Of a DNA stretch of 50,446 nucleotides, positions 1-50,446 are shown one piece after another; positions within the stretch are counted from its first letter, which is position 1; the number at the start of each line of letters is the position of its first letter. Location of the stretch: assembly GCA_937915885.1 (NCBI GenBank), contig CALGGP010000229.1, forward strand, positions 1 to 50,446. The letters are read 5' to 3'. The notes beneath the pieces are model-generated. The model made no database searches. It worked only from the letters and a program-made list of their open reading frames with translations, and was not told the DNA's origin. Made by a program: the position numbers and the translations under genes. The stretch comes from an uncultured Selenomonadales bacterium. GTDB taxonomy: Bacteria > Bacillota > Negativicutes > Selenomonadales > Selenomonadaceae.

Positions 1-1
1 C

Positions 2-33
2 AGCGGGACAAGGGGATGTCCCCCTGTCCCGCT
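2..33. terminator. GC-rich stem-loop at window edge (about 13-bp stem with one bulged A, 5-nt loop)
   Basis: agcgggacaagggg / cccctgtcccgct are reverse complements apart from one extra a. No T-run follows, so terminator function is uncertain. Confidence 0.3.
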
Positions 34-62
34 CCTCACTCTTCTGAAACGGAGGAATCGCC

Positions 63-1457
63 ATGTTGTCATCTGTCCAGAGCTGCGGTTTGGCCGGCAT
101 CAACGGCTTCGCTGTGTCCGTGGAGGTCAACCTGTCCAACGGCATGGTGATGTTCGATGTGGTGGGTCTGCCGGACGCGGCGGTGAAGGAGTCCCGGGAG
201 CGGGTGCACACCGCCGTGAAGAACAGCGGCTTCTACTTCCCCTCCGGGCGTCTGGTCGTGAACCTGGCCCCGGCGGACGTGAAGAAGGAGGGCCCCGCCT
301 TCGACCTGCCCATCGCGGTGAGCATCCTGATGGCCTCCGGACAGATGCAGAACATGGATCTGAGCCAGGTGCTGATGCTGGGAGAGCTCTCCCTGGACGG
401 CAGCCTGCAGCCGGTGCGGGGAGCGCTGCCCATGGTGATCAGCGCTCATGAACAGGGCGTAGAGGAGGTCATCCTGCCCCAGGGCAATGCGGAGGAGGTC
501 GCCTGTATCCAGGGGATCCGGGTCTATCCCGCAGCCAGCCTGCGGGAGGTCGTGCAGCATCTGAACGGCGGAGAACGAATTCCGGCCCAGCGGCAGCGCA
601 GCTATGAGGAAATCCTGCGGCAGACAGTGGTCGCCTTTGACCTGGCCCAGGTCAAGGGACAGAAAGGTGTTCGCCGCGCGCTGGAGGTGGCTGCGGCCGG
701 CGGGCACAACATGCTGATGGTGGGGGTGCCTGGCAGCGGCAAAACCATGCTGGCCCGCTGCCTGCCGGGGATCCTGCCGCCGCTGACCTTCAGTGAAGCG
801 CTGGAAACCACCCGGATCCATTCGATTGCCGGGAAGCTGTCCGCGGGGAGCGGCCTGGTGGTGACACGGCCCTTCTGCGCTCCGCATCACAGCGCCTCCG
901 TGGCTTCCCTCATCGGCGGCGGTGCCAACGCCCGCCCGGGGGAGGTTTCCCTGGCTCACAACGGCGTTCTCTTCCTCGATGAGCTGCCCGAATTCTCCCG
1001 GCAGGCTCTGGAGGCCCTGCGACAGCCCCTGGAGGACGGCGTGGTTTCCGTCACCCGGGTGGCCAACCAGGCCCAGTATCAGTCCAGCTTCATGCTGGTG
1101 GCCAGCATGAATCCCTGTCCCTGCGGCAATTTCGGCAGCAGAACGAAGGCCTGCCGCTGCACCCAGAAGGACATCCGGCGGTATCTGGACCGGGTCTCAG
1201 GCCCGCTGCTGGACCGGATCGACATCCAGGTGGAGGTGGACGCCGTGCCTGTGGACGAGATCACCCAGAGCGCCCCGGCGGAATCCTCCGCGGTGGTAGG
1301 GGAGCGGGTGCGGAACGCCCGCGCCATTCAGAACCAGCGATACAGCCGGGATGGCATTCACTGCAACGCCCAGCTGGATTCCCGCCTGTCCAGAAAATAC
1401 TGCGAGCTTCCCGCTGACGCGGCCCAGATGCTGAACCTGGCCGTCGAGCGCATGGGC
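63..1457 (+). pseudogene. comM: ComM/YifB-family Mg-chelatase-like AAA+ ATPase, 3'-truncated (about 465 aa retained)
   Basis: The N-terminal Lon-protease-like domain (GLPDAAVKESRERV) and Walker A (GVPGSGKT) are present, followed by the Cys-rich CPCG..CRC insert and LDRIDIQVEV. Family-like sequence stops after ...LNLAVERMG. The expected LSARAY..ARTIADL C-terminus is absent. Confidence 0.8.
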
Positions 1458-1661
1458 CGCGACACCTCGGTCGTCGCCCGCAACGCGGCGCAAGAGGGCG
1501 TGCAGATCCGCGCCATCATCAGTTCCGACATGCACGTCGACAGCAAGGCCGCCAACGTGCGCTTCTTCATCCGGCCTGGCAAGACGCGCCTGTTTGACAA
1601 GCAGACCGGAGAGCGCGTCCACTTTGACGGCGACGCCCTAAGCGAGGCGGAGAAGCAATGA
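1458..1661 (+). pseudogene. C-terminal regulatory-domain fragment of a MalK/MsmX/UgpC-type sugar ABC transporter ATPase, fused in frame to comM
   Basis: The tail ...VRFFIRPGKTRLFDKQTGERV... resembles the end of MalK-type ATPases. Its stop overlaps the start of the downstream permease (ATGA at 1658-1661), as in an ATPase-permease operon. Confidence 0.5.
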
Positions 1662-2472
1662 ACACACGAAGCATGAAGGGCTGGCTCTACCTGATTCCCG
1701 CCATCGCCTTTTTGGGCGTCTTCGTGGTATACCCGCTCTTTGACGTCATCATCTACTCGTTCGAGGAGAGCTACAACTCCGCGTCGCAGACCTTCACCGG
1801 CGTGGGCATCTACAACTTCCAATACGTCCTGCGAGACCCGTACTTCATCCAAGCACTCAAGAACACCTTCATACTGGTCATCGTCACGGTGCCGCTCTCC
1901 ACGGGCCTTGCCCTGCTCATCTCGGTGGGCCTCAGCTCCATCAAGAAGCTGCAGGAGCTCTATCAGACCATCTTCTTCCTGCCCTATGTCACCAACACGC
2001 TGGCCGTGGGCCTGGTCTTCATGATCTTGTTCCAGAAGACGCCCTACTCGGACGGCTTCGTCAACCAGATCATCATGTTCTTCGGCGGCAACGCCGTGGA
2101 CTTCATCGACGGTCCCTACTGGGCCAAGATGACGGTCATGTGCATCTACACCATCTGGGTCGTCCTCCCGTTCAAGATCCTCATCCTCACGAGCGCCCTG
2201 GCCTCGGTGAACCCCGACTACTACAAGGCCGCGCGCGTGGACGGCACGAGCAGCTGGCGCATCTTCTACCGCATCACGCTGCCCATGATCAGCCCCATGA
2301 TCTTCTACCTGGTCATCACCGGCTTCATCGGCGCCTTCAAGGCCTACAGCGACGCCGTGGCCCTGTTCGGCACCAACCTGAACGCCGCGGAGATGAACAC
2401 CATCGTGGGCTACGTCTACGACAAGCTCTACGGCGACGGCGGCGGCTATCCCTCCTACGCCTCGGCGGCGGC
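1658..2472 (+). pseudogene. Sugar ABC transporter permease (MalF/UgpA-type), missing the last TM helix
   Basis: It has multiple TM segments and the EAA-loop-like motif YYKAARVDGTSSWRIFYRITLPM. Permease-like sequence ends at ...YPSYASAAALIL. The ORF then continues out of frame through unrelated DNA to 2629. Confidence 0.75.
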
Positions 2473-2886
2473 GCTGATACTTACGTTTATCAGGGCGGCG
2501 AGGATATTGTTCAGGATTACGCCGCAGTTGACAGGATTCAGATTAACACCGCCGATATTGCTGTTGACGCCGTTTCGACCGTTGGCACCAACGTCATCTA
2601 CACTTTCGCTGACGATATTGGAACGCTGACGATTAAGAGCGGCAAAGGCAAGACAATCAGATTTATCGACGAGGACGGCGAAGCCATTTCCGTCAGCAAC
2701 GGCAACGCGCCGGTTTCCGGTACGAGCGCTTTGATGGTGGACGATAACTTCATTGGCGGCAACACGCTCGACGATATTTCCGAAGTTACGCCGACAAATT
2801 ACAGCGTCGGGAAAATCCGCGCGAATGATTTTGAAAATCTGGCGGCGGCGGATAATTCCAGCGTTCTGGCTTACAGCGGCAAATAA
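2464..2886 (+). pseudogene. 3' fragment of an RTX / hemolysin-type calcium-binding repeat protein (no N-terminus, no start)
   Basis: The frame of ORF 2140..2886 reads GGGADTYVYQGGEDIVQDYAAVDRIQI..., which is like a GGxGxD nonapeptide followed by a beta-roll C-terminal extension. The upstream part of this frame is only the shadow of the permease gene. Confidence 0.45.
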
Positions 2887-2910
2887 AATTCCCGCGCGAT
2901 AAATTTTTTG

Positions 2911-2943
2911 GGCGCTCTCGAGAATTTTGAGGGCGCCTTTTTT
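2911..2943. terminator. Bidirectional intrinsic terminator between convergent genes
   Basis: An imperfect hairpin ggcgctctcg...tgagggcgcc is flanked by a T-run on the 5' side and a T-run on the 3' side. Confidence 0.5.
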
Positions 2944-2951
2944 ATTTGCAG

Positions 2952-3920
2952 TTATAATTCGCGGCGCAACAAATACAGGAAAAACGGCGCGCCCAGCATC
3001 GCCATTAAAATTCCTACCGGCAGTTCCGTCGGAGCAAAAATCGTCCGCGCGACCGTATCGCTGAACGTCACGACCGCCGCGCCCAAAAATCCCGTCGCGG
3101 GCAACAGCCATCGATGATCGGAGCCGATGATCAGGCGCGCGGAGTGCGGGACGATTAATCCGACGAAGCCGAGCAATCCGACGACGCAAACCGCCGACGC
3201 CGCGAGTAATGCCGCGACCGCCGTCATGAGAGTGCGGACGAGATCGACGCGTTGACCGAGCCCTTTTGCGACTTCATCACCGAGTTGCAGGACGTTTAAA
3301 TGTTTCGTGCCGAGCAGCGCGAGAATCGTTCCGACGATCGAATAGGGCAGAATGATTTCGACGTGCGACCACGACCGCGCGGATAATCCGCCGACCATCC
3401 ACAAAAGAGCGCCGTGCACTCGATCGCTGTAGAAGATCAGCATGGCGGAGATGAATGCGCCGAGGAAAGCGCTGACGGCGACGCCCGCGAGTATCACTCT
3501 GATCGGACGAATGCCATGCTTCCACGCGAGGACGTAAATCAAAAGTGCGGCGAGCATGGCTCCGACGAAGGCGGCGGGCGGGACGAGATTTACGGCGTCA
3601 TTTTTTACGAGCATCATGAAAATCCCGAACAGCCCCGCGCCCGAGGAGATGCCGATGATGTGAGGATCGGCGAGCGGATTTTTCATAACGGCTTGGAGGA
3701 TCGCGCCCGAGATCGCCAGATTGATCCCGACGAGCATGGCAACGATCGTGCGCGGCAATCTGATGTTGTCGATGATCTGATGTTCGGTCGGAGTTAAAGC
3801 CGCGCCGTCGAAAATTTTCATGGCGGGGATGTCGACGGAGCCGAAAGATAAACTTACGATGAAAGCGAGCGTCGCCACTGTCGACAGCGCGATCAACACG
3901 AAAAATTTTTTTGCAATCAT
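2952..3920 (-). CDS. FecCD-family (BtuC/FepD/FhuB-like) ABC transporter permease
   Basis: The protein is hydrophobic with about 9-10 TM segments and carries family-typical strings RLPRTIVAMLVGINLAISGAILQAVMKNPLADPHIIGISSGA and ELPVGILMAMLGAPFFLYLL. The start is set at MIAKKFF (ATG 3920), which has an upstream aaggaa RBS and an ATGA overlap with the GT2 stop. Confidence 0.85.
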   Translation of the reverse strand: MIAKKFFVLIALSTVATLAFIVSLSFGSVDIPAMKIFDGAALTPTEHQIIDNIRLPRTIVAMLVGINLAISGAILQAVMKNPLADPHIIGISSGAGLFGIFMMLVKNDAVNLVPPAAFVGAMLAALLIYVLAWKHGIRPIRVILAGVAVSAFLGAFISAMLIFYSDRVHGALLWMVGGLSARSWSHVEIILPYSIVGTILALLGTKHLNVLQLGDEVAKGLGQRVDLVRTLMTAVAALLAASAVCVVGLLGFVGLIVPHSARLIIGSDHRWLLPATGFLGAAVVTFSDTVARTIFAPTELPVGILMAMLGAPFFLYLLRREL

Positions 3921-4966
3921 TTCCTTTGAGATTCGAGTTGTCGGAGGCGAGCTATAAGCTCGAGATTTTGTCGATAGAAGACGTGATATCGATGAAACAG
4001 CCACGCCACCATTTGAGAGCGGTCGCCGAAAATTTTATCTGCCGCTTCGCCGACGGTTTTGATGACCGCCGCGTCGATCGCTCGACCGTCGAGATAATAT
4101 CCGATCAGCGCCGCCTCGTCCAACGCGCACAGATGCCTTTCGATCACTCGATACTTGTAAACGGGATTGTCATTGAAAAAATCGAAGTCCGACATGATCT
4201 CCTCAAGGTCGGAGACGAAGCCCGCCATAGTTTTTACGCTTTGACTGAGCCGTTCGAGTGTCGGCGGCTTCCTCGACTGCGATTGAATTCCGTTCCTGTA
4301 GATGTTGAAGAACTTCGGCACCTTGACAAACTTTTCGGCGCAAAGCACGCATTTCAACACAAAGCCTCTGTCTTCGACGGTTCGCGGATAAAAAATATTG
4401 TTGTCGAGCAAAAATTTTCTTCGATATAATTTATTCCAGCAGACGCAAAATCCGAACTCGCCCCGCAAATATGCTTCGACTCTTTCATGAAAATTATCTG
4501 GGGGGGCGATCGCATCTTGCGACGGAGTACATTCGCTCACCGCTCGAAACTGCTCGGAAAAATTTTGGGAGATGTTTTCGCCGTTGGAGAGCAGATAACC
4601 GATCGATGACACCACATCCGATTGATGATGCTCGGCAGTCGCGTACAACGTCTCGAGCATCGTCGGCAAATAAACATCGTCGGCATCGAGAAGCGCAACG
4701 TATTTGCCGGTTGCAGATCGAATGCCGGTGTTGCGCGTCAAAGCCGAGCCCATATTTTTTCGATTGTCGATCAACCTGACGCGCGGATTATCTCCGTAGC
4801 ACGCCCGCACCAGCTCATAACTGCCGTCGGTCGAGCCGTCGTTGATGATCAGCACCTCAATATCTTTGAACGTCTGATTGAGCGCGCTGTCAACCGCCTG
4901 CTCTATATATTTTGCCGCGTTGTACATCGGAATGATCACGGTGATCGTCGGCACCTCGATTGTCAT
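3917..4966 (-). CDS. Family 2 glycosyltransferase (GT-A fold)
   Basis: The N-terminus VIIPMYNAAKYIEQAVDSALNQTF..EVLIINDGSTDGS and the DxD-like motif LLDADDVY match the family. A GGAGGG RBS precedes the ATG. Confidence 0.85.
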   Translation of the reverse strand: MTIEVPTITVIIPMYNAAKYIEQAVDSALNQTFKDIEVLIINDGSTDGSYELVRACYGDNPRVRLIDNRKNMGSALTRNTGIRSATGKYVALLDADDVYLPTMLETLYATAEHHQSDVVSSIGYLLSNGENISQNFSEQFRAVSECTPSQDAIAPPDNFHERVEAYLRGEFGFCVCWNKLYRRKFLLDNNIFYPRTVEDRGFVLKCVLCAEKFVKVPKFFNIYRNGIQSQSRKPPTLERLSQSVKTMAGFVSDLEEIMSDFDFFNDNPVYKYRVIERHLCALDEAALIGYYLDGRAIDAAVIKTVGEAADKIFGDRSQMVAWLFHRYHVFYRQNLELIARLRQLESQRK

Positions 4967-4985
4967 GATTCAGCCCTCCGATTGA

Positions 4986-6542
4986 TTACGCCGCCTCTTT
5001 ATGTTCTGCCGACGTGGCGTCGTTGAGCAGTTTGATGCGTCCGAGCCCGATGTTGGGCATGCCGACCTTGTTAAGATATTCCGCAACAATATCTTCGACG
5101 AGATCATATTGCCCGAGGAGTTTCAGATCGGCGAGCATGTCAAAGCCGTCGCCGCCGGTGAACGCAAAATCCGTCGTCGCGATCGTGTAGGTCGCCGTGT
5201 TTTCGAGCCGATTGTTGCCGACAAAAATTTCGCCGACGCGTTCTCCGCGCGGAGCGGTCGGATCGAACTCGAACGTCATGCCGCTGACATTCATAAAGCC
5301 GCCGAACTCCGTCGGATATGCAAAAACGCTGTGCTCGAGCATGGCGCGGATTGCCTCTCCTCTGATCTCTCGCACTTGGACGTAATTGCTGAACGGGAAA
5401 ATCGAAAGCAATTCGCCGCGCGTGATCGAGCCGCTCGGCAGATCGGTGCGGATATCGCCGCCGTTGATGATCGCGATATCGGCGTGGGTCTTCCAACGGA
5501 AGGAATCGGCGACGAGATTTCCGAACTCCGACTCGCCGCAACGCACGACCGACCGATCGCCTGTCAAACGACGCTCGGCAGTGGCAACGACCTCACCAAA
5601 AATTTTTTGATTGCGCGCCTCGATATCGGCAAGTTTCGTTTCGACGACGGGATCGGGCTTGCCGGCGATCGCTTTTACTTCACTGTCGTCGAGCAACCGC
5701 GCGGATTTGGAAGTAATTCTGTGATGATCGATGTCGACCGCGACGCAACCGAGATAATGTCCGTGGCAGCCGGTTTGCGCAATGAGCGTTTTGCCGACGG
5801 TGAGACCCTCGGGCAATTCGGTGTGACTGTGACCGTCAATAATTATGTCGATGCCGTCAGTCTCGCGCGCGATGCGCTCACTCGTAAATTCGGAGCTGTC
5901 GTCGAGCCCCATGTGCATGACGCAAACAATCACATCGACCTTCGGGCGGAGTTTCGTGATCATCATCTTCGCTTGGACGATCGGATCGAGAAAATCAATC
6001 GTCGCAACGTTGGTCAACGCCGTCTTATACGCGCACTCGGGCGTCGTCAAACCAATCACGCCGACCTTGGTGCCGTCGCTCATCTTGAAAATTTTATAGG
6101 GTTTGAAGACGAGCTTTTGACTGTTACGACGGACGACGTTGGCGGCGAGCTCAACGCCTTTAAAATTTTTGGCGAGCGTCTCGAGGCGTTTGGAGCCGTA
6201 ATTGAAATCGTGATTGCCGGGGACGGAGACCTCGACGCCCGCCGCGTTCATCAGCTCGACCATATTCATGCCGGTGCTGATATTGATGCGGGGCGTGCCG
6301 TGAAAGGTGTCGCCGGCGTCGAACCAAAAGGTGTCTGGATTTTGAGCTTTGGTATTATTGACGGCGGCGGCGAACCACGCCAGCCCGATGGTCGTGCCGT
6401 TGTCGTCGGCGGGAGCGACGCGCGCGTGCTGATCGTTGGTGTGGAAGATGATCAGTTCCGACGCGTCGGCGCTCGGCAACAACACGAGCATCAAACACAA
6501 AATGAGTGCGGCGAAAATTTTTTGCCGTATGAACTTGAACAT
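4986..6542 (-). CDS. Secreted bifunctional metallophosphatase / 5'-nucleotidase (UshA/CpdB-like)
   Basis: A signal peptide MFKFIRQKIFAALILCLMLVLLPSADA is followed by metallophosphoesterase motifs HTNDQH, GDTFHG and GNHDF, and then a C-terminal 5'-nucleotidase domain. The start is chosen at the internal ATG, which has a GAGGTGA RBS. Confidence 0.85.
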   Translation of the reverse strand: MFKFIRQKIFAALILCLMLVLLPSADASELIIFHTNDQHARVAPADDNGTTIGLAWFAAAVNNTKAQNPDTFWFDAGDTFHGTPRINISTGMNMVELMNAAGVEVSVPGNHDFNYGSKRLETLAKNFKGVELAANVVRRNSQKLVFKPYKIFKMSDGTKVGVIGLTTPECAYKTALTNVATIDFLDPIVQAKMMITKLRPKVDVIVCVMHMGLDDSSEFTSERIARETDGIDIIIDGHSHTELPEGLTVGKTLIAQTGCHGHYLGCVAVDIDHHRITSKSARLLDDSEVKAIAGKPDPVVETKLADIEARNQKIFGEVVATAERRLTGDRSVVRCGESEFGNLVADSFRWKTHADIAIINGGDIRTDLPSGSITRGELLSIFPFSNYVQVREIRGEAIRAMLEHSVFAYPTEFGGFMNVSGMTFEFDPTAPRGERVGEIFVGNNRLENTATYTIATTDFAFTGGDGFDMLADLKLLGQYDLVEDIVAEYLNKVGMPNIGLGRIKLLNDATSAEHKEAA

Positions 6543-6589
6543 AAAAATCACCTCGGCGGCTTTATTCGACCGCCGCGCGGCAATTCCTT

Positions 6590-6618
6590 TTGACAGAGTC
6601 AATCGGTGAGTATATAAT
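6590..6618 (+). promoter_or_regulatory. Consensus sigma70/SigA-type promoter TTGACA-N17-TATAAT for the plus-strand operon
   Basis: TTGACA lies at 6590-6595 and TATAAT at 6613-6618, with exactly 17 nt between them. Confidence 0.6.
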
Positions 6619-6648
6619 AATTTTATGTTTGAAGGGAGGAGTGATTGT

Positions 6649-7683
6649 TTGTCATCGAATCAGACGAAGAATAAATTCGACGAGCGCTATGATATCCGTC
6701 TGGCGCGCCTCGACGAGATCGACGAGCTTATGACGTTCATCGACACTTGGTGGCGCAAGGGGCATATCATGGCGCGCGACCGAGCGATGTTCGAGTACGA
6801 GTACGTGGTCGACGGCAGAGTGAACATGATGATTGCCAAAGAAAGAGCTACGAATAAAATCGTCGGCTTCAACGGCTTTTTGATGGCGTCGAAGAACAAA
6901 GACAAGCTCGACTTATGGGGCAGCATGCGGAAAGTCGTCCCGGGCTCGATGGGATTGCTCGGCTTGGAGATCGTCAAGCGCAAGGAGCGACTTTTGAACG
7001 CGCGCTCGTATTTGAGCATGGGCATCAATGAAGATACGACCGTTCCGATCAACAAATACATGCGGCACTATGACGACGTCGGCAAGCTGACGCATTTTTA
7101 TTGTCTGTCCGATCGTTCGGATTATCGGATCGCGAAGGTTGCTCACTATGAGTCTTTCGAGGGAGAACGCGACTATCGAGTGCAGCTCACTCCGATCAAA
7201 AATCTTGACGACCTTCGGCGCGTCTACGATTTTTCCTGCAGCGAGGACGCGATCCCGTATAAGGACGAGTGGTACATCAACCGGCGATTTTTGGAGCATC
7301 CGATTTTCGAGTATCAAGTTTTCGGATTGTCGGAGGACGACGGCAAAGCTCAAGCGCTGTTGGTTTGTCGCGAGCAACCTTACGGCGGCGCGACGGCATT
7401 GCGCATCGTTGATTACATCGGCAAGCCTCACCTGTTCGGAGGGCTGTCGGGCTTTTTGAGCGACGCTCTGAAAAAATATGAGTACGTTGATCTCTACTGC
7501 CGTAACTTCGACGAAGCGTCCGTTCGACGAGCGGGGCTGATCGAGTTGTCGGACGACGACATCAACATAATCCCGAATTATTTTCAACCGTACGTGGCAA
7601 AGAACGTCGATATTTGGTGCGCCACCCCCAAGGGTAAAGCGGTGTTCTTCAAAGCGGACGGCGATCAGGATCGTCCCAACTGA
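6649..7683 (+). CDS. Hypothetical protein, possibly a GNAT / FemAB-like acyltransferase fold
   Basis: The ORF is long and compositionally normal. The proposed start is TTG 6649, 7 nt after GGGAGGAG, because ATG 6625 falls at the predicted transcription start. The N-terminal region (YDIRLARLDEIDELMTFID...) is GNAT-like only by eye. The C-terminus ends FFKADGDQDRPN. Confidence 0.5.
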   Translation: MSSNQTKNKFDERYDIRLARLDEIDELMTFIDTWWRKGHIMARDRAMFEYEYVVDGRVNMMIAKERATNKIVGFNGFLMASKNKDKLDLWGSMRKVVPGSMGLLGLEIVKRKERLLNARSYLSMGINEDTTVPINKYMRHYDDVGKLTHFYCLSDRSDYRIAKVAHYESFEGERDYRVQLTPIKNLDDLRRVYDFSCSEDAIPYKDEWYINRRFLEHPIFEYQVFGLSEDDGKAQALLVCREQPYGGATALRIVDYIGKPHLFGGLSGFLSDALKKYEYVDLYCRNFDEASVRRAGLIELSDDDINIIPNYFQPYVAKNVDIWCATPKGKAVFFKADGDQDRPN

Positions 7684-7711
7684 AATATCGATTTAGGAGA
7701 GTGGTAATGCA

Positions 7712-7963
7712 ATGGACAACCTTAATGACAGCGTCCGCGCGGTGCTGATTCAAATTCGCAAGGAGATCGAGCCGCATCTCGACGAGACCGATCTCGTGAC
7801 GAACGGACTCATCGATTCGCTTGACATCATGAATTTGATCATGAAGCTCGAGGAAACGTTTGACATCGAGATCGATCCCGAAGACGTCGTAGCCGAAAAC
7901 TTTGACTCCGTCGCGGCGATCATTGCGCTCATCAACAAATGTCGAGGTCAATCCGATGTCTGA
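7712..7963 (+). CDS. Acyl/peptidyl carrier protein (DltC/ACP-like)
   Basis: It is an 83-aa acidic protein with the phosphopantetheine-attachment-type motif GLIDSLDIMNLI. An AGGAGAG RBS precedes it. Confidence 0.8.
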   Translation: MDNLNDSVRAVLIQIRKEIEPHLDETDLVTNGLIDSLDIMNLIMKLEETFDIEIDPEDVVAENFDSVAAIIALINKCRGQSDV

Positions 7964-8406
7964 GCGAAACGAACTCGCGCTCCACCACATTGGATTTGCC
8001 GTCCGCTCAATCGAAGAAACGCGTCCCGCTTTTGAAGCGTTGGGCGCCGAATTTTTTCATGCCTCCTCCGATCTCGAGCGCAATTTAAATTTTAGTTTCG
8101 CGCGTCTGAACGGGGGGGGGGGGCTCTGCAGTAGTTGAATTGGTTTCACCGCGAGACCCGGAGTTGCCATGCGCGGTTACTCGAATGGTTGAGAAGCAGG
8201 CGTGCGCGCCCTACCACATCTGTTTGAAGACAAACGACTTGGACGCGGAGCTGAAACGATTAAAGCCGTTGGGCTTCAAACGGATCAGCACTCCGCGCAC
8301 GACACATATCCATGGTCGCGCGACGCGAGCCTGTTTCCTGTTCAGCGCGACGATGGGTTTGGTCGAACTGATTATGGAGTGTGCAACGGATGAGCAATCC
8401 CAATGA
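7956..8406 (+). pseudogene. VOC (glyoxalase / methylmalonyl-CoA-epimerase-like) enzyme interrupted by a frameshift in a G12 tract
   Basis: The N-terminal part (LHHIGFAVRSIEE...) lies in the frame of ORF 7902..8138. The C-terminal part (ELVSP....PYHICLKTNDLD...GLVELIME) lies in the frame of ORF 8140..8406. G11 or G14 would give one continuous ORF of about 150 aa. Confidence 0.65.
8112..8123 (+). repeat. Homopolymer G12 inside the VOC gene
   Basis: Counted directly, and consistent with the translation NGGGGLCSS* of the upstream ORF. Confidence 0.9.
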
Positions 8407-9832
8407 AACGATTTTATCTCGACTGAAGTTTTTCGCCGACGAGACGCCCGACAAAATTTGTTTGATCGACGGCGCGCGCGGCGAGCAATGTACCTATAAA
8501 GATTTTTGGGCTCGAGTGCTGAGATTTGCGGCGATGGTCGAGCCAAATAAATTTTATCTGTTGAAGACGCGACAGACGATCGATCATTTGATCGCCTTCT
8601 ACGGAGTGCAGGCGGCGGGCTCGACAGCGATCCCCGTCGAGGCAACGACGTCGGACGAGCGGCTCAACGAGCTTGCCGATCGATTCCGCGCGGAGCTTCT
8701 GTCGAGCGATCCAATTACGAGCGCGGAGCCGATTGATTTTGTCGAGCCCGATCCCGAGCGAATTGCCTGCGTGATCTTGACGACGGGAACGACAGGCGTC
8801 AGCAAGGGCGTGATGTCGAGCTTTCGCTGTCGATTTTGCGGCGCGGACAATGTTCGATACTCTTATTCGATCACGCCCGATGACGTTGCATTGATCCCGC
8901 AGATGTTGTCGCACAGCGGCGGGCTCCGTCGTGTTGAGGCGATGCTCGTCAGCGGCGCAACAGCTGTGATCATGGGCGCCGTGATGCTGTTCGGAAATAT
9001 TTTCGGCGCCGTCAAAAAATATCATTGCAATATCCTGCAGTTCGTCCCGACGCAAGTCGCTCAAATCCTCCGTCGGGCACGAAAACTTTTGGTCGAAGTC
9101 GCTCCGCAATTGCGCATCGTCAGCGTCGGCAGCGCCGTCATTCCCGAGCACGACAAAGAACAACTTCGAGAACTTCTGCCGACCGTTCGCTTATTCAACG
9201 ACTTCGGCTCGACGGAGGCGTGCGGCTCGGCGTATTTCGAGTGGAGCGCTTTTGAGCCCAAGCCCGATTGCGTCGGCGTTGAGAGTATTCACTCGCGCAT
9301 AGTTTTTCTCGACGACGACGGCGCGGTACTCGAGCACACCGATCGCGATCACCCGGGCATTCTTGTGACCGAGGGCGGGACTTTGATGACGGGATATTTC
9401 GACGCGCCGGATTTGACGGCGGAGGTTCTTCGCGACGGTCGAGTGTTGTCGGCGGATTTGGGCTGGCGCGGTGCGGACGGCATGATTTACATTCTCGGAC
9501 GGCGCGACGACATGATTGTCAGCGGTGCCAACAAAATTTCGCCCGTCGAGCTCGAAAATATCATATCGCGGATTGCGGGCGTCAAAGAATGCGCCTGCGT
9601 CGGAGTGTCGGACAAAATTATGGGGCAAGTGCCGGTGATTTTTGTGGTGTGGGATCGAGAGCCGCTGCCGCTCGAGTGCTTGACGGCGGAGCTTGAGAAA
9701 CGCGTCGACCGATTCAAAATCCCGCGCCCCGAAAATATTCATGTCATTGACGCCCTGCCTCGGACGCCCGGCACGGGTAAAGTTATCAAACGCGAACTTA
9801 CAGAGAGGCTGATCAAAAATGAAAACGTATGA
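8390..9832 (+). CDS. AMP-dependent adenylate-forming enzyme (DltA / acyl-CoA synthetase superfamily)
   Basis: The core motifs are present: ILTTGTTGVSKGV (A3), GSTEACG (A5), GRRDDMIVSGANKISPVELE (A8) and PRTPGTGKVIKREL (A10). The start is taken at ATG 8390; GTG 8381 is also possible. Confidence 0.9.
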   Translation: MSNPNETILSRLKFFADETPDKICLIDGARGEQCTYKDFWARVLRFAAMVEPNKFYLLKTRQTIDHLIAFYGVQAAGSTAIPVEATTSDERLNELADRFRAELLSSDPITSAEPIDFVEPDPERIACVILTTGTTGVSKGVMSSFRCRFCGADNVRYSYSITPDDVALIPQMLSHSGGLRRVEAMLVSGATAVIMGAVMLFGNIFGAVKKYHCNILQFVPTQVAQILRRARKLLVEVAPQLRIVSVGSAVIPEHDKEQLRELLPTVRLFNDFGSTEACGSAYFEWSAFEPKPDCVGVESIHSRIVFLDDDGAVLEHTDRDHPGILVTEGGTLMTGYFDAPDLTAEVLRDGRVLSADLGWRGADGMIYILGRRDDMIVSGANKISPVELENIISRIAGVKECACVGVSDKIMGQVPVIFVVWDREPLPLECLTAELEKRVDRFKIPRPENIHVIDALPRTPGTGKVIKRELTERLIKNENV

Positions 9833-10683
9833 AATTTTTTGGACGGGAGGCTTTGATTCAACGCTTCGGGTCGTTCAATTGTCGCGTTACCCTATCAAAA
9901 TTCAACCGGTGTTTTGCAAAGGAGTTGCCGCCGACATCCGCAAAAGCGAGTTCTACGAGCTGCGAGCCATCAAACAGATATCAGCTTTGTTGCGCACCAA
10001 ACCCGGCGTCAAGGCTGAACTTTTGCCGCTGAAGATTGTTTATCGTTCGTCGGCCCCCCCCCCATTTGGATCAAGACTTCGTGTATGAACCTCTTCCGAA
10101 GGATCATGGGGTCGCCGTCGCCTTCCGCAAAATTTATATCTCAATGATGGCTCCGAGGCGCAACCAACTTGCGACCGGACGCGGGGTGCTCAACGCCGTG
10201 AATGTTGATCTTTATATCGATGCGCAGTACCAATGGCTTGCCGCTTATGCCAACAGTCGTGAGGCGCCCGTCGAGATCGGAATCACGGCGAGGTACGTAA
10301 ATAAATTTCTGGCGGCAATCGGCGGCGACGATGCAATCGATGAGATTGACAACGGTCTTTTCAAGCAATACGTTTTGAGTAAGGAAAGATGTAAATCTGC
10401 CGACGGCTATAAAATTTTCGGGGGCTTTGCGTTTTCGTTTTACGATGCGCCGCTCAAGCCCGAGTTGGTGAAAGAATATAGGCGTCTCGATTGCGAGGAC
10501 ATAATGAATTTGACGTGGTTCTGTTACGATCCCATTGACGGTGAACCATGCGGGCAGTGTTGGACTTGCGTGCATACTTATCGTGACGGCATCACAAATC
10601 GTTTCAGCCCCGCCGCACTCGAACGCTATCATAAACGCGAAAAGGAGTTGAGCTCAACTCCGAACAATGAGGAGGATACTTAG
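9819..10683 (+). pseudogene. QueC-like PP-loop ATPase, paralogue 1, interrupted by a frameshift in a C10 tract
   Basis: It has an N-terminal PP-loop WTGGFDST and a C-terminal Cys cluster CGQCWTCVHTYRDG (the QueC-type CGxCxxCxxRxxG). The ORFs 9819..10088 and 10036..10683 join if the C-tract is 9 or 12 long. Confidence 0.7.
10054..10063 (+). repeat. Homopolymer C10 inside QueC-like paralogue 1
   Basis: Counted directly. Both flanking ORF translations (SSAPPPF / RRPPPHL) run through it. Confidence 0.9.
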
Positions 10684-10686
10684 ACG

Positions 10687-11538
10687 ATGAAAATATATAA
10701 CGTCCTTTGGTCTGGCGGTGTCGACAGCACGTTTGTCGTGACACAGCTGTCGCAATACCCCGTGGTGATCCGACCGTTTTACATCAAGGGACAAACCTTT
10801 CGACTGTCGGAACCGCAGGAGTTGTCGGCGATCAAAGCGATCCGTGAGTTGCTGATTGCGGACGAGCGGACGAAGGCGGAGATCATGGAGCCGGAGATAA
10901 TCGAGGCGAGCGATCCGCGCATAAAGGATCGCGAAGTCGTCAAGGCTTGGCGTCGAATTTACATGCGATTGTTGGAGCGATATAAAGCCGAGCACAATGG
11001 AAAATTGCCGGCGGCGGGCAGCCAACAAATTTATGCGGATGGCGCCTATATTTCCCCGCAGTATGCATCGTTCGCCTCCTTAACCAAAAACTTGAACTCG
11101 GATTTTGAGATCGGAATTATTTATGCCGATCATGTTTCGTCGGCTTTTAATTCTTCGGATTCGATTTTGATCGAGTACGATGAACTGACTGAAAGGAAAG
11201 TTCTTCGGCTACGCGATGATATCTCGGACAAAGACTCTTACACTTTGTTTAAAGATATGCGGCTCCCGATTGCGGGACAAGGCATGGATAAACGCGATGT
11301 TTGGAAGTGGTACTCCGATCACGGCTATCTGATGGTGCGCTCGAAAACAAATTTCTGTCAAGCTCCCATTTCCACGGGGGGGGGGGCCGTCGAGCCTTGC
11401 GGAGTCTGCACACCGTGTATCTGCGTGATTCGAGAAGGTGTGCTTGAGCCCTTCACCGAAGCCGGTCTCGCTCGCTATCGCGACTACGAAGAAAATCATG
11501 AGAGGGAGCCTGAGCGTTTCAGACTTAAAGGTTTTTGA
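10687..11538 (+). CDS. QueC-like PP-loop ATPase, paralogue 2 (intact)
   Basis: It has the PP-loop WSGGVDST, the C-terminal CGVCTPCICVIREG motif and a GAGGAGGA RBS. It contains an in-frame G11 tract that encodes TGGGA immediately before the Cys cluster. Confidence 0.75.
   Translation: MKIYNVLWSGGVDSTFVVTQLSQYPVVIRPFYIKGQTFRLSEPQELSAIKAIRELLIADERTKAEIMEPEIIEASDPRIKDREVVKAWRRIYMRLLERYKAEHNGKLPAAGSQQIYADGAYISPQYASFASLTKNLNSDFEIGIIYADHVSSAFNSSDSILIEYDELTERKVLRLRDDISDKDSYTLFKDMRLPIAGQGMDKRDVWKWYSDHGYLMVRSKTNFCQAPISTGGGAVEPCGVCTPCICVIREGVLEPFTEAGLARYRDYEENHEREPERFRLKGF
11376..11386 (+). repeat. Homopolymer G11 inside QueC-like paralogue 2 (in frame)
   Basis: Counted directly. The translation is ISTGGGAVEPCG. 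Confidence 0.9.
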
Positions 11539-11556
11539 ACGAAGGAATTGCTGAGC

Positions 11557-12267
11557 ATGAATTTTGATCAATCGGACATCACAATCTCACACAATCGTCG
11601 GGTGAAGTATTTTCCGCGCGGCGAATTGTTGTGCCTCGAGCGGAGCGAACTTACGATGAATAAGGTTGCCGACTCCGGCACTTACCTTAAATATTTTCCC
11701 GAGGCTGTCTACATCGAAGACGCCGACGGAAGTCTCTACGGCATATTGACTAACGGCGACGTGTTGAAATCGCTGAACTTCGGCGAGCCGTTGATCAATC
11801 GGAAATTTTTTCGATTGGACGACGCATCGAAAATCCGCGCGGATTTTTTTCAAGAGTTCTTTGACCTGCATCGATCGGTCAGATGCATCCCGTTCGTCGA
11901 AAATGATCGGCTCGTCGGTGAGTGGCGGCTCCTCATCGGCGAGGAAGATTTTGAATCGAAAATGTGTTGGGAGCCGATCCAATCAATTGCCGATAAACGT
12001 TTAAGCGAGTTGGAGGGCAACGCCGTCGTTTGCGATCAAAAATCTTTTCGGGCGCGTCTGATCGAAAGTATTCGCGACGGACAGGATGACGGCAATAAAA
12101 TTATTCCGTTGTACGATGTCTATATGGAGTGCCTCATTCGTTTTTTGACGGGCAAATTTCGAGAGCATCACATTCCCTTCTTTTATGTCGAGGCGCCGTC
12201 GACAAAAAAAAATTCTGCACTCCGCCGATTGGATACAAGATGTTCTCCGTCGAAATCTCCGCACTGA
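11557..12267 (+). CDS. CBS-domain-like protein, probably the N-terminal part of a larger frameshifted gene
   Basis: The segments AVYIEDADGSLYGILTNGDVLKSL and CIPFVENDRLVGEWRLL resemble a CBS pair. The ORF leaves frame at the A9 tract and ends 55 nt later. With A8 it would read straight into ORF 12185..13609. Confidence 0.5.
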   Translation: MNFDQSDITISHNRRVKYFPRGELLCLERSELTMNKVADSGTYLKYFPEAVYIEDADGSLYGILTNGDVLKSLNFGEPLINRKFFRLDDASKIRADFFQEFFDLHRSVRCIPFVENDRLVGEWRLLIGEEDFESKMCWEPIQSIADKRLSELEGNAVVCDQKSFRARLIESIRDGQDDGNKIIPLYDVYMECLIRFLTGKFREHHIPFFYVEAPSTKKNSALRRLDTRCSPSKSPH

Positions 12268-13609
12268 GGATATTGCCCGCGACGAGTCTCAATTGCTCGA
12301 TCTCTACGATGACGACGCCGATCGGGCGTTTATGCGCGAGACGGAGTATGTCAATTTTGTTTATGTGGATCGGGGATATTATTTTAATCTGGCGGATTAC
12401 GACGGCAAGGGCTTGCATGTGGTCGACGGCAGGCGATTGACGACGGACGTTCCGAAAAATCCCGCGCGGAGGATTCATATCTTCGGGCAATGCACGGCGC
12501 GCGGCTCGCATGTGATCGACAGTCACACCATCGAAAGCTGCCTCCAACGAAAACTCAATGCCGCCTGCCCCGGCACATGGGAGGTTGTCAATTACGGTGT
12601 GGCGGGCAGAACCGGCGGCGATATGAACGATCTGAATTACATTCTGTGCTCGGATTTCCGCGCGGGCGACGTAGTCATTTGTCTTGCCGCCTATCGCGAT
12701 TCGACCGTGGAGCTTTTGAAAACATTCGGCGCGATTTGTCTTGAAACTTCGAGTGTGCTTGCCGCGCCGACGAACGTTGCGAAGTTGGGGCGTTGGTTTT
12801 TGGATATTCCGCTCCACATCAATCATCGGGCGTGCGAATTGATTGCGGATCATTTGTTTGCGTCGCTCGACGATCGGCTCGAGCTGTCGTCTCATTCGAT
12901 CGATGATGCAGCCCGCGAGCGGGTTTCATTTTATGACGAGTTCATGCCCGCCGTCGTCAACAGTCGAGCGTTTAAAAATTATATCGAGCGACTCAAAAAT
13001 ATTTTGGGTGATCAGATTATCAATAGGGGGGGGGGTGGATCATGCGGCGCGATCGTAATGAATTGCAATCCATTCACGCTCGGGCATCGATATTTGATCG
13101 AAGAGGCGGCGAAAACCGTCGAGACTTTGATCGTGTTCGTCGTGAGAGAGGATCGCTCGAAATTCCATTTCGCGGATCGGATCAGGTTGGTGCGCGAGGG
13201 CGTCAAAGATTTGACGAACGTCATCGTGGAATCGAGCGGGCAATTCATGATCTCGACGGAAACCTTCCCCGAGTATTTTTTCAAGAGTCAACTGCAGGAA
13301 GTAGCGATCGATTCATCTTATGATGTGAGGCTGTTCGGAAAATACATTGCACCGGCGCTTGGGATCACGATTCGATTCGTCGGCGAGGAACCGTTTGATG
13401 CTGTCACTTCGTCATACAATCGGACAATGCATGAAATTTTGCCGGAGTGCGGAGTCAAGGTCGTCGAAATTCCGCGCAAGAAGGTGAACGGCGAAGTGAT
13501 CAGCGCATCGAAGGTACGGGCGCTGTTGAAGGAAGGAAAAATGGAGGAATTACGGGCTTTCGTTCCGTCGCCGACATATGAGTATCTGCGTCAAAATTGG
13601 CGAAACTAG
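12185..13609 (+). CDS. Two-domain protein: N-terminal SGNH/GDSL-like region (weak) plus C-terminal CitC-type ([citrate lyase] ligase-like) nucleotidyltransferase domain
   Basis: The C-terminus GAIVMNCNPFTLGHRYLIEEAA...VFVV.ED.S.F.F..R..LV matches the cytidylyltransferase-like domain of citrate lyase ligase. The middle region (RIHIFGQCTARGSH...INHRACELIADHL) is SGNH-like only by eye. No RBS precedes ATG 12185. An in-frame G10 tract encodes the RGGGG linker between the domains. Confidence 0.7.
   Translation: MSRRRRQKKILHSADWIQDVLRRNLRTEDIARDESQLLDLYDDDADRAFMRETEYVNFVYVDRGYYFNLADYDGKGLHVVDGRRLTTDVPKNPARRIHIFGQCTARGSHVIDSHTIESCLQRKLNAACPGTWEVVNYGVAGRTGGDMNDLNYILCSDFRAGDVVICLAAYRDSTVELLKTFGAICLETSSVLAAPTNVAKLGRWFLDIPLHINHRACELIADHLFASLDDRLELSSHSIDDAARERVSFYDEFMPAVVNSRAFKNYIERLKNILGDQIINRGGGGSCGAIVMNCNPFTLGHRYLIEEAAKTVETLIVFVVREDRSKFHFADRIRLVREGVKDLTNVIVESSGQFMISTETFPEYFFKSQLQEVAIDSSYDVRLFGKYIAPALGITIRFVGEEPFDAVTSSYNRTMHEILPECGVKVVEIPRKKVNGEVISASKVRALLKEGKMEELRAFVPSPTYEYLRQNWRN
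12204..12212 (+). repeat. Homopolymer A9 at the junction of ORFs 11548..12267 and 12185..13609
   Basis: Counted directly. The two frames read STKKNSAL and RQKKILHS through it. Confidence 0.9.
13026..13035 (+). repeat. Homopolymer G10 in the inter-domain linker of the CitC-like protein (in frame)
   Basis: Counted directly. The translation is INRGGGGSCGAIV. Confidence 0.9.
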
Positions 13610-14426
13610 TCGGTGTCGAAACCAATCTTAGTGACGGCGTTGGTCGACAAGACTTTGTCGGTGAGGGGGGCGGATTGAGCGATCATTGCAGGAGAAATTT
13701 CATCGGAAGGCAATTCCCCTCCGATCAGCAACGGGCGTATGTCAACGGTGCCGGGCTCGGGCGAAGTGACGGCGACATCGCGAACTAACGATAGGCGCCA
13801 TAAGAACCAGCGACACTGAGCGACTCGGGGGTTTCATAAATGCGCTCGCGAAGGGCATCATCACTTTCGATGTCGGCGCCTCCGTCGGACGTGGTGATGT
13901 TGACTGCCGATTGCAGGAACGGTTGAGGATCGACTATCTGATCGATCTCTCCGACATCGTACCAATTCCCCGATGGTCCCCGCGCCGTGCACGTCGCCCG
14001 AGCCGGCATCGACAGCGTATTCTTCGGTATCGTCAAATCCTCGTCGAGCGCGAAATATACTCCGTCGCCCGCCGTAAATCTCACTCCGCGCGGAATTACC
14101 GTCGCCTTGCTCCTCAACGCCGACAGCGTCAATTCCATCGTCACCGTCGCCGCCGTCGCCTCCAGCCGCGTCACTCCCACCAGCGCTCCCAGATGATCAA
14201 GGTAATCGCCCGTCGAGTACGCCAGCAAATTCATCTTCGCGCATTGATCGATCAATAAGCGCTGCTGTTGGATCACTGCCTCCACCCCGCGCAAAAATAA
14301 TCGCAACGGATCGGCGCGCGCCAGCTTCCGCCCGAGCAGTTCTTCTACCGTTGATGTCACCTGCAGGTCGAGTTCGTCGATGTCGGCGTCCGCGAATGTC
14401 AACGATGGTAATTGTGTCAGTTTCAT
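13606..14426 (-). pseudogene. Baseplate J-like protein (P2 gpJ / XkdT family), frameshifted and C-terminally truncated
   Basis: The N-terminal 213 aa end ...ESLSVAGSYGAYR*. A second frame continues RDVAVTSPEPGTVDIRPLLIGGELPSDEISPAMIAQSAPLTDKVLSTNAVTKIGFDTD*, which is typical baseplate-J C-terminal sequence. About 10 aa are missing at the joint, and about 60 aa are missing at the end. Confidence 0.75.
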
Positions 14427-14430
14427 AATC

Positions 14431-14739
14431 CTAGCCTCCTTCGGCGATCGCTATTCGGATAATCGGCTCGAGCACTCCGTCCGACGTCCGTTCCGTCGTC
14501 AGCGATACCAACCGCGCTCGCGGCTCGAACGTCGGTATATCCTTCGCCAATTGCGCGCTCAACAGCGCCGACGCCGCTCCCATTGGTTTGTCCACCGCCG
14601 ACATTTCTATCCCGAACCCCCTGTCGATCGGCACCGTTCCCTTCCGAACGCCGACGATCATGCGCACGTTCTGCATCACTTCTTCGACGGTCGTTTGCGG
14701 CATCAATTCTATCGGCCCCTCCGTCAATCGTACTATCAT
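14431..14739 (-). CDS. Baseplate wedge protein, gp25 / P2 gpW / XkdS-like
   Basis: The pattern EEVMQNVRMIVGVRKGTVPIDRGFG...FEPRARLVSL matches the GPW_gp25 family. The start has an ATGA overlap with the upstream gene. Confidence 0.75.
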   Translation of the reverse strand: MIVRLTEGPIELMPQTTVEEVMQNVRMIVGVRKGTVPIDRGFGIEMSAVDKPMGAASALLSAQLAKDIPTFEPRARLVSLTTERTSDGVLEPIIRIAIAEGG

Positions 14740-15251
14740 TCTAACGCCTCCTTCAATGTCACGTCCGCCGTCACCAACACCGGCAAGCCCCATCCGTCCG
14801 TGTGCTCTATCTTAAATTCCAGCCCGCTCACTACCCATTTGTTTTTTCCATGCGCCCAGCCTCCGAGTATCAAATAATTGGCGTCGCCGTTCCTCAACAT
14901 CTCGAGCAGTTTGACGAGCTCCTCTTGCACGTCCACCCCCAGATCGGCGCTCAATTGCATTGCAAATGTGATCTCGTCCGGCTCCGTCCCGAGGAACTCG
15001 ATCACCGATTTGCCTCCGACTATGTCATGCGTTGCGTATCGAGCGCGCGCCTGTCGTTTGAAGTCGCGGAGCGTCTCTACTTTCCTCGATGAGACTTCGA
15101 ACACCACATCACCCAGCACTCCTATTATGTTGTCGTTGATATCCAGCCAGCCTAATTTTTCCTCGAGCAGTTTCAACGCCGTCTCCACGTACGGATTCGA
15201 TTTGTGCGGCACCTTGTCTTTCAATTTATATACTTCGCGTAAAAAATCCAT
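14736..15251 (-). CDS. Phage tail protein, P2 GpU-like
   Basis: The pattern ARYATHDIVGGKSVIEFLGTEPDEITFAMQL...GKNKWVVSGLEFKIEHTDGWGLPVLVTADVTLKE resembles the GpU family layout. The assignment is by eye only. Confidence 0.5.
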   Translation of the reverse strand: MDFLREVYKLKDKVPHKSNPYVETALKLLEEKLGWLDINDNIIGVLGDVVFEVSSRKVETLRDFKRQARARYATHDIVGGKSVIEFLGTEPDEITFAMQLSADLGVDVQEELVKLLEMLRNGDANYLILGGWAHGKNKWVVSGLEFKIEHTDGWGLPVLVTADVTLKEALE

Positions 15252-15252
15252 A

Positions 15253-15573
15253 TCAGCCTCCCACTATCACGTCCTCCGAGCCTTCTACTATCTCGCCCTT
15301 CTCACAACATTTTATGCATCTGGTTTTCACCCCCACATACGACAACTCACGCCCGTTCACCGTCACCGTCGAGCTCCCTCCGCGCACATAAAACATTCCT
15401 CGGTGCGGGCAATTGCACAGCCCTATATCGCCCCGGCTGATTGCTCCTCGTCCATTGATAACCACATTTGCACTTCCCGATCGACAGACGCCTTCCCGTT
15501 CGTGTGAACAGCATTTATGTCCGTCGTCGCATCGCCCCCGCTCATGATCTCCAACTCTGATTGCTCCAGGCAT
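15253..15573 (-). CDS. PAAR-like spike-tip protein
   Basis: Three PAAR-type repeats are present (GAIRVGD, GAISRGD and ...VNGRELSYVG), the protein is Cys/His-rich, and an AAGGAGG RBS lies 7 nt upstream of ATG 15573. Confidence 0.65.
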   Translation of the reverse strand: MPGAIRVGDHERGRCDDGHKCCSHEREGVCRSGSANVVINGRGAISRGDIGLCNCPHRGMFYVRGGSSTVTVNGRELSYVGVKTRCIKCCEKGEIVEGSEDVIVGG

Positions 15574-16310
15574 GATCGTGCCTCCTTTATTCGTCGTTCG
15601 CATATCGCCACGAACGGCGCGTGATTTTCAAAGCCCACGAAGTGTCGGTTGGTGTTGACGCACGCGACTGCCGTCGTGCCACTGCCCATGCACGCGTCCA
15701 ACACCAATTCCCCCTCGTTCGTGTACGTCTTTATCAGATACTCACACAGCCCCGTCGGCTTCTGTGTCGAATGAACCGAATAACTTCCCGTCACATTCAC
15801 CTGCAAAAAATAATCTATGATATCGATAGGATTGCGCCGTCCGTCCGATCGATCCGTCGTCGTCCGTTTTTTTGTCCCGTAATTCTGTGACGGTCGAAGT
15901 TCACTGTCTCTGTTGGCGAAGTACGGGCGTGAGTACCACCATTGCGGATTGTATGTCGGCAGCTTCCTGTAAAAGACGAGGATATTTTCATGAGCGCGGA
16001 GCGGCATCTTGTTCGCATTCAAAAACCCCACCGGATTCGACTTGTGCCATATCCATTCATAGCGGAACATCTTCCGATTGGCATTGATCAGATCGACCGC
16101 AAACGGCAATTGGCTGAAAATGACGATCGCCGCATTGTGTTTTGCGACCCTAAGGAATTGTTCCCACATCGGCTCGAGCGGCAACCGTCGGTCCCAGAAA
16201 TTTGCAGTCGACCCGTACGGCGGATCGCAGAGTACCATATCCACCGAGCCGTCGGGTATCCGATCCATTCCCGAGATGCAGTCCTCACACCAAATTTTGT
16301 CTATGTCCAT
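15423..16310 (-). CDS. DNA methyltransferase, beta-class, DPPY motif (probably N6-adenine), orphan
   Basis: The catalytic motif VLCDPPYG lies N-terminal, with STQKP and the AdoMet motif LDACMGSGTT C-terminal. The last 50 or so codons overlap the PAAR gene and look like non-conserved read-through. Confidence 0.8.
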   Translation of the reverse strand: MDIDKIWCEDCISGMDRIPDGSVDMVLCDPPYGSTANFWDRRLPLEPMWEQFLRVAKHNAAIVIFSQLPFAVDLINANRKMFRYEWIWHKSNPVGFLNANKMPLRAHENILVFYRKLPTYNPQWWYSRPYFANRDSELRPSQNYGTKKRTTTDRSDGRRNPIDIIDYFLQVNVTGSYSVHSTQKPTGLCEYLIKTYTNEGELVLDACMGSGTTAVACVNTNRHFVGFENHAPFVAICERRIKEARSCLEQSELEIMSGGDATTDINAVHTNGKASVDREVQMWLSMDEEQSAGAI

Positions 16311-16340
16311 TCAACCATGTCCTTTCAACGTGTAAAACGC

Positions 16341-16369
16341 TTGACATTCATACATAGTGCTGTTATAAT
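16341..16369 (+). promoter_or_regulatory. Consensus promoter TTGACA-N17-TATAAT with TG extension, driving hicAB
   Basis: TTGACA lies at 16341-16346 and TATAAT at 16364-16369, preceded by tgt. A GAAAGGAGG RBS and the hicA ATG follow. Confidence 0.65.
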
Positions 16370-16394
16370 GACACTTGAAAGGAGGCCGCAACCA

Positions 16395-16580
16395 ATGAAG
16401 ACTTCGGAGCTCAAAAAGATTCTCGAAGAGCACGGTTGCAGGAAGATCGGCGAAGGCGGCAACCATGAAAAATGGTTCAGCCCCATCACCGGCAAGCACT
16501 TTCAAGTGTGGCGGCACTCCTCAAAGGAAATGCCGCGCGGCACCCTGAACAAAATCCTAAAAGATGCAGGTTTGAAATGA
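16395..16580 (+). CDS. hicA: HicA-family mRNA interferase toxin
   Basis: The 61-aa protein MKTSELKKILEEHGCRKIGEGGNHEKWF...RHSSKEMPRGTLNKILKDAGL shows the typical HicA signature. The 5' part of ORF 15942..16580 is only a shadow of the methyltransferase gene. Confidence 0.85.
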   Translation: MKTSELKKILEEHGCRKIGEGGNHEKWFSPITGKHFQVWRHSSKEMPRGTLNKILKDAGLK

Positions 16581-16642
16581 AAGGCAGGGGCGGAGCGCCC
16601 GCCCCCAAGCCTCGTTTATAAAGCACTCGAAAGGGGATCATC

Positions 16643-17086
16643 ATGAAGTATTCGTATGTGGCGCTGTTCGATGCCGAGGACGCGGGCTTTAACGTGACGT
16701 TCGTCGACAGCGCCGATTGGATCACGTGCGGCTCGGACATAGCCGAAGCGGTGAAGATGGCGACCGACGTGCTAAACAGTTGGTTGACGGAACTCGAGGA
16801 CGAAGGCAAGCCGATTCCGCCGCCCACTCCGATCGCCGACGTCACTCCCGACGACAATCAATTGATCCGATTGATTCACGCCGACACCGACGCTTATCGG
16901 CAGCTGTTGAAGGAAATCGACGGCAATCCCATTCGCTATGCGCGCGAGCAGACGGGCATGAACATTAAGGAGTTGGCGGATTATCTTGGCGCGCCGTATC
17001 GCACGGTGCAGGATTGGAACTCGGGAAAAAATCGCCCGCCGCGTTGGTGCGAAAAATTGATCGTCGACAAAATCTGGTCGAAGTGA
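16643..17086 (+). CDS. hicB: HicB-family antitoxin with C-terminal HTH
   Basis: The N-terminal HicB fold (YVALFDAEDAGFNVTFVD...AEAVKMATDVLNSWL) is followed by a C-terminal HTH-like segment (GMNIKELADYLGAPYRTVQDW). It lies immediately downstream of hicA. Confidence 0.8.
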   Translation: MKYSYVALFDAEDAGFNVTFVDSADWITCGSDIAEAVKMATDVLNSWLTELEDEGKPIPPPTPIADVTPDDNQLIRLIHADTDAYRQLLKEIDGNPIRYAREQTGMNIKELADYLGAPYRTVQDWNSGKNRPPRWCEKLIVDKIWSK

Positions 17087-17096
17087 TCCGCGCGGA

Positions 17097-17123
17097 GCCG
17101 TCCGACATGGGCGGCTTTTTTTT
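17097..17123 (+). terminator. Rho-independent terminator of hicAB
   Basis: A 7-bp stem gccgtcc/gggcggc (one G-U pair) with a 5-nt loop is followed by T8. No U-run follows it in the opposite direction. Confidence 0.7.
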
Positions 17124-17535
17124 ATTGATTGAGAAAGATCATGGCGCCTGTGACGCTGATGTTGCCCGTCGCCGTGAGGTTCACGTCGCCCGTCACCGTG
17201 ATGTTCGCTCCGTCTTCAATCATCTCGACCGTCGTGCCGTTGCCCAACGTCAATCGCCTGCCGCCCGCTTTGATCGGCGCCGCCTGCTCCGTATATCGCG
17301 TCCCGATTATCCACCCTTCGCCCGACTCTTCTCCATTGGGCGCGCATAAACAGACGGCAGTGTCGCCGACCGACGGCAGCCAATAATCCGCCGCCACCGA
17401 CGTCGAACCGCGCCCGAGGATCGCATACTCCGCGCTCACCGCCGCATCCCGATCCTCAAACGTCACTCGCGCCGTCATCAAACTGTCGTTGACCGACATC
17501 ACGACCCCTTCTCGGATCAATTTTTGCTCCGCCAT
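17122..17535 (-). CDS. Baseplate spike / assembly protein V (P2 gpV, Mu gp45-like)
   Basis: The OB-fold-like N-terminus (GVVMSVNDSLMTARVTF) is followed by a C-terminal beta-helix repeat (ITVTGDVNLTATGNISVTG). It sits between the gpD-like gene and the wedge genes. Confidence 0.7.
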   Translation of the reverse strand: MAEQKLIREGVVMSVNDSLMTARVTFEDRDAAVSAEYAILGRGSTSVAADYWLPSVGDTAVCLCAPNGEESGEGWIIGTRYTEQAAPIKAGGRRLTLGNGTTVEMIEDGANITVTGDVNLTATGNISVTGAMIFLNQ

Positions 17536-17537
17536 CG

Positions 17538-18527
17538 TCAACACCTCGTCATTTCAAGCGCCGTCTCATATCCGCTCCCCCCGACCGTATGCGTCGCCTT
17601 CTGGATCAAATACTTGCCGTCGAATACTTCAAAGCCCGCAAGCAGGATTGTCGCACCCGCTCTCATGCTCATATCTCCGACCAGCGTCACTTGCACCTTC
17701 GTCTCTTCTCGATTCTTCGCCTTCAAACTTTTTTTCGCCAGCCGATCCGCCTCCGCCTTCGTCGATACCTTCTTATTCACCTTCAGCGTCCGTCCGCTCG
17801 AGCCGAACATCGTTTCTAAAATTCCTCCGCTTGCATACGACCCCTCTATCAGTTCGCCCTTCCGTCCGCTCTTATACTTTACTTCGCATTTTGAGTACAC
17901 TTCATTCAACGTCGATCGTACAGAAAATCTTTTCAAGCGACTGTCGCCCTTCACGATCGCGCCCGTCGCCGTCGCTCCTTCATATTTCTCGATGTCGAAG
18001 ATCACCAGCTGCCTATCATTCATTTTCAGCGCCAGCCCTTTGTCCTTGCACAGTCGATGCAGGAATGCCAAATCCGATTCCTCCGACTGCTCCGCGCGCT
18101 CTATCAACGGATCCTCCGATGTCTCGTAATACAATCGTAGCCCGCCGCCGGACGCTATGTCTGCCGCTATCGCCGACAACGGCACTTGCTCCCAACTCCG
18201 GCTCTTCTCGACCGACTTCACGCCCGACGTCGACGGGATCGAATTCCCCTTGATCTTGCACTCCGACGGCGGGAACGAATTTTCTATCTCGTCGATCTCA
18301 AAACTGCCCAACGGCAACGCCGTGTATTCGTCGTAGATCGTCGCCTCTATCGTCATGCCCCGCGAAGGAAACCACGCCGACCGAAACAGCCCGTCAACGT
18401 CCTGCAGCGTCACTTCTAAGGTGTCGGCTTCCCCGTCGAGCGCCTCTCGATAACTCAGCCCCTTCAGATACTTCGACAGCTCCGCTCCCACCGATTTGCC
18501 GTTCATCACCAGCTCAATTGCCGTCAT
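17538..18527 (-). CDS. Late control protein D / baseplate hub (P2 gpD, XkdQ-like)
   Basis: It is 329 aa with a family-typical end ...FDGKYLIQKATHTVGGSGYETALEM, and it lies downstream of the tape measure gene. Confidence 0.75.
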   Translation of the reverse strand: MTAIELVMNGKSVGAELSKYLKGLSYREALDGEADTLEVTLQDVDGLFRSAWFPSRGMTIEATIYDEYTALPLGSFEIDEIENSFPPSECKIKGNSIPSTSGVKSVEKSRSWEQVPLSAIAADIASGGGLRLYYETSEDPLIERAEQSEESDLAFLHRLCKDKGLALKMNDRQLVIFDIEKYEGATATGAIVKGDSRLKRFSVRSTLNEVYSKCEVKYKSGRKGELIEGSYASGGILETMFGSSGRTLKVNKKVSTKAEADRLAKKSLKAKNREETKVQVTLVGDMSMRAGATILLAGFEVFDGKYLIQKATHTVGGSGYETALEMTRC

Positions 18528-19161
18528 CCGTCATCATCTCTTTCGCCCAATCCGGCTCGTCCGATCCCAGCTCATATTCCTCTACGAACTCCGCGTGATG
18601 CCGCCCCTCATACACCCCCAACGTGATCTCTTCGATCCGCGTCGCGTTCTTCAATCGCGTTCGCCCACACCGCCCTATCGTGATCGCCTCGTAATATTCA
18701 TCATAGCGCCCCTCTAAGTAGTCTCCGAACTCCTTCAACTCCAACGTCTCCTGATTCAGCCCTGCCTCTAAAGCCTCTTGCCAATTCAATAAACACCGGC
18801 TTATATACGTCGGCGGCATTCCTCCATCCGTTTCCAGCCCCGCTACGTATTGCCCTCGAGTGAGCGCAAGGATTTCTTCCAAGATCGCCTCGCCATAATT
18901 CCAGCGCACTACTTCTCTCATGTCGTAATAGCCCGTCGGACGCTCGCTCGGGATCGCAGGTAAATGCTCCGGTCGCTCCGCCTCTAAGTGCTCCAGGATC
19001 GCTTCCGCGAATGAATATCTCAGCACTCGATAGTACGCCCGCGAAAATTCCGTCCCGCTCCGATTGAAATATTTTTCGAGCTCCGCGCGGAACGGCGAAT
19101 AGTTTTTTACCGTCGCCCAACCGCCGATCTCGTCCGCCTTCGATAATACCTCTGCCTTCAT
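18514..19161 (-). CDS. Hypothetical acidic protein embedded in the tail operon
   Basis: It is translationally coupled at both ends: an ATGA overlap with the gpX-like stop and a 14-nt overlap with the gpD-like start. I recognise no motif. Confidence 0.55.
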   Translation of the reverse strand: MKAEVLSKADEIGGWATVKNYSPFRAELEKYFNRSGTEFSRAYYRVLRYSFAEAILEHLEAERPEHLPAIPSERPTGYYDMREVVRWNYGEAILEEILALTRGQYVAGLETDGGMPPTYISRCLLNWQEALEAGLNQETLELKEFGDYLEGRYDEYYEAITIGRCGRTRLKNATRIEEITLGVYEGRHHAEFVEEYELGSDEPDWAKEMMTDDGN

Positions 19162-19352
19162 GATTGCCACGGCGCCTTCAGCTCCTTCTGCTGTCGAACT
19201 GTTTCTGCCTCCTTTAATTCCACGCCCGCTTCAAATTCCTGCCTCTCGATCTTGTCCCGGTTCGCATTCATCAATGCCTCCGCATGCGAAGTCGAGCCGT
19301 ATTCCCGCCATGCTATCTCTTCAAACGTGTCGCCTTGCATCGTCCTAAGCAT
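19158..19352 (-). CDS. Tail protein X (P2 gpX-like, LysM-like fold)
   Basis: TMQGDTFEEIAWREYGS...ALMNANRD resembles gpX (QGDTLDAI..YG). The start is uncertain (ATG 19352, 19340 or 19373). Confidence 0.55.
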   Translation of the reverse strand: MLRTMQGDTFEEIAWREYGSTSHAEALMNANRDKIERQEFEAGVELKEAETVRQQKELKAPWQS

Positions 19353-22300
19353 ACGCCCTCCTCGAACGCTCATGATTCAAGCGGCTCAGCGCCTCCTCTA
19401 AACTTTCCTTCATCTGCGGGATCATTTCCTCCGCTCCCTTCACCCCGTTGATCGTCACATTCACCGTGATCGGCTCCGCTCCTGCCTCCGACGGATTGTC
19501 GCTCCGAACCTCCCGTTCCTCTCGATCCAGTCGATCGTATGTCGCCACAGACCGCTCTAACCGACTCGGCTCCGTCACAGGCACCTTCGGCCAGCCCGGG
19601 CTTTGCGGCAGTTTGTTCAACGGCCACCGTCTTTGCGGGCTTGATTGATCCGGCGAAGGCCAACGCCCACTCTGCGGCAATTTGTTCAAAGGCCACGGCA
19701 ATCGCCTTTGCATGATCGACGGGCGACGCAGCATCGGCGGCTCGGGCGTCGTTGGATCGTTCGGCTCCGTCGGCACCTTCGGCCAGCCGGGCGTCTTCGA
19801 TAATCTATCGAACGGAAACGGCAGACGCCTTTGCATGATCGACGGTCGACCCGGCATTGTCGGTTCTGTCGTCGACGGAGTGATCGGCGGCTCGGGCGTC
19901 GTTGGATCGGCCGGCGAAGGTTGAGTGCCCTTCTTCTTCTTCAGTCGCTTGCCCATCTTTATCGCCGCGTCCAACCACACCGGCAGTTTTACCTTCGATC
20001 CCGACATGATCGACGTCGGCTTGCGCGGCTCCTCTTTTTTGTCGGGCAACACTCCGAGCAACTCGCCGACTTTCTCCCATAACGTTTTCGATCGCTTCGT
20101 CTTCTCGATCGGGATCGCCGCTTCCGGACTGTCCTCCGCAAACGTCGTGACGAACTCCCCGCGCGGATAGATACCTCCGACTGCGTTGTGCGACACCGAC
20201 GGCGACACAAAATTTGAGATCGCCGAATATGCATTCGACAACGCTCCGCTTATCGCCGCGCCCGCACTCGACGCCGCACTCATCAGCGCTCCTATCGCCG
20301 AAGACGCCGCCGCTCCCAAGCCCGACAGCGCTCCCGTCGCTCCCGACGCCGCCGACCCCGCGCCGGTCACTCCCTCATTGAACAACCCCGTCGCGCCCGC
20401 GCTCGCCGTCATTTGCGCTCCAAAAAATGTCGTCGCCTCCCCCGTCATCAGCATTTGACCGTTGAACGCCGCCGTCGCCATTCCCGTCTCCTGCAATTGC
20501 CCGTTGAACACGCCCGTCGTCGCCGCCGCTCCGTCCAGCGCTCCTTGCAAGCCCGTAACGTCCAACTCCGGCGCCTTCATCGTTCCCAATGTCGGCGATA
20601 ACTGCTGCCAAGGCAATTCCCTCGGCATCAGCGTCTTCGGCAGCTCCACCGCCGCGTCCGACATCTTGTTCGCCGCTCCCTCCATCGACCGCACCACAGG
20701 CTCCAGCGCTCGTGTCACTTGCTCCCCGTCGTCCTTCTTCCGATCGAATATCTCCTGCAACGACGATATCATGTCCTCTCGCGCCGCTTCGCTCACGTCC
20801 TTTTGCGTCTTCAAATATTCGATCGCCGCTCTCAGCGCCGCTTCCTTGTCGCTCTGCCCCTGCACGAATGTCGACAGCGACTGCACCAGCGCGTCCCGAT
20901 CCGCTGCCGTCTCCGTTTTCGCCGTCGACACCGCCTCCCGGATCGCCGTCACCAGCTCCCCTTGTTCCGACCTCTTATCTATCGCCTCCGATACCCGCGA
21001 CAGGATCGCATCCTGTTGCGACGCCGTCAAGTTCGTCTGCTCCTTCAAATTCTCCAGCGCCGACGATAGAAATTCTTCCTTCGACCCGCCATCGATCTTT
21101 TCTTTCTCCGATAACGCTATCAGCGCCGTCGCTATCCGATCCTCCGTCGATGCTTGCACATCCGACAGTTTTGCCTCCACCGCAGAAATGATTTCCGCGC
21201 CGCCTTCACGATCCTTGAACGTCTCACGCACGATCGTCATCATTTCCGCTTGTTGCGACGCCGTTTGATTTCCCGTCGCCGTCAACCGCTCTACCAGCGT
21301 CGACACCTTGTCCTCGGCGTCCGAACGCGCTATCTGCCTCACCTCCAACGTCAGACTTTCCTTCTCCGTCGTCGTCAGCTCCGTCTCCGCGCCGATCGCT
21401 TCTCTCGTCGCCGAACCGTAATTCTTCTCCTTTCCTCCCAGCGCTCCCCAATCAAATTTCCCCGCAAGGATTGACCCGTCTAACACTCCACCCGCTATCT
21501 TCACCACATTCCCGAGCGTCGTGCCCAATCCCTTTAACAGATCCACCACCATTTTGATCGCGCCGCCCAATGTCTCTTGGAACGCCGACCCCAACTTCCC
21601 GATCGCTCCGAGGATATCTCCCTTCAACAGCAGCCCAAACGCGTCCATCAGCGCCGCTCCGACCTTACCCACCGTCGAAAGGAATGTTCCGACCAGCGTC
21701 AGCGCCGTCGTCAGCACGCCAGTCAGCACTTCAATGCCCGCCAGCAAGCCGCCCATCGCCACATTGCCCAAGCCGCTTTCGCCGAACGATTCACTCAGGC
21801 GCGACCACGCTCCGCTTATCTGCTCGAGCGCAGGCATCACTTTTTCGCCGATCCCCGACGCCGCCGCGCTTATCCGCCCCAGCACTCCTTCAAAATACCC
21901 GCCTACCTTGTCCCAATTCTGATAGATCATATACGCGCCCGCCGCTATCGCCGCTATCGCCGCTATCGCCACGCCCCACGGACTCAATAAAAACGCCGCC
22001 GCACTCCGCGCCGCGCCAGAAAACGCATAGCCTACCGTCTGCAACAGCGCCAACATCCCTTGCCCCTTCGCTATCGCAAACACCGCGCCCAGCTTCGCTC
22101 CCAAGCCGCTCAGCAATCCGACCACGCCAGACAACGCTCCGCTCAGCGCCGCAGGTATTTGCGACACACTTGCCATCAAGCCGTAGCCCAACGCCTTAAA
22201 CCCCGTCGCTATACCTTGCGTCTTGATGATCGTCGACAGCGCCGTTAATTTCCCAAACAAACTGCCGAATACCGTCGCACCCAGTCGTCCGAATACGCCA

Positions 22301-24129
22301 AGACCCGCCGTCGCGCTCAACAAACCCGCCGTCGTTTGCACAAAACTTATTCCCGCCAACGCCAACCGGAAGCCCGCAAGACCCACGATCGCCACGCTCA
22401 AGCCCGCCGCCAATGCTCCGATCGCTCGCACCAGCCCTTGATTCCGTCCGATCCATTCCGCCAGCGACGTCACTATCGGATTCAGCCCTTCATACATCGA
22501 CCGCAGCATTGGCAGAAACGCGCTACCGACGTTGTTCGATACCGCATCGATTGCACTCTCGAGATACAGCCACGCTCCCCGCGTGTCGTCGTTCATCGTA
22601 CGCGCTACTTGTTTCGCCGTCCCGTCCGATTCCCGCAGCGCATTCCGAAATTCCTCAAATTTCTCGGGACCCTGCTCCAGCACCGCCAGCCAACCCGACG
22701 CCGCATTCACTCCGAAGATCGCTCCCACCGCCGCTAATTTTTCGTCCTTCGACAGCCCTTCCATCTTCGCCGACAGCTCTCGAAGAACGAACGACATTTT
22801 CTCCGTCGGCTTCATCCCCGCGTCGACGTGAATTCCCAGCGCCTCCAATTGCGCTTGCGATTCATACGCCATTCGCGTCGCGTCCGACAGCGATACTCCC
22901 AGCGCCTCCATCTCCTTCGACGCCTTCTTCGGCGGCCCCGCCAAGCGCAACAGCCCCATTCGCAGCGCCGTACCCGCCATCGATCCTTTGATCCCGGCGT
23001 TGCCCATGATCATCATCGCCGCCGCCGCATCGTGGATATCACCTCCGTACGCGTGCATCGCCGGCGCCGCATATTTCATCGATTCCCCGAGCGCGTCCAT
23101 GTTGAGATTCGACCGCGTCAGCGCGTATGCGTACACGTCCGTCATGTGCCCCACTTGATCCGCCGTCATTCCCAGCGCCGTCAGATTGTCCGACACTATG
23201 TCCGCCGTCCGCGCCAAATCCATTCCTGACGCCGCCGCCAAGTCAAGCATCCCCGGCATCGCCTTTATTATCTGATCCTTCGACCAGCCCGCCATGCCCA
23301 AAAAGCCTTGCGCCTCCGCCGCTTGCGTCATCGTAAATTGCGTCGTCGCTCCCAATTGCCGCGCTTGCGACTCCAGCTCCGCCATCTCCCGACGCACCCG
23401 CTCGTAATTCCCTTCCTTGATGTTTTGCGATTGCGTCAGTGAACGCACTCTGCTCATCGCGTGCTCGAATGTCTCTGCATTTTCCGTCGCCGACGCAAAC
23501 GGCCTCATGAGCGCTCCCGCCGTCGTAAACGCGCTTTGCATGTTGTCCCACGCCGTGCTAACATGATTAGAAGCATCCGTGTGTGCTTGATAGGCTTTCG
23601 CGAATTGCTCTTGACTTTTCATCGCCGCGTTCGCGCCCGACAGCGCCGCTTTCAATTGCGCCTCCGCACTCGCCAAATCCCGTACCTTGATCCCGGCATT
23701 GCTCAACGCTTGATACAACGCCTTCAGCTCCGAAGTTTGCGCTCCGTATCCTTTGAACGCGCCCGTCAACGTTCGCTCCGCCCCGCGCAATTGACTTTCG
23801 AGCGATCGCACCAATGCTTTATTGCCCGCCTCGCGCGCCGCTTGCAACTCCAGCCTCAGACGTTGCACTTCCCTTTGCGCCGTCCGCAATTGATCCAGCC
23901 CGCCTATCAAGCCCCCGCGACTCAACGCCTTAAACTTCTCCAGCGCCGCGCTCGCCGCTCTCAATTCGTTCAGCCTCTTCGATAAATCGCCGAACGCCCC
24001 GAGTGTCGCGCTTCCCGTCATCGATCGCTTCAGCCCCGCCATCGCTCCGCTCGCCTGCCGGATCGCTCCCATAAACGACCCGTCCAATTTCCCCAGTATC
24101 TCAAATACCGTCGTTAATACTTTCGCCAT
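19345..24129 (-). CDS. Tail tape measure protein (about 1594 aa)
   Basis: It is very long and Ala/Gly/Leu-rich, with coiled-coil and TM-like central segments, and lies between the chaperone and baseplate genes. The start is set at MAKVLTTVFEIL; the upstream 33 codons of the ORF overlap a plus-strand gene. Confidence 0.85.
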   Translation of the reverse strand: MAKVLTTVFEILGKLDGSFMGAIRQASGAMAGLKRSMTGSATLGAFGDLSKRLNELRAASAALEKFKALSRGGLIGGLDQLRTAQREVQRLRLELQAAREAGNKALVRSLESQLRGAERTLTGAFKGYGAQTSELKALYQALSNAGIKVRDLASAEAQLKAALSGANAAMKSQEQFAKAYQAHTDASNHVSTAWDNMQSAFTTAGALMRPFASATENAETFEHAMSRVRSLTQSQNIKEGNYERVRREMAELESQARQLGATTQFTMTQAAEAQGFLGMAGWSKDQIIKAMPGMLDLAAASGMDLARTADIVSDNLTALGMTADQVGHMTDVYAYALTRSNLNMDALGESMKYAAPAMHAYGGDIHDAAAAMMIMGNAGIKGSMAGTALRMGLLRLAGPPKKASKEMEALGVSLSDATRMAYESQAQLEALGIHVDAGMKPTEKMSFVLRELSAKMEGLSKDEKLAAVGAIFGVNAASGWLAVLEQGPEKFEEFRNALRESDGTAKQVARTMNDDTRGAWLYLESAIDAVSNNVGSAFLPMLRSMYEGLNPIVTSLAEWIGRNQGLVRAIGALAAGLSVAIVGLAGFRLALAGISFVQTTAGLLSATAGLGVFGRLGATVFGSLFGKLTALSTIIKTQGIATGFKALGYGLMASVSQIPAALSGALSGVVGLLSGLGAKLGAVFAIAKGQGMLALLQTVGYAFSGAARSAAAFLLSPWGVAIAAIAAIAAGAYMIYQNWDKVGGYFEGVLGRISAAASGIGEKVMPALEQISGAWSRLSESFGESGLGNVAMGGLLAGIEVLTGVLTTALTLVGTFLSTVGKVGAALMDAFGLLLKGDILGAIGKLGSAFQETLGGAIKMVVDLLKGLGTTLGNVVKIAGGVLDGSILAGKFDWGALGGKEKNYGSATREAIGAETELTTTEKESLTLEVRQIARSDAEDKVSTLVERLTATGNQTASQQAEMMTIVRETFKDREGGAEIISAVEAKLSDVQASTEDRIATALIALSEKEKIDGGSKEEFLSSALENLKEQTNLTASQQDAILSRVSEAIDKRSEQGELVTAIREAVSTAKTETAADRDALVQSLSTFVQGQSDKEAALRAAIEYLKTQKDVSEAAREDMISSLQEIFDRKKDDGEQVTRALEPVVRSMEGAANKMSDAAVELPKTLMPRELPWQQLSPTLGTMKAPELDVTGLQGALDGAAATTGVFNGQLQETGMATAAFNGQMLMTGEATTFFGAQMTASAGATGLFNEGVTGAGSAASGATGALSGLGAAASSAIGALMSAASSAGAAISGALSNAYSAISNFVSPSVSHNAVGGIYPRGEFVTTFAEDSPEAAIPIEKTKRSKTLWEKVGELLGVLPDKKEEPRKPTSIMSGSKVKLPVWLDAAIKMGKRLKKKKGTQPSPADPTTPEPPITPSTTEPTMPGRPSIMQRRLPFPFDRLSKTPGWPKVPTEPNDPTTPEPPMLRRPSIMQRRLPWPLNKLPQSGRWPSPDQSSPQRRWPLNKLPQSPGWPKVPVTEPSRLERSVATYDRLDREEREVRSDNPSEAGAEPITVNVTINGVKGAEEMIPQMKESLEEALSRLNHERSRRAYA
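19565..19909 (-). repeat. Imperfect tandem duplication (about 120-190 bp units) encoding Pro-rich repeats in the tape measure C-terminus
   Basis: Repeated strings: cgcctttgcatgatcgacgg (19703, 19826), atcggcggctcgggcgtcgttggatcg (19732, 19883), ggcaccttcggccagcc (19580, 19772) and tgcggca(g/a)tttgttcaa (19604, 19672). The protein repeat is RPSIMQRRLP(F/W)P...PGWPKVP. Confidence 0.8.
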
Positions 24130-24159
24130 TTTTACTGCCCCCAAAAGGAGTGTTTTCTT

Positions 24160-24471
24160 ATGAGCATCAGCGCTTTCGGCAGCTATGAGTATCGCTGCAA
24201 CCGCCGCGCCAAGCAGGATTCCCTTCAATATTCAAAGGTATGCGAACGCGGCATGGAGACGGGAATTTGGCGCGACGAGGAAGGTTACGACGCCGAAGGA
24301 TTCAACAAGAAGGGCTACAACCGCTTCGGTTTCGACCGCAATAATCGCCACAAAGACGGCACCGTTCGCACTCCCGTCAATCAAGAACAGTACTTCGTTC
24401 AGCTTCAATCCAAGCGCATTCTCGATGAATGCGACGAGATTGATGAATGGCTCCGCTCGCTCGAGAAATAA
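24160..24471 (+). CDS. Hypothetical small protein (103 aa) antisense to the tail operon, with a G(Y/F)(D/N) repeat motif
   Basis: AAGGAG lies 9 nt upstream of the ATG, and a terminator follows directly downstream. The central segment is EEGYDAEGFNKKGYNRFGFDRNNRHKDG. Confidence 0.55.
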   Translation: MSISAFGSYEYRCNRRAKQDSLQYSKVCERGMETGIWRDEEGYDAEGFNKKGYNRFGFDRNNRHKDGTVRTPVNQEQYFVQLQSKRILDECDEIDEWLRSLEK

Positions 24472-24495
24472 ATCAGCGGCAGATAAAAAAAATAC

Positions 24496-24526
24496 AGCGG
24501 ACGCTCACTCGGCGCCCGCTTTTTTT
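24496..24526. terminator. Bidirectional intrinsic terminator (A8 - hairpin - T7)
   Basis: The stem pairs 24496-24504 with 24512-24520 (9 pairs, one mismatch) and has a 7-nt loop. It is flanked by A8 (24485-24492) and T7 (24520-24526). Confidence 0.65.
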
Positions 24527-24937
24527 ATTTCCGACGCCCCGCCTTCATTCTTTCTATCCGCTCCCGCCGTTCCTCGTTTATCGCTTCGATCCATTCACTC
24601 AACTCGATCGGCGTCCGCGACATCCAATACTCCGCCCCAGCATACTCCGACACTCGCACCGCTATTCGACGGTAGATTCGCCCGGGGCATTCTCCGACGC
24701 GCCGTTTAAAAAATTCGCCGTCTCCACGAACAGCCTCATGTACTCCTTCATCGGCAGCGACATCAGCTCGGGCATGGGGCGCTCGAGCGCATACGACGCC
24801 AGCCTGATCTGAAAGCGCGTCGACGTCAGCATCTGATCAAACGTCACGCCCTTCGTGTATTCCTCTCGCTCCGCTCGCGCAAAGTCGTTCCCCGTCAGCT
24901 TCTCCAGCCCCGCGCGCAACGCCTCATAATCTATCAT
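24525..24937 (-). CDS. Tail assembly chaperone, long form made by -1 programmed frameshift (about 137 aa)
   Basis: After the slip at T TTT TTA, the -1 frame stays open for 60 codons (KRRVGECPGR...IERMKAGRRK) to TAA at 24527-24525. I translated this by hand. Confidence 0.6.
24662..24937 (-). CDS. Tail assembly chaperone, short form (lambda gpG / P2 gpE / XkdN analogue)
   Basis: The 91-aa ORF lies directly after the tube gene (ATGA overlap) and before the tape measure gene. It contains a slippery heptamer near its end. Confidence 0.7.
   Translation of the reverse strand: MIDYEALRAGLEKLTGNDFARAEREEYTKGVTFDQMLTSTRFQIRLASYALERPMPELMSLPMKEYMRLFVETANFLNGASENAPGESTVE
24707..24713 (-). promoter_or_regulatory. 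-1 ribosomal frameshift slippery heptamer T TTT TTA
   Basis: It fits X XXY YYZ in the zero frame AAT TTT TTA of the chaperone gene, 15 codons before its stop. Confidence 0.6.
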
Positions 24938-25467
24938 ATCAGCCCTACCGCCTTTCTGTACGGCGACGCAAAGTCCTCTCCGTCTATCCGATACACATAG
25001 TTCAGTTTGTCGAACGCCAGCTTCTCTACGCCCTCATAAAAGTAATTCAGGATCGCCACTTCCAACGTCAATTCGCTGTCGATTGTCGAGCTCGGCTCCC
25101 ATTTCCCCAAATTCCAATTCTTAGGAAAGCCGCTTACCTCCAGCCGGTGCTGATGCGGTTTGAGACCGCCGTTGCCCGCGTCCACATTCTCTACCGCTCC
25201 GTACAGCGACAAGTCTATCCTCTCGTATCTAAACAGTTTCGCCGCGTCCACCGGCGGCGTCCGCCACGTCAACTTCAGCTCCATCGAGCCCAGATTGCTG
25301 CGGATCGGCATCGCCACCGTCCCCGCTATCCCGTTGCCCTTCATGTCTACCGTCTCAGGCTCCGCCGTCGTCAGTTCGATGTTCGCCAGCCCCATCAGCC
25401 GCGACGTCCCGCTTCGATACACTTCAAAGTTGATCAGACCGATTCCTTGCAAAAATACATCCGCCAT
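24934..25467 (-). CDS. Major tail tube protein (P2 FII-like)
   Basis: Size and position fit, directly after the sheath gene. An AGGAG RBS lies 8 nt upstream of ATG 25467. The sequence style is that of contractile-tail tube proteins. Confidence 0.7.
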   Translation of the reverse strand: MADVFLQGIGLINFEVYRSGTSRLMGLANIELTTAEPETVDMKGNGIAGTVAMPIRSNLGSMELKLTWRTPPVDAAKLFRYERIDLSLYGAVENVDAGNGGLKPHQHRLEVSGFPKNWNLGKWEPSSTIDSELTLEVAILNYFYEGVEKLAFDKLNYVYRIDGEDFASPYRKAVGLI

Positions 25468-25479
25468 CTTACTCACTCC

Positions 25480-26892
25480 TTAAAACACCGTCGTCAAATA
25501 CGAACGGTCATATTCCAAATTGAAATTGATCTCGCGCGCGGGCGAAGGCGGCGTGAAGTAGCAGCGGAAGTTGAGCTTGCCGTCCATCAGATCGGGCTCG
25601 CTGTTGTCCTCCTCGAGGAACGCTACTCGCCCGCCCAGGATCGCTCCCGCACTCACCAGCCCGTTCAGATACGTGTTCACGCTGTTCACCACACTCTCTA
25701 TGTTCCGAAGCGTGATCGGCTCATCGATCCGCGATTGGAAGTTCAGCACCAACGCCGCTTTCACGTAATCGAACATCCGACGCACGTTGATCCAACAATC
25801 CTTCGGATCCGTGCTCGACGGATAGATCGACGTCCGATTGCCCCACAGTTGCCACCCGTCCTGCCGCAACACCGTCACTATCCCTTGCCCGTTCAGATCA
25901 TTCGCCTCTTCCCGCCCAAAGTAGCAGTTCGTTCCGTCCGCGCGGATCATCCCGTCGATATACAGCGCGTGATTCGACGGCGAACGGAACGGGATATCAT
26001 TGTCCGCTTGCGCCACCTTCGACATCAGCCCCGCCATATGCGTCGACAGCCATTGGCGCCGACCGCCATATGAAACCATCGGATAACACACCGCCAGATG
26101 CGCGCTCGTCCAGCCGTTGGCGTTCTTCGCTGCCGCCGCTTGAGAGTATGTCCGCACCGTCGTCGTGTCCAAATCCGCTATCGCCAGCGCCGAAAAGTGC
26201 CCGTTTATATCCTCCGCCTTCGCCGCCATCTTCAGCCCAACGTCAGAGTACTGCGAAAAGCCCGGCGCTATTATTTGCCCCACCGTCAGCTCAAACCGCG
26301 GGTATATCTCCTTCACCAGCTCAAGACCTTTCGCTTGTCCGGTGTTCGCGTCCACTCCGCCCAGCACCGCCGCTTTCATCGTCTCCGACGTCATGTTCAC
26401 CGTGTTGTACGTCGCATGCAATGTCGTCGCCGTCGTCACCGTGCTCGCGAAGGTAAGCAGCGCTCCTTCGTCCGTCGCCGTGATCGTCGGCGTCGCTCCC
26501 TCCACCACGATCGTGTTCGCGATCAAATCGTCGTCCTTCAATTCGTATGTGTGATCCGCGCCAACCTTGAAATCTTTCGTGCCCTCGGACGTGTGCGCCG
26601 CCGACGTCGGATCGAATACGTTCACGAACACCACCGGCGCAATTTGGTACTGCCCGAAGAGCACCTCCATTGCCTCGCACAACGTCCACTTCCCCGTGTC
26701 CGTCGAGTAGCCCAGTTTCGATACCGCCTCGTTGTACGTCCGACACAACACCGGCTCATTCGCCCCTGCCGGATCGCTCGCCAAGTGCACCGGCGCCGTC
26801 CCTATCGCCAACGTCACGCCCGCCGCTTGCCGCGACAACGCTATCAAATCTGTCGCCCGCTCCGTCACGTATATTCCATGCCTGTAGCTCAT
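25480..26892 (-). CDS. Tail sheath protein
   Basis: It is about 470 aa with the sheath-typical N-terminus SYRHGIYVTE and C-terminal domain, and lies upstream of the tube gene. Confidence 0.85.
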   Translation of the reverse strand: MSYRHGIYVTERATDLIALSRQAAGVTLAIGTAPVHLASDPAGANEPVLCRTYNEAVSKLGYSTDTGKWTLCEAMEVLFGQYQIAPVVFVNVFDPTSAAHTSEGTKDFKVGADHTYELKDDDLIANTIVVEGATPTITATDEGALLTFASTVTTATTLHATYNTVNMTSETMKAAVLGGVDANTGQAKGLELVKEIYPRFELTVGQIIAPGFSQYSDVGLKMAAKAEDINGHFSALAIADLDTTTVRTYSQAAAAKNANGWTSAHLAVCYPMVSYGGRRQWLSTHMAGLMSKVAQADNDIPFRSPSNHALYIDGMIRADGTNCYFGREEANDLNGQGIVTVLRQDGWQLWGNRTSIYPSSTDPKDCWINVRRMFDYVKAALVLNFQSRIDEPITLRNIESVVNSVNTYLNGLVSAGAILGGRVAFLEEDNSEPDLMDGKLNFRCYFTPPSPAREINFNLEYDRSYLTTVF

Positions 26893-27371
26893 CACGAAAT
26901 TCTCCCTTCATCTTGCGCTTGATAGATAAAATACCGCGCCGTTATCTGCCCATAAAAAAAAGGCGCCGGTTGCACCTCCGCTATCTCCGTTTCCAATGGC
27001 TTGATCAGTCGATATCGCCCGCCTATCACCGGTTTGCTCAGCAATCGCAATCGGACGGTCTCCATCAGATTGAGCAGATCAACCCACGGTTCGTTGAGCC
27101 GACCGTCCTGCTCAATTCGCGATTCATCATACACTCCGAACGTCAACGTCATCTCCGCCGCCGTTCCTTCGATCTCGTCACTCACGCTCGCGCATTGCAC
27201 CGCTATCAACGGATGAAATTGCCCGCGCGGATCGTCGAGATGCGCCCGAGGAATGAATTGTTCGTAGACGCTGATCTTTTTCGGCTCGTGCCCGTCCGAC
27301 GCGAATTTATAATTCTCGACCGCCGTTCTGATCTCCGTTCCCAACGCCCGGATCAATCCCACCATCGTCAC
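26892..27371 (-). CDS. Hypothetical head-tail joining / tail completion protein
   Basis: Assigned only by its position between the head and sheath genes. It is translationally coupled to its neighbours. Confidence 0.4.
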   Translation of the reverse strand: MTMVGLIRALGTEIRTAVENYKFASDGHEPKKISVYEQFIPRAHLDDPRGQFHPLIAVQCASVSDEIEGTAAEMTLTFGVYDESRIEQDGRLNEPWVDLLNLMETVRLRLLSKPVIGGRYRLIKPLETEIAEVQPAPFFYGQITARYFIYQAQDEGRIS

Positions 27372-27955
27372 ATCATCGCCCCCATTTGCGCCGACAATAA
27401 TTCTTCGATCCTCTGCTGGATCATTTTCGCAGGCTGCGGCTCTTTGCCCGCCATCTCCGCTACCGACGGTCCGTAGAGTCTCTTAATCGGCAGCCGCGAT
27501 GCTCCCGTCCTCTGATAAAATCCATCGGGCATAGTCACGTCGCCCACTTCGCCGTAGCGCCACGAACGCGCCTTCGCCTTCGCGCTCATCCTCTTATATA
27601 CACTCCAGCCGTGCGCAAATCCGCGCTCTATCGTGCCGCCCTGCCCCTTGACGATCATCGCGTATAATTTTTTCCCGCGTCGAGGCAAGCCTCCGCGCGT
27701 CTTGAATTTGTCCAACGACAACCGCCCGCCGCTCACCTTTACCTGTCCGCTGTCGCCCCAGATTTGCATTTGCGTTTTGATCGCGCCCTTGTACGTGTAA
27801 CGCTCCCGCACTCCTTTGCGGATCAGCGCAGGCACCTTCCGCAGCACTCCACGCACCGCCCGTTGTGTACTCTGTCGCATCGCATGCCCTATGTGCAACC
27901 ACATCGCCGGCGTATATCCTCGAGAATACGTCAACCCAGTTATCAATCGGATCAT
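27368..27955 (-). CDS. Hypothetical neck / tail-component protein (basic)
   Basis: Assigned by position. The start has an ATGA overlap. Confidence 0.4.
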   Translation of the reverse strand: MIRLITGLTYSRGYTPAMWLHIGHAMRQSTQRAVRGVLRKVPALIRKGVRERYTYKGAIKTQMQIWGDSGQVKVSGGRLSLDKFKTRGGLPRRGKKLYAMIVKGQGGTIERGFAHGWSVYKRMSAKAKARSWRYGEVGDVTMPDGFYQRTGASRLPIKRLYGPSVAEMAGKEPQPAKMIQQRIEELLSAQMGAMM

Positions 27956-28290
27956 CGATACGCCCCCTTGTTCCCCGTCAGCACCAATCGACACACTCCG
28001 TATTCTACCTCCGCATGCGTCACATCATACCAACCGTCGTCGTATTTCACTCGATGCTTTTCGCGCGGCAATTCCTTTGACTTACGAAGAAAATCCTCCG
28101 CGCGGAACTCGACGATGATACTTTCGCCGTGGATCGCATCATAGTCCTCCGACTGCCGATTGCTCAACCGCTCCGTATATCGCCGCGCCGTCGAAGGCAG
28201 CAGCACTCCGTTGAGCCAGTGCAGCGTCGCTAATTCGTCGAGATTGAAGAATGTCGACAGGTCCGCGCGGAAGTCGTCCTTGAGCGTCAT
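27952..28290 (-). CDS. Hypothetical head-tail connector protein
   Basis: Assigned by position directly after the major capsid gene (ATGA overlap). Confidence 0.4.
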   Translation of the reverse strand: MTLKDDFRADLSTFFNLDELATLHWLNGVLLPSTARRYTERLSNRQSEDYDAIHGESIIVEFRAEDFLRKSKELPREKHRVKYDDGWYDVTHAEVEYGVCRLVLTGNKGAYR

Positions 28291-29345
28291 GATGCCACCG
28301 TCGCGTGCACAAAATCTGTCACGAAATTCGGCACCAACATGAATCGGCTCCACAACGTGAGCACACTCTGATTGCTCTCGAGAGAGGAAGTATAGCGCGG
28401 CACGTATTGCGCCGCATATGATTCAAACCGACCGCCTTCGCCGAGTAAAGTCACTGCCGCATGCAAACATTTCCCGCGCCCGGGCACCCCCAAAATAATA
28501 TCGTTTGCGCCGACGTAAGGAGTGAGCGTCCCGTCGTCGGCGGTGTAAGTTTCGTTGTAGCAGACGACCTCGAGATTGAGCGCCTCGATCCGTCCGACAT
28601 ACATCACATTCGGGCTTGTATATCTCGGCGTGATCGACGCCACCGCCGCGCTTTGACGGTTCGGGATCATCAGCCAATCGTAGAGCTCCTTGTTCTTGCG
28701 CAGGTAGCCGGGGATATTTTTGCCGACCACCATCAATGTTGGAACGACGCCCGCTTCTTCCTGTATTTTCTCCGACATCGATTGAAGATCGTCAAAGATT
28801 TTCGCCGACGTCGACGACCATGCCGTATTGATCGACGTCGTCATCTCCCCGTCCCAATCGAACGTCACCACATCCGACTTCTTCAATCGCCCGTCGTCCG
28901 CATACCCTTCGATCACTATTTGCCCCGTCGTCAACAGCGACGCCGCCATTTGATTTTTCCTGTTCGCCGTCATCGTGATCAGATCGTAGAGATCATCCGC
29001 TTGGATCTTCGCCTGCCGCTCCTCGGGCGTCACCGTCGAGAAGATCGGCATTTCTCCGAACGCCCGCTTCGTCACGTCCGATTGAGTCAGCACACGACGA
29101 GGCGCCAACAACGGCGGGCTGTACGTCCTCATGATCGAGCCGTCACGCCCCACATTCACTCCGCGCGCTCCCTCCACCACATACGGCGCTAATTTTTCAT
29201 ACCCGCGCTTGCGATATTCCATCAGCACCGTCGGTTGCGTCGATACTTCTATGTTCGGAAAAAACATGTCCGCCAAATACGTCGCCGGCGGTTTGATGTG
29301 CTCCGCCGCTTGAATTAATCCGATTGTGTCATTCATCGAGATCAT
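28287..29345 (-). CDS. Major capsid protein, lambda gpE family
   Basis: It is about 350 aa. The N-terminus IKPPATYLADMFFP...EYRKRGYEKLAPYV is typical of the Phage_cap_E family, and a gpD-like decoration gene precedes it. Confidence 0.8.
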   Translation of the reverse strand: MISMNDTIGLIQAAEHIKPPATYLADMFFPNIEVSTQPTVLMEYRKRGYEKLAPYVVEGARGVNVGRDGSIMRTYSPPLLAPRRVLTQSDVTKRAFGEMPIFSTVTPEERQAKIQADDLYDLITMTANRKNQMAASLLTTGQIVIEGYADDGRLKKSDVVTFDWDGEMTTSINTAWSSTSAKIFDDLQSMSEKIQEEAGVVPTLMVVGKNIPGYLRKNKELYDWLMIPNRQSAAVASITPRYTSPNVMYVGRIEALNLEVVCYNETYTADDGTLTPYVGANDIILGVPGRGKCLHAAVTLLGEGGRFESYAAQYVPRYTSSLESNQSVLTLWSRFMLVPNFVTDFVHATVAS

Positions 29346-29690
29346 TCAGATCACCTCCGTCAAAATGATGTTCTGCCGCCGCAGCTCCCCTTCGACCAGC
29401 CCCACATCGAACGCCGATTTGATCGCCGACCGATTGAATACTCCGTTGCCGTACACCGTAACCACCGTCACACTCGCCGCGTCCTCCGCCGCTATGTACA
29501 AATCCGACCCGACCGTGTCCGCCGTCGTCGCCAAATGCACACTCACGCCCGATCCGTCGTAGACGCCCGCAAGAAGCGCACCCCGCTCGATCGTCGTGTC
29601 GCTCGATACATGCGCATTGATCGTCCACAGTCGACTCCCGTCTCCTCCCAACAGACTGTCATAACTCGCGCCCGCTATCGTCCCATTCAT
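29346..29690 (-). CDS. Head decoration protein (lambda gpD-like)
   Basis: The 114-aa protein lies between the protease/scaffold gene and the capsid gene. Its Gly/Ala/Val-rich composition resembles gpD-like proteins. Confidence 0.6.
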   Translation of the reverse strand: MNGTIAGASYDSLLGGDGSRLWTINAHVSSDTTIERGALLAGVYDGSGVSVHLATTADTVGSDLYIAAEDAASVTVVTVYGNGVFNRSAIKSAFDVGLVEGELRRQNIILTEVI

Positions 29691-30529
29691 CTGCCATTCC
29701 TCCTGTTCGCCATCTCTACTACCTTCGTCACCGCCGTACGCCGACTTTCCTCCGCCTCCGACGTCGACGCCTTCACTCGCGATGCTCCAGACTTGACGTT
29801 GTCCTCGATCAGCGCATAAATCATGTCCGTCGTTTTGATCTCTGAACGCAACACTTCATTCTCCGCCTTCAATCGCGCGATCTCTGCCTTCAATTCTTCC
29901 TCCCGATCGCTACGTCCGAAGAACGCCGTGATCTTTTCAAGCAACGTCGCATTGCTCATCGCTCCCATCTTCAACAACTCCCGCTTGTTTTTATATCGCC
30001 CCGTCGACACCGCCAAGTGGTTGATGATCACCACGTCGCCCTTGTTTTCGACGGTCGCTCGCGAAGGAATAATTTCGTCCACCAAGCCCCAGGCAAGCGC
30101 TTCCTCCGCCGTCAACCACGTCTCCTCCGACAGCGCCGCCCGGATTTCCTCTTCCGATTTCCCCGTCTTGCCCACGTATACCTTGATCAGTTCGCCTTCG
30201 ATCGCCGTCAGCATCTCCAGTCGCCGCGTCAGCTCCGTCGACGGATAATACCCGTCCAACTCCAACATAGGATTGTGGATCATGAACAGCGCGTTTTCAT
30301 ACGAGATGCATTTGCCCGCGCACGCGATCACCGTCGCCGCACTCGCGCACAGTCCTTCGACGACGATCTCGACCGTGCCGCCTACGTAATTCTTCAGCCG
30401 ATTGTAGATCGTCAACGCCTCGAACACGTCCCCGCCCGGGCTGTTCAATCGCACCGTCACGTTCCCGTACAACGCCTCAAATTTTTCAGTCGTACGCTTC
30501 CCGATCTCCTCCGAGATGATTATCTCCAT
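29687..30529 (-). CDS. ClpP/S49-type prohead protease fused to a scaffold-like coiled coil
   Basis: The protease motifs LNSPGGDV, GLCASAATVIA (Ser) and MIHNP (His) are present. The C-terminal part is a charged coiled coil (EELKAEIARLKAENEVLRSE). Confidence 0.8.
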   Translation of the reverse strand: MEIIISEEIGKRTTEKFEALYGNVTVRLNSPGGDVFEALTIYNRLKNYVGGTVEIVVEGLCASAATVIACAGKCISYENALFMIHNPMLELDGYYPSTELTRRLEMLTAIEGELIKVYVGKTGKSEEEIRAALSEETWLTAEEALAWGLVDEIIPSRATVENKGDVVIINHLAVSTGRYKNKRELLKMGAMSNATLLEKITAFFGRSDREEELKAEIARLKAENEVLRSEIKTTDMIYALIEDNVKSGASRVKASTSEAEESRRTAVTKVVEMANRRNGR

Positions 30530-31970
30530 TCAGCATCGCTCCTTCCATTTTCAATTGCTCCAAGTTCCTCTCCAAATTCGTTCCCGTCAGCTCCGCCGCT
30601 TCCTTCTGCCTCGTCGACAGCCCCTGCTCGATTCGCAGCGTCGCCGCTTGTATCTCCTTGACGGGATCGAGTATGCCCAGCGCCGGTCCGTACCATTCGC
30701 ACTCCGACCATGCTCGACGTTTCAACGCGTCGTCGAAGAACGACGGCGCATCGAGCCGCCCGATCGCTACCGCCTCCGTCAAAAATACTTCGTAAATCGG
30801 ACGGAGAAAGTCTCGAACAAACCATTCTCGCCGTCGCTGGTACTCATCATTCGCTTGCAGCAATGCCGCTCGCGACGCGCTGTAACTGGCTTTGAACGAA
30901 CCGACGAGCACTTCGCGCGGAAGCCCGAGCGCCGCTCCGATCTCCGTCTCCAGCTCGTCCATGAACGTCCCGAATGTCGACATCGTTTGCCGACTGTCTA
31001 CCGATTTCACGTCCACTCCGCGCGGAAGTGCCGTCAACGTGCCCGTCCCCAATCGATATTCCGAGATGTCGAGTTCCTCATACTCCGACCGCGCTCCTTC
31101 GCCCAGCACGTCCTGCACCTCGTAATTCATCTCCGGCTGCGTAAAGAACAGCGCGAAATACGATTTGATGATCGCCGCCGATAACTCCGCCGTCGTGAAT
31201 TGCGCCATCTGCTTTAACGTCTCCACCACCGGCGCCAGATACGGCACCCCTCTATATTGCCCCGCGCGTATATCGTGACAAATTTGCAAGGCATTGGGGA
31301 AGCCCGACCGTCCGAACATCTCCACGCGCGCCCATTCCGTGATCCGCTCCCGATCGACGGCGTCATCAGGCACTCGGTTCGATACGTGCAACGCTATCAG
31401 CTCGCCGTCGTCGTCCACTTCGATCCCGTTCACAATCCGATTGCCGTTCGGAGCGCGCCCTTCGATCGAGCCAAGCGTCAAGTCTCGATACGGCGTCGAT
31501 ACCCGATTGCCCTCGAGCAGTTGCAGGCGAAGAGTATAGGGATTGCGGGGCGTGGGAGGCTTGCGACGGAATAAAACAAAGCAATCGCCATCGACCAAAT
31601 AATTTTCATAGGCAATGTGCTGCAGATCATAAAAATTGTTCCGACGGTTGAGATCACAATCGACCGTCGCCGCCCACAACCGGAACTCCTCCGTCGCGCG
31701 CTGCCCCCACTCCCGCGCCTCAGTCGCCGTTATTCCCAACAGCTTATGATTCGGGCGAGCGAATAATTTCAGCCCCGACCCGATCACTCCGCGCGAGGAC
31801 GCCGTGATCGCCGCCGACCCCAGCGCGGTGTTGCGCGCCAAATCGGCGGCTCGACTTCTCATCGTTTGCAGATTCAGATCGATGTCCGAACCCGCGCTCA
31901 ACCAGCGCGGCAACCATGCCTTGAGCACCTTCGATTGTCGAGATGCCGCTCCTCCGTCGTACCCGCTCAT
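30486..31970 (-). CDS. Portal protein, lambda family
   Basis: It is about 494 aa. The N-terminus ...SKVLKAWLPRWLSAGSDIDLNLQTMRSRAADLARN is typical of lambda-type portals, and it lies after the gpW-like gene and terL. Confidence 0.8.
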   Translation of the reverse strand: MSGYDGGAASRQSKVLKAWLPRWLSAGSDIDLNLQTMRSRAADLARNTALGSAAITASSRGVIGSGLKLFARPNHKLLGITATEAREWGQRATEEFRLWAATVDCDLNRRNNFYDLQHIAYENYLVDGDCFVLFRRKPPTPRNPYTLRLQLLEGNRVSTPYRDLTLGSIEGRAPNGNRIVNGIEVDDDGELIALHVSNRVPDDAVDRERITEWARVEMFGRSGFPNALQICHDIRAGQYRGVPYLAPVVETLKQMAQFTTAELSAAIIKSYFALFFTQPEMNYEVQDVLGEGARSEYEELDISEYRLGTGTLTALPRGVDVKSVDSRQTMSTFGTFMDELETEIGAALGLPREVLVGSFKASYSASRAALLQANDEYQRRREWFVRDFLRPIYEVFLTEAVAIGRLDAPSFFDDALKRRAWSECEWYGPALGILDPVKEIQAATLRIEQGLSTRQKEAAELTGTNLERNLEQLKMEGAMLNGDNHLGGDREAYD

Positions 31971-32188
31971 GGCACGAACACCGCACGCAATGTCCGACGC
32001 GGTTTATATGCGTCGTCGTCGAGCGTCACTCCCGACGCCAACAACGCATCGATCGTCGACCGTACCTCCGACAAATCCGCTCGTGTGAGCGATCTGCCCT
32101 CGAGCGTATATGATTGCCCGCGAAGGATCGCCGCCTCCGCACTCACGTATTGCCTCAACCGCTCCCTCTGCAGCTCCCTTACGTCCAT
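31967..32188 (-). CDS. Head-tail joining protein, lambda gpW-like
   Basis: The roughly 73-aa protein MDVRELQRERLRQYVSAEAAILRGQSYTLEGRSLTRADLSEVR fits the gpW pattern and sits between terL and the portal gene. Confidence 0.65.
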   Translation of the reverse strand: MDVRELQRERLRQYVSAEAAILRGQSYTLEGRSLTRADLSEVRSTIDALLASGVTLDDDAYKPRRTLRAVFVP

Positions 32189-33960
32189 TCCCCATTCACC
32201 GCCTTTATTTTCTTCGTCCTCTTCTCTACCGTCGGAGTCGGCTCCGTCAACGATCCCCAATCGATCTTCCTATACGACTTCAACGCCGCCAACGCGTATA
32301 CCCGACAGTCAAGACACTCCGTCCTCACATGCGTCGACACCGGCTCGTATGTCGCATACATCAGCCCGCCCGAACGTCGCCGCACCGCTCTCTCACTGTT
32401 GAGCTGTCGAAAATACGCCTCGTCATAGCTCCGCGCCAATCTCACGTCGTCGCGCCCGAAGTGGCAGTATTGCGCGCCGCGTTCCTTCACCGCCAGTCGA
32501 TTGTACACCGACGCCTTCCCTTCGTTCACTCCGAGCAACGTCAACGTCAAGCCTTTTTGATTGACCACCTTATAAATCAGCGCCTTGCCCACTCCGCCGT
32601 AGCCCTTGATCGCATACCGACCTTGCGTCCGACGGCAATACTCGTACACCGTCGACGTCATAAAGCCGCTGTCTACGAACGTGCGCGCGACCTTCAACCG
32701 CCGCTCCCGTCCGATGTATTCTCGATCGAGCACCAAATCAAGATTGAGCCACGTCCGATCCTCATTCGGCGACCCATATATTTTCCCGCGTCGAATGCCC
32801 CAACATTCCTCTCCTTCGCCCCACCCGACGATCTCATACTCCAGCCGATCCTGCTGCACGTCCACCCCCGCCGTCAACAGCAATACTCCGTCCGGCAGCT
32901 CCGCTCCGTAGTCCTCCAGTCGCGACAACCAACCGTCCGCCTCCTCCAGCGCTCCCGTCGGCTGATAGCTCAATCCGAACCGCGTGTTATACACGACCTT
33001 CTCCAGATCGGGCTTGCCGCGCGCCTCCGACCACTCCCGCATGATCTCACGCCAACTGATCCATGCACTCGAAAACCCGCTCACGAAAAAGGAGCGACAG
33101 CCCGTCGCTCCCGCATTGCACGCCACATATTTTTGCGGCGCCCGCTTCATCGTCAGTTCGTCGAAGGAGTGCCCACAGTCGGGACATATCCAATTGAGCG
33201 CCGAATTGATCTGATGATGAGCGATGGTATGAAATTCGCCGCAATTTGGGCAGGCGTGTCGCCATTCCTCTTGCGTGCCGAGCGCGTACTCCACGTCGAT
33301 CCTCGACAGCCCCTCCGTCGTCGGCGTCGAGAACAATCCGATCTTCCGATTCCAATACGTGGTGGTGCGTTTCGACGCTATACTCAACGGATCGCCTTCG
33401 GAGCCGGCGCTGATCGGAAAGCGATCAACCTCGTCGCATAGGAGAATGCGGATCGGACGGCTCGCCAAACCCGCCGGACTGTTCGCTCCCGCCAACACGA
33501 TCCGCCCTCCCACGTAGAATTTCGACAGCAACGTTTGATTCGCATTTCGAGTGTCGGCGGCGTCCTTCGTCCCGTAAAATAATTTCTTCAACGGTTTCGT
33601 CTCGCTGATCAATTGCGCCAGGCGGCTTTTCGAGAAATCGGTTGCCATCTCGAGCGTCGGCTGAATGAGCATGATCGTGGCGGGATCGACCTGCGCGAAC
33701 CGTCCGATCACATTCAATAAAACCTCCGACTTGCCGATTTGCGCCGCCGATTTCACCACTACCTTCTCGATCCCGGGCTCGGTGAACGCATTCATCACAT
33801 CGACCATATACGGCACGCGAGAAGAACGCCACCGTCCCGGCTCGGCGCTCTCCGACGGCAGCACTCGATATCGCTCCGCCCACGACGACACGCTCAACTT
33901 CTCAATCGGCTTGAGCCCGCGTTTCAGCGTCCGACGATGCAGTTCCTCTTTGCTCCTCAT
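32179..33960 (-). CDS. Terminase large subunit, lambda GpA family
   Basis: It is 593 aa with a Walker-A-like SAAQIGKSE, a Zn-ribbon CPNCGEF...CPDCGH and a C-terminal nuclease domain. The layout is that of GpA-type terminases. Confidence 0.85.
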   Translation of the reverse strand: MRSKEELHRRTLKRGLKPIEKLSVSSWAERYRVLPSESAEPGRWRSSRVPYMVDVMNAFTEPGIEKVVVKSAAQIGKSEVLLNVIGRFAQVDPATIMLIQPTLEMATDFSKSRLAQLISETKPLKKLFYGTKDAADTRNANQTLLSKFYVGGRIVLAGANSPAGLASRPIRILLCDEVDRFPISAGSEGDPLSIASKRTTTYWNRKIGLFSTPTTEGLSRIDVEYALGTQEEWRHACPNCGEFHTIAHHQINSALNWICPDCGHSFDELTMKRAPQKYVACNAGATGCRSFFVSGFSSAWISWREIMREWSEARGKPDLEKVVYNTRFGLSYQPTGALEEADGWLSRLEDYGAELPDGVLLLTAGVDVQQDRLEYEIVGWGEGEECWGIRRGKIYGSPNEDRTWLNLDLVLDREYIGRERRLKVARTFVDSGFMTSTVYEYCRRTQGRYAIKGYGGVGKALIYKVVNQKGLTLTLLGVNEGKASVYNRLAVKERGAQYCHFGRDDVRLARSYDEAYFRQLNSERAVRRRSGGLMYATYEPVSTHVRTECLDCRVYALAALKSYRKIDWGSLTEPTPTVEKRTKKIKAVNGEWT

Positions 33961-34414
33961 TCATAAACAGCTCCGGCTTATACTCCGATAACTCGCTCAA
34001 CCTTTCCTCCACTTCCCGATCGATCACCGACGCTATCTCCGCGCGGGATTTGCCTTCCAATTGCGCGCCCAATTTCGCCCCCAAGGATAAAAGATGCGTC
34101 CGAAGCCCGACGAGCTGTTCGATCATCACTGCTTCGACCGTCGTCGCCTCGTATAAGCGCCCTTCCTCCCGCGCCAACTTCAGCTCCGATATCTGCCTCT
34201 TTACCCGTTCGTGGATCGCCTTCTCTTTGAACAGATCCGCATCTTCTTTTGCCGCCTTCTTCGACAGGAAATAATTTTTGACGCTGTCGAAGAGGAAGAC
34301 GCCGCCCGACGTGTCCTTCTCGTCGCGGATCACCACATCAAGATCGATCAGCTGATTTATCCGCGCCGGACTTAAATTCAACGCCCGACCCAGCGCCGTC
34401 TGCGTCACCGTCAC
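33902..34414 (-). CDS. Terminase small subunit (HTH-containing); start uncertain
   Basis: An N-terminal HTH (TQTALGRALNLSPARINQLIDLDV) is followed by a coiled coil, directly upstream of and overlapping terL. No ATG exists in the plausible region, so GTG 34414 is proposed. Confidence 0.5.
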   Translation of the reverse strand: MTVTQTALGRALNLSPARINQLIDLDVVIRDEKDTSGGVFLFDSVKNYFLSKKAAKEDADLFKEKAIHERVKRQISELKLAREEGRLYEATTVEAVMIEQLVGLRTHLLSLGAKLGAQLEGKSRAEIASVIDREVEERLSELSEYKPELFMNEEQRGTASSDAETRAQAD

Positions 34415-34675
34415 TTCTTTTATATTGCAATTCAACTTCAAATTTATCACCAACCGACCAAAAATCAACCGCCGACTGCCATTAAGCCCCGTCAAATCAA
34501 CACACCTACAAAAATAGGGGCGTCTCACCCGCGCCCGCATACTCTCTAACTGCCGAAAGTACCTTTGCAAACGAAAAAGCCCCCGTCAACCGACGAAGGC
34601 TCCCCCGTTGAAAGTCGATGAAAAGACCAAGACCAACATCATTCGCAAGCCTATCATATCACGCCTGTCAAGCTG

Positions 34676-34709
34676 TCATTTACTATCATTTACTGTCATT
34701 TACTATCAT
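34676..34709. repeat. 3.4 tandem copies of a 10-bp unit TCATTTACT(A/G)
   Basis: The units are tcatttacta, tcatttactg, tcatttacta and tcat. They span the stop codon of the late regulator gene, upstream of terS. Confidence 0.9.
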
Positions 34710-35100
34710 CGGATAAAATTTTTTTCAAGCCGATCCGATGAAGTTTGAAGATATGACTGACGGAGCGACGGAGCGAATGAGCGATGGCGTTGAAACTGCA
34801 GCCGTCAAAATAACGAAAGGCAAGGACCTGCCGCTGGATCGACGGCAACGGCATCAGCGCTTCCTTCAACCGATTCTCCAGCTCGAGCAGCTCGAACAGC
34901 TTCCTCTCCTCCTCGGCGATCGCCGCCTGTATCCGCACGATGTTCTCTTCGATCTTCGACCGCAACGCCGATCCCTTCGGCAGCCCGTCGAGCATGGTCG
35001 TCGTCCGAGCCGCCTGCGCATACAGCCGCTTAAGCCGTTCGTCCAGTTGCTCCGACTCCCGACGCAACTCCTTCATCCGATGCAGTTCCACACGCGTCAA
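34696..35100 (-). CDS. Sigma-70 region-4-like late transcription regulator (DUF1492 / RinA-ArpU-type position)
   Basis: The C-terminal segment LPSIQRQVLAFRYFDGCSFNAIAHSLRRSVSHIFKLHRIGLKKI is a region-4 HTH. The N-terminus is a coiled coil. It lies just upstream of the packaging genes. Confidence 0.7.
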   Translation of the reverse strand: MTRVELHRMKELRRESEQLDERLKRLYAQAARTTTMLDGLPKGSALRSKIEENIVRIQAAIAEEERKLFELLELENRLKEALMPLPSIQRQVLAFRYFDGCSFNAIAHSLRRSVSHIFKLHRIGLKKILSDDSK

Positions 35101-35905
35101 TGCCGCTCACCATCTCTTTCATCGTCGCTTGAAACCATTCCCGCGCCGAAGTCGCGTCGAGCAACGCGTCGAGAAATTTCTCCGCCGGGCGATAGCACGA
35201 ACACCATCTCATTTCGCCCGCCAACATATACAGCCGCGCTCCGTAATACCGCCGCAACCAGCGCAACCCGTAAATCAGAGTTACCTCTTGCGCCGTGCTC
35301 GCCCATTCCTCCGACGCCGCTCGTTGATACAATTCGCTCCACAGCGCCCCGTCCTCGGGCAGCTCAAGCGGATCGCTGAAGTCCTCTTCATACGTGATCA
35401 CCGCTTGCTCGCGTAGCCATGCCGCTCGCGATTCCGCGCTGTCATCAAAGTACAACTTCAACTTCCCGTCCGCATCCTTATTATACCGCAAACTCCCCAC
35501 CGTCCGCATCAGAAAATATGCAAACGTCGGACGCGCATATACTTTCGCCTCCGCCGGTTCGGCTCCGAAGAATTGATCCGCCAACTCCTTCGGCGTGAGT
35601 TTCTTCTTGCGCCGTGCCGTGAAGTGATACAATTCGTCGACGTCGTTGGCGGGCATGCGAAGGAGAAACCGCCCGTCGTCCATCATCAAATAATCTTTGT
35701 TGTAGAAAAAGCCCTTGAGCAGATAACGCTCCGTCGCCAATTTGTATGCTCCGCACCGGTAAATGTCTTCGTCCGTCCAGAAGAACATGTAGCAGCCCTG
35801 ACTGCGGCGCTTGCAATCCTCGTCGTAGAAGACTTCGATCGGCTTGTCGATCGCCTCATTCTTGATCAGCCTCTTAAAGATCGCGCCCATGATGCTGTTC
35901 TTCAT
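35030..35905 (-). CDS. Hypothetical protein (291 aa)
   Basis: The ORF has normal composition and I recognise no motif. It overlaps the next gene by 71 nt. Confidence 0.5.
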   Translation of the reverse strand: MKNSIMGAIFKRLIKNEAIDKPIEVFYDEDCKRRSQGCYMFFWTDEDIYRCGAYKLATERYLLKGFFYNKDYLMMDDGRFLLRMPANDVDELYHFTARRKKKLTPKELADQFFGAEPAEAKVYARPTFAYFLMRTVGSLRYNKDADGKLKLYFDDSAESRAAWLREQAVITYEEDFSDPLELPEDGALWSELYQRAASEEWASTAQEVTLIYGLRWLRRYYGARLYMLAGEMRWCSCYRPAEKFLDALLDATSAREWFQATMKEMVSGIDACGTASDEGVASGVGATGRTA

Positions 35906-35913
35906 TGCCTTTC

Positions 35914-36128
35914 ACTCCCCATTTTCCCCATTTCCCCATTTTCCCCGGCGAAACACATAGATTTCTATTTCGCCGCATTTTTTTTCTTATTTTGATCGAA
36001 ATTAGCGATCGAATTTAGCAGATTTTGATATATATGCGCGAAATTTGGGGAAAAGGGGAAATGCCGTCAAAAACCGCGTCACGACGGCATTTTCAAGCCG
36101 TCAAATTTTCCCCGACGTCATGGGGAAA
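35914..36128. repeat. Array of GGGGAAA(A/T) motifs in both orientations, flanking an AT-rich segment with a 13-bp tandem repeat
   Basis: Four tandem copies lie on one strand at 35914-35946 and two on the other at 36047-36062. An inverted pair TTTCCCC-GACGTCAT-GGGGAAA lies at 36107-36128. The tandem repeat is GATCGAAATTAGC/GATCGAATTTAGC at 35994-36019. Confidence 0.85.
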
Positions 36129-36150
36129 CGGTCATTTCAGGGGTCAAATT

Positions 36151-39039
36151 TTACTCATTTTCGGAGCTTAATTTTTTGAGATTAAGGAAGTCGGCAATGA
36201 TCGCGCCGGGGATTTCAATCATGCGCCGACTTTTTTTGGATTCGCCGTTATCGCAGGTGTGATGGGGATTTTTGCCTTCGCCGTCGGATTTAATCAGACC
36301 GAGCGCGCGGAAGTCGCGAATGCACTTGTCGGCGGGAAATTTTCTCTTCTTGAGCTCGTCACGGAAATACGTCGGAATAACCAACACGCACTCGAGCCGC
36401 AAATCTGCTCCTTCGCCCGCGAAATCGAACTTGCCGAGGATCGGATTTTGTACTTGAGTTTTCTTGTCGGGATTGACGGGATCGGTAAGGTGGTCGCCGC
36501 GGAAGAAGTTTACATGCCCGCGGATCCAGTCGACGATGACGTCCCAAGCGCGGCGGGCATCGGTGAGATCGGCGGCGGTGGGGAGCTTGCCGAAGATGTA
36601 ATCGGCGATGTTGAAGATGGTCTTCTTGACCTTGGGGATGTCGCGACGGAGGTCTTTTGAATGAGCGAGCTCGAAAAGGTAGAGAGAGGAAATGAAGTCG
36701 GAGGCGCAGATGAGCGAAACAAATCTGACGTGCTCGGAGGAAAAAGTGCCGTCGAATTTTTTCAAGCCGGAATAGAACTCGTCGAAGGTGTCGCGTACGT
36801 TGCGGAAATTTTCAACGCGATGCGGCATGAGTTGATCGATGAAAAGGCGTCCTGCGCAGCCGTGATATTTTTTGACGAAGTTATGAATGTCGGATGGGGA
36901 AACGGCTTGGAAAATCTTTTCGCCGTACTCGAGAGGAATTTCAAGGACGCGATTGAAGGCGCCGGTGCCCGCCTCGCGATCAATCAATTTATTTTCGCCC
37001 GACGCCAAGATGGGCATGCGCCAGAAGGAGTTCGGACGAGACTGCAGAGTTCTGGTCATGCGCCCTTTATTGATCTCGCCGCAGAAGAAGTACATAAGGG
37101 CGGTGAGGTCGAGCCTCTGATCGGCGACCTGCCGTTCGTCAATCATCATGGGCAAATTGTTGGATCGGACGGCAACCGCTTCCAAGCCGTTGGCGGTCGA
37201 TTTGAATGTGCTCAACATTTTATCGGGATTGCCCCAAGCCGACAGCGCGAATTTCTGAGCGGCGCTTTTGCCCGACAGAGACGTGCCCCAGAGGTAGGTG
37301 GCGAAGGTACGGATGTCGAGGATGGGCATGAGAGGAGCGGCGAAGGAAACATCGAGCATGATGCGCGGGATCGGATTGGTCTCCGCGCGGAGTTTCTCCG
37401 CCATGTCAATCCACACGTCGGGTCCGCCCTTGAAAGTATAGAAGTCGTCGAGCGACGGCGCGTAGTACTCGCGGTAGTGAGGGAGGACGAAGTCGGCGAA
37501 GTCGTTATGCCAGCCGGGCTGAGTGTATTCAATGTCGGAGGGCATGGTGTCGGAGTTGAGCTTGATGAATTTATTGAAAAAGACGACCAAACGCTTGGCG
37601 GCGCCTGTGAAGGTTTGAATGCCGAAGTCGGCGAGCTTTACGGTCTTAGAGTGATCGGCGATCACGTCGGCGTCCACCGTGAGTTCGCGCCACTGCTCGC
37701 CGTCAAGATATGCCAACACATATTTGGTGGTCTTGAATTGCTGATGGAATAATTTTTTGGCGGGAAAAACGGGCGTGAGAGAGGCCTCCTTGCCGTCGAC
37801 TTCGCTCACTCCGTCGCCGGTGAGACTCCAGCCGGGCGGGATTTTATAATCGAAGGGGCAAGTCGGAAAGACGGCCTTAGTGGTGCGTTTGAAGTCGGAT
37901 TCGTCGAGAATGGGATCGATGTCGGCGATCGGACGAGGAACGTCGGCGGCCAGCGCCAACAACCGCTTGCAATTGGACGTGAGCAGTTCGCGATTGGCGA
38001 CGAGCAGTTCGTTGGCGTCCTTGTAAGCGGCAGGGAGAGATGAGCCGTCGACAACGGCGATGCCGAGCTTTTTAATGGCGTTGGCAAGTTTTTTGAAGTT
38101 GAGCAAGCCCGCGTCATCATTATCGAGAGACAAAATGATTGACTTGGGAGCGGGCTCGGCGGCTTGGAGCGCGCGAATGAAGATATTTTTATTGGTGGCG
38201 GAGTTGATAGCGACGACGTTGTTGAAGCCGACTTCGGCGACGGAGAGGGCGTCGATGGCGCCTTCGACCGCGAACACGATCTCGTTCTCCGACAGCGCAC
38301 GCTCATTGAACACGTGCACCTTGCCGGCGTTCTGCTTGGTATATTTTTTGTCCTTATCGGAAATGCGCAGTCTGGTGTCGCGAGCGATGTAGGAGTGTGG
38401 CGACGTGGGAATGATGAGAACGGGCTTGCCGGGACCGTAACGGCGTTTCAGATCGGGATGGAACCAACCTTTTGCAAAGCCGATGCCGAAGGCGCGGGCA
38501 GTCTCGATCGAGATTCCGCGGCGCTCGAGGTAATCGGTTTGATCGATGTTTTGAGCGGCGGCGGCGCAGAAGTCGGAGTAATCGGGTTCGTCGTTGGTGA
38601 CGGAAGGGGCGCCGTCGGCACTCCCGCCCACGGAGGACGGCGCCCGACGGAGATCGCGGTTCCCACCCGTGCCGACGTCGCCCGACTCTTTTTTCGACGG
38701 CTTGAGAGTGATGCGATCGAGATCGGCGCAATCGTCGACGGACACTCCGACGCGATCCGCGACGCCTTTGACGATTTCGCGAAAGTCGGATTTGAGGTCG
38801 AGATGATTTTCCTCGGCGTAGAGCGAGAAGATGTCGCCGCTGAACCCGCACTTGAAGCAGTGCAGCAAGCCCGGCGTGTCCTTCACTTCGTCGACGCCGG
38901 TGCCGTCCTCGCCCGAGCCGTTCCCGCACAGCGGGCAGATGATCCCGCGAGTGGCGGCGTGGGGGTACACGTCATCCCAGTGGTGGCGCAAGTCGTTGAG
39001 CGTGAAGTGATCAATCATTTTGTAAGCAACTCCTTTCAT
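36151..39039 (-). CDS. Primase-helicase: CHC2 zinc finger + Toprim + DUF927-type P-loop domain
   Basis: The zinc finger is CPLCGN...HCFKCGFSGDIFSL. Toprim motifs are FAVEGAIDALSV and LSLDNDDAG. A Walker-A-like GTSLSGKS lies in the C-terminal half. Confidence 0.8.
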   Translation of the reverse strand: MKGVAYKMIDHFTLNDLRHHWDDVYPHAATRGIICPLCGNGSGEDGTGVDEVKDTPGLLHCFKCGFSGDIFSLYAEENHLDLKSDFREIVKGVADRVGVSVDDCADLDRITLKPSKKESGDVGTGGNRDLRRAPSSVGGSADGAPSVTNDEPDYSDFCAAAAQNIDQTDYLERRGISIETARAFGIGFAKGWFHPDLKRRYGPGKPVLIIPTSPHSYIARDTRLRISDKDKKYTKQNAGKVHVFNERALSENEIVFAVEGAIDALSVAEVGFNNVVAINSATNKNIFIRALQAAEPAPKSIILSLDNDDAGLLNFKKLANAIKKLGIAVVDGSSLPAAYKDANELLVANRELLTSNCKRLLALAADVPRPIADIDPILDESDFKRTTKAVFPTCPFDYKIPPGWSLTGDGVSEVDGKEASLTPVFPAKKLFHQQFKTTKYVLAYLDGEQWRELTVDADVIADHSKTVKLADFGIQTFTGAAKRLVVFFNKFIKLNSDTMPSDIEYTQPGWHNDFADFVLPHYREYYAPSLDDFYTFKGGPDVWIDMAEKLRAETNPIPRIMLDVSFAAPLMPILDIRTFATYLWGTSLSGKSAAQKFALSAWGNPDKMLSTFKSTANGLEAVAVRSNNLPMMIDERQVADQRLDLTALMYFFCGEINKGRMTRTLQSRPNSFWRMPILASGENKLIDREAGTGAFNRVLEIPLEYGEKIFQAVSPSDIHNFVKKYHGCAGRLFIDQLMPHRVENFRNVRDTFDEFYSGLKKFDGTFSSEHVRFVSLICASDFISSLYLFELAHSKDLRRDIPKVKKTIFNIADYIFGKLPTAADLTDARRAWDVIVDWIRGHVNFFRGDHLTDPVNPDKKTQVQNPILGKFDFAGEGADLRLECVLVIPTYFRDELKKRKFPADKCIRDFRALGLIKSDGEGKNPHHTCDNGESKKSRRMIEIPGAIIADFLNLKKLSSENE

Positions 39040-39404
39040 TTGACGGGCAAAGTCTCAACGCTGATGTCAACGCCCTGCCGAACGTTTTTCTCCTTGCGAG
39101 CGGAGAGACTTACGACGAGACGATCGTCGGTGTAAATGACGCCGTTAAGAGCGTCAAGAACGGCTTTAATGTGATTGTCAAGGTCGCCGTAATTGCGGCT
39201 GTCGACTTTGATGTTGCGTCTGACGGTGACGTCGACGGCGACTAAAGTAGAAATGGGGGGGCGGCCGCGCATGGCAGCGCGCCCCGTCACAGCGATTAAT
39301 TTTTTGTACTCGGCGACGCGTTTAATGTCGAAGGCGTGCCCTCGGACGACGCGCGGCCGCGCCTGAGGAAAGGGCTTGGTGTCGACGCTGAATTGAATGA
39401 TCAT
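39036..39404 (-). CDS. rusA: RusA-family Holliday junction resolvase
   Basis: The 122-aa protein carries ...KPFPQARPR...GDLDNHIKAVLDALNGVIYTDDRLV, the RusA signature. Confidence 0.8.
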   Translation of the reverse strand: MIIQFSVDTKPFPQARPRVVRGHAFDIKRVAEYKKLIAVTGRAAMRGRPPISTLVAVDVTVRRNIKVDSRNYGDLDNHIKAVLDALNGVIYTDDRLVVSLSARKEKNVRQGVDISVETLPVK

Positions 39405-39631
39405 GGCGGGTCGATGCCCAACCTTTTATAGGCGCGCGCCCGATCGTCGGGGGCGCAATCCTCGAAGGGGTCTTTGATGCCGAGCGCGCGGGCGGCGTCA
39501 AACTGTCGGCGCGTGACCATGCTCGGGATCAATCCGACGGCGCCGTACGCGTCCGCTATCAAATCGGCGTAAGTGTCATCGTCCATTTCTTCGATGCTCG
39601 GCGCAATCCACTCCTTTTTGCTTTTATCCAT
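39401..39631 (-). CDS. Hypothetical protein (76 aa)
   Basis: It is an ORF coupled to its neighbours (ATGA overlap), with no recognised motif. Confidence 0.4.
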   Translation of the reverse strand: MDKSKKEWIAPSIEEMDDDTYADLIADAYGAVGLIPSMVTRRQFDAARALGIKDPFEDCAPDDRARAYKRLGIDPP

Positions 39632-39812
39632 GGCGCTCCTCCGTAGGTTTGACGAACTCCGACAGGATAGCGTCTTCCTTATCGGGCGCGAATTTGATCT
39701 TCGACCGGTCGACGCGATCGGGCGTGACGCCGAGCATCTGCATCAGACGCGCGGCAACGTAGAATTTCCTCTGCTTGTAAGTCATATGACGGAACTCGGA
39801 TTGCCCGATCAT
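39624..39812 (-). CDS. Hypothetical protein (62 aa)
   Basis: It is an ORF coupled to its neighbours, with no recognised motif. Confidence 0.35.
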   Translation of the reverse strand: MIGQSEFRHMTYKQRKFYVAARLMQMLGVTPDRVDRSKIKFAPDKEDAILSEFVKPTEERHG

Positions 39813-40282
39813 ACCGCGTCACCGTCTTCGTCGTCGGCGGTGTCTTCGGACGTGTCTTCGGGCGTCGCCAGTTCGTTGAGCAGATTGCCGACGATGGTGA
39901 GATTGCGCGCCCTTCCCTTCGCCAGTCGACGGTAGATCGTCGCGTTGGGAAATTCGCAGTACCGATACTCGTCGTCGCCTCCGAACTCCGTCTCGGTGAT
40001 GGTCTCCACGTGCGACGTGTAGAAGGCGCCGCGATCGGCGTCGTAGAAGGCGAGCATCTTGATCTCGGGGCGGTAGCGGTCGATGAGATAATCGCCCTCG
40101 AAAATCTCTTCGCCTTCGGAGTCGATGAGATTGCTGTTGAGGCAGAGGGTGTAGGGGGCGACGGCGATGGGATCGTGGTCGATCCAGACGGCGTCGCGCT
40201 GCCGATCAATCTCTCCGACGACCACTTTGCCGACGGTCTCTGCCGCTATGCTTATCGCCTTTGCCACGGTGAACGGTGTCAT
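39809..40282 (-). CDS. YopX-like protein with acidic C-terminal tail
   Basis: EGEEIFEGDYL...LTIVGNLLNEL matches the YopX pattern (G..IyEGD ... iiGNi.e). Confidence 0.6.
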   Translation of the reverse strand: MTPFTVAKAISIAAETVGKVVVGEIDRQRDAVWIDHDPIAVAPYTLCLNSNLIDSEGEEIFEGDYLIDRYRPEIKMLAFYDADRGAFYTSHVETITETEFGGDDEYRYCEFPNATIYRRLAKGRARNLTIVGNLLNELATPEDTSEDTADDEDGDAV

Positions 40283-40284
40283 TT

Positions 40285-40662
40285 TCAGTCCTCCTGTATT
40301 TCCTCATAGATATTGCCGATGATGCGAGTGTGCTTGGCGAGGCGCGCGGTGAGTGTGCGCCTGTAATTGCGGACGGCGGCGACGGGACCGAAGTAGCGAA
40401 TGAAGAAGTGCCCGCCTTCGTCCGACCAGCCCACTTCGCAGGTTCGATCGTTGTACTTGACGAAATCGCCCGTGAAAATCTCCTTGCCGGTCTCGTCGAC
40501 AAAGCCCGTGTTGAAGGTGAGAGTGGTGCCGTCGACGCTATAATCGTCAATCCATTTGTGATCGAACTCCATGTCGGTGACAATGCCGTCGAGTTTGCCG
40601 ACGCGGATGAAGGAGGGGAAGTCGCGATCGCGGGCGCGCGCTAAGCTGAATGCTCTGGTCAT
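40285..40662 (-). CDS. YopX-like protein
   Basis: DETGKEIFTGDFV...TRIIGNIYEE matches the YopX pattern. Confidence 0.65.
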   Translation of the reverse strand: MTRAFSLARARDRDFPSFIRVGKLDGIVTDMEFDHKWIDDYSVDGTTLTFNTGFVDETGKEIFTGDFVKYNDRTCEVGWSDEGGHFFIRYFGPVAAVRNYRRTLTARLAKHTRIIGNIYEEIQED

Positions 40663-40681
40663 AATTCTTTCCTCCTATTGA

Positions 40682-41299
40682 TCAAAGAAACGGAATATCG
40701 AATTCTTCTTCGTCCGGCAGCTCGTTGCCCGACTTCTCTTTCGGCGGCTCCCGCGCGCGTGTCGGCGTCGGCTCCGTCACGTACCGCCACGACCCGTCGA
40801 TGCCTTGTATGCGCGCGATGGGCGGCACGCCCTTATGAATTTGGTCGACGGAATAAGATTTGTTCGGCTTGATCGACAGCAGAATTTTGCCGTTGTGCTC
40901 GAACTCCTCGCCGTCGCACAACACTCCTATCAGCAGCCCCTTCAGCGACTTCTCGTCAAAGATTTTGCCGTTGCAGTGCTCGGCCAGATCGTATCCGGCA
41001 TTGGAACGCTCGAAATTTTTCAGCAGTCTCTTGAACAGACCCGCACTCTTGCCGTCCGACAGCTGATACATTCTCAACCACTTAGGATCGTAGCCCATAT
41101 CCGCTCGGTGATCGTTGTCTCGCGTGTACCAACCGCTGAACGGGCCCTCCGCAATGTCGAGATCGAGCACCAACATCGGTCGCCCGCTCTTTGACAGCGT
41201 CGCCTTCGACAGCACTACCTTGCACACGTACGAGTCGGGCGGCGGCTTTTGAAAATCGCCCGCCTCCGACAGCGTCTCAAAATCGTCGGGCAGTTGCAT
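40682..41299 (-). CDS. DUF669-type phage ssDNA-binding-like protein with SSB-like acidic tip
   Basis: It pairs with the upstream Sak4-like ATPase, as is typical. The C-terminus DEEEFDIPFL resembles the SSB C-terminal D-D-D-I-P-F tip. Confidence 0.55.
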   Translation of the reverse strand: MQLPDDFETLSEAGDFQKPPPDSYVCKVVLSKATLSKSGRPMLVLDLDIAEGPFSGWYTRDNDHRADMGYDPKWLRMYQLSDGKSAGLFKRLLKNFERSNAGYDLAEHCNGKIFDEKSLKGLLIGVLCDGEEFEHNGKILLSIKPNKSYSVDQIHKGVPPIARIQGIDGSWRYVTEPTPTRAREPPKEKSGNELPDEEEFDIPFL

Positions 41300-41302
41300 T
41301 CT

Positions 41303-41974
41303 TTACCCCTCCTCGAACTCGATCAGCCGCGCTATCACTTCCGCTATGTCATTCTCCACCTTCTCGGGCAGCGCTCCGATCGGCGCCTTCGCCGTCGATT
41401 TTTGCGGCGTCGTCTCGAACCAATATTGCGCTCCGTCCGTCTTCGCATACAGCACCGTCGTGAACAGGCTTTCGAGCACGATTCGTTTCAACTTCTGACC
41501 GGACGTGCGCACTTGCGAAAAGATTTCCGCCCCGTTCTGGTCGCGCTCGATGTCCACGTGCCCGATGAACACCACAGTGAGATCGTCTCGATACGACGCC
41601 GCCTGCTTGACCGTCTCAAAGATGCACGCCGCAAGGTCTTGATATTTGTCAAAGCCCTTCTCCTTCCGTCGACGGAACTCGTCCGTCACCATCAACGTCG
41701 ATATCCCGTCCACCACGATCGTCTTGATGTGCTTGTACGGCTCGCCGGTGGCGACGGCTCGAATGAGGAACGGCACTGAGATTTTCGTGTGAGGATCAAG
41801 TTCGTCGGTGCGGAAATAATTTTTGTTGTCGGCGTTGTAATTTTTCCTCCAGCCGCGCCACGAAAGACCCTTGCCGTCGCAATCGATGAAAAATGTCGAT
41901 GCGGGATCGAGATTCCGACACGATGTCGTTTTGCCCGCCCCCGATTGCCCGTAAATCAGGATCGTCCGGCTCAT
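41303..41974 (-). CDS. AAA_24 / Sak4-like RecA-fold ATPase (recombination mediator)
   Basis: It has Walker A IYGQSGAGKTT and Walker B-like TIVVDGIST, is about 220 aa, and sits next to DUF669. Confidence 0.7.
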   Translation of the reverse strand: MSRTILIYGQSGAGKTTSCRNLDPASTFFIDCDGKGLSWRGWRKNYNADNKNYFRTDELDPHTKISVPFLIRAVATGEPYKHIKTIVVDGISTLMVTDEFRRRKEKGFDKYQDLAACIFETVKQAASYRDDLTVVFIGHVDIERDQNGAEIFSQVRTSGQKLKRIVLESLFTTVLYAKTDGAQYWFETTPQKSTAKAPIGALPEKVENDIAEVIARLIEFEEG

Positions 41975-42199
41975 TCAATCACTCCTTCCCGCTATGATGC
42001 ACTCGTCGGCAATCGCATACAGCGGCGCGATGTACGGGTTATCTTCGTCGAGCTGCTCCACGTACCACTGCTCATAGCCGCGCTGCCAAAATACGCGCCA
42101 CTTCGCTATGACGCCGAACAGATCATTTTCTTCGGCAAGCAGATCGCCTTCGTAAATTTCGTCGCCGTTGGCGTCCTCGTAGCCCGTCGCGCGCCTCAT
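41975..42199 (-). CDS. Short YopX-like fragment protein
   Basis: The N-terminus has the GDEIYEGDLL motif but lacks the IGNI end. Confidence 0.4.
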   Translation of the reverse strand: MRRATGYEDANGDEIYEGDLLAEENDLFGVIAKWRVFWQRGYEQWYVEQLDEDNPYIAPLYAIADECIIAGRSD

Positions 42200-42384
42200 T
42201 TTTTCCTCTCCTTCGGCGCGAACCTATACTGCACGCAGCAGCGGTCGAACACCTGGTGCACGTTGCCTTCGCGAGGGAAGAGCGGATCGCGGGCAATGTC
42301 GTTTGCCAGATTGCCTTCGGGCGTGTCTGTTCCAAGGTGCGTACGCATCAGCCAGTCGTAAAATGTGATGCCGTAAGGGCTCAT
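42196..42384 (-). CDS. YozE-like (SAM-like fold) small protein
   Basis: ITFYDWLMRTHLGTDTPEGNLANDIARDPLFP resembles the YozE/UPF0346 pattern. Confidence 0.5.
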   Translation of the reverse strand: MSPYGITFYDWLMRTHLGTDTPEGNLANDIARDPLFPREGNVHQVFDRCCVQYRFAPKERKK

Positions 42385-42668
42385 TCCACCACTCCTTTTC
42401 GGTGGAGGCGTTTCGTAAGCGGACTGAGGCGTGCCGGATATGCAAGGATACGGAGATCAAGGGTGTCGAAAGCGATAAACCTTTCATCCCACAAACCGTA
42501 CCAGCGGCAGCCGTAGGGACGCGGGCGGATGTAGGGTACGTTGCGGTATTTCACCTCCCAATGCTCGCCCTGCCTGACTTTCTTGCTGCGCTCGGGCGTG
42601 AGAATGTCGCCTTCGCGGATGGGCTTGCCGTGGCTGTCGACGAAGCCCGTAAAACGTTTCAGTTTCAT
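42381..42668 (-). CDS. YopX-like N-terminal domain protein
   Basis: It carries TGFVDSHGKPIREGDIL and has a strong AAAGGAGG RBS. Confidence 0.45.
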   Translation of the reverse strand: MKLKRFTGFVDSHGKPIREGDILTPERSKKVRQGEHWEVKYRNVPYIRPRPYGCRWYGLWDERFIAFDTLDLRILAYPARLSPLTKRLHRKGVVE

Positions 42669-42868
42669 ACGAAATTCCTCCTTTCAAATTAGAGCGCGTA
42701 GCGGGCGACGAAGGAAAGGGATGCACAAAGCTCCGTCGACCCGCCGCACGACGACCTGCTCACCGTGTCGAAGGCAGGGTTTCACCTTCTTTCATAAAAA
42801 AATTTTTTAGTGAAATCCCTGAAGTCGTCGGGCGCTCACGTAAAGGCTCCGCGCGGGAGCCCTTAATG

Positions 42869-43210
42869 TCAACGTCCGAAGCGGTTCTCGAGTTTGGTAA
42901 GAATGAGGTCGATGGCGGAGATGTCGATGATGAGGAAGCCCTTTTTTACGTCGAGTTTGAAGGGCATGAATCGTTTGACGACGTCGCCGACGGCAGACTG
43001 CTCGCCGATGCGAAGTGGCTTGTCGGCGTAATGAGCGTCGATGGATGAGACGAGATGTTTGACGGCGGTAAGGAGATTGACGGTGTCGTTTAGGTTATTG
43101 ATCTCGAAAGGTCTGAGATGCAATTGGCCGAGCTTTAGTTCGGCTTGACGGATCAGGTAGTTGAGCGTCTTATGAAGGCGCTCGCAACGGATTTTCAGCA
43201 TGCGGCTCAT
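42869..43210 (-). CDS. Hypothetical protein (113 aa)
   Basis: The start is set at MSRMLKI (ATGA overlap with the upstream gene). I recognise no motif. Confidence 0.45.
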   Translation of the reverse strand: MSRMLKIRCERLHKTLNYLIRQAELKLGQLHLRPFEINNLNDTVNLLTAVKHLVSSIDAHYADKPLRIGEQSAVGDVVKRFMPFKLDVKKGFLIIDISAIDLILTKLENRFGR

Positions 43211-43845
43211 CCTCTCTGAGTAATTCTGCCGGTTCTGGCATTGACACGGGCGTTTTTTGGGGGCGTTCTGACGTAAGTGAGTAGCATCCGATGATCGGCG
43301 GTGTCGAGCGCGGTGCGGAGGTATCTGTCGGGCCATTTGGTAAGAGCGTTGGCGAGGAAGTGCTCATCGACGGTGATGTCGTAAATCTTCTCGTAAGCCT
43401 TCTTCGGAGCAATCAATTCGATCTGCACGCGCCAGAGATTGTCGTCGGTGACGGTCTCCTTTATTTTCTGATAGACGGAGTCGGGGTTGAGCAGGTAGCT
43501 CGTGCGGAAGTGATTATCGCGTGTGGATTGAGTGATCTTGAAATCCTTGGCGTGATGCTCACGAGAGATGCGATCGATGTTGGCGACGTTGAAGGCGGCT
43601 CGAGCCTCGGCAAGATCGGCGGCGGCAAGATGCTCGCGCTGATCGTCGGTGAGCCGCGCGTCGTCGTCACGAATGTCGATGCGCATGATCTTCGACATGA
43701 TGAGTTCGTTGACGGCTTGAAAGGTCTGTTTGACGGCGAAATTGCGGGTGGCATTGATGAAGCGCTCGGCGTCAATGCGGTCGTGTAAGAGGAGATTGCG
43801 TAGCGTATCGACGGGTCTGTAGCCGATTTGGATGGGCAACAACAT
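43207..43845 (-). CDS. Hypothetical protein (212 aa)
   Basis: The start is set at MLLPIQI (TGATG overlap with the upstream gene). I recognise no motif. Confidence 0.45.
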   Translation of the reverse strand: MLLPIQIGYRPVDTLRNLLLHDRIDAERFINATRNFAVKQTFQAVNELIMSKIMRIDIRDDDARLTDDQREHLAAADLAEARAAFNVANIDRISREHHAKDFKITQSTRDNHFRTSYLLNPDSVYQKIKETVTDDNLWRVQIELIAPKKAYEKIYDITVDEHFLANALTKWPDRYLRTALDTADHRMLLTYVRTPPKNARVNARTGRITQRG

Positions 43846-44285
43846 CAGGCGTGCCTCCTTTCCTTGATCAAGAGATTGGTTTGAACGACGAGCGCTTGCA
43901 ATTGGCGCAGCGTCGGTAAAAAGACGTCGTCTTTGAAGCTGCGGCGTCGGAGCATCCAATCCTCGTCGCGTGCGGTGTCGACGGAGCGGGCGATGAAGCG
44001 GAGCGCGACGTCGTCACGGACGAACAGTCCTTTGTTGCGAAGTTTGGTATCGACGTTGAAGATGTGCTCATTGATGCGCAGCGCGTCGTCGATGTTACTC
44101 CAGTTGGGGTAAGTGACGGTGCCTTTTTTTGTTTGACGGATGAAGCAGTGCCCGAGACCGATGGCGATATCCTTGACTTGGAAGAAGATGGCGCCGTCGG
44201 AGAAAACGGCGACTTGTAATCCGTTGACGCGGTGAATGTTGCGTGGTGGCGTGTCGATGGAGGGAATGATGAGCGTATCTTTCAT
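43845..44285 (-). CDS. Bro-N-like DNA-binding / antirepressor-type protein
   Basis: RVNGLQVAVFSDGAIFFQVKDIAIGLGH resembles the Bro-N pattern (..dge.wFva.Dva.aLG.). Confidence 0.45.
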   Translation of the reverse strand: MKDTLIIPSIDTPPRNIHRVNGLQVAVFSDGAIFFQVKDIAIGLGHCFIRQTKKGTVTYPNWSNIDDALRINEHIFNVDTKLRNKGLFVRDDVALRFIARSVDTARDEDWMLRRRSFKDDVFLPTLRQLQALVVQTNLLIKERRHA

Positions 44286-44299
44286 GATGCAGGACCTTT

Positions 44300-44458
44300 C
44301 TAATCGTCGAGAGATGCGTCGGTGGCGGCGAGAATTGCGATGATGATGACGTTGAAGAAGAAGAACGGTAGGCGCTCCTCGAGGAAATTTTGAGTGGCGC
44401 AGATGGCGGCGAGTGCGATCAGAACGCGCGCGAGGAAATGAAACATCTGATTACTCAT
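44300..44458 (-). CDS. Small hydrophobic protein (52 aa), not in the supplied ORF track
   Basis: GGAGG lies 7 nt upstream of the ATG. The hand translation MSNQMFHFLARVLIALAAICATQNFLEERLPFFFFNVIIIAILAATDASLDD shows two TM-like segments. Confidence 0.5.
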   Translation of the reverse strand: MSNQMFHFLARVLIALAAICATQNFLEERLPFFFFNVIIIAILAATDASLDD

Positions 44459-44599
44459 CAGATCGCCTCCGAATTAAAGATTTGGTTGACCTTGACGCCG
44501 GTGTCGGGTTTAGCGCCGCGTTTCTTTGTGGGTCATGATTTTCTCCTTTCAAGCAGATTTTTTGAATGCCGACAGTTATGTATTTGTTGTTATGCATAA

Positions 44600-44795
44600 T
44601 TACGCTTCGTGACACAAAAAAATCTTCGGATCGACATTCAAAGCGTCCGAGAGTTTTTTGATGGTAGAACTTTTAGCATCAGCGGATTTGCTATTCTCCA
44701 ATAATGAGATGGCGACGCGTGAAATTCCGCCTCTCTTCGCAAGTTCTTCCTGACTAATTTATGCTTCTTAGCACAATCTCTTCAATTCCTTTCAA
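44600..44795 (-). pseudogene. Cro-like XRE-family HTH gene with an internal 1-nt frameshift
   Basis: The C-terminal frame reads ISQEELAKRGGISRVAISLLENSKSADAKSSTIKKLSDALNVDPKIFLCHEA* but has in-frame stops just upstream. A TTG-initiated MKGIEEIVLRSIN* lies in the adjacent frame behind a GAGGAG RBS. A single-nt indel would join them into a Cro-like protein of about 66 aa. Confidence 0.5.
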
Positions 44796-44845
44796 TCAAA
44801 TCACTTTCACTCCTCGTGTAAAAGAAATTATGCTTACGTAATCAG

Positions 44846-44873
44846 ATTATTTAAAGCAAAAAACTTTTGTCAA
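44846..44873 (-). promoter_or_regulatory. Early (cro-side) promoter TTGACA-N16-AATAAT
   Basis: On the minus strand TTGACA lies at 44873-44868 and AATAAT at 44851-44846. It is back-to-back with the repressor promoter. Confidence 0.5.
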
Positions 44874-44879
44874 CAGCTA

Positions 44880-44907
44880 TTTACATTTTTTAGTTATCTT
44901 GTATAAT
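44880..44907 (+). promoter_or_regulatory. Repressor-side promoter TTTACA-N16-TATAAT
   Basis: TTTACA lies at 44880-44885 and TATAAT at 44902-44907. The N-terminal extension MYNKFYK in the ORF track is this promoter read as protein. Confidence 0.55.
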
Positions 44908-44940
44908 AAATTTTACAAAATGAAGAAAGGGGTGTTGAAA

Positions 44941-45309
44941 ATGAGAGTGGGAGAAGCAATAAGAAAATATCGTGAAGAACATTCGATGTCGACGGCGGAC
45001 TTCGCTCGAATGGTGGGATTGAGCCGCCCCTATGTTTATATGTTGGAAGTCAACAAAAATTCGCGTGATGGAAAGCCGATTATTCCTTCGACTGCCACCT
45101 TAATGAAGGTGTCGAAAGTGCTCAACATTCCTTTTACCGATCTGATTGACGAGCAAATGCTAGAGCGTGCGGAGCTTCCGAAAGCGACGGCGACAGATGA
45201 ACGTTCAGTAATAACTCAGTTTCGTAAACTAAATGATGCCGATAAACAAACCATTTGCATGATGATAAATCGTTTTTTGGAACCGTCCGAAGTTTCCGCT
45301 CACGCATAA
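44941..45309 (+). CDS. CI-like XRE-family repressor
   Basis: The HTH is MSTADFARMVGLSRPYVYMLEVNKN. It is divergent from the cro-like gene, and a GAAAGGGG RBS lies before ATG 44941. Confidence 0.7.
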   Translation: MRVGEAIRKYREEHSMSTADFARMVGLSRPYVYMLEVNKNSRDGKPIIPSTATLMKVSKVLNIPFTDLIDEQMLERAELPKATATDERSVITQFRKLNDADKQTICMMINRFLEPSEVSAHA

Positions 45310-45434
45310 AAAATGGAGCCTATACTAGGTCTTTTTGCTCTCGCGACGGAACTTTTTAGTGATGCTTGTAATGGGCATTGGTGATACTTCTTTACGAAAG
45401 AAATGGTTAATGTTAGGTCTACAGTTTTATGTAC

Positions 45435-45592
45435 TTAACTTTTAGGGTAAAAAAAAATCTTGGGAGCAACGTTTAAAGCCTCCGCAAGTTTTATAATAAT
45501 GGAGTATTTAGCGTCAACAGACTTGCCGTTTTCGAGCAAGGAGATTGCAACGCGAGAGATACCAGCTTTTTTCGCCAATTCCGGATCACCGA
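45435..45592 (-). pseudogene. 5'-truncated XRE HTH gene fragment, paralogous to the cro-like gene
   Basis: The hand translation is ...LIGDPELAKKAGISRVAISLLENGKSVDAKYSIIIKLAEALNVAPKIFFYPKS*. It closely parallels AKRGGISRVAISLLENSKSADAKSSTIKKLSDALNVDPKIF. Its N-terminus is replaced by the 3' end of the aldehyde dehydrogenase gene. Confidence 0.6.
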
Positions 45593-47077
45593 TCAGTACA
45601 TGCCGCTGACACCTTCGCTCATGCTGATGAAAATATTTTTCTTCTGAGTGTAAGCGTTGAGAATCATCTTATGCGTCTCGCGCCCGATGCCCGACTTCTT
45701 ATATCCGCCGAACGGCGAGCCCGCCGGCAGATCGTTGTAAGCGTTGATCCACATGCGCCCCGTCTCGATCGCCCGCGCCACGCGCAACGCCCGATTGATG
45801 TCCTTCGTCCAGACCGCGCCGCCCAAGCCGTATTCGCTGTCGTTGGCCATCGCTACAACTTCGTCCTCGTCGTGGAACTTGATCACGACCGCCACCGGTC
45901 CGAAAATCTCTTCGCATGCCACCGTCATTTTATTATTGACGTCCGCTATCAACGTCGGCTGCATGAACGCTCCGTTTTCGCCGCCTTCGACCACAGCCGC
46001 CGCGCCGCCGGTGATCACCTGCGCGCCTTCCTTCCGACCGATCTCGACGTACTTCAAAATCTTTTCGAGCTGCCGTTTATCGATCTGGCTGCCCATCTGC
46101 GTATCGCGCTCCCAAGGCAGACCGACTTTGACGCTCTCGAATTTTTTCTTGAGCGCGTCGACGAATTTATCATAGAACGTGTCCTGAACGAAAATACGCG
46201 ACCCCGCACAGCACACCTGCCCTTGATTGAAGAGAATCCCCATGCAGGCGCCGTCGATCGCCTTTTCAAAATTACAATCGTCGAAGTAAATGTTCGCCGA
46301 CTTGCCGCCCAGCTCCAGCGTCGCGGGGATCAATTTCTTCGCCGCCGCCTCCGCCACGGAATATCCGACCTCCGTCGAGCCGGTGAACGCCAGCTTCCGA
46401 ATGTCGGGATGGTCGAGAATGTATTGACCGGTTGAGCCGCCGCCACCCGTGATGATATTGAGCACGCCCGCAGGCAATTCGTTTTGAATCAGTTTCATAA
46501 ACTCGAGGATCGACAGTGAGGTCGTCGACGACGGTTTGAAGATGATGCAGTTGCCCGCTCCGAGCGCCGGCGCCAACTTCCACGCGCCCATCAGGAAGGG
46601 GAAATTCCACGGGACGATTTGTCCGACCACGCCGATCGGCTCGCTCAAGATGAGGCTCAATTTGTCGTCGGCAAGCATCGACGCCGAGCCTTCCTCCGCG
46701 CGGATCACGCCCGCGAAGTAACGGAAATGATCGGAGCTCAACGGCACGTCGGCGTTCATCGTCTCGCGGATGGGTTTGCCGTTGTCGAGCGTCTCGATCA
46801 TCGCAAGGTGCTCGGCGTTGGCGTCAATGATGTCGGCGATCTTGAGAAGGATCGTCGCGCGCTCGACCACGCCGACTTTCTTCCACGCGGGGAATGCCGC
46901 CCACGCCGCTTTGACAGCATCATCTACGTCCGCCTTCGACGCCGCCGCGCACTCCGCCATGAACTCGCCGTTCGACGGATTGTAGACCTTGAAAGTTTTG
47001 CCGCCCTCGGCGTCGCGCCACTCGCCGTTGATGTAGAGTTGGTAGCGATCCTGCCAAATTTTTTTCACGTCGGACAT
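45593..47077 (-). CDS. NAD(P)-dependent aldehyde dehydrogenase
   Basis: It is about 494 aa with ALDH motifs FTGSTEVG, ELGGKSA and QGQVCCAGSR (catalytic Cys). The start is at MSDVKK, which has an AAGGAG RBS. Confidence 0.9.
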   Translation of the reverse strand: MSDVKKIWQDRYQLYINGEWRDAEGGKTFKVYNPSNGEFMAECAAASKADVDDAVKAAWAAFPAWKKVGVVERATILLKIADIIDANAEHLAMIETLDNGKPIRETMNADVPLSSDHFRYFAGVIRAEEGSASMLADDKLSLILSEPIGVVGQIVPWNFPFLMGAWKLAPALGAGNCIIFKPSSTTSLSILEFMKLIQNELPAGVLNIITGGGGSTGQYILDHPDIRKLAFTGSTEVGYSVAEAAAKKLIPATLELGGKSANIYFDDCNFEKAIDGACMGILFNQGQVCCAGSRIFVQDTFYDKFVDALKKKFESVKVGLPWERDTQMGSQIDKRQLEKILKYVEIGRKEGAQVITGGAAAVVEGGENGAFMQPTLIADVNNKMTVACEEIFGPVAVVIKFHDEDEVVAMANDSEYGLGGAVWTKDINRALRVARAIETGRMWINAYNDLPAGSPFGGYKKSGIGRETHKMILNAYTQKKNIFISMSEGVSGMY

Positions 47078-47107
47078 GTAATTCACTCCTTCGATTTTGT
47101 TGATCAC

Positions 47108-47138
47108 ATTATACATTGTTTGAGTCGATCCGTGTCAA
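47108..47138 (-). promoter_or_regulatory. Candidate promoter TTGACA-N19-TATAAT upstream of the aldehyde dehydrogenase
   Basis: On the minus strand TTGACA lies at 47138-47133 and TATAAT at 47113-47108. The spacer is 2 nt longer than optimal. Confidence 0.4.
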
Positions 47139-47246
47139 GAAAATTTTTATAGGGGGCGCCGCTCAATGCTCCCACCCACGGAGCGCGGCGCCCAACAGAG
47201 CTCGAGGTTCCCACCCCGCGTTGGCGGCGCCCTCTTATCCGTTGCT

Positions 47247-47294
47247 CTCCGCGCGGAGATTTTTTTGTTGCAAATTCCCGATCGAAAATATAAA
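47247..47294 (+). repeat. Intergenic module copy A: palindrome CTCCGCGCGGAG - T-run - TTGCAA - N15 - TATAAA
   Basis: It repeats with the same internal spacing at 48002-48053. The shared core is cgaaaatataaacttac. Confidence 0.8.
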
Positions 47295-47324
47295 CTTACC
47301 GAAAATCAAAGGAGGCGATGAGTT

Positions 47325-47981
47325 ATGATCCCTGTCGCCATCAGCACCCTGTTCAGTATCGGCAGCGCCATCAAAACCGCCGGCGACGCAATCAAAGCCG
47401 TCGATACCGTTGTCGAGACCGTAGATAAATTCGCCGGCACCGACAAAATTGACGCCGACGATTATATTCTTCGCGTCGTCACGAGCACCGTCGTCAAAAT
47501 TAAGGAGGCGCGATTCGAGACCGAACGCAGCCTCGAGCGCCTTCGTCGTACGAAAAAATATATCACCTCCGACAGCATGCAACGCTTTATCGATCAATTT
47601 TCCCGCGTTAATTCGATTGACTTCCCTCAAAATGCGCCGCCCGATAATTTCTTCGTCCAACCGTCCGAGCTCGAGGCGATGTTTGAAAATGTCAATCTCA
47701 ATCGAGACACCGCGCGGAAGTTTGAGACTGAAGGCAAACAGATTTGCTCGTACCTCGACGAGATCAAAGACCGCGCCGATCAAACCAACGCACGCCTCTT
47801 GACGCTCGACAGCAAACTTTCAAACGCCGTTGACGAGATGGAATTCGTGATCGATCGCTACGGCGCCGACGGGAGTAAAATTCCAAACGACGCCATGGAA
47901 AAATTGTATCACGCGCTCCAGATCGCCAAGAAGATCAAGACGATCATCGATACACCCCTGTTGTCCGACGGCGGCAAATAA
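47325..47981 (+). CDS. Hypothetical, probably helical protein (218 aa)
   Basis: An AAGGAGG RBS precedes it. I recognise no motif. Confidence 0.5.
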   Translation: MIPVAISTLFSIGSAIKTAGDAIKAVDTVVETVDKFAGTDKIDADDYILRVVTSTVVKIKEARFETERSLERLRRTKKYITSDSMQRFIDQFSRVNSIDFPQNAPPDNFFVQPSELEAMFENVNLNRDTARKFETEGKQICSYLDEIKDRADQTNARLLTLDSKLSNAVDEMEFVIDRYGADGSKIPNDAMEKLYHALQIAKKIKTIIDTPLLSDGGK

Positions 47982-48001
47982 TTTTTAGTCTTATCGTCGC
48001 G

Positions 48002-48053
48002 CTCCGCGCGGAGTCGATTTTTTTTATTGCAATTTCGCGGTCGAAAATATAAA
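48002..48053 (+). repeat. Intergenic module copy B: palindrome CTCCGCGCGGAG - T8 - TTGCAA - N15 - TATAAA
   Basis: See copy A. Here it probably acts as the terminator of the upstream gene plus a promoter-like element for the downstream gene. Confidence 0.8.
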
Positions 48054-48120
48054 CTTACACGTTGAAGGAGGCAAGGGCTCGGAGCATTTTTTTTATTTCA
48101 ATTTCCGCGCCCGCATTGTA

Positions 48121-49476
48121 ATGAACGATACCGTCAACGATCCCAATAAGGTTTATCCTTGGTACCTCAAGCTGAAGTTCATCGTCTGCGCCGGCTTCGG
48201 CGTCTTTATGTTTATCTTTCCAATCCCCGACGGCGAAACCACATCGACCGGCGTCAACATCTTGACTCAAATGCTCGACGACGCCGTCCGCGAATATGCT
48301 CATTGGTCGCTGTTCATGTTCGTCGTCGTGTCCGCAATCGGCGCGCTCCTCTGTCAATTTCATCGCCCCGCGTTCGTCACGCGCATCGATTGGATTCGCG
48401 ACACTTTCTGCATTTCCGTCCCGTATCTGATCACCCGACTGTTCGCGCTCTTCGTCATGATCTGCGTCACGTTTGAAGTCGGTCCCGAAGTCATTCGCTC
48501 TGAAGACATCGGCTTGCAAATGGCGTCGCTCTCCTACACTCTGATTGCGCTCGCCTTCGTTTTGAGCTTCGTCCTGCCGTTTTTGACGGAGTCGGGCATC
48601 ATGGAATTTACGGGCATCATCTTAAAACCGTTGGTGCGTCCGCTGTTTCGAGTGCCCGGGCGCGCGTCCGTCGACCTGATCACATCGTGGCTGGCGTCAT
48701 CGAACACCGCCGTCCTGATCACCGCCGAGCAGTATCGCGCGGGATATTATTCGATGCGCGAATCGGCAACCATCATGACGAATTTTTCATTGGTGTCGAT
48801 CCCGTTCTGCATGGTCGTCGCCGAAACTTTAAATTTGAGTGAGCACTTCGTGTCGATGTACGCGATCGTGACGGGGATCGGACTTTTCATTGCAATCATT
48901 TCGCCGCGCTTCTGGCCGCTCGGCTCGATCCCCGACTCCTACGCCACCACGAAAAAAATCAATGAGGACGTGCCGCAAAACATTTCGCTGCTCGATTGGG
49001 CGATCCAAGGCGCGCTCGAGCGCATCAAATTGTTCCGATTGGATATGGCGTTGGCGAGCGGCGGCATCATGGCGGTCGGCATTATCTTCGACCTGATCCC
49101 GATCGTCATTGCGTGGGGCACCGTCGGCACGTATCTTGCGGGCGAAACGTCGATCTTCCAATGGCTGTCATATCCGATGGGAATGTATTTAAGTGTGCTC
49201 GGCGTGGAGGACGCGTTCCAAATGGCGCCGGCAACTCTCGTGGGCTTCATCGACATGTTCATCCCGTGCCTGATCACCGCCGTCGACGCGCCGATCAAGA
49301 CGCGCTTCATCGTGGCGGTGCTGTCGCTGGTGCAGATCATTTATCTGACGGAGGTCGGCTCAATCATCGTCAAGGCGAACGTCGGGCTCGACATAAAGAG
49401 GCTGTTCGGGATATTCATTGAGCGGACATTGATCGCGTTGCCGATCATCGTGTTCTTCGCCAACATGATGTTCTAG
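48121..49476 (+). CDS. YjiH-like / nucleoside-recognition (Gate) domain membrane protein
   Basis: The 451-aa polytopic membrane protein has a YjiH-like N-terminus and overall layout, by eye. Confidence 0.5.
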   Translation: MNDTVNDPNKVYPWYLKLKFIVCAGFGVFMFIFPIPDGETTSTGVNILTQMLDDAVREYAHWSLFMFVVVSAIGALLCQFHRPAFVTRIDWIRDTFCISVPYLITRLFALFVMICVTFEVGPEVIRSEDIGLQMASLSYTLIALAFVLSFVLPFLTESGIMEFTGIILKPLVRPLFRVPGRASVDLITSWLASSNTAVLITAEQYRAGYYSMRESATIMTNFSLVSIPFCMVVAETLNLSEHFVSMYAIVTGIGLFIAIISPRFWPLGSIPDSYATTKKINEDVPQNISLLDWAIQGALERIKLFRLDMALASGGIMAVGIIFDLIPIVIAWGTVGTYLAGETSIFQWLSYPMGMYLSVLGVEDAFQMAPATLVGFIDMFIPCLITAVDAPIKTRFIVAVLSLVQIIYLTEVGSIIVKANVGLDIKRLFGIFIERTLIALPIIVFFANMMF

Positions 49477-49994
49477 TTGAGGTAGCGCGCAAACACCAAT
49501 TCGAAATCGGTCTTCTCGCCGGTGAATTGGTAGTAGTATGCATCGACCTCAAAAATGTTTTCGAGATAAGGCACGCCCTTCTGAGCTTGAGTGACCCGCT
49601 CGATCAGATCGGGACCGCCGCGCTCGCGCAGGAACTCAAATTGATCGGCGTGCCGACACTCGTGCAGAGTGATCTCCCGCACCAGCCTGAGGCTCTTCAA
49701 AAATCCGAAGTCCTCGGAGCATCTTTGAATTGCCGACAGACTGAAGAAGACGCAACCATGCAAACCGCCGTCGGCAGCCTGCTTGTTCGACATGGTGAAG
49801 CCCGTGAGATCGTCGGGATCGTCGAGCGGGCAAACTTCATTGTGCATGTCAATGATGTCGACGGGCATGACGTCGAAGATCACGCAATCGTAATCGTCTC
49901 TGAGATTTTGTTCGACGGTCTTGACGATGATGCGCGACATGAAATCGAACGTCAAAAATTTTTCCTTGAGCCGTTTGGAAATGAAATCGAACAT
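49473..49994 (-). CDS. Hypothetical protein with HExxH zinc-metallopeptidase motif
   Basis: The motif is ITLHECRHADQFEF. Nothing else is recognisable. Confidence 0.45.
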   Translation of the reverse strand: MFDFISKRLKEKFLTFDFMSRIIVKTVEQNLRDDYDCVIFDVMPVDIIDMHNEVCPLDDPDDLTGFTMSNKQAADGGLHGCVFFSLSAIQRCSEDFGFLKSLRLVREITLHECRHADQFEFLRERGGPDLIERVTQAQKGVPYLENIFEVDAYYYQFTGEKTDFELVFARYLN

Positions 49995-50084
49995 GGTAAT
50001 CCCTCCACGGTCGATTATAATACACTATCAACAATTGAAAGTCGCTCGACGGGCGACAAAATTTTTTTGAGAGGTGATTGGCTG

Positions 50085-50446
50085 ATGGCAATCAAACTAT
50101 CGAAGGGGCAGAAGATCGATCTGACCAAGAATAATCCGTTGCTCAACCGAGTGATGATCGGCTTGGGTTGGACAGCGGGGCAAGGGCTCGATCTCGACAC
50201 CGCCGCTTTCCTGCTACGCGCGGACGGCAAGGTTGATTCCGATGAGGATTTTGTATTCTACGGCAACGCAAATCATCATTCCGAAGGCGTGATTCTGAAC
50301 AGTGACGGTTCGATTGATATTAATCTCGATAAAATTCCGCGCCACGTCGAAAAAATTTCGCTGACCGCTACGATTTACGACGCCGATAACCGCAGACAAA
50401 ATTTCAGCATGATTCGCGGCGCATTCTTGAAGATTTTCAGCCTTTA
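50085..50446 (+). CDS. TerD-family stress protein, 3'-partial at window end
   Basis: The hand translation is MAIKLSKGQKIDLTKNNPLLNRVMIGLGWTAGQGLDLDTAAFLLRADGKVDSDEDFVFYGN.... It is classic TerD, with no stop before the window ends. Confidence 0.8.
   Translation, partial: MAIKLSKGQKIDLTKNNPLLNRVMIGLGWTAGQGLDLDTAAFLLRADGKVDSDEDFVFYGNANHHSEGVILNSDGSIDINLDKIPRHVEKISLTATIYDADNRRQNFSMIRGAFLKIFSL

What the first reader, a model, noticed from the sequence alone, without database searches (positions are those of the whole stretch)
6590..13609. Uncharacterised carrier-protein-dependent operon combining an adenylating enzyme, two QueC-like ATPases and a CitC-like nucleotidyltransferase
One consensus promoter (TTGACA-N17-TATAAT) drives tightly coupled genes:
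- a GNAT-like protein
- an 83-aa carrier protein with the DSLD motif
- a VOC/epimerase-like enzyme
- a DltA-type adenylate-forming enzyme
- two paralogous PP-loop ATPases with the QueC CGxCxxCxxRxxG zinc motif
- a CBS / SGNH-like / citrate-lyase-ligase-like protein

I know no described pathway with this combination. The parts point to three activities. One is activation of an acid or amino acid onto a carrier protein (DltA/DltC logic). The second is ATP-dependent amidation or nitrile-type chemistry on a carboxylate (QueC logic). The third is an acyl-adenylate or thiol-acylating step (CitC logic).

The neighbouring divergent operon (GT2, secreted nucleotidase, permease) and the phase-variable tracts point to decoration of a surface glycan or glycoprotein. 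A small-molecule product is not excluded.
Basis: inference. Interest (0 to 1): 0.75.

Follow-up and report, generated by a model that had tools for sequence, protein, structure and literature searches.

The report
Phase-variable carrier-protein sugar-acylation operon
This seven-gene operon most likely builds an unusual acyl group on a small carrier protein and attaches it to a sialic-acid-like surface sugar, and five of its genes carry slippery single-base runs that can switch them on or off one by one; the enzymes themselves have never been studied.

Summary
The operon is real. A perfect TTGACA-N17-TATAAT promoter (6590-6618) precedes seven tightly coupled + strand genes (6649-13609): a tandem-GNAT acyltransferase, an ACP, a VOC/epimerase-like protein, an ANL adenylating ligase, two paralogous QueC-family PP-loop proteins, and a CBS-like / SGNH-like / CitC-like fusion.

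In this sequence, homopolymer runs split three genes: G12 (VOC), C10 (QueC-like 1) and A9 (fusion). Two more genes carry in-frame G11 and G10 runs. Five of the window's six long runs lie within 5 kb.

Relatives of the tandem GNAT, ACP, ligase and QueC-like genes occur together in Lachnospiraceae, Selenomonadaceae, Gastranaerophilales, Cohnella and Lysinibacillus. There they sit inside legionaminic/pseudaminic-acid clusters (NeuB, NeuC, NeuA, PtmE-like, Maf), in one locus between flagellin genes, and usually beside a NodB-type deacetylase.

Best reading: a phase-variable accessory cassette that re-acylates or tailors a nonulosonic acid (or another amino sugar) of a surface glycan. The ACP/ligase core of such islands has been described, for example in Aeromonas, but not characterised. 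The QueC-like pair, the tandem GNAT and the CitC-like fusion are new in this role.

The window holds no nonulosonic-acid genes, so the acceptor is inferred. New variant of a known kind; moderate interest.

The parts
6590..6618 (+). Sigma-70-type promoter, TTGACA-N17-TATAAT
   Evidence: 12 of 12 consensus matches, the best site in 6400-13900. The sequence was read directly.
6649..7683 (+). g1: tandem-GNAT acyltransferase of an unnamed family (344 aa; TTG start after GGGAGGAG, alternative ATG at 6625). Proposed transferase that moves the finished acyl group to the sugar amine.
   Evidence: No Pfam or NCBIfam hit. The family has more than 463 clusters, all 'hypothetical'. The AF2 model has pLDDT 92 and pTM 0.89. 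Foldseek against PDB gives N-myristoyltransferases, Eis and 2hv2 at E 1e-9 to 1e-8, TM 0.45-0.53. Homologues lie next to Polysacc_deac_1 in NulO clusters.
7712..7963 (+). g2: acyl carrier protein (83 aa, DSLD phosphopantetheine site)
   Evidence: PF00550 at E 2.9e-7, above its cut-off. ACP and DltC equivalog models all score below their cut-offs. 50-63% identical ACPs sit at the same position in L001-L011.
7956..8406 (+). g3: VOC / methylmalonyl-CoA-epimerase-like protein, split by a G12 run (OFF as sequenced; G11 would be in frame)
   Evidence: The halves hit Glyoxalase_4 positions 1-46 and 59-104. The repaired 149-aa protein scores E 8e-16. Best PDB hits are 3hdp and 2qh0, then methylmalonyl-CoA epimerases. 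Orthologues are present in L005, L007, L010 and L011.
8112..8123 (+). G12 homopolymer run in g3
   Evidence: G9 and G10 runs lie at the same codon (~52) in the Gastranaerophilales (L010) and Selenomonadaceae (L011) orthologues.
8381..9832 (+). g4: ANL-superfamily adenylate-forming ligase (483 aa; GTG 8381 or ATG 8390). Proposed loader of the ACP.
   Evidence: AMP-binding at E 9e-41 and AMP-binding_C at 2.6e-13. Best NCBIfam and PDB hits are fatty-acyl, MenE, 4-coumarate and malonyl-CoA ligases. Orthologues 66-71% identical always lie next to the ACP.
9819..10683 (+). g5: QueC-family PP-loop protein 1, split by a C10 run (OFF as sequenced; C9 would be in frame). Its start overlaps the g4 stop by 14 nt.
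   Evidence: The repaired 287-aa protein has WTGGFDST and C-x13-C-x2-C-x2-C motifs. Pfam QueC scores E 0.0027, below threshold. It is 79% identical to genes in L007 and L010.
10054..10063 (+). C10 homopolymer run in g5
10687..11538 (+). g6: QueC-family PP-loop protein 2 (283 aa, intact, with an in-frame G11 run)
   Evidence: The family has 59 close clusters and 710 representatives at E<=1e-3. 43 of 53 sampled relatives hit PF06508 QueC. Invariant residues are G11, S14, C224, C238, C241 and C244. It is 30% identical to g5 (E 4e-31).
11376..11386 (+). G11 homopolymer run in g6 (in frame, encodes GGG where relatives have xDG)
11557..13609 (+). g7: three-part fusion, split by an A9 run (A8 would fuse the two ORFs into about 683 aa). 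N-terminal CBS-like region, a middle domain with a conserved Cys (SGNH-like?), and a C-terminal CitC/TmcAL-type HIGH nucleotidyltransferase.
   Evidence: Citrate_ly_lig at E 4e-70; TIGR00124 scores 219.8, below its cut-off of 262. The repaired protein aligns over residues 2-684 with P0181 and L027 at 42%. The AF2 model has pLDDT 83, and its C-terminal domain matches PPAT. The middle domain gets weak GDSL/SGNH hits at E 0.07-1, nothing from Pfam, and only block V against TesA.
12204..12212 (+). A9 homopolymer run separating the CBS-like ORF from the SGNH-like/CitC-like ORF
13026..13035 (+). G10 homopolymer run in g7 (in frame, encodes GGGG just before the HIGH-type nucleotide-binding motif)

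Best explanation
The operon is an accessory cassette for tailoring a surface glycan, built around a carrier protein. Its most likely target is a 5,7-diamino nonulosonic acid (legionaminic or pseudaminic acid type) used to glycosylate flagellin or another surface structure. Each tailoring step is under its own phase-variable switch.

Proposed steps:
(1) The ANL ligase g4 adenylates a small carboxylic acid and loads it on the phosphopantetheine thiol of the ACP g2. This is inferred from the family's chemistry and from the invariant pairing of ligase and ACP.
(2) The VOC protein g3 epimerises the alpha-carbon of the thioester, as methylmalonyl-CoA epimerase does (inferred).
(3) The two QueC-family proteins g5 and g6 use ATP to activate a carboxylate or an amide and replace oxygen with nitrogen, giving an amide, amidine or nitrile. 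The substrate is either a distal carboxylate of the tethered acyl group or an N-acetyl or carboxyl group of the sugar itself. This is inferred from the established two-step QueC mechanism.
(4) The tandem GNAT g1 transfers the finished acyl group from the ACP to a free sugar amine. In relatives, a NodB-type deacetylase encoded right next to g1 would expose that amine. This is inferred from the fold and from synteny.
(5) g7 forms a second acyl-adenylate, most likely acetate as in CitC and TmcAL. It then passes the acyl group on, either through the conserved Cys of its SGNH-like domain to the sugar (for example as O-acylation) or to the ACP thiol. This is the most speculative step.

Shown directly:
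- gene content, folds and motifs;
- conserved co-occurrence with NulO and flagellin genes in other genomes;
- five intragenic homopolymer runs, three of which are out of frame here.
If each run switches independently, they allow up to 32 ON/OFF combinations and so a variable glycan.
For: Synteny:
- L001-L005 carry NeuB, NeuC, NeuA, DegT, a PtmE-like gene (and Maf in L005), then Polysacc_deac_1, g1, SDR, ACP, (VOC), ligase, QueC-like, LuxE and LuxC.
- L007 has ACP-VOC-ligase-QueC1-QueC2 in the window's order (g1 was not detected there), flanked by GT2, ATP-grasp, LuxE and LuxC.
- L027 has flagellin | g7-like | g1-like | ACP-sized gene | ligase | deacetylase | flagellin.
- In Cohnella xylanilytica and Lysinibacillus, g1 sits in Leg-type clusters with a deacetylase, a ligase and an 81-82-aa ACP-sized gene, plus Maf in Lysinibacillus.
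- Distant QueC-like relatives also lie in polysaccharide loci, beside Wzx, UDP-glucose dehydrogenase and GT2.

Literature: an ACP/FabG/AMP-ligase/LuxE/LuxC module lies beside pse genes in Aeromonas flagellin glycosylation islands (PMC7874193). An ACP/ligase/deacetylase set is specific to Y. ruckeri O1, which also carries Leg genes (PMC5552943).

Phase variation:
- Five of the window's six long runs lie in 8112-13035, far above the composition-based expectation.
- All three frameshifts lie exactly in runs, and each is repaired by removing one base.
- Orthologous cassettes in a 34%-GC Gastranaerophilales MAG (six G9-G11 runs in 6.7 kb) and in a Selenomonadaceae MAG also carry poly-G runs. One is at the same VOC codon.
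Against: - The window holds no NeuB, NeuC, NeuA, deacetylase, LuxE/LuxC, Maf or flagellin gene. The acceptor is therefore inferred only from other genomes, and the source organism is unknown.
- No substrate is known for any step.
- The QueC-like and SGNH-like assignments are at superfamily level or weaker.
- The SDR and GFO/IDH/MocA genes next to the cassette in relatives may belong to sugar-precursor synthesis (PtmA/PtmF-like, from my own knowledge) rather than to acyl tailoring.
- Run-length variation was not observed directly. Most orthologous loci have no runs.
- The operon abuts a truncated prophage, and three genes are out of frame, which also fits decay.
Confidence: 0.6

Rival explanations
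1. Decaying remnant. The operon is a non-functional leftover of a glycan-modification island that lost its partner genes (sugar pathway, deacetylase, LuxE/LuxC). It is accumulating frameshifts next to a degraded prophage.
For: Three of seven genes are out of frame. No NulO or deacetylase gene lies within 50 kb. The adjacent Baseplate_J gene is truncated (profile positions 2-139 of 255) and no tail-fibre genes follow, so the region has been rearranged.
Against: - Every disruption lies inside a homopolymer run of 9 or more bases, and a single-base change restores a full-length protein aligned end to end with homologues.
- There are no stop codons or other indels.
- The promoter is a perfect consensus.
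- Two further runs are in frame.
- Similar runs occur in intact orthologues of unrelated taxa.
Confidence: 0.15
2. The frameshifts are homopolymer sequencing or assembly errors. All seven genes are intact in the organism, and switching is not a real feature, or at least was not observed here.
For: Homopolymers of 9-12 bases are error-prone on several sequencing platforms. All three frameshifts are corrected by the same -1 change. No independent assembly of the same locus could be retrieved.
Against: - Two other runs of 10-11 bases in the same operon are in frame.
- No other long ORF in the window looks interrupted.
- Whatever their true lengths, G/C runs of 10-12 bases are established hotspots for slipped-strand mutation (general knowledge of contingency loci). 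Their fivefold clustering in one operon is itself non-random.
Confidence: 0.2
3. A small-molecule pathway. The carrier protein, ligase, tailoring enzymes and GNAT make a free N-acyl metabolite or a lipid head group rather than a glycan substituent.
For: ACP + ANL ligase + GNAT + amidating enzymes is also the logic of natural-product pathways. The window itself has no sugar-pathway gene.
Against: - Every informative homologous locus sits in a nonulosonic-acid, glycosyltransferase or flagellin context.
- The seven operon genes include no condensation, KS or thioesterase domain.
- Multi-run phase variation is typical of surface structures (general knowledge).
Confidence: 0.08
4. A Dlt-like system that esterifies teichoic acid or another polymer with an amino acid (DltA/DltC logic).
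For: A ligase sits next to a small carrier protein. DltC models give weak hits to g2 (E 7e-8, 32 bits). The possibly SGNH-like domain in g7 recalls DltD.
Against: The DltC equivalog cut-offs are not met (32.4 against 68 bits; 20.2 against 52.35). The ligase's best hits are acyl-, aryl- and malonyl-CoA ligases, not DltA. None of the seven operon genes resembles the MBOAT DltB. The homologous loci are NulO and flagellin islands.
Confidence: 0.03
5. An anti-phage defence module built on QueC-family proteins (Qat or type IV CBASS-like protein-nucleobase conjugation), carried next to a prophage.
For: QueC-family proteins are signature parts of QatABCD and type IV CBASS (PMC13279940, PMC13639016 and bioRxiv 10.1101/2025.04.06.647259, listed). 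The operon abuts a prophage. A PADLOC QueC model gives a weak hit to g6 (E 0.001).
Against: PADLOC hits none of the nine operon and neighbouring proteins scanned, apart from that weak g6 hit. None of the operon proteins looks like QatA, QatB, QatD, Cap10 or a CD-NTase. The conserved neighbours elsewhere are glycan genes, not defence genes.
Confidence: 0.03

Closest known systems
ACP / 3-oxoacyl-ACP reductase / AMP-dependent synthetase / LuxE / LuxC module of Aeromonas group II polar-flagellin glycosylation islands (PMC7874193); a similar ACP + ligase + FabG + polysaccharide deacetylase set in Leg-carrying Yersinia ruckeri O1 (PMC5552943)
   Same: A small ACP is paired with an ANL ligase inside or beside nonulosonic-acid genes. 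Close relatives of the window's cassette also carry LuxE and LuxC directly after the QueC-like gene. In both cases the function is unknown and is presumed to be modification of the sugar.
   Different: The window has no LuxE, LuxC, FabG or pse/leg genes. It adds a tandem GNAT, a VOC protein, two QueC-family proteins and a CitC-like fusion, none of which is mentioned for Aeromonas. I did not test sequence homology to the Aeromonas genes.
Campylobacter flagellin glycosylation locus: poly-G contingency genes and the PseA / Cj1324 PP-loop amidotransferases that make acetamidino-Pse/Leg (own knowledge; TIGR03573 WbuX family)
   Same: NulO tailoring genes are switched by intragenic poly-G runs. PP-loop ATPases with a four-Cys motif replace O with N on a sugar substituent.
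   Different: g5 and g6 do not hit any NCBIfam model, TIGR03573 included, at E<=0.01. None of the seven operon genes resembles the WbuY/WbuZ (HisH/HisF-like) partners. The family is QueC-like, not WbuX-like. The taxa are gut anaerobes (the named relatives are Lachnospiraceae, Selenomonadaceae and Gastranaerophilales).
QueC (7-cyano-7-deazaguanine synthase)
   Same: An N-terminal SGGxDS PP-loop and a C-terminal Cys cluster (C...CxxCxxC). 43 of 53 family relatives hit PF06508. The expected chemistry is ATP-dependent conversion of carboxylate to amide (to nitrile).
   Different: The scores are below Pfam's gathering threshold. No PDB QueC was found by profile search. The Cys spacing is C-x13-C rather than QueC's shorter spacing (the QueC value is from my own knowledge). 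None of the seven operon genes matches a QueD, QueE or FolE family. The genomic context is always polysaccharide or NulO.
CitC, [citrate (pro-3S)-lyase] ligase, and TmcAL, tRNA-Met cytidine acetate ligase
   Same: The C-terminal 185 aa match Citrate_ly_lig at E 4e-70. The profile also hits TmcAL and MJ0951. Those enzymes make acetyl-adenylate and acetylate a thiol or an amine without CoA (established knowledge).
   Different: TIGR00124 scores 219.8, below its cut-off of 262, and only model positions 120-330 are matched, so CitC's N-terminal GNAT-like domain is absent. None of the seven operon genes matches a citrate lyase subunit or accessory family (citD/E/F/X/G). Here the domain is fused to a Cys-containing SGNH-like domain and a CBS-like region. 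That architecture is shared by more than 1,300 unstudied protein clusters.
DltA/DltC D-alanylation system
   Same: An adenylating enzyme sits next to a roughly 80-aa carrier protein. The cargo is presumably delivered to a cell-surface polymer.
   Different: The DltC cut-offs are not met. The ligase is closer to acyl- and aryl-CoA ligases. None of the seven operon genes resembles DltB, DltD or DltX.
Tandem-GNAT acyltransferases (N-myristoyltransferase, Eis, FemX-type)
   Same: g1's model superposes on two-GNAT-domain enzymes that transfer acyl or aminoacyl groups to amines.
   Different: Sequence identity is 8-12% and TM only 0.45-0.53. There is no Pfam match. The donor is proposed to be acyl-ACP rather than acyl-CoA or aminoacyl-tRNA.

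Membership tests
QueC (PF06508 / 7-cyano-7-deazaguanine synthase) | Score at or above Pfam's gathering threshold (22 bits) or an NCBIfam equivalog hit | tested here: not met
   g5 scores 17.7 bits and g6 15.4 bits. There is no NCBIfam hit and no PDB QueC hit by profile search.
QueC (PF06508 / 7-cyano-7-deazaguanine synthase) | PP-loop SGGxDS and a C-terminal zinc-binding Cys cluster; superfamily link through intermediates | tested here: met
   WSGGVDST / WTGGFDST motifs are present, and C224, C238, C241 and C244 are invariant. 43 of 53 relatives hit PF06508, best E 7.9e-9.
QueC (PF06508 / 7-cyano-7-deazaguanine synthase) | Co-occurrence with preQ0 pathway genes (FolE, QueD, QueE) | tested here: not met
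   None of the operon's genes matches these families. The neighbours in related loci are glycan genes.
CitC, [citrate (pro-3S)-lyase] ligase (TIGR00124) | Equivalog score of 262.1 bits or more over the full model, including the N-terminal domain | tested here: not met
   The score is 219.8 bits and only model positions 120-330 are matched.
CitC, [citrate (pro-3S)-lyase] ligase (TIGR00124) | Citrate_ly_lig catalytic domain | tested here: met
   PF08218 at E 4.3e-70, positions 2-182 of 182.
CitC, [citrate (pro-3S)-lyase] ligase (TIGR00124) | Linked citrate lyase genes (citD/E/F, citX/G) | tested here: not met
   All seven operon ORFs are assigned to other families. The flanking ORFs that were scanned are a GT2, a 5'-nucleotidase, permeases, a ComM-like ATPase and phage genes.
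Dlt D-alanylation system | DltC equivalog score | tested here: not met
   NF003464 scores 32.4 against a cut-off of 68, and TIGR01688 scores 20.2 against 52.35.
Dlt D-alanylation system | DltA-type ligase plus DltB (MBOAT) and DltD | tested here: not met
   The ligase's best hits are acyl-, aryl- and malonyl-CoA ligases. None of the seven operon genes matches an MBOAT or DltD family.
PseA/WbuX N-acetyl sugar amidotransferase (TIGR03573) | NCBIfam hit; WbuY/WbuZ (HisH/HisF-like) partners | tested here: not met
   NCBIfam returned no family at E<=0.01 for g5 or g6. None of the seven operon genes matches a HisH- or HisF-like family.
Nonulosonic-acid (Leg/Pse) glycosylation island accessory module | Physical linkage of the cassette genes to NeuB/NeuC/NeuA-type genes, Maf or flagellin in related genomes | tested here: met
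   L001-L005, L027, L029 and L030.
Nonulosonic-acid (Leg/Pse) glycosylation island accessory module | The same linkage in this window | tested here: not met
   tblastn with NeuB, NeuC, NeuA, DegT, PtmE-like, Maf, deacetylase, LuxE and LuxC queries found nothing in the 50-kb window. The rest of the genome is not available.
Nonulosonic-acid (Leg/Pse) glycosylation island accessory module | A modified NulO demonstrated on a surface glycoconjugate | not testable with these tools
   This needs glycan mass spectrometry or NMR.
Phase-variable contingency locus | Long homopolymer run inside the reading frame, with ON and OFF frames | tested here: met
   The runs are G12, C10 and A9 (out of frame) and G11 and G10 (in frame). 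Enrichment against expectation is shown.
Phase-variable contingency locus | Run-length polymorphism within a population or between isolates | not testable with these tools
   No reads or second assembly were available. Look-ups of the window's own proteins returned nothing, and the metagenome DNA scan found no match.
SGNH/GDSL hydrolase-acyltransferase fold (middle domain of g7) | Significant profile or fold match with blocks I, II, III and V | tested here: inconclusive
   - The PDB profile search gives GDSL esterases only at E 0.07-1.
- Pfam finds nothing.
- hhalign against TesA aligns only block V (D-x-x-H-x-N), at 12% probability.
- By eye, GQCTARG resembles GDSLSAG and VVNYGVAGRTG resembles VVNASISGDTS.
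- The model's beta-alpha-beta pattern is compatible with the fold.
- The Foldseek list is dominated by the C-terminal domain.
Tandem-GNAT acyltransferase fold (g1) | Structural match to two-domain GNAT enzymes | tested here: met
   The model has pLDDT 92. Foldseek probability is 1.00 at E about 1e-9 to NMT, Eis and 2hv2. TM is only 0.45-0.53.

The most novel reading that the evidence does not exclude
The two QueC-family paralogues and the CitC-like fusion are new classes of glycan-tailoring enzyme.
- The QueC-like pair installs an amide, amidine or even a nitrile on a sialic-acid-like sugar or on its ACP-borne N-acyl chain.
- g7 is a CoA-independent, ATP-driven acyltransferase. It makes an acyl-adenylate in its CitC/TmcAL-type domain and relays it through a Cys-for-Ser SGNH-like domain.
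- With five independent switches, one operon would generate a combinatorial repertoire of surface-sugar structures in gut anaerobes outside the Campylobacter paradigm.
Probability: 0.25. Interest if true: 0.75.

Novelty: new variant of a known kind. Interest (0 to 1): 0.55.

Why it matters
Nonulosonic acids on flagella, S-layers, capsules and LPS shape motility, immune recognition and phage attachment. Their N-acyl diversity (acetimidoyl, hydroxybutyryl, glyceroyl, aminoacyl and others) is chemically well documented but enzymatically almost unexplained.

This operon and its relatives give a compact, testable gene set for that chemistry:
- loader, carrier, tailoring enzymes and transferase;
- three enzyme families with no studied member in this role (the tandem GNAT, the glycan-associated QueC-like family and the SGNH-like/CitC-like fusion);
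- evidence that gut-associated lineages outside Campylobacter use multi-run phase variation to vary a surface sugar.

It also shows that more than 1,300 protein clusters share an architecture that some records label 'citrate lyase ligase' (for example Sporomusa ovata). That label is probably wrong for them.

Tried and rejected
- Exact-protein look-ups of the window's own g4, g6 and g1, to find the source organism or alternative run lengths, returned nothing.
- Cluster-member names were empty.
- A metagenome DNA scan for the flank of the VOC run found no match.
- The phage (megablast) and plasmid (blastn) DNA searches found nothing. The tail-sheath protein search gave only 41-43% matches to P2/Mu-like myoviruses and no host clue.
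- PADLOC gave no defence assignment.
- A PDB profile search with the QueC-like family found no QueC, so the link was made through Pfam scans of distant relatives instead.
- Pfam on the isolated middle domain of g7 found nothing. Foldseek on the g7 model reported only the C-terminal domain, and the model could not be cropped. hhalign against TesA was weak.
- Literature searches for a characterised pathway with these parts found only descriptive mentions. The Shewanella sfmABCDE cluster turned out to have different gene content.
- I considered a 7-deazaguanine DNA or tRNA modification pathway (no QueD, QueE or FolE-like gene in the operon) and a Mu mom-like phage DNA modification (the operon points towards the prophage and its relatives lie in glycan loci). 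I rejected both.

Full report
**1. What is in the sequence**

The + strand between 6590 and 13609 carries one transcription unit.
- A perfect sigma-70 consensus (TTGACA, 17 nt, TATAAT) lies at 6590-6618. It is the best site in the region (sequence).
- It is followed by GGGAGGAG and a TTG start at 6649 (an in-frame ATG at 6625 is the alternative).
- Seven genes follow, with spacings from -26 to +28 nt:
  - g1, 6649-7683
  - g2, 7712-7963
  - g3, 7956-8406
  - g4, 8381-9832
  - g5, 9819-10683
  - g6, 10687-11538
  - g7, 11557-13609
- The left neighbours, transcribed divergently, are a secreted 5'-nucleotidase, a GT2 glycosyltransferase and a FecCD permease.
- The right neighbour, convergent, is the tail end of a P2/Mu-like prophage that runs to about 44 kb. 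Its Baseplate_J gene is cut off (profile positions 2-139 of 255) only about 175 nt from the g7 stop.

**2. Homopolymer runs**

As sequenced, three genes are interrupted:
- g3 by G12 (8112-8123)
- g5 by C10 (10054-10063)
- g7 by A9 (12204-12212)

These are shown. Two more runs are in frame: G11 in g6 (11376-11386) and G10 in g7 (13026-13035).

The whole 50-kb window has only one other run of this size (A9 at 45449). Base composition predicts about 0.3 G/C runs of 10 or more bases in the window, and four are seen, all in this operon.

Removing one base from each out-of-frame run gives proteins of 149, 287 and about 683 aa with no internal stops. They align end to end with homologues:
- g5 is 79% identical over residues 1-277 to L007.
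- g3 is 55% identical over residues 1-139 to L010.
- g7 is 42% identical over residues 2-684 to L027.

So the genes are intact apart from run length.

**3. What each protein is**

- **g1** has no Pfam or NCBIfam match. It belongs to a family of more than 463 clusters, all 'hypothetical'. An AF2 model built on 37 homologues (pLDDT 92, pTM 0.89) matches tandem-GNAT enzymes: N-myristoyltransferases, Eis and 2hv2, at E about 1e-9 and TM 0.45-0.53.
- **g2** is an 83-aa PP-binding protein with DSLD. It falls below all ACP and DltC equivalog cut-offs.
- **g3**, once repaired, is a Glyoxalase_4 VOC protein (E 8e-16). It is closest to the glyoxalase-I-like structures 3hdp and 2qh0, and then to methylmalonyl-CoA epimerases.
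- **g4** is an ANL ligase. Its best hits are fatty-acyl, MenE, 4-coumarate and malonyl-CoA ligases, not DltA.
- **g5 and g6** are paralogues (30% identity, E 4e-31).
  - Both have an N-terminal W(S/T)GGxDST PP-loop and an invariant C-x13-C-x2-C-x2-C cluster.
  - They score below Pfam's QueC threshold, and a PDB profile search finds no QueC.
  - An exhaustive profile search found 710 representatives, and 43 of 53 sampled relatives hit PF06508 (best 8e-9). They are therefore divergent members of the QueC superfamily, not QueC.
- **g7** has three parts.
  - The C-terminal Citrate_ly_lig domain scores E 4e-70. TIGR00124 scores below its cut-off and lacks CitC's N-terminal part. A profile of the g7 family also matches PPAT, TmcAL and MJ0951, and PPAT structures top the Foldseek list.
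  - The N-terminal region has a CBS-like GILTNGDV motif (Pfam E 0.047). Several relatives have proper CBS hits.
  - The middle domain is shared by more than 1,300 clusters of roughly 510-740-aa proteins. Its conserved motifs are hhhGxC(T)xRG, VVNxGxG, GD and D-x3-H-x-N.
  - Support for an SGNH fold in that middle domain is weak. GDSL esterases appear at E 0.07-1, Pfam finds nothing, and hhalign against TesA recovers only block V (the TesA sequence was verified). If the fold is SGNH, the nucleophile position holds Cys rather than Ser.

**4. Where the same genes occur**

*Loci in nonulosonic-acid or flagellin context*
- Lachnospiraceae-type contigs L001-L004 and contig L005 carry DegT, a PtmE-like NTP-transferase, NeuB, NeuC and NeuA (ATP-grasp in L001-L003, Maf in L005). 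These are followed by Polysacc_deac_1, g1 (57-63% identical), SDR, ACP, (VOC), ligase (66-69%), QueC-like 2 (62-65%), LuxE and LuxC.
- L007, a Lachnospiraceae MAG, has ACP-VOC-ligase-QueC1 (79%)-QueC2 (65%) in the window's order (g1 was not detected there). LuxE, LuxC, a split transketolase, SDR and GT2 follow, and ATP-grasp, GT2 and a hexapeptide transferase precede.
- The closest full-length g7 homologue lies in L027, another Lachnospiraceae MAG, in the order flagellin | g7-like | g1-like (35%) | 75-aa gene | AMP-binding | deacetylase | flagellin.
- In the cultured Cohnella xylanilytica (L029) and Lysinibacillus sp. KU-BSD001 (L030), g1 homologues (44%) sit in legionaminic-acid-type clusters. 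These hold PseB/LegB-like, DegT, NeuB, NeuC, CBS-NTP-transferase and NeuA genes, plus Polysacc_deac_1, AMP-binding and an 81-82-aa gene. Lysinibacillus also has a Maf glycosyltransferase.

*Distant QueC-like relatives*
- They lie next to Wzx, a TupA-type ATP-grasp and UDP-glucose dehydrogenase (L012) or next to GT2 (L016).
- Tandem QueC-like pairs recur in unrelated metagenome contigs.

*What varies and what the window lacks*
- The recurrent core is the tandem GNAT, the carrier protein and the ANL ligase, usually with a deacetylase. VOC, one or two QueC-like genes, LuxE/LuxC, a methyltransferase or g7 vary as tailoring genes.
- The window itself has none of the sugar-pathway, deacetylase, LuxE/LuxC, Maf or flagellin genes.

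**5. Runs in relatives**

- A 34%-GC Gastranaerophilales MAG (L010) has six G9-G11 runs within 6.7 kb of the homologous cassette. One of them causes a frameshift in a QueC2 copy.
- A Selenomonadaceae MAG (L011) has G10 in its VOC gene.
- The VOC runs of the window, L010 and L011 occupy the same codon (about 52), where run-free orthologues have no glycine run (L005: MGEC; L007: a single G).
- The runs in the QueC-like genes sit at different positions in different lineages, which argues for independent acquisition.
- Many other orthologous loci, including 52-53%-GC contigs (L031-L034), have no runs. The switches are therefore lineage-specific, not intrinsic to the cassette.

**6. Mechanism**

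The parsimonious model has six parts.
1. A deacetylase exposes an amine of a 5,7-diamino nonulosonic acid.
2. g4 loads a small acid on the ACP.
3. g3 adjusts the stereochemistry at C-alpha.
4. The QueC-like enzymes perform ATP-dependent O-to-N exchange, giving an amide, amidine or nitrile. They act either on a free carboxylate of the tethered acyl group or on the sugar's own N-acetyl or carboxyl group.
5. The tandem GNAT g1 delivers the acyl group to the amine.
6. g7 provides a second, CoA-independent acylation. It would form an acyl-adenylate, as CitC and TmcAL do with acetate, and may relay it through the conserved Cys of its middle domain.

Only the anatomy, the synteny and the runs are shown; every chemical step is inference. 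Two cautions apply:
- The SDR and GFO/IDH/MocA genes in relatives may be PtmA/PtmF-type precursor enzymes (own knowledge).
- The occurrence of QueC-like genes without ACP or ligase in polysaccharide loci favours a sugar substrate rather than an ACP-bound one for that family.

**7. Comparison with what is known**

- An ACP/FabG/AMP-ligase/LuxE/LuxC set beside pse genes is described, without function, in Aeromonas group II flagellin glycosylation islands (PMC7874193).
- An ACP/AMP-ligase/FabG/deacetylase set is specific to Yersinia ruckeri O1, which also carries Leg genes (PMC5552943).
- Poly-G switching of flagellin-glycan genes and PP-loop amidotransferases (PseA, Cj1324) are known from Campylobacter (own knowledge). 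However, g5 and g6 do not match that family, nor any other NCBIfam model.
- The operon is not a Dlt system, not CitC, not QueC and not a Qat/CBASS defence module.
- I found no paper that characterises the tandem GNAT, the glycan-associated QueC-like family or the CitC-like fusion.

**8. Verdict**

It needs the corrections on the three frameshifts, the 'DltA-type' label and the strength of the QueC, CBS and SGNH calls.
- This is a new variant of a recognised but uncharacterised kind of locus.
- Main uncertainties:
  - the acceptor sugar in this organism;
  - the acid that is activated;
  - whether the out-of-frame runs reflect real switching, decay or sequencing error.
- Interest 0.55.

Noticed in passing
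window 13610-14426 (- strand): The prophage's Baseplate_J gene (13785-14426) stops after profile positions 2-139 of 255. Only about 175 nt separate it from the g7 stop, and no tail-fibre genes follow. The prophage tail module is therefore truncated exactly where it meets the operon, which points to a past deletion or recombination at this junction.
   Followed up: partly
window ~13.8-44 kb: A P2/Mu-like myovirus prophage lies mostly on the - strand. It has GpU, gp25-like, GPD, tail sheath, a 1627-aa ORF (19345-24228), terminase gpA, a Toprim/DUF927 primase and AAA_24. GC skew is strongly negative (-0.2 to -0.34) across 14-36 kb. It has no close DNA relative among 50,697 phage records; the tail sheath is 41-43% identical to Yersinia, Escherichia and Vibrio phages.
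   Followed up: partly
window 15423-16310 (-) and 15253-15603 (-): An N6/N4 DNA methylase (PF01555) sits inside the prophage tail-gene block. It overlaps by about 180 nt a 116-aa Cys/Gly-rich ORF, which was not analysed.
   Followed up: no
window ~16390-17086 (+): The C-terminal part of ORF 15942-16580 (…KTSELKKILEEHGCRKIGEGGNHEKWF…) and the next ORF, 16643-17086, look by eye like a HicA/HicB-type toxin-antitoxin pair inside the prophage. This was not tested.
   Followed up: no
L010 (Gastranaerophilales MAG CANQRT010000084.1) 559, 2559, 3263, 4826, 5534, 6709; L011 (Selenomonadaceae MAG) 1069; L007 9891; L051 1323: Poly-G runs of 9-11 bases occur inside orthologous cassette genes of low-GC genomes from other phyla. 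One is at the same VOC codon as in the window. L010 also carries two QueC2 copies, one of them frameshifted at its run.
   Followed up: partly
L046, L051, L054, L058, L067, L068 (metagenome contigs): Distant QueC-like genes (23-31% identical) often occur as adjacent pairs or triplets. The two-paralogue arrangement is therefore a recurring feature of this family, which may mean a hetero-oligomer or sequential steps.
   Followed up: no
Protein family of window 12212-13609 (P0181-P0300); e.g. L028 10001-11539: More than 1,300 clusters of roughly 510-740-aa proteins combine the Cys-containing middle domain with a CitC-like domain. Several are annotated '[citrate (pro-3S)-lyase] ligase' (for example Sporomusa ovata), although they lack CitC's N-terminal domain. 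In L028 the gene stands alone, away from glycan or citrate lyase genes. The annotation is probably wrong, and the family's function is open.
   Followed up: partly
window 9819-9832, and L001 10001-10014: The QueC-like gene start overlaps the ligase stop by the same 14 nt in the window and in Lachnospiraceae-type relatives. This suggests conserved translational coupling of the two enzymes.
   Followed up: no
window 12185-12212: With the A9 length as sequenced, an ATG at 12185 opens a 474-aa ORF holding the whole middle and CitC-like part, close in size to the stand-alone ~510-aa family. No ribosome-binding site is visible upstream. The run might toggle between a fused and a split form rather than simply ON and OFF.
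   Followed up: no
window 45449-45457: The only long homopolymer run outside the operon (A9). It lies in a 46.5%-GC stretch just downstream of the 3' end (45593) of the minus-strand aldehyde dehydrogenase gene (45593-47116).
   Followed up: no

Follow-up and report, generated by a model that had tools for sequence, protein, structure and literature searches.

Introduction

The flagellin-glycosylation locus of Campylobacter jejuni has genes for an acyl carrier protein (ACP) and adenylating enzymes. In its accessory genes for the modification of nonulosonic acids, e.g., Cj1295, several intragenic poly-G tracts are found, and slippage therefore alters the glycan (PMC3068675). The lgtABCDE locus of Neisseria gonorrhoeae carries poly-G tracts in lgtA, lgtC, and lgtD, and independent shifts in these genes result in combinatorial surface glycans (PMC2192423). 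In a sortase-pilus cluster of Bifidobacterium breve, an intragenic G-tract is OFF in the reference genotype, and replication slippage leads to productive sizes (PMC9187656). The flagellin glycosylation islands of Aeromonas share a conserved part that comprises an ACP, a reductase, an AMP-synthetase, LuxE, and LuxC (PMC7874193).

Here, we describe an operon with long homopolymer tracts in a stretch of DNA of 50,446 bases, the whole of which is referred to as the window. We consider it rather likely that the operon acts as a contingency locus of the homopolymer (simple-sequence-repeat) type, which modifies surface glycans and would switch reversibly and at high frequency.

Results

Homopolymer Tracts Cluster in a Single Operon

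The operon comprises eight tightly coupled ORFs, with the large CBS-like/citrate-lyase-ligase-type enzyme counted as two, in the order gene 1, ACP, VOC, AMP ligase, PP-loop 1, PP-loop 2, and large enzyme. Its start had been placed at position 6590 in an initial annotation, and this is where a perfect promoter was found. The promoter points away from a 5'-nucleotidase gene on the minus strand (ATG near 6543). The features are as follows:

6590–6618, plus strand: sigma-70-type promoter TTGACA-17-TATAAT, consensus match 12/12
6649–7683, plus strand: gene 1, 344 aa, TTG start, RBS GGGAGGAG; conserved, intact, signature gene of the cassette
7712–7963, plus strand: ACP, 83 aa, intact; Pfam PP-binding, E = 2.9e-7
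7956–8406, plus strand: VOC-fold (glyoxalase/methylmalonyl-CoA-epimerase-like) gene, split by G12
8112–8123, plus strand: G12 tract inside the VOC gene; OFF, ON at G11 or G14
8390–9832, plus strand: intact gene for a 480-aa AMP-forming acyl/aminoacyl ligase; overlap between its start and the VOC stop
9819–10683, plus strand: PP-loop ATPase paralogue 1 ("QueC-like"), split by C10, stop at 10088 in the window
10054–10063, plus strand: C10 tract inside PP-loop paralogue 1; OFF, ON at C9 or C12
10687–11538, plus strand: PP-loop ATPase paralogue 2, 283 aa, intact; 58 homologues at 54–66% identity
11376–11386, plus strand: G11 tract inside PP-loop paralogue 2; in frame, i.e., ON
11557–13609, plus strand: ancestral gene of ~683 aa, split by A9 into 11557–12267 and 12185/12293–13609
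12204–12212, plus strand: A9 tract inside the ~683-aa gene; OFF, ON at A8
13026–13035, plus strand: G10 tract inside the ~683-aa gene; window length keeps the C-terminal ligase domain in frame
13609–14426, minus strand: frameshifted, truncated baseplate-J gene, right boundary of the operon

The coordinates initially given for G12, C10, G11, A9, and G10 were all exact. Four G/C runs of 10–12 bases are located within 4.9 kb of one ~7-kb operon. Outside the operon tracts, the window contains no further G/C run of ≥ 8 bases, as had been claimed, and only two runs of ≥ 7, both G7 (4500 and 39255). Seven matches to a 10-mer of G were observed in total for the two strands, compared to 0.03 expected from 100 dinucleotide-preserving shuffles, none of which reached seven. 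In 524 kb of comparison loci from organisms other than Helicobacter, just one G/C run of ≥ 8 bases was present. The A9 tract, on the other hand, is statistically ordinary for the window: another A9 lies between genes at 45449, and A8/T8 runs occur six times. Of the initial proposal of slipped-strand contingency, the accumulation of tracts beyond chance in one operon and a length difference at one of them (G10 versus G9, see below) were borne out, but not an unusual status of A9. Likewise, the GC content of ~52% assigned to the genome applies to the operon alone; the whole window has 55.6%.

Codon usage also speaks for a contingency operon. The Gly runs encoded by the tracts use GGG exclusively. 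Among the Gly codons of the intact operon genes, GGG has a share of 10%, and the remaining GGG tripeptides in the window are encoded by GGC or GGT.

Single-Base Repairs Restore Full-Length Genes

In silico repair confirmed the frame effects previously claimed for all tracts. In every broken gene, changing the tract by one base suffices to obtain a full-length frame, which can be aligned with homologues. In the assembly, VOC (G12), PP-loop 1 (C10), and the large enzyme (A9) are OFF, PP-loop 2 (G11) is ON, and G10 is in frame. An OFF state in three of the four tract-bearing genes fits recent decay. In this case, the VOC and PP-loop 1 genes as well as the large ligase gene would be accessory genes under loss in an island beside a decaying prophage, with fixed, non-adaptive frameshifts that fell into mutable runs by chance and no switching. 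We regard this explanation as unlikely. No second stop or frameshift was found in the broken genes over ~3.4 kb, and any inactivation is therefore either very recent or reversible.

With G12, the VOC frame runs into a stop at 8138 in the window. Both G11 and G14 result in an intact protein of 149/150 aa, and the G11-repaired product of 149 aa matches Pfam Glyoxalase_4 (E = 8e-16) over residues 10–120, spanning the tract. The C9-repaired PP-loop 1 comprises 287 aa, of which residues 1–281 align with paralogue-2 homologues at 28%, and contains a WTGGFDST PP-loop and a CxxC..C cluster at the C-terminus. Its Pfam QueC match is below the threshold, and the label "QueC-like" holds in the sense of a PP-loop ATPase, but not of QueC proper. 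The N-terminal C10 fragment (P0233) is found on two contigs, and C10 is therefore the same in a second assembly.

The intact PP-loop 2 has an AlphaFold model with a pLDDT of 79.7, and its closest folds in the PDB are the PP-loop enzymes MnmA, YcfA, QueC, and Cap9 (TM-scores of 0.29–0.67, depending on normalisation). G11 codes for the GGG in "STGGGAV", immediately before the invariant EPCGxCxxC motif, and a one-base slip in either direction leads to loss of the Cys cluster. At these columns, homologues read "IHxDGTW" with unchanged length. As the tract stands in place of a conserved "xDGT", it must have arisen by substitutions and not by insertion. That conserved residues were replaced and the gene is nevertheless in frame argues against decay. 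The G11 product (P0001) is found on two contigs, and the second assembly has the same tract size.

The ~683-aa gene combines a CBS-like N-terminus, a middle domain, and a C-terminal adenylyltransferase of the citrate-lyase-ligase type (Pfam Citrate_ly_lig, E = 4e-70). The label "CBS" of the initial annotation corresponds to a sub-threshold Pfam match only (E = 0.047). Changing A9 to A8 joins 11557–12267 and 12185–13609 into one protein of 683 aa and brings back the homologues' conserved "..P.(A/S)SKI.." block. All closest homologues are single genes of about 670–726 aa, and an exhaustive HMMER search revealed homologues of 671–726 aa that are continuous over the A9 junction, e.g., P0085 (query 50–680) and P0088 (query 20–681). 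The A9 product (P0079) is again present on two contigs, with the same tract size in the second assembly.

A/T runs of ≥ 9 bases are known as transcriptional-slippage sites in bacteria, e.g., in IS elements and endosymbiont poly(A) tracts, and A9 is plausibly such a site as well. Recoding, i.e., RNA-polymerase slippage at A9 and possibly the G/C runs, or ribosomal frameshifting, would yield leaky full-length protein from a fixed genotype. It would fit the position of A9, exactly where A8 rebuilds a conserved single gene, and its constancy in two assemblies. We nonetheless consider recoding highly improbable, as the A9 site has neither a conserved recoding signal nor, in the homologues examined, a frameshift, and a difference between G9 and G10 in the DNA is left unexplained. 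Moreover, DNA-level switching is better documented for G/C runs (PMC2192423, PMC3068675, PMC9187656).

Tract Lengths in Other Assemblies

G10 codes for GGGG and sits in a variable linker directly before the invariant GAIVMNCNPF; its product in the window is P0229 (contig 50446). In at least one other assembly, G9 is found in place of G10, and the otherwise identical protein loses its frame and is truncated, which under decay would be a fourth lesion. G9 is documented by two database records, P0081 (contig 24066 of 24,066 bp, in Logan and ENA) and P0230 (contig 4770 of 4,770 bp, in NCBI), whose products end with INRGGVDHAARS followed by a stop. The C-terminal fragment (P0231) is recorded separately. 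Tract length thus differs between assemblies for G10, but C10, G11, and A9 are unchanged in the one traceable second assembly.

The G9/G10 difference could be technical in origin. Homopolymers of ≥ 10 bases are error-prone on all sequencing platforms, and the sole difference seen between assemblies is one base in one tract. Accordingly, the tracts could be real with true sizes that keep the frames open, and the frameshifts as well as G9/G10 would be sequencing or assembly errors. In the second assembly, gene 1 is located on a contig of its own (5,306 bp), and the sequence seems to be interrupted near G12 without passing through the tract, which would also count in favor of a contingency operon. 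The N-terminal G12 fragment of VOC (P0232) has a database record solely for the window contig. Furthermore, the contig is metagenome-derived, and two taxonomic hints disagree, which makes the bin quality doubtful. Even so, we judge such miscalls to be quite unlikely, as three independent errors would be needed, each of them exactly frame-breaking, and C10, A9, and G11 were called identically in two assemblies. The 7–8-base homopolymers within long ORFs of the window all leave the frames open, and general indel noise is therefore absent. Since long G/C runs would be hypermutable even if their sizes were wrong, miscalls would alter the state of the locus but not its nature.

The Operon Is Related to Surface-Glycan Clusters

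Gene 1 had no matches in Pfam, NCBIfam, PDB, and PADLOC. Its orthologues show 90% identity in loci L011–L013 and 63% in L001 and L014, and more distant ones (27–48%) occur in Succinivibrio, Lachnospiraceae, Methanomicrobium mobile, and Helicobacter cinaedi/bilis. Together with the ACP (which shows a DSLD serine motif), the AMP ligase (Pfam AMP-binding, E = 9e-41, and AMP-binding_C; 63–69% identity to the cassette ligases of L001–L010 and L014), and a PP-loop enzyme, gene 1 forms a cassette core that is located directly 3' of NeuB/NeuC/NeuA-type genes in L001–L006. The nearest homologue of the fused gene (P0080) is the last gene of a PseB/PseC/NeuB cluster, i.e., of the Pse-type for nonulosonic acids. 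Because these gene families occur in surface-glycan clusters elsewhere, the analogy to Campylobacter is functional as well as formal. The likeness to Campylobacter glycosylation pointed out initially is also in line with the occurrence of the families in nonulosonic-acid/flagellin-glycosylation-type clusters of other organisms (PMC7874193).

As to tracts in relatives, orthologous cassettes at 63–69% protein identity lack them entirely, whereas the Helicobacter clusters have G/C tracts of their own. Several observations at this level are compatible with decay. The broken genes are those missing from the conserved cassette elsewhere, and the VOC gene is not present in the relative L011 (84% identity), which has its ACP gene right beside the ligase gene. 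ON forms of VOC, PP-loop 1, and the fused gene are not found among 15 billion catalogued proteins. The adjoining baseplate-J gene is damaged, too: its Pfam Baseplate_J match is limited to profile positions 2–139 of 255, and it runs on in another frame to end at ~13609. It belongs to a defective myovirus-like prophage (13.6–45.3 kb) that adjoins the operon, and the operon region is unlike the comM neighbourhood of relatives. However, decay does not explain the origin of four G/C runs of 10–12 bases when the other 45 kb contain none of ≥ 8.

Discussion

In the contingency operon that we favor, the strong promoter at 6590 would drive all operon genes, and replication slippage of ±1 base would flip each of the four tract genes between full-length and truncated forms. 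A population would then mix as many as 16 expression combinations and, as we propose, therefore different glycan decorations. With starts and stops overlapping throughout the operon, OFF genes would probably lower downstream translation, too. Homology and gene neighbourhood suggest that the operon serves to synthesize or transfer an acyl or amidino-type group that decorates a surface sugar. This sugar is probably a nonulosonic acid, either of flagellin or of a different surface glycan. We infer that several steps of one pathway would be switched, as the initial annotation had put it. Varied decoration, if true, would be useful against phages and recognition by hosts or predators.

Among the described systems, the C. 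jejuni locus likewise has several intragenic tracts, and the families of our operon are found in NeuB/PseB-type clusters elsewhere, which makes the two loci seem analogous. Unlike C. jejuni, an epsilonproteobacterium with 30% GC, the operon host has ~55% GC and is one for which we infer switching, and the window is devoid of nonulosonic-acid core, flagellin, and maf genes. With the gonococcal lgt locus, the operon shares a short operon-like arrangement and tracts in several coding frames. The gonococcal case, however, is experimentally proven, and its switched genes encode glycosyltransferases, whereas the tract genes of our operon encode a VOC protein, PP-loop ATPases, and an adenylyltransferase-type ligase working with an ACP. 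The B. breve system resembles ours in its intragenic G-tract and OFF reference, and its host is a Gram-positive commensal of the gut with a moderate to high GC content. However, it has one tract per pilus cluster, concerns a protein adhesin, and had its length spectrum measured by maximum-depth sequencing.

The H. cinaedi/H. bilis clusters carry the gene-1 family at 39–40% identity and are dedicated to sugar modification, with a polysaccharide deacetylase, FabZ-like genes, a radical SAM protein, and an SDR. Their own tracts (C8–C13 and G11–G15) lie near or inside these sugar-modification genes. The genes affected differ from those of our operon, and the tracts were therefore acquired independently, in hosts from a group with known phase variation by homopolymers. 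The Aeromonas group II island, whose reductase is a 3-oxoacyl-ACP reductase, has the same kind of ACP and AMP-ligase module, there inside pseudaminic-acid loci (PMC7874193), and homopolymer tracts are not among its described features. The closest cassette relatives of our operon (L001–L010) carry SDR, LuxE, and LuxC, too; in contrast, the operon itself lacks these three and instead has VOC, a second PP-loop gene, and a CitC-type gene. The slippage mechanism is already known from Campylobacter and Neisseria, and it is the host, with ~55% GC, that is unusual.

Operon Layout and Homopolymeric Tracts

A perfect TTGACA-17-TATAAT promoter (6590-6618) lies upstream of eight ORFs, which represent seven ancestral genes:

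6649-7683, + strand: gene 1 (344 aa), without domain match in any library
7712-7963, + strand: ACP, with a PP-binding domain
7956-8406, + strand: VOC-fold gene, assigned by domain match
8390-9832, + strand: AMP-forming ligase, with an AMP-binding domain
9819-10683, + strand: PP-loop ATPase 1, assigned by repaired frame, motifs, and alignment to the paralogue-2 family
10687-11538, + strand: PP-loop ATPase 2, assigned by homologues, AlphaFold model, and PP-loop fold matches
11557-13609, + strand: large ligase-type gene, annotated as two ORFs (11557-12267 and 12185/12293-13609), the second with a citrate-lyase-ligase-type C-terminal domain

Stops and starts of neighbouring operon genes overlap or almost abut, and premature termination would therefore be expected to uncouple translation downstream.

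When the 50,446 bases of the window were scanned directly, the five tracts listed in the initial annotation were recovered, i.e., G12 (8112-8123), C10 (10054-10063), G11 (11376-11386), A9 (12204-12212), and G10 (13026-13035). Its statement that the window holds no other G/C run of at least 8 was likewise borne out, as only two G7 were found among the other runs of at least 7. Contingency loci are recognized by an intragenic or promoter mononucleotide run of about 8 or more G/C, which is hypermutable; G12, C10, G11, and G10 all lie within coding sequence. On either strand, the G10 word matched seven times, compared to 0.03 expected from dinucleotide-preserving shuffles of the window, and a single G/C run of at least 8 was present in 524 kb of fetched non-Helicobacter loci. 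The A9 tract is less special, with one further A9 and six A8/T8 runs elsewhere in the window. Other simple-sequence arrays of note were absent from the window. Only GGG codons encode the glycine runs at the tracts. GGG accounts for 10% of Gly codons in the intact genes of the operon and for 23% across the window, and the remaining GGG tripeptides of the window are encoded by GGC or GGT. The window measures 55.6% GC, compared to the roughly 52 percent assumed initially for the genome. It represents a complete contig, as 50,446 bp is also the length of the longest contig on which the exact PP-loop 2 protein is catalogued.

Effect of Tract Length on Reading Frames

Frame computation revealed that a change by one repeat unit switches between full-length (ON) and truncated (OFF) products, as expected for contingency loci. 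The G12 tract splits the VOC gene; at G11 (or G14), a 149/150-aa protein is obtained, with a Glyoxalase_4 match spanning the tract. Similarly, C10 splits PP-loop 1, and C9 yields a 287-aa protein, of which residues 1-281 align with the paralogue-2 family. For A9, an exhaustive HMMER search matched the A8-repaired product (683 aa) to single polypeptides of 671-726 aa, continuous across the junction (e.g., the database proteins P0085, query 50-680, and P0088, query 20-681), and a conserved block following an invariant proline is regained in the A8 frame. We therefore conclude that a single ancestral gene spans 11557-13609 and has been split by A9. When the repaired fusion protein was searched by word index instead of exhaustive HMMER, no match was returned. 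Transcriptional or translational recoding, which would concern chiefly A9, seems highly improbable to us.

The two remaining tracts are in frame. G11 encodes the GGG of 'STGGGAV' directly before the invariant EPCGxCxxC of PP-loop 2, and a gain or loss of one base removes this motif from the product. The same columns read 'IHxDGTW' in 17 homologues, at a length unchanged relative to the G11 site. G10 occupies a variable linker immediately ahead of the invariant GAIVMNCNPF of the ligase domain; loss of one base (G9) predicts a shortened product. All five frame effects thus agree with those proposed in the initial annotation. An inserted tail or poly-G read artefact was considered and rejected, as the tracts replace homologous residues at constant length and recur in a second assembly.

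No second stop or frameshift was found in the three broken genes (VOC, PP-loop 1, and the large gene). Recent non-adaptive decay of accessory genes would fit both the large number of OFF states and the location of the operon in an island; however, it explains neither the origin of the tracts nor this lack of second lesions, and we regard it as unlikely. Without selection for mutability, it is difficult to account for the tracts themselves, for their clustering and codon choice, and for a tract that arose by substitutions within an intact gene. We favour a homopolymer contingency operon with combinatorial ON/OFF switching of glycan-modifying genes as the probable explanation.

Tract Lengths in Independent Assemblies

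Tract lengths were compared by exact-sequence look-up in a collection of 15 billion proteins. This comparison, already suggested in the initial annotation, gave a divided result: G10 and G9 forms occur on three contigs, whereas C10, G11, and A9 are equal in two assemblies. The G10 product (P0229, 438 aa) is located on the 50,446-bp contig. The product predicted for G9, otherwise identical to P0229, ends with 'INRGGVDHAARS' before the stop, and is catalogued as P0081 (Logan and ENA, 24,066-bp contig) and P0230 (NCBI, 4,770-bp contig). An orphan C-terminal fragment (P0231) is also located on the 24,066-bp contig. The C10 fragment was found on two contigs, as were the A9 ORF, the G11 protein, and the ligase, and these lengths therefore agree between assemblies. 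The G12 fragment was recorded on the window contig only; in the Logan assembly, gene 1 lies on a separate 5,306-bp contig, consistent with an assembly break at or near G12.

The G9 forms of the G10 tract were the only predicted variants found. Exact look-ups in the same collection returned no VOC products for G9, G10, G11, G13, G14, or G15, no C9/C11 versions of PP-loop 1, no G10/G12 versions of PP-loop 2, no A8/A10 versions, and, apart from the G9 form, none of the predicted C-terminal fragments, so that no repaired (ON) product of any gene is catalogued there. The flanking pattern of the G10 site had 0 matches in JGI metagenomes and IMG/VR. A one-base difference at one tract in at least two assemblies is suggestive of hypermutability, and might also have a technical cause. 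Length miscalls during sequencing or assembly are, as a general explanation, quite improbable: two assemblies concur at three tracts, and frames are clean at all shorter homopolymers. Even if true, miscalls would affect which state the locus is in and leave its nature unchanged.

Enzyme Families Encoded in the Operon

Three family labels from the initial annotation were checked against profile cut-offs. The term 'QueC-like' is too narrow for the PP-loop paralogues: for PF06508, PP-loop 1 scored 17.7 bits against a gathering cut-off of 22, over 35 residues only, and PP-loop 2 gave no match. However, both the PP-loop motifs (WSGGVDST/WTGGFDST) and the C-terminal cysteine cluster (CxxC..C) are present in the sequences, and the AlphaFold model of PP-loop 2 (pLDDT 79.7) has a PP-loop fold, with MnmA, YcfA, QueC, and Cap9 as top Foldseek PDB matches at low TM-scores (0.29-0.67). 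Motifs and fold support the PP-loop superfamily rather than QueC itself. The label 'CitC-like' holds for the C-terminal ligase domain (PF08218, E = 4.3e-70, profile positions 2-182 of 182) but not for the protein as a whole, which scored 219.8 bits against the equivalog cut-off of 262.1 for TIGR00124 in a match confined to model positions 120-330; its 480 N-terminal amino acids are unrelated to CitC. No cit genes were noted among the scanned window genes. For the 'CBS' label, the PF00571 match lay below threshold, with 14.5 bits where 24 are required (E = 0.047, 23 residues). The VOC product matched PF13669 (58.7 bits vs. 27) and scored 34 bits against 115 for the methylmalonyl-CoA epimerase equivalog TIGR03081. 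An anti-phage defence system of the QatC or Cap9 type was rejected: PADLOC gave only a weak PP-loop match (E = 0.001), without partner genes.

Gene 1 contains 165 invariant columns across relatives of 62-100% identity, and its C-terminal end is the invariant FFKADGDQDRPN. It had no match in Pfam, NCBIfam, PDB, or PADLOC, and a PDB sequence search with gene 1 and the PP-loop family yielded nothing significant. A structure model built from three sequences was unusable (pLDDT 37). Gene 1 represents an uncharacterised family linked to sugar-modification clusters.

Related Cassettes and Proposed Function

In the nearest relatives of the cassette, gene 1, ACP, ligase, and PP-loop 2 share 61-69% protein identity with the window; the contigs have 38-45% GC, and one carries a Lachnospiraceae label. 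Immediately upstream of the cassette, six relatives (L001-L006) encode DegT, NTP-transferase, ATP-grasp, NeuB, NeuC-type epimerase, CMP-transferase, and polysaccharide deacetylase, while SDR, LuxE, and LuxC are found downstream or interleaved. A conserved module of ACP, reductase, AMP-synthetase, LuxE, and LuxC has been described for group II flagellin glycosylation islands of Aeromonas (PMC7874193). P0080, the homologue nearest to the split gene (44%), is encoded by the last gene of a cluster with PseB-like, CMP-transferase, radical SAM, DegT, and NeuB genes (L039). The operon contains an accessory module of ACP and adenylating enzyme, in which the PP-binding and AMP-binding domain proteins share 61-69% identity with their counterparts in nonulosonic-acid-linked cassettes. 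NeuB/PseI, NeuC, and NeuA were not found among the scanned window genes, and flagellin and maf genes were absent from the window. We propose that an ACP-dependent pathway may make an acyl or amidino-type substituent for a surface sugar of the nonulosonic-acid type, or attach it there, and that the cassette would have gained VOC, PP-loop 1, and the CitC-type gene as additions specific to this lineage. The genes currently OFF are exactly these three.

The VOC gene is missing in L011, a locus of 84% identity in which the ACP gene abuts the ligase gene. It forms a clean gene-sized indel (window 7921-8381 vs. L011 2706-2726), and the junction to the ligase start, 'GTGCAACG(G/A)ATGAGCAATCC', is kept in both.

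An ACP gene adjoins or lies near the PP-loop family gene in every examined locus with that family. In sheep-rumen metagenomes (L035-L037), the cassette occurs in a minimal form, with a PP-loop enzyme (54% to paralogue 2) accompanied by an ACP-like gene of 88 aa and by a GNAT acetyltransferase. In Methanomicrobium mobile (L018, 10001-11014), a gene-1 family member (43% identity) is followed by an AMP-ligase-like gene. This rumen-methanogen homologue suggests that part of the cassette may have been transferred between domains.

Genomic Surroundings and Host

Taxonomic signals within the window are in conflict. For ComM (63-1661), the named relatives come from Clostridia, Clostridiales, and Aristaeellaceae MAGs (73-77%), while the aldehyde dehydrogenase (45593-47116) shares at least 90% identity with a protein of a 'Selenomonadaceae bacterium' MAG (MBR1580420.1). 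A Selenomonadaceae origin, suggested by this one aldehyde-dehydrogenase cluster and contradicted by the relatives of ComM, was rejected, and the host is provisionally taken as a Christensenellales-like Clostridia bacterium. The conflict could be due to horizontal transfer, a mis-binned 'Selenomonadaceae' MAG, or a chimeric contig.

Relatives carry dprA-topA (L038) or other genes after comM, and the downstream genes of the window match neither L038 nor L040. Similarity to the L040 comM (86.6% identical) stops at window position 1458, within the 3' end of the gene. The operon therefore lies within a variable island, and the approximately 43 kb after comM look like an insertion at or in the comM 3' end.

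As noted in the initial annotation, a prophage adjoins the operon. It is myovirus-like, extends to the right of the operon (13.6-45.3 kb), and encodes terminases, portal, capsid, sheath, tape measure, gpD, gpU, and a repressor. The gene at its operon-proximal end is the following:

13609-14426, - strand: baseplate-J gene, frameshifted near 13785, away from homopolymers; its continuation ends at about 13609, the last stop codon of the operon

Beyond this end, no tail-fibre, lysis, or integrase genes were found. The prophage is a truncated remnant, and its junction with the operon resembles a scar left by deletion or recombination. A DNA N6/N4 methyltransferase gene (15423-16310, - strand) is located in the tail/baseplate module between the gpD-like and gpU-like genes. 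With a defective prophage abutting the operon, phage pressure is possibly the driver of the proposed switching.

Comparison with Known Systems

Homopolymer contingency loci are textbook knowledge for a few host-adapted pathogens, e.g., Campylobacter, Helicobacter, Neisseria, and Haemophilus. Only tentatively, we suggest that a Christensenellales-like Clostridia bacterium of the gut or rumen, a Gram-positive anaerobic commensal of moderately high GC, may have independently evolved a Campylobacter-style contingency system, in which five independent switches within a single operon would shuffle the decoration of a surface glycan of nonulosonic-acid type. Our literature search returned no paper connecting Selenomonas with homopolymeric phase variation.

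Gene-1-family clusters of Helicobacter cinaedi and H. bilis have tracts of their own, but in other genes than those of the window. In enterohepatic Helicobacter clusters (L020 9102 and 12723; L021 2607; L022 5417-9930), these are C8-C13, G11-G15, and A13 tracts; H. cinaedi (L020) has C10 on the 5' side of a polysaccharide-deacetylase ORF, as well as an in-frame G11 in a radical-SAM gene. In the mouse-gut Lachnospiraceae MAG MGBC111450 (L026, 17688), an MBOAT/AlgI-like O-acyltransferase gene that comes right after a NeuC-type epimerase contains an in-frame G10 close to its 5' end; this tract is a candidate for a second homopolymer switch in a Clostridia glycan locus.

If the contingency reading is true, simple-sequence phase variation of glycans would be commoner in gut commensals than the pathogen-centred literature implies, with which L026 agrees, and the mechanism would extend to a lineage and GC range with hardly any documentation. 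Gene 1, the ACP-linked PP-loop ATPases, and the CBS-like/CitC-type ligase would then represent variable glycan-decoration functions. Frameshifts at such tracts in MAGs are mostly written off as errors or pseudogenes; as the present case shows, comparing independent assemblies provides a cheap check on the genes concerned.

In function, the operon comes closest to the G-tract-bearing flagellin-glycan genes of Campylobacter (Cj1295, PMC3068675) and to the gonococcal lgtA/C/D poly-G locus (PMC2192423), and the pilus G-tract of Bifidobacterium breve (PMC9187656) provides a gut-commensal precedent. Compared to these, the mechanism is classical; what is unusual is the host lineage, the number of tracts per operon, and the enzyme families.

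What the first reader, a model, noticed from the sequence alone, without database searches (positions are those of the whole stretch)
11557..13609. Possible three-domain fusion (CBS pair, SGNH-like, CitC-like adenylyltransferase) gated by an A9 tract and a G10 linker
ORF 11548..12267 has CBS-like motifs and runs out of frame exactly at A9. ORF 12185..13609 has no RBS at its ATG, and its frame continues the CBS ORF if one A is removed (...EAPSTKKILHSADWIQD...). The G10 tract encodes the Gly linker immediately before the CitC-like domain (GGGGSCGAIVMNCNPFTLGHRYL).

Two slippery tracts therefore sit at the two domain boundaries. Slippage could yield the CBS domain alone, a two-domain protein or the full three-domain protein. 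A CBS-regulated CitC-type enzyme would itself be unusual.
Basis: partly seen in the sequence, partly recalled or inferred. Interest (0 to 1): 0.6.

Follow-up and report, generated by a model that had tools for sequence, protein, structure and literature searches.

The report
Frameshifted phase-variable glycan-modification enzyme gene
The two overlapping reading frames are one gene for a three-part sugar-modifying enzyme in a gut or rumen Selenomonadaceae bacterium; it is broken at a run of nine A's and carries a run of G's whose length differs between public assemblies, the usual way bacteria randomly switch surface-sugar genes on and off.

Summary
A9 lies at 12204-12212 and G10 at 13026-13035. 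Removing one A joins ORF 11557-12267 to ORF 12185-13609, giving a 683-aa protein.

- **One gene:** full-length single-polypeptide homologues exist (731 aa, 42% identity, 100% coverage) and align without a gap across the A9 junction.
- **Domains:** structure models and Foldseek give an N-terminal CBS pair and a divergent SGNH-like middle domain in which a near-invariant Cys replaces the catalytic Ser. Pfam gives a CitC-type ligase domain (E 4e-70).
- **Setting:** the gene ends a seven-gene operon behind a consensus promoter. The closest homologue sits between flagellin genes with the same partner genes.
- **G tract:** it behaves as a real hypermutable switch. Public assemblies hold otherwise identical products in the G10 (in-frame) and G9 (truncated) states. 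In the same genus, 12 of 23 copies of a paralogous subfamily carry C8-C14 at the same linker, and 11 of those 12 are out of frame.
- **A9:** the same state appears on two contigs, and no A8 or A10 product is on record. No homologue in the alignment has a Lys-Lys or A run there. It is best read as a frameshift in an A8 run, possibly leaky through transcriptional slippage.

I class this as a new member of a known kind.

The parts
6590..6618 (+). Consensus sigma-70-type promoter (TTGACA-17-TATAAT, 12/12) in front of the operon
6625..7683 (+). 352-aa protein with no Pfam family; a conserved partner of the target gene (35% identity to the gene beside homologue P0001)
7712..7963 (+). 83-aa carrier protein (PP-binding)
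   Evidence: PF00550, E 2.9e-7
7956..8406 (+). Glyoxalase_4/VOC-family gene split into two frames by the G12 tract at 8112-8123. The two halves match profile positions 1-46 and 59-104; G11 would be in frame.
8381..9832 (+). AMP-binding (adenylate-forming) enzyme, 483 aa
9819..10683 (+). QueC-like PP-loop ATPase, paralogue 1, split by the C10 tract at 10054-10063 (C9 would be in frame)
10687..11538 (+). QueC-like PP-loop ATPase, paralogue 2, with the G11 tract at 11376-11386 in frame (encodes GGG)
11557..11937 (+). CBS pair (Bateman module), residues 1 to about 127 of the target protein
   Evidence: AF2 model, pLDDT 89.6; 42 Foldseek hits with E<=1e-3; the 50 rows listed are CBS-domain proteins
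11938..12210 (+). Alpha/beta segment after the CBS pair, ending in the conserved FFYVEAP motif
12204..12212 (+). A9 tract where the frame breaks. A8 (ACA AAA AAA ATT = TKKI) would be in frame. As assembled, ORF1 ends at 12267 after 18 out-of-frame residues.
12212..13025 (+). Middle module in the +1 frame: a helical lead-in plus a divergent SGNH-like domain, with conserved FGxC (Cys312) and invariant His420
13026..13035 (+). G10 tract in the variable linker (encodes GGGG, in frame). The G9 state gives ...RGGVDHAARS-stop and is on record in other assemblies.
13046..13609 (+). CitC-type (Citrate_ly_lig, HIGH-nucleotidyltransferase) domain, followed by the stop codon

Best explanation
ORF1 and ORF2 are one gene for a 683-aa enzyme with three modules: a CBS pair plus a small alpha/beta segment, a Cys-type SGNH-like domain, and a CitC-type adenylate-forming ligase domain. 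It is the last gene of a seven-gene operon: unknown 352-aa protein, carrier protein, VOC-family protein, AMP-binding enzyme, two QueC-like ATPases and this gene. The organism is an uncultured Selenomonadaceae bacterium.

The operon most likely decorates a surface glycan, probably a flagellin-linked nonulosonic-acid glycan. The gene is a contingency (phase-variable) gene. Replication slippage in the G tract of the interdomain linker switches between the full-length enzyme (G10) and a protein without the ligase domain (G9 or G11).

The A9 tract is a one-base insertion in an ordinary A8 run. As assembled, translation stops after the N-terminal module, so the gene is OFF or only weakly expressed. 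Weak expression is possible because RNA polymerase slips on runs of nine A's, and some transcripts would regain the frame.

**Shown:** single-gene status, the domain folds, the genomic context, the G9/G10 difference between assemblies, and the recurrence of linker tracts in the genus.

**Inferred:** the glycan target, the chemistry, and any leakiness at A9. For the chemistry I propose that the ligase domain activates a small carboxylic acid and passes it to a thiol (the carrier protein or Cys312), and that the SGNH-like domain then transfers it to the sugar.
For: **One gene**
- Homologues P0001-P0004 (674-731 aa) cover 96-100% of the fused protein.
- They align without a gap across the junction.

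**Folds**
- N-terminal model, pLDDT 89.6: 42 hits with E<=1e-3, and all 50 rows listed are CBS-domain proteins.
- Middle-domain model, pLDDT 88: the top hits are mostly SGNH/GDSL hydrolases.
- Cys312 directly follows the first core strand, and His420 precedes the last helix. Cys312 is conserved in at least 90% of 71 sequences and His420 in all of them.
- PF08218 scores E 4e-70.

**Context**
- P0001 lies between two flagellin genes, next to homologues of the window's 352-aa gene (E 2e-60), carrier protein and AMP-binding enzyme.
- P0004 lies beside DUF2172, FkbH, PP-binding and NeuB genes.
- The window's genome has 9 flagellin N-domain matches and 2 strong NeuB matches. Several sit on the same contigs as genes that carry G/C tracts.

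**Phase variation**
- G/C tract lengths peak at 10.
- The ten other tract-bearing reading frames checked include GT2, GT8, GT9 and GT61 glycosyltransferases, a NeuC-type epimerase, a cytidylyltransferase, an ATP-grasp enzyme and a type I-like methylase/specificity fusion.
- Otherwise identical products exist in the G10 state (438 aa, contig 50,446 nt) and in the G9 state (254 aa and 241 aa, plus a separate 183-aa ligase ORF, on contigs of 24,066 and 4,770 nt).
- In the genus, 12 of 23 copies of a paralogous subfamily carry C8-C14 in the same linker and 11 of these are out of frame. All 11 copies with interrupted Pro codons are in frame.

**A9**
- The 236-aa truncated product is on record on 2 contigs from NCBI, Logan and ENA, and no A8 or A10 product is on record.
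- Nine A/T is the typical slippage-prone length, and 8A-to-9A 'pseudo pseudogenes' have been described (PMC1088944).
Against: - The G9/G10 difference could therefore be assembler or sequencing noise at a long G run rather than population heterogeneity.
- I could not see the other contigs' DNA because near-identical records are withheld. It is unknown whether they come from independent samples.
- mfd in the same assembly is also broken at a T9, so some A/T-run lengths in this assembly may be wrong.
- Three of the seven operon genes are out of frame, which also fits a decaying operon.
- No glycan or enzyme data exist for this family (searches found no literature).
- Foldseek scores for the SGNH-like domain are weak (best E 3.9e-4, TM at most 0.5).
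Confidence: 0.68

Rival explanations
1. Programmed two-product gene. A9 would be a selected transcriptional-slippage site, as in Thermus dnaX or Shigella mxiE, so that one gene makes mostly a stand-alone CBS protein and a set fraction of the full-length enzyme.
For: - A9 is the canonical slippage-prone length (PMC1088944).
- The A9 state is reproduced on two contigs.
- ORF2 has no Shine-Dalgarno sequence, so its expression would depend on a frame change.
Against: - None of the nine homologues aligned has an A run or a Lys-Lys at this position, and all are single in-frame ORFs.
- No close relative exists to test conservation.
- The tract lies in a conserved structural segment, not at a clean module end.
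- Two other genes of the same operon are broken at G/C tracts, so simple frameshift mutation explains all three breaks.
- A -1 ribosomal shift on A AAA AAA enters the wrong frame (frame 0 ORF 12129..12440 is junk).
Confidence: 0.12
2. Assembly or sequencing artefact. The true sequence would have A8, the gene would be intact, and there would be nothing special at the A tract.
For: - mfd, a conserved housekeeping gene, is frame-broken at a T9 in the same assembly.
- Reads could not be inspected.
Against: - The exact A9-truncated 236-aa product is on record from three sources (NCBI, Logan, ENA) on two contigs, and no A8-derived product is on record.
- Genome-wide, 50 of 99 A/T9 runs lie in frame inside long ORFs. 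Only about 2-3 of the 9 flagged candidates at A/T runs of 9 or more look like real breaks on inspection, so there is no systematic homopolymer error.
Confidence: 0.1
3. Decaying operon. The whole cluster would be a non-functional remnant next to a truncated prophage, and the frameshifts would be the first steps of pseudogenisation rather than reversible switching.
For: - Three of seven genes are out of frame.
- The neighbourhood holds a truncated Baseplate_J gene. The scan's earlier unchecked note e1-4105820 reports broken genes at the left end.
Against: - Every break sits exactly at a homopolymer and is one base from being restored.
- There are no other stops or indels, the catalytic motifs are intact, and a perfect promoter is retained.
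- The G tract differs between assemblies.
- The same pattern recurs in many species of the genus.
Confidence: 0.1

Closest known systems
Poly-G/C contingency genes of the Campylobacter jejuni flagellin-glycosylation and capsule loci, where pairs of annotated ORFs are fused or split by a poly-G tract (my own knowledge, for example Cj1325/26 and Cj0031/32; phase variation of Pse/Leg genes is noted in PMC13317340)
   Same: - Homopolymeric G/C tracts of about 8-12 inside glycan-modification genes.
- Several tracts in one cluster, in mixed ON and OFF states.
- Carrier-protein, AMP-binding and PP-loop genes in the same kind of locus.
- Tracts elsewhere in the genome in glycosyltransferases and a restriction-modification methylase.
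   Different: - The lineage differs (Selenomonadaceae, Negativicutes, 54% G+C). A search for 'Selenomonas' with 'phase variation' and 'homopolymeric' found no paper.
- The enzyme family differs.
- The tract sits in an interdomain linker, so the OFF state keeps two of the three modules.
- Switching has not been shown experimentally here.
[Citrate (pro-3S)-lyase] ligase CitC (TIGR00124 / PF08218)
   Same: The C-terminal 180 residues match PF08218 end to end (E 4e-70), including the HIGH-type TLGH motif and the ISASxVR motif. By analogy, the domain forms an acyl-adenylate and acylates a thiol.
   Different: - The score is below the equivalog cut-off (219.8 vs 262.1 bits).
- Only profile positions 120-330 match, so the N-terminal part of CitC is replaced by the CBS and SGNH-like modules.
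- No convincing citrate lyase alpha subunit is found in the genome.
- The context is glycan and flagellin genes, not citDEF.
SGNH/GDSL hydrolases and acyltransferases (for example E. coli TesA; Veillonella GDSL protein 4rw0)
   Same: - The predicted fold matches weakly.
- The position of the nucleophile after the first strand, the Gly/Asn blocks and the C-terminal His are retained.
   Different: - Cys replaces the catalytic Ser (FGxC instead of GDS).
- The Asp-His spacing is DxxxH.
- There is no Pfam GDSL hit and scores are weak (TM at most 0.5).
Transcriptional-slippage genes and '8A-to-9A pseudo pseudogenes' (Thermus dnaX, Shigella mxiE; Baranov et al. 2005, PMC1088944)
   Same: A run of nine A's in the sense strand joins two overlapping frames. 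The long product needs a one-base change in run length.
   Different: The run is not conserved in any homologue, and there are no RNA data. Here a one-base deletion (or a two-base insertion) is needed.

Membership tests
CitC, [citrate (pro-3S)-lyase] ligase | Citrate_ly_lig catalytic domain (PF08218) present | tested here: met
   E 4.3e-70, profile positions 2-182 of 182; 238 bits in the genome search
CitC, [citrate (pro-3S)-lyase] ligase | Full-length equivalog score (TIGR00124) above the curated cut-off | tested here: not met
   219.8 bits vs cut-off 262.1; only profile positions 120-330 of 335 match
CitC, [citrate (pro-3S)-lyase] ligase | Association with citrate lyase genes (citDEF) | tested here: not met
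   No such genes in the window. The only CitF match in the 89%-complete genome is marginal and partial (27.1 bits).
SGNH/GDSL hydrolase superfamily | SGNH (flavodoxin-like alpha/beta) fold | tested here: inconclusive
   AF2 model pLDDT 88. Most of the top 50 Foldseek hits are SGNH/GDSL proteins, but they are weak (best E 3.9e-4, TM at most 0.5).
SGNH/GDSL hydrolase superfamily | Catalytic Ser in block I (GDS) and His in block V | tested here: not met
   Block I reads FGxC with near-invariant Cys312. His420 is invariant, with spacing DxxxH.
SGNH/GDSL hydrolase superfamily | Pfam Lipase_GDSL / Lipase_GDSL_2 profile match | tested here: not met
   No hit for the window protein, and a hit in only 1 of 71 homologues
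CBS pair (Bateman module) | Pfam CBS profile above the gathering score | tested here: not met
   E 0.048, 14.4 bits vs 24. Ten of 71 homologues do score (best 1.6e-6).
CBS pair (Bateman module) | Two-CBS fold | tested here: met
   AF2 pLDDT 89.6. 42 PDB hits with E<=1e-3, the 50 rows listed all being CBS-domain proteins (target-normalised TM 0.5-0.65 for stand-alone pairs, rmsd about 3-4.5 A over about 105-120 columns).
Homopolymer-tract contingency (phase-variable) gene | Tract of 8 or more inside the reading frame, where a one-base length change alters the product | tested here: met
   G10 and A9
Homopolymer-tract contingency (phase-variable) gene | Tract-length differences between otherwise identical sequences | tested here: met
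   G tract: G10 product P0384 vs G9 products P0242 and P0383, 100% identical elsewhere. A tract: only A9 is on record.
Homopolymer-tract contingency (phase-variable) gene | Mixed ON and OFF states of the same tract site across related genes | tested here: met
   Genus paralogues: 12 copies with a tract (11 OFF, 1 ON) and 11 copies without a tract, all ON. Two further in-frame tract copies appear.
Homopolymer-tract contingency (phase-variable) gene | Length heterogeneity within one population (reads) and a phenotypic switch | not testable with these tools
Programmed transcriptional slippage gene | Slippery A/T run and two-frame layout conserved in orthologues | tested here: not met
   None of the nine homologues aligned has the run, and all are single ORFs

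The most novel reading that the evidence does not exclude
The protein would be a self-contained, ATP-driven, CoA-independent acyltransferase for surface-glycan decoration. The CitC-type domain would adenylate a small acid and load it onto the conserved Cys312 of the SGNH-like domain (or onto the operon's carrier protein). The SGNH-like domain would pass it to a nonulosonic-acid sugar, and the CBS pair would tie activity to adenine-nucleotide status. The hypermutable linker tract, which has arisen independently as poly-G here and as poly-C in genus paralogues, would be selected to uncouple the ligase domain. The bacterium would then switch between two glycan chemotypes rather than simply ON and OFF. 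That would make Selenomonadaceae a second, Firmicutes-lineage example of Campylobacter-style glycan phase variation.
Probability: 0.2. Interest if true: 0.7.

Novelty: new member of a known kind. Interest (0 to 1): 0.5.

Why it matters
- It would extend homopolymer-driven phase variation of surface-glycan genes, a textbook feature of Campylobacter, Helicobacter, Neisseria and Haemophilus, to gut and rumen Selenomonadaceae. A search for 'Selenomonas' with 'phase variation' and 'homopolymeric' found no paper.
- It points to a widespread uncharacterised enzyme family with a testable mechanism. The middle domain alone has 780 representative sequences, and relatives occur in Lachnospiraceae, Oscillospiraceae, Treponema, Synergistaceae, Bacteroidales and others.
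- For annotation, the 'two genes' here, and the split pairs in at least 11 related genomes, are single genes in an OFF phase.

Tried and rejected
- **DNA of the other assemblies:** The look-up of encoding contigs found nothing for five window products, because near-identical records are withheld.
- **Metagenome scans:** an exact pattern scan around the A tract found nothing. A protein-based metagenome scan found no close relative.
- **First homologue search:** restricting it to residues 1-470 found nothing. The whole-length search worked.
- **-1 ribosomal frameshifting on A AAA AAA:** rejected, because the -1 frame is junk and ORF2 is in the +1 frame.
- **Independent translation of ORF2:** rejected as unlikely, because ATG 12185 has no Shine-Dalgarno sequence and the public gene calls start at different internal codons.
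- **True citrate-lyase ligase:** rejected.
- **Genome-wide 'plus or minus one base restores a long ORF' test:** it has a 3-5% false-positive floor from adjacent genes, so it only excludes gross homopolymer error.
- **Submitting the fused protein as the window's own:** no unique four-letter word could be found for this, so the domains were modelled separately.
- **Literature:** three searches linking citrate lyase ligase to flagellin or nonulosonic acids found nothing relevant.
Full report
**Observation**

The window is contig C229 of a 417-contig, 3.11-Mb assembly with 54% G+C. A9 lies at 12204-12212 and G10 at 13026-13035. ORF1 has its likely ATG at 11557, with AAGGAA about 9 nt upstream, and a TTG alternative at 11548. 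It runs to 12267. ORF2 runs from 12185 to 13609 in the +1 frame and has no Shine-Dalgarno sequence. Deleting one A gives an open 683-aa frame that reads through ...YVEAPSTKKILHSADW.... The G10 tract encodes the GGGG of ...NRGGGGSCGAIVMNCNPFTLGH....

**One gene or two**

A whole-length search with the fused protein found 805 relatives. They include single polypeptides that cover it end to end:
- P0001: 731 aa, 42% identity, 100% coverage, E 6e-166, from a Lachnospiraceae MAG
- P0002: 717 aa
- P0003: 674 aa
- P0004: 687 aa
- P0029, P0031, P0069, P0083 and P0111

In their alignment the junction segment FFYVEAPSTKKI lines up without a gap against LLFVEPPVASKI, VLYFEAPRIDKI, FLYVNPPQQSRL and the rest, and Pro214 is nearly invariant. 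In its in-frame form the tract would be A8 (ACA AAA AAA ATT = T-K-K-I). None of the nine homologues aligned has Lys-Lys or an A run there.

**Domains**

- *C-terminal domain.* The C-terminal 180 residues are a Citrate_ly_lig domain (PF08218, E 4.3e-70). The protein falls below the CitC equivalog cut-off and matches only profile positions 120-330 of 335.
- *N-terminal domain.* Pfam CBS is sub-threshold for ORF1 (E 0.048), although 10 of 71 homologues score for it. An AlphaFold2 model of residues 1-218 (pLDDT 89.6) matches CBS-domain proteins over roughly residues 1-127: 42 hits with E<=1e-3, and all 50 rows listed are of this kind. An extra alpha/beta segment follows.
- *Middle domain.* It has no Pfam family. 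Its model (pLDDT 88) finds mostly SGNH/GDSL hydrolases at the top of the list, but weakly (best E 3.9e-4, TM at most 0.5). Across 71 sequences, R293, G310 and H420 are invariant, and D280, G291, C312, G316, D321, T324, Q330 and N345 are conserved in at least 90%. Cys312 directly follows the first core strand, where SGNH enzymes carry the nucleophilic Ser. His420 precedes the last helix, where the block V His sits. The domain is therefore SGNH-like with Cys in place of Ser.
- *Family size.* The middle domain alone has 780 representative homologues at E<=1e-3, most of them in proteins of 500-730 aa.

**Where the tracts sit**

G10 lies in a poorly conserved linker immediately before the ligase domain. 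A9 is not at a flexible boundary. It lies about 90 residues after the CBS pair ends, inside a conserved segment.

**Context**

- *Operon.* A perfect TTGACA-17-TATAAT promoter at 6590-6618 precedes seven co-directional genes: an unknown 352-aa protein, an 83-aa PP-binding carrier, a Glyoxalase_4 gene, an AMP-binding enzyme, two QueC-like ATPases and the target gene.
- *Tracts in the operon.* Five long homopolymers lie in it. Three break frames: G12 in the VOC gene, C10 in QueC-like 1 and A9 in the target. Two are in frame: G11 in QueC-like 2 and G10 in the target.
- *Downstream.* A truncated Baseplate_J gene and a phage tail module follow the operon.
- *Homologue neighbourhoods.* The closest homologue, P0001, lies between two flagellin genes. 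Next to it are homologues of the 352-aa protein (35% identity, E 2e-60), the carrier protein (40%) and an AMP-binding enzyme. P0004 lies beside DUF2172/DUF4910, FkbH_N, MaoC, SDR, PP-binding, GNAT, formyltransferase and NeuB genes. P0069 sits in a cluster rich in glycosyltransferases.
- *Own genome.* It has nine flagellin N-domain matches and two strong NeuB matches. It has no convincing citrate lyase.
- *Organism.* Its ribosomal protein L2 is 92% identical to that of Selenomonadaceae MAGs.

Taken together, this points to a surface-glycan modification module, most likely for a flagellin nonulosonic-acid glycan. That target is an inference from context, not a demonstration.

**Are the tracts real switches?**

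- *Genome-wide.* G/C runs of 8 or more number 49, and their lengths peak at 10: counts are 8, 12, 15 and 5 for lengths 8, 9, 10 and 11. Ten of the tract-bearing reading frames on other contigs were checked against Pfam. They include GT2, GT8, GT9 and GT61 glycosyltransferases, a NeuC-type epimerase, a double cytidylyltransferase, a sugar-transfer ATP-grasp enzyme, an HMGL-like protein and an N6_Mtase/Methylase_S fusion. This is the classical contingency-gene repertoire.
- *Across the genus.* SGNH-like/CitC-like paralogues are found in 30 of 36 sampled species, with different N-terminal regions. One subfamily has a conserved linker motif, NYP-PPP-x-HRYGIP. I recovered 23 copies from 17 of 76 genomes. 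Eleven copies encode the prolines with interrupted codons, and all eleven are in frame. Twelve copies carry C8-C14; eleven of these are out of frame, with the 368-415-codon upstream part in another frame, and one is in frame. Two more in-frame tract copies appeared earlier. A homopolymer at the linker between the middle domain and the ligase domain is thus recurrent. It has arisen as poly-C (Pro) in those genes and as poly-G (Gly) here.
- *Between assemblies.* The profile-free search returned P0242, 100% identical to the window's middle domain but ending ...INRGGVDHAARS. That is exactly the G9 reading. Cluster look-up shows:
  - G9 products on a 24,066-nt contig (Logan/ENA) and on a 4,770-nt contig (NCBI)
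  - a separately called 183-aa ligase-only ORF on the 24,066-nt contig
  - the G10 in-frame 438-aa call on the 50,446-nt contig

  So the G tract differs between public assemblies of otherwise identical sequence.
- *The A tract.* By contrast, the A9-truncated 236-aa product is on record on two contigs from NCBI, Logan and ENA. No A8 or A10 product is on record.

**Cautions**

- mfd in this assembly is frame-broken at a T9 inside its Helicase_C domain, so occasional A/T-run errors or real mutations exist here. Still, half of all A/T9 runs lie in frame in long ORFs, and the 'broken' rate is near the false-positive floor. That argues against systematic homopolymer error.

**Mechanism**

The G tract is best read as a replication-slippage switch. 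G10 gives the full enzyme. G9 stops 7 codons after the tract, and G11 adds about 93 junk codons. Both OFF states keep the CBS and SGNH-like modules.

The A9 is best read as a one-base insertion in an ordinary A8 run. It currently ends translation after the N-terminal module plus 18 out-of-frame residues.

Nine A's is the typical slippage-prone length, and 8A-to-9A 'pseudo pseudogenes' that still yield product have been described (PMC1088944). Low-level full-length protein is therefore plausible but untested. A -1 ribosomal shift cannot rescue the gene, because ORF2 is in the +1 frame.

The chemistry is inferred from the known CitC reaction and from the conserved Cys/His. I propose an acyl-adenylate, transfer to a thiol (carrier protein or Cys312), and then transfer to the sugar.

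**Comparison and novelty**

The behaviour matches poly-G contingency genes of Campylobacter glycosylation loci, including ORF pairs fused or split by a tract (this comparison rests on my own knowledge). What is new is the lineage, the enzyme family and the recurrent interdomain position of the tract. The protein is not a CitC, because it fails the equivalog score and has no citrate lyase partner. It is not a canonical SGNH hydrolase, because it has no catalytic Ser and no profile hit. I class it as a new member of a known kind.

The scan's own earlier notes on this window (e1-4105804 and e1-4105805) describe the same tracts and operon. No look-alike was noted on other DNA.

Noticed in passing
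G000 contig C322, around 6886: The transcription-repair coupling factor gene mfd is frame-broken at a T9 run inside its Helicase_C domain. Adding one T restores an 1103-aa frame with all the TRCF domains. This is either a real mutation or an A/T-run error in the assembly.
   Followed up: partly
G000 contigs C6, C25, C147, C191, C244, C246, C253, C273, C354, C401 and others: 49 G/C runs of 8 or more, with lengths peaking at 10. Many lie inside glycosyltransferases, NeuC-like and cytidylyltransferase genes, and an N6_Mtase+Methylase_S fusion (C11 near its 3' end, C253:7209). Several are on contigs that also carry flagellin or NeuB genes.
   Followed up: partly
Genus relatives, loci L112-L134, for example G011:C35 (four tandem copies): A genus-specific subfamily of SGNH-like/CitC-like genes has a linker motif NYP-PPP-x-HRYGIP. 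It is encoded either by interrupted Pro codons (always in frame) or by C8-C14 runs (11 of 12 out of frame).
   Followed up: yes
L021 (G031:C35), gene at 1916-783 on the minus strand: This C13-bearing copy is in frame across the tract but has an in-frame TAG about 17 codons upstream (…KFLT*NNFF…).
   Followed up: no
window 8112-8123, 10054-10063, 11376-11386: Three further long tracts lie in the same operon. G12 splits a Glyoxalase_4 gene, C10 splits QueC-like paralogue 1, and G11 is in frame in paralogue 2. The C10-split and G11 products are each on record on two contigs. The G12-state product is on one contig only.
   Followed up: partly
window 4986-6602 (-) and 5001-6593 (+): The 538-aa minus-strand ORF looks like a metallophosphatase or 5'-nucleotidase (signal peptide, GNHDF motif). 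The 530-aa plus-strand ORF over the same bases has no Pfam hit and is probably a shadow frame.
   Followed up: no
window 13785-14426 (-): The Baseplate_J gene matches only profile positions 2-139 of 255. The prophage tail module therefore appears cut off right next to the end of the operon.
   Followed up: no
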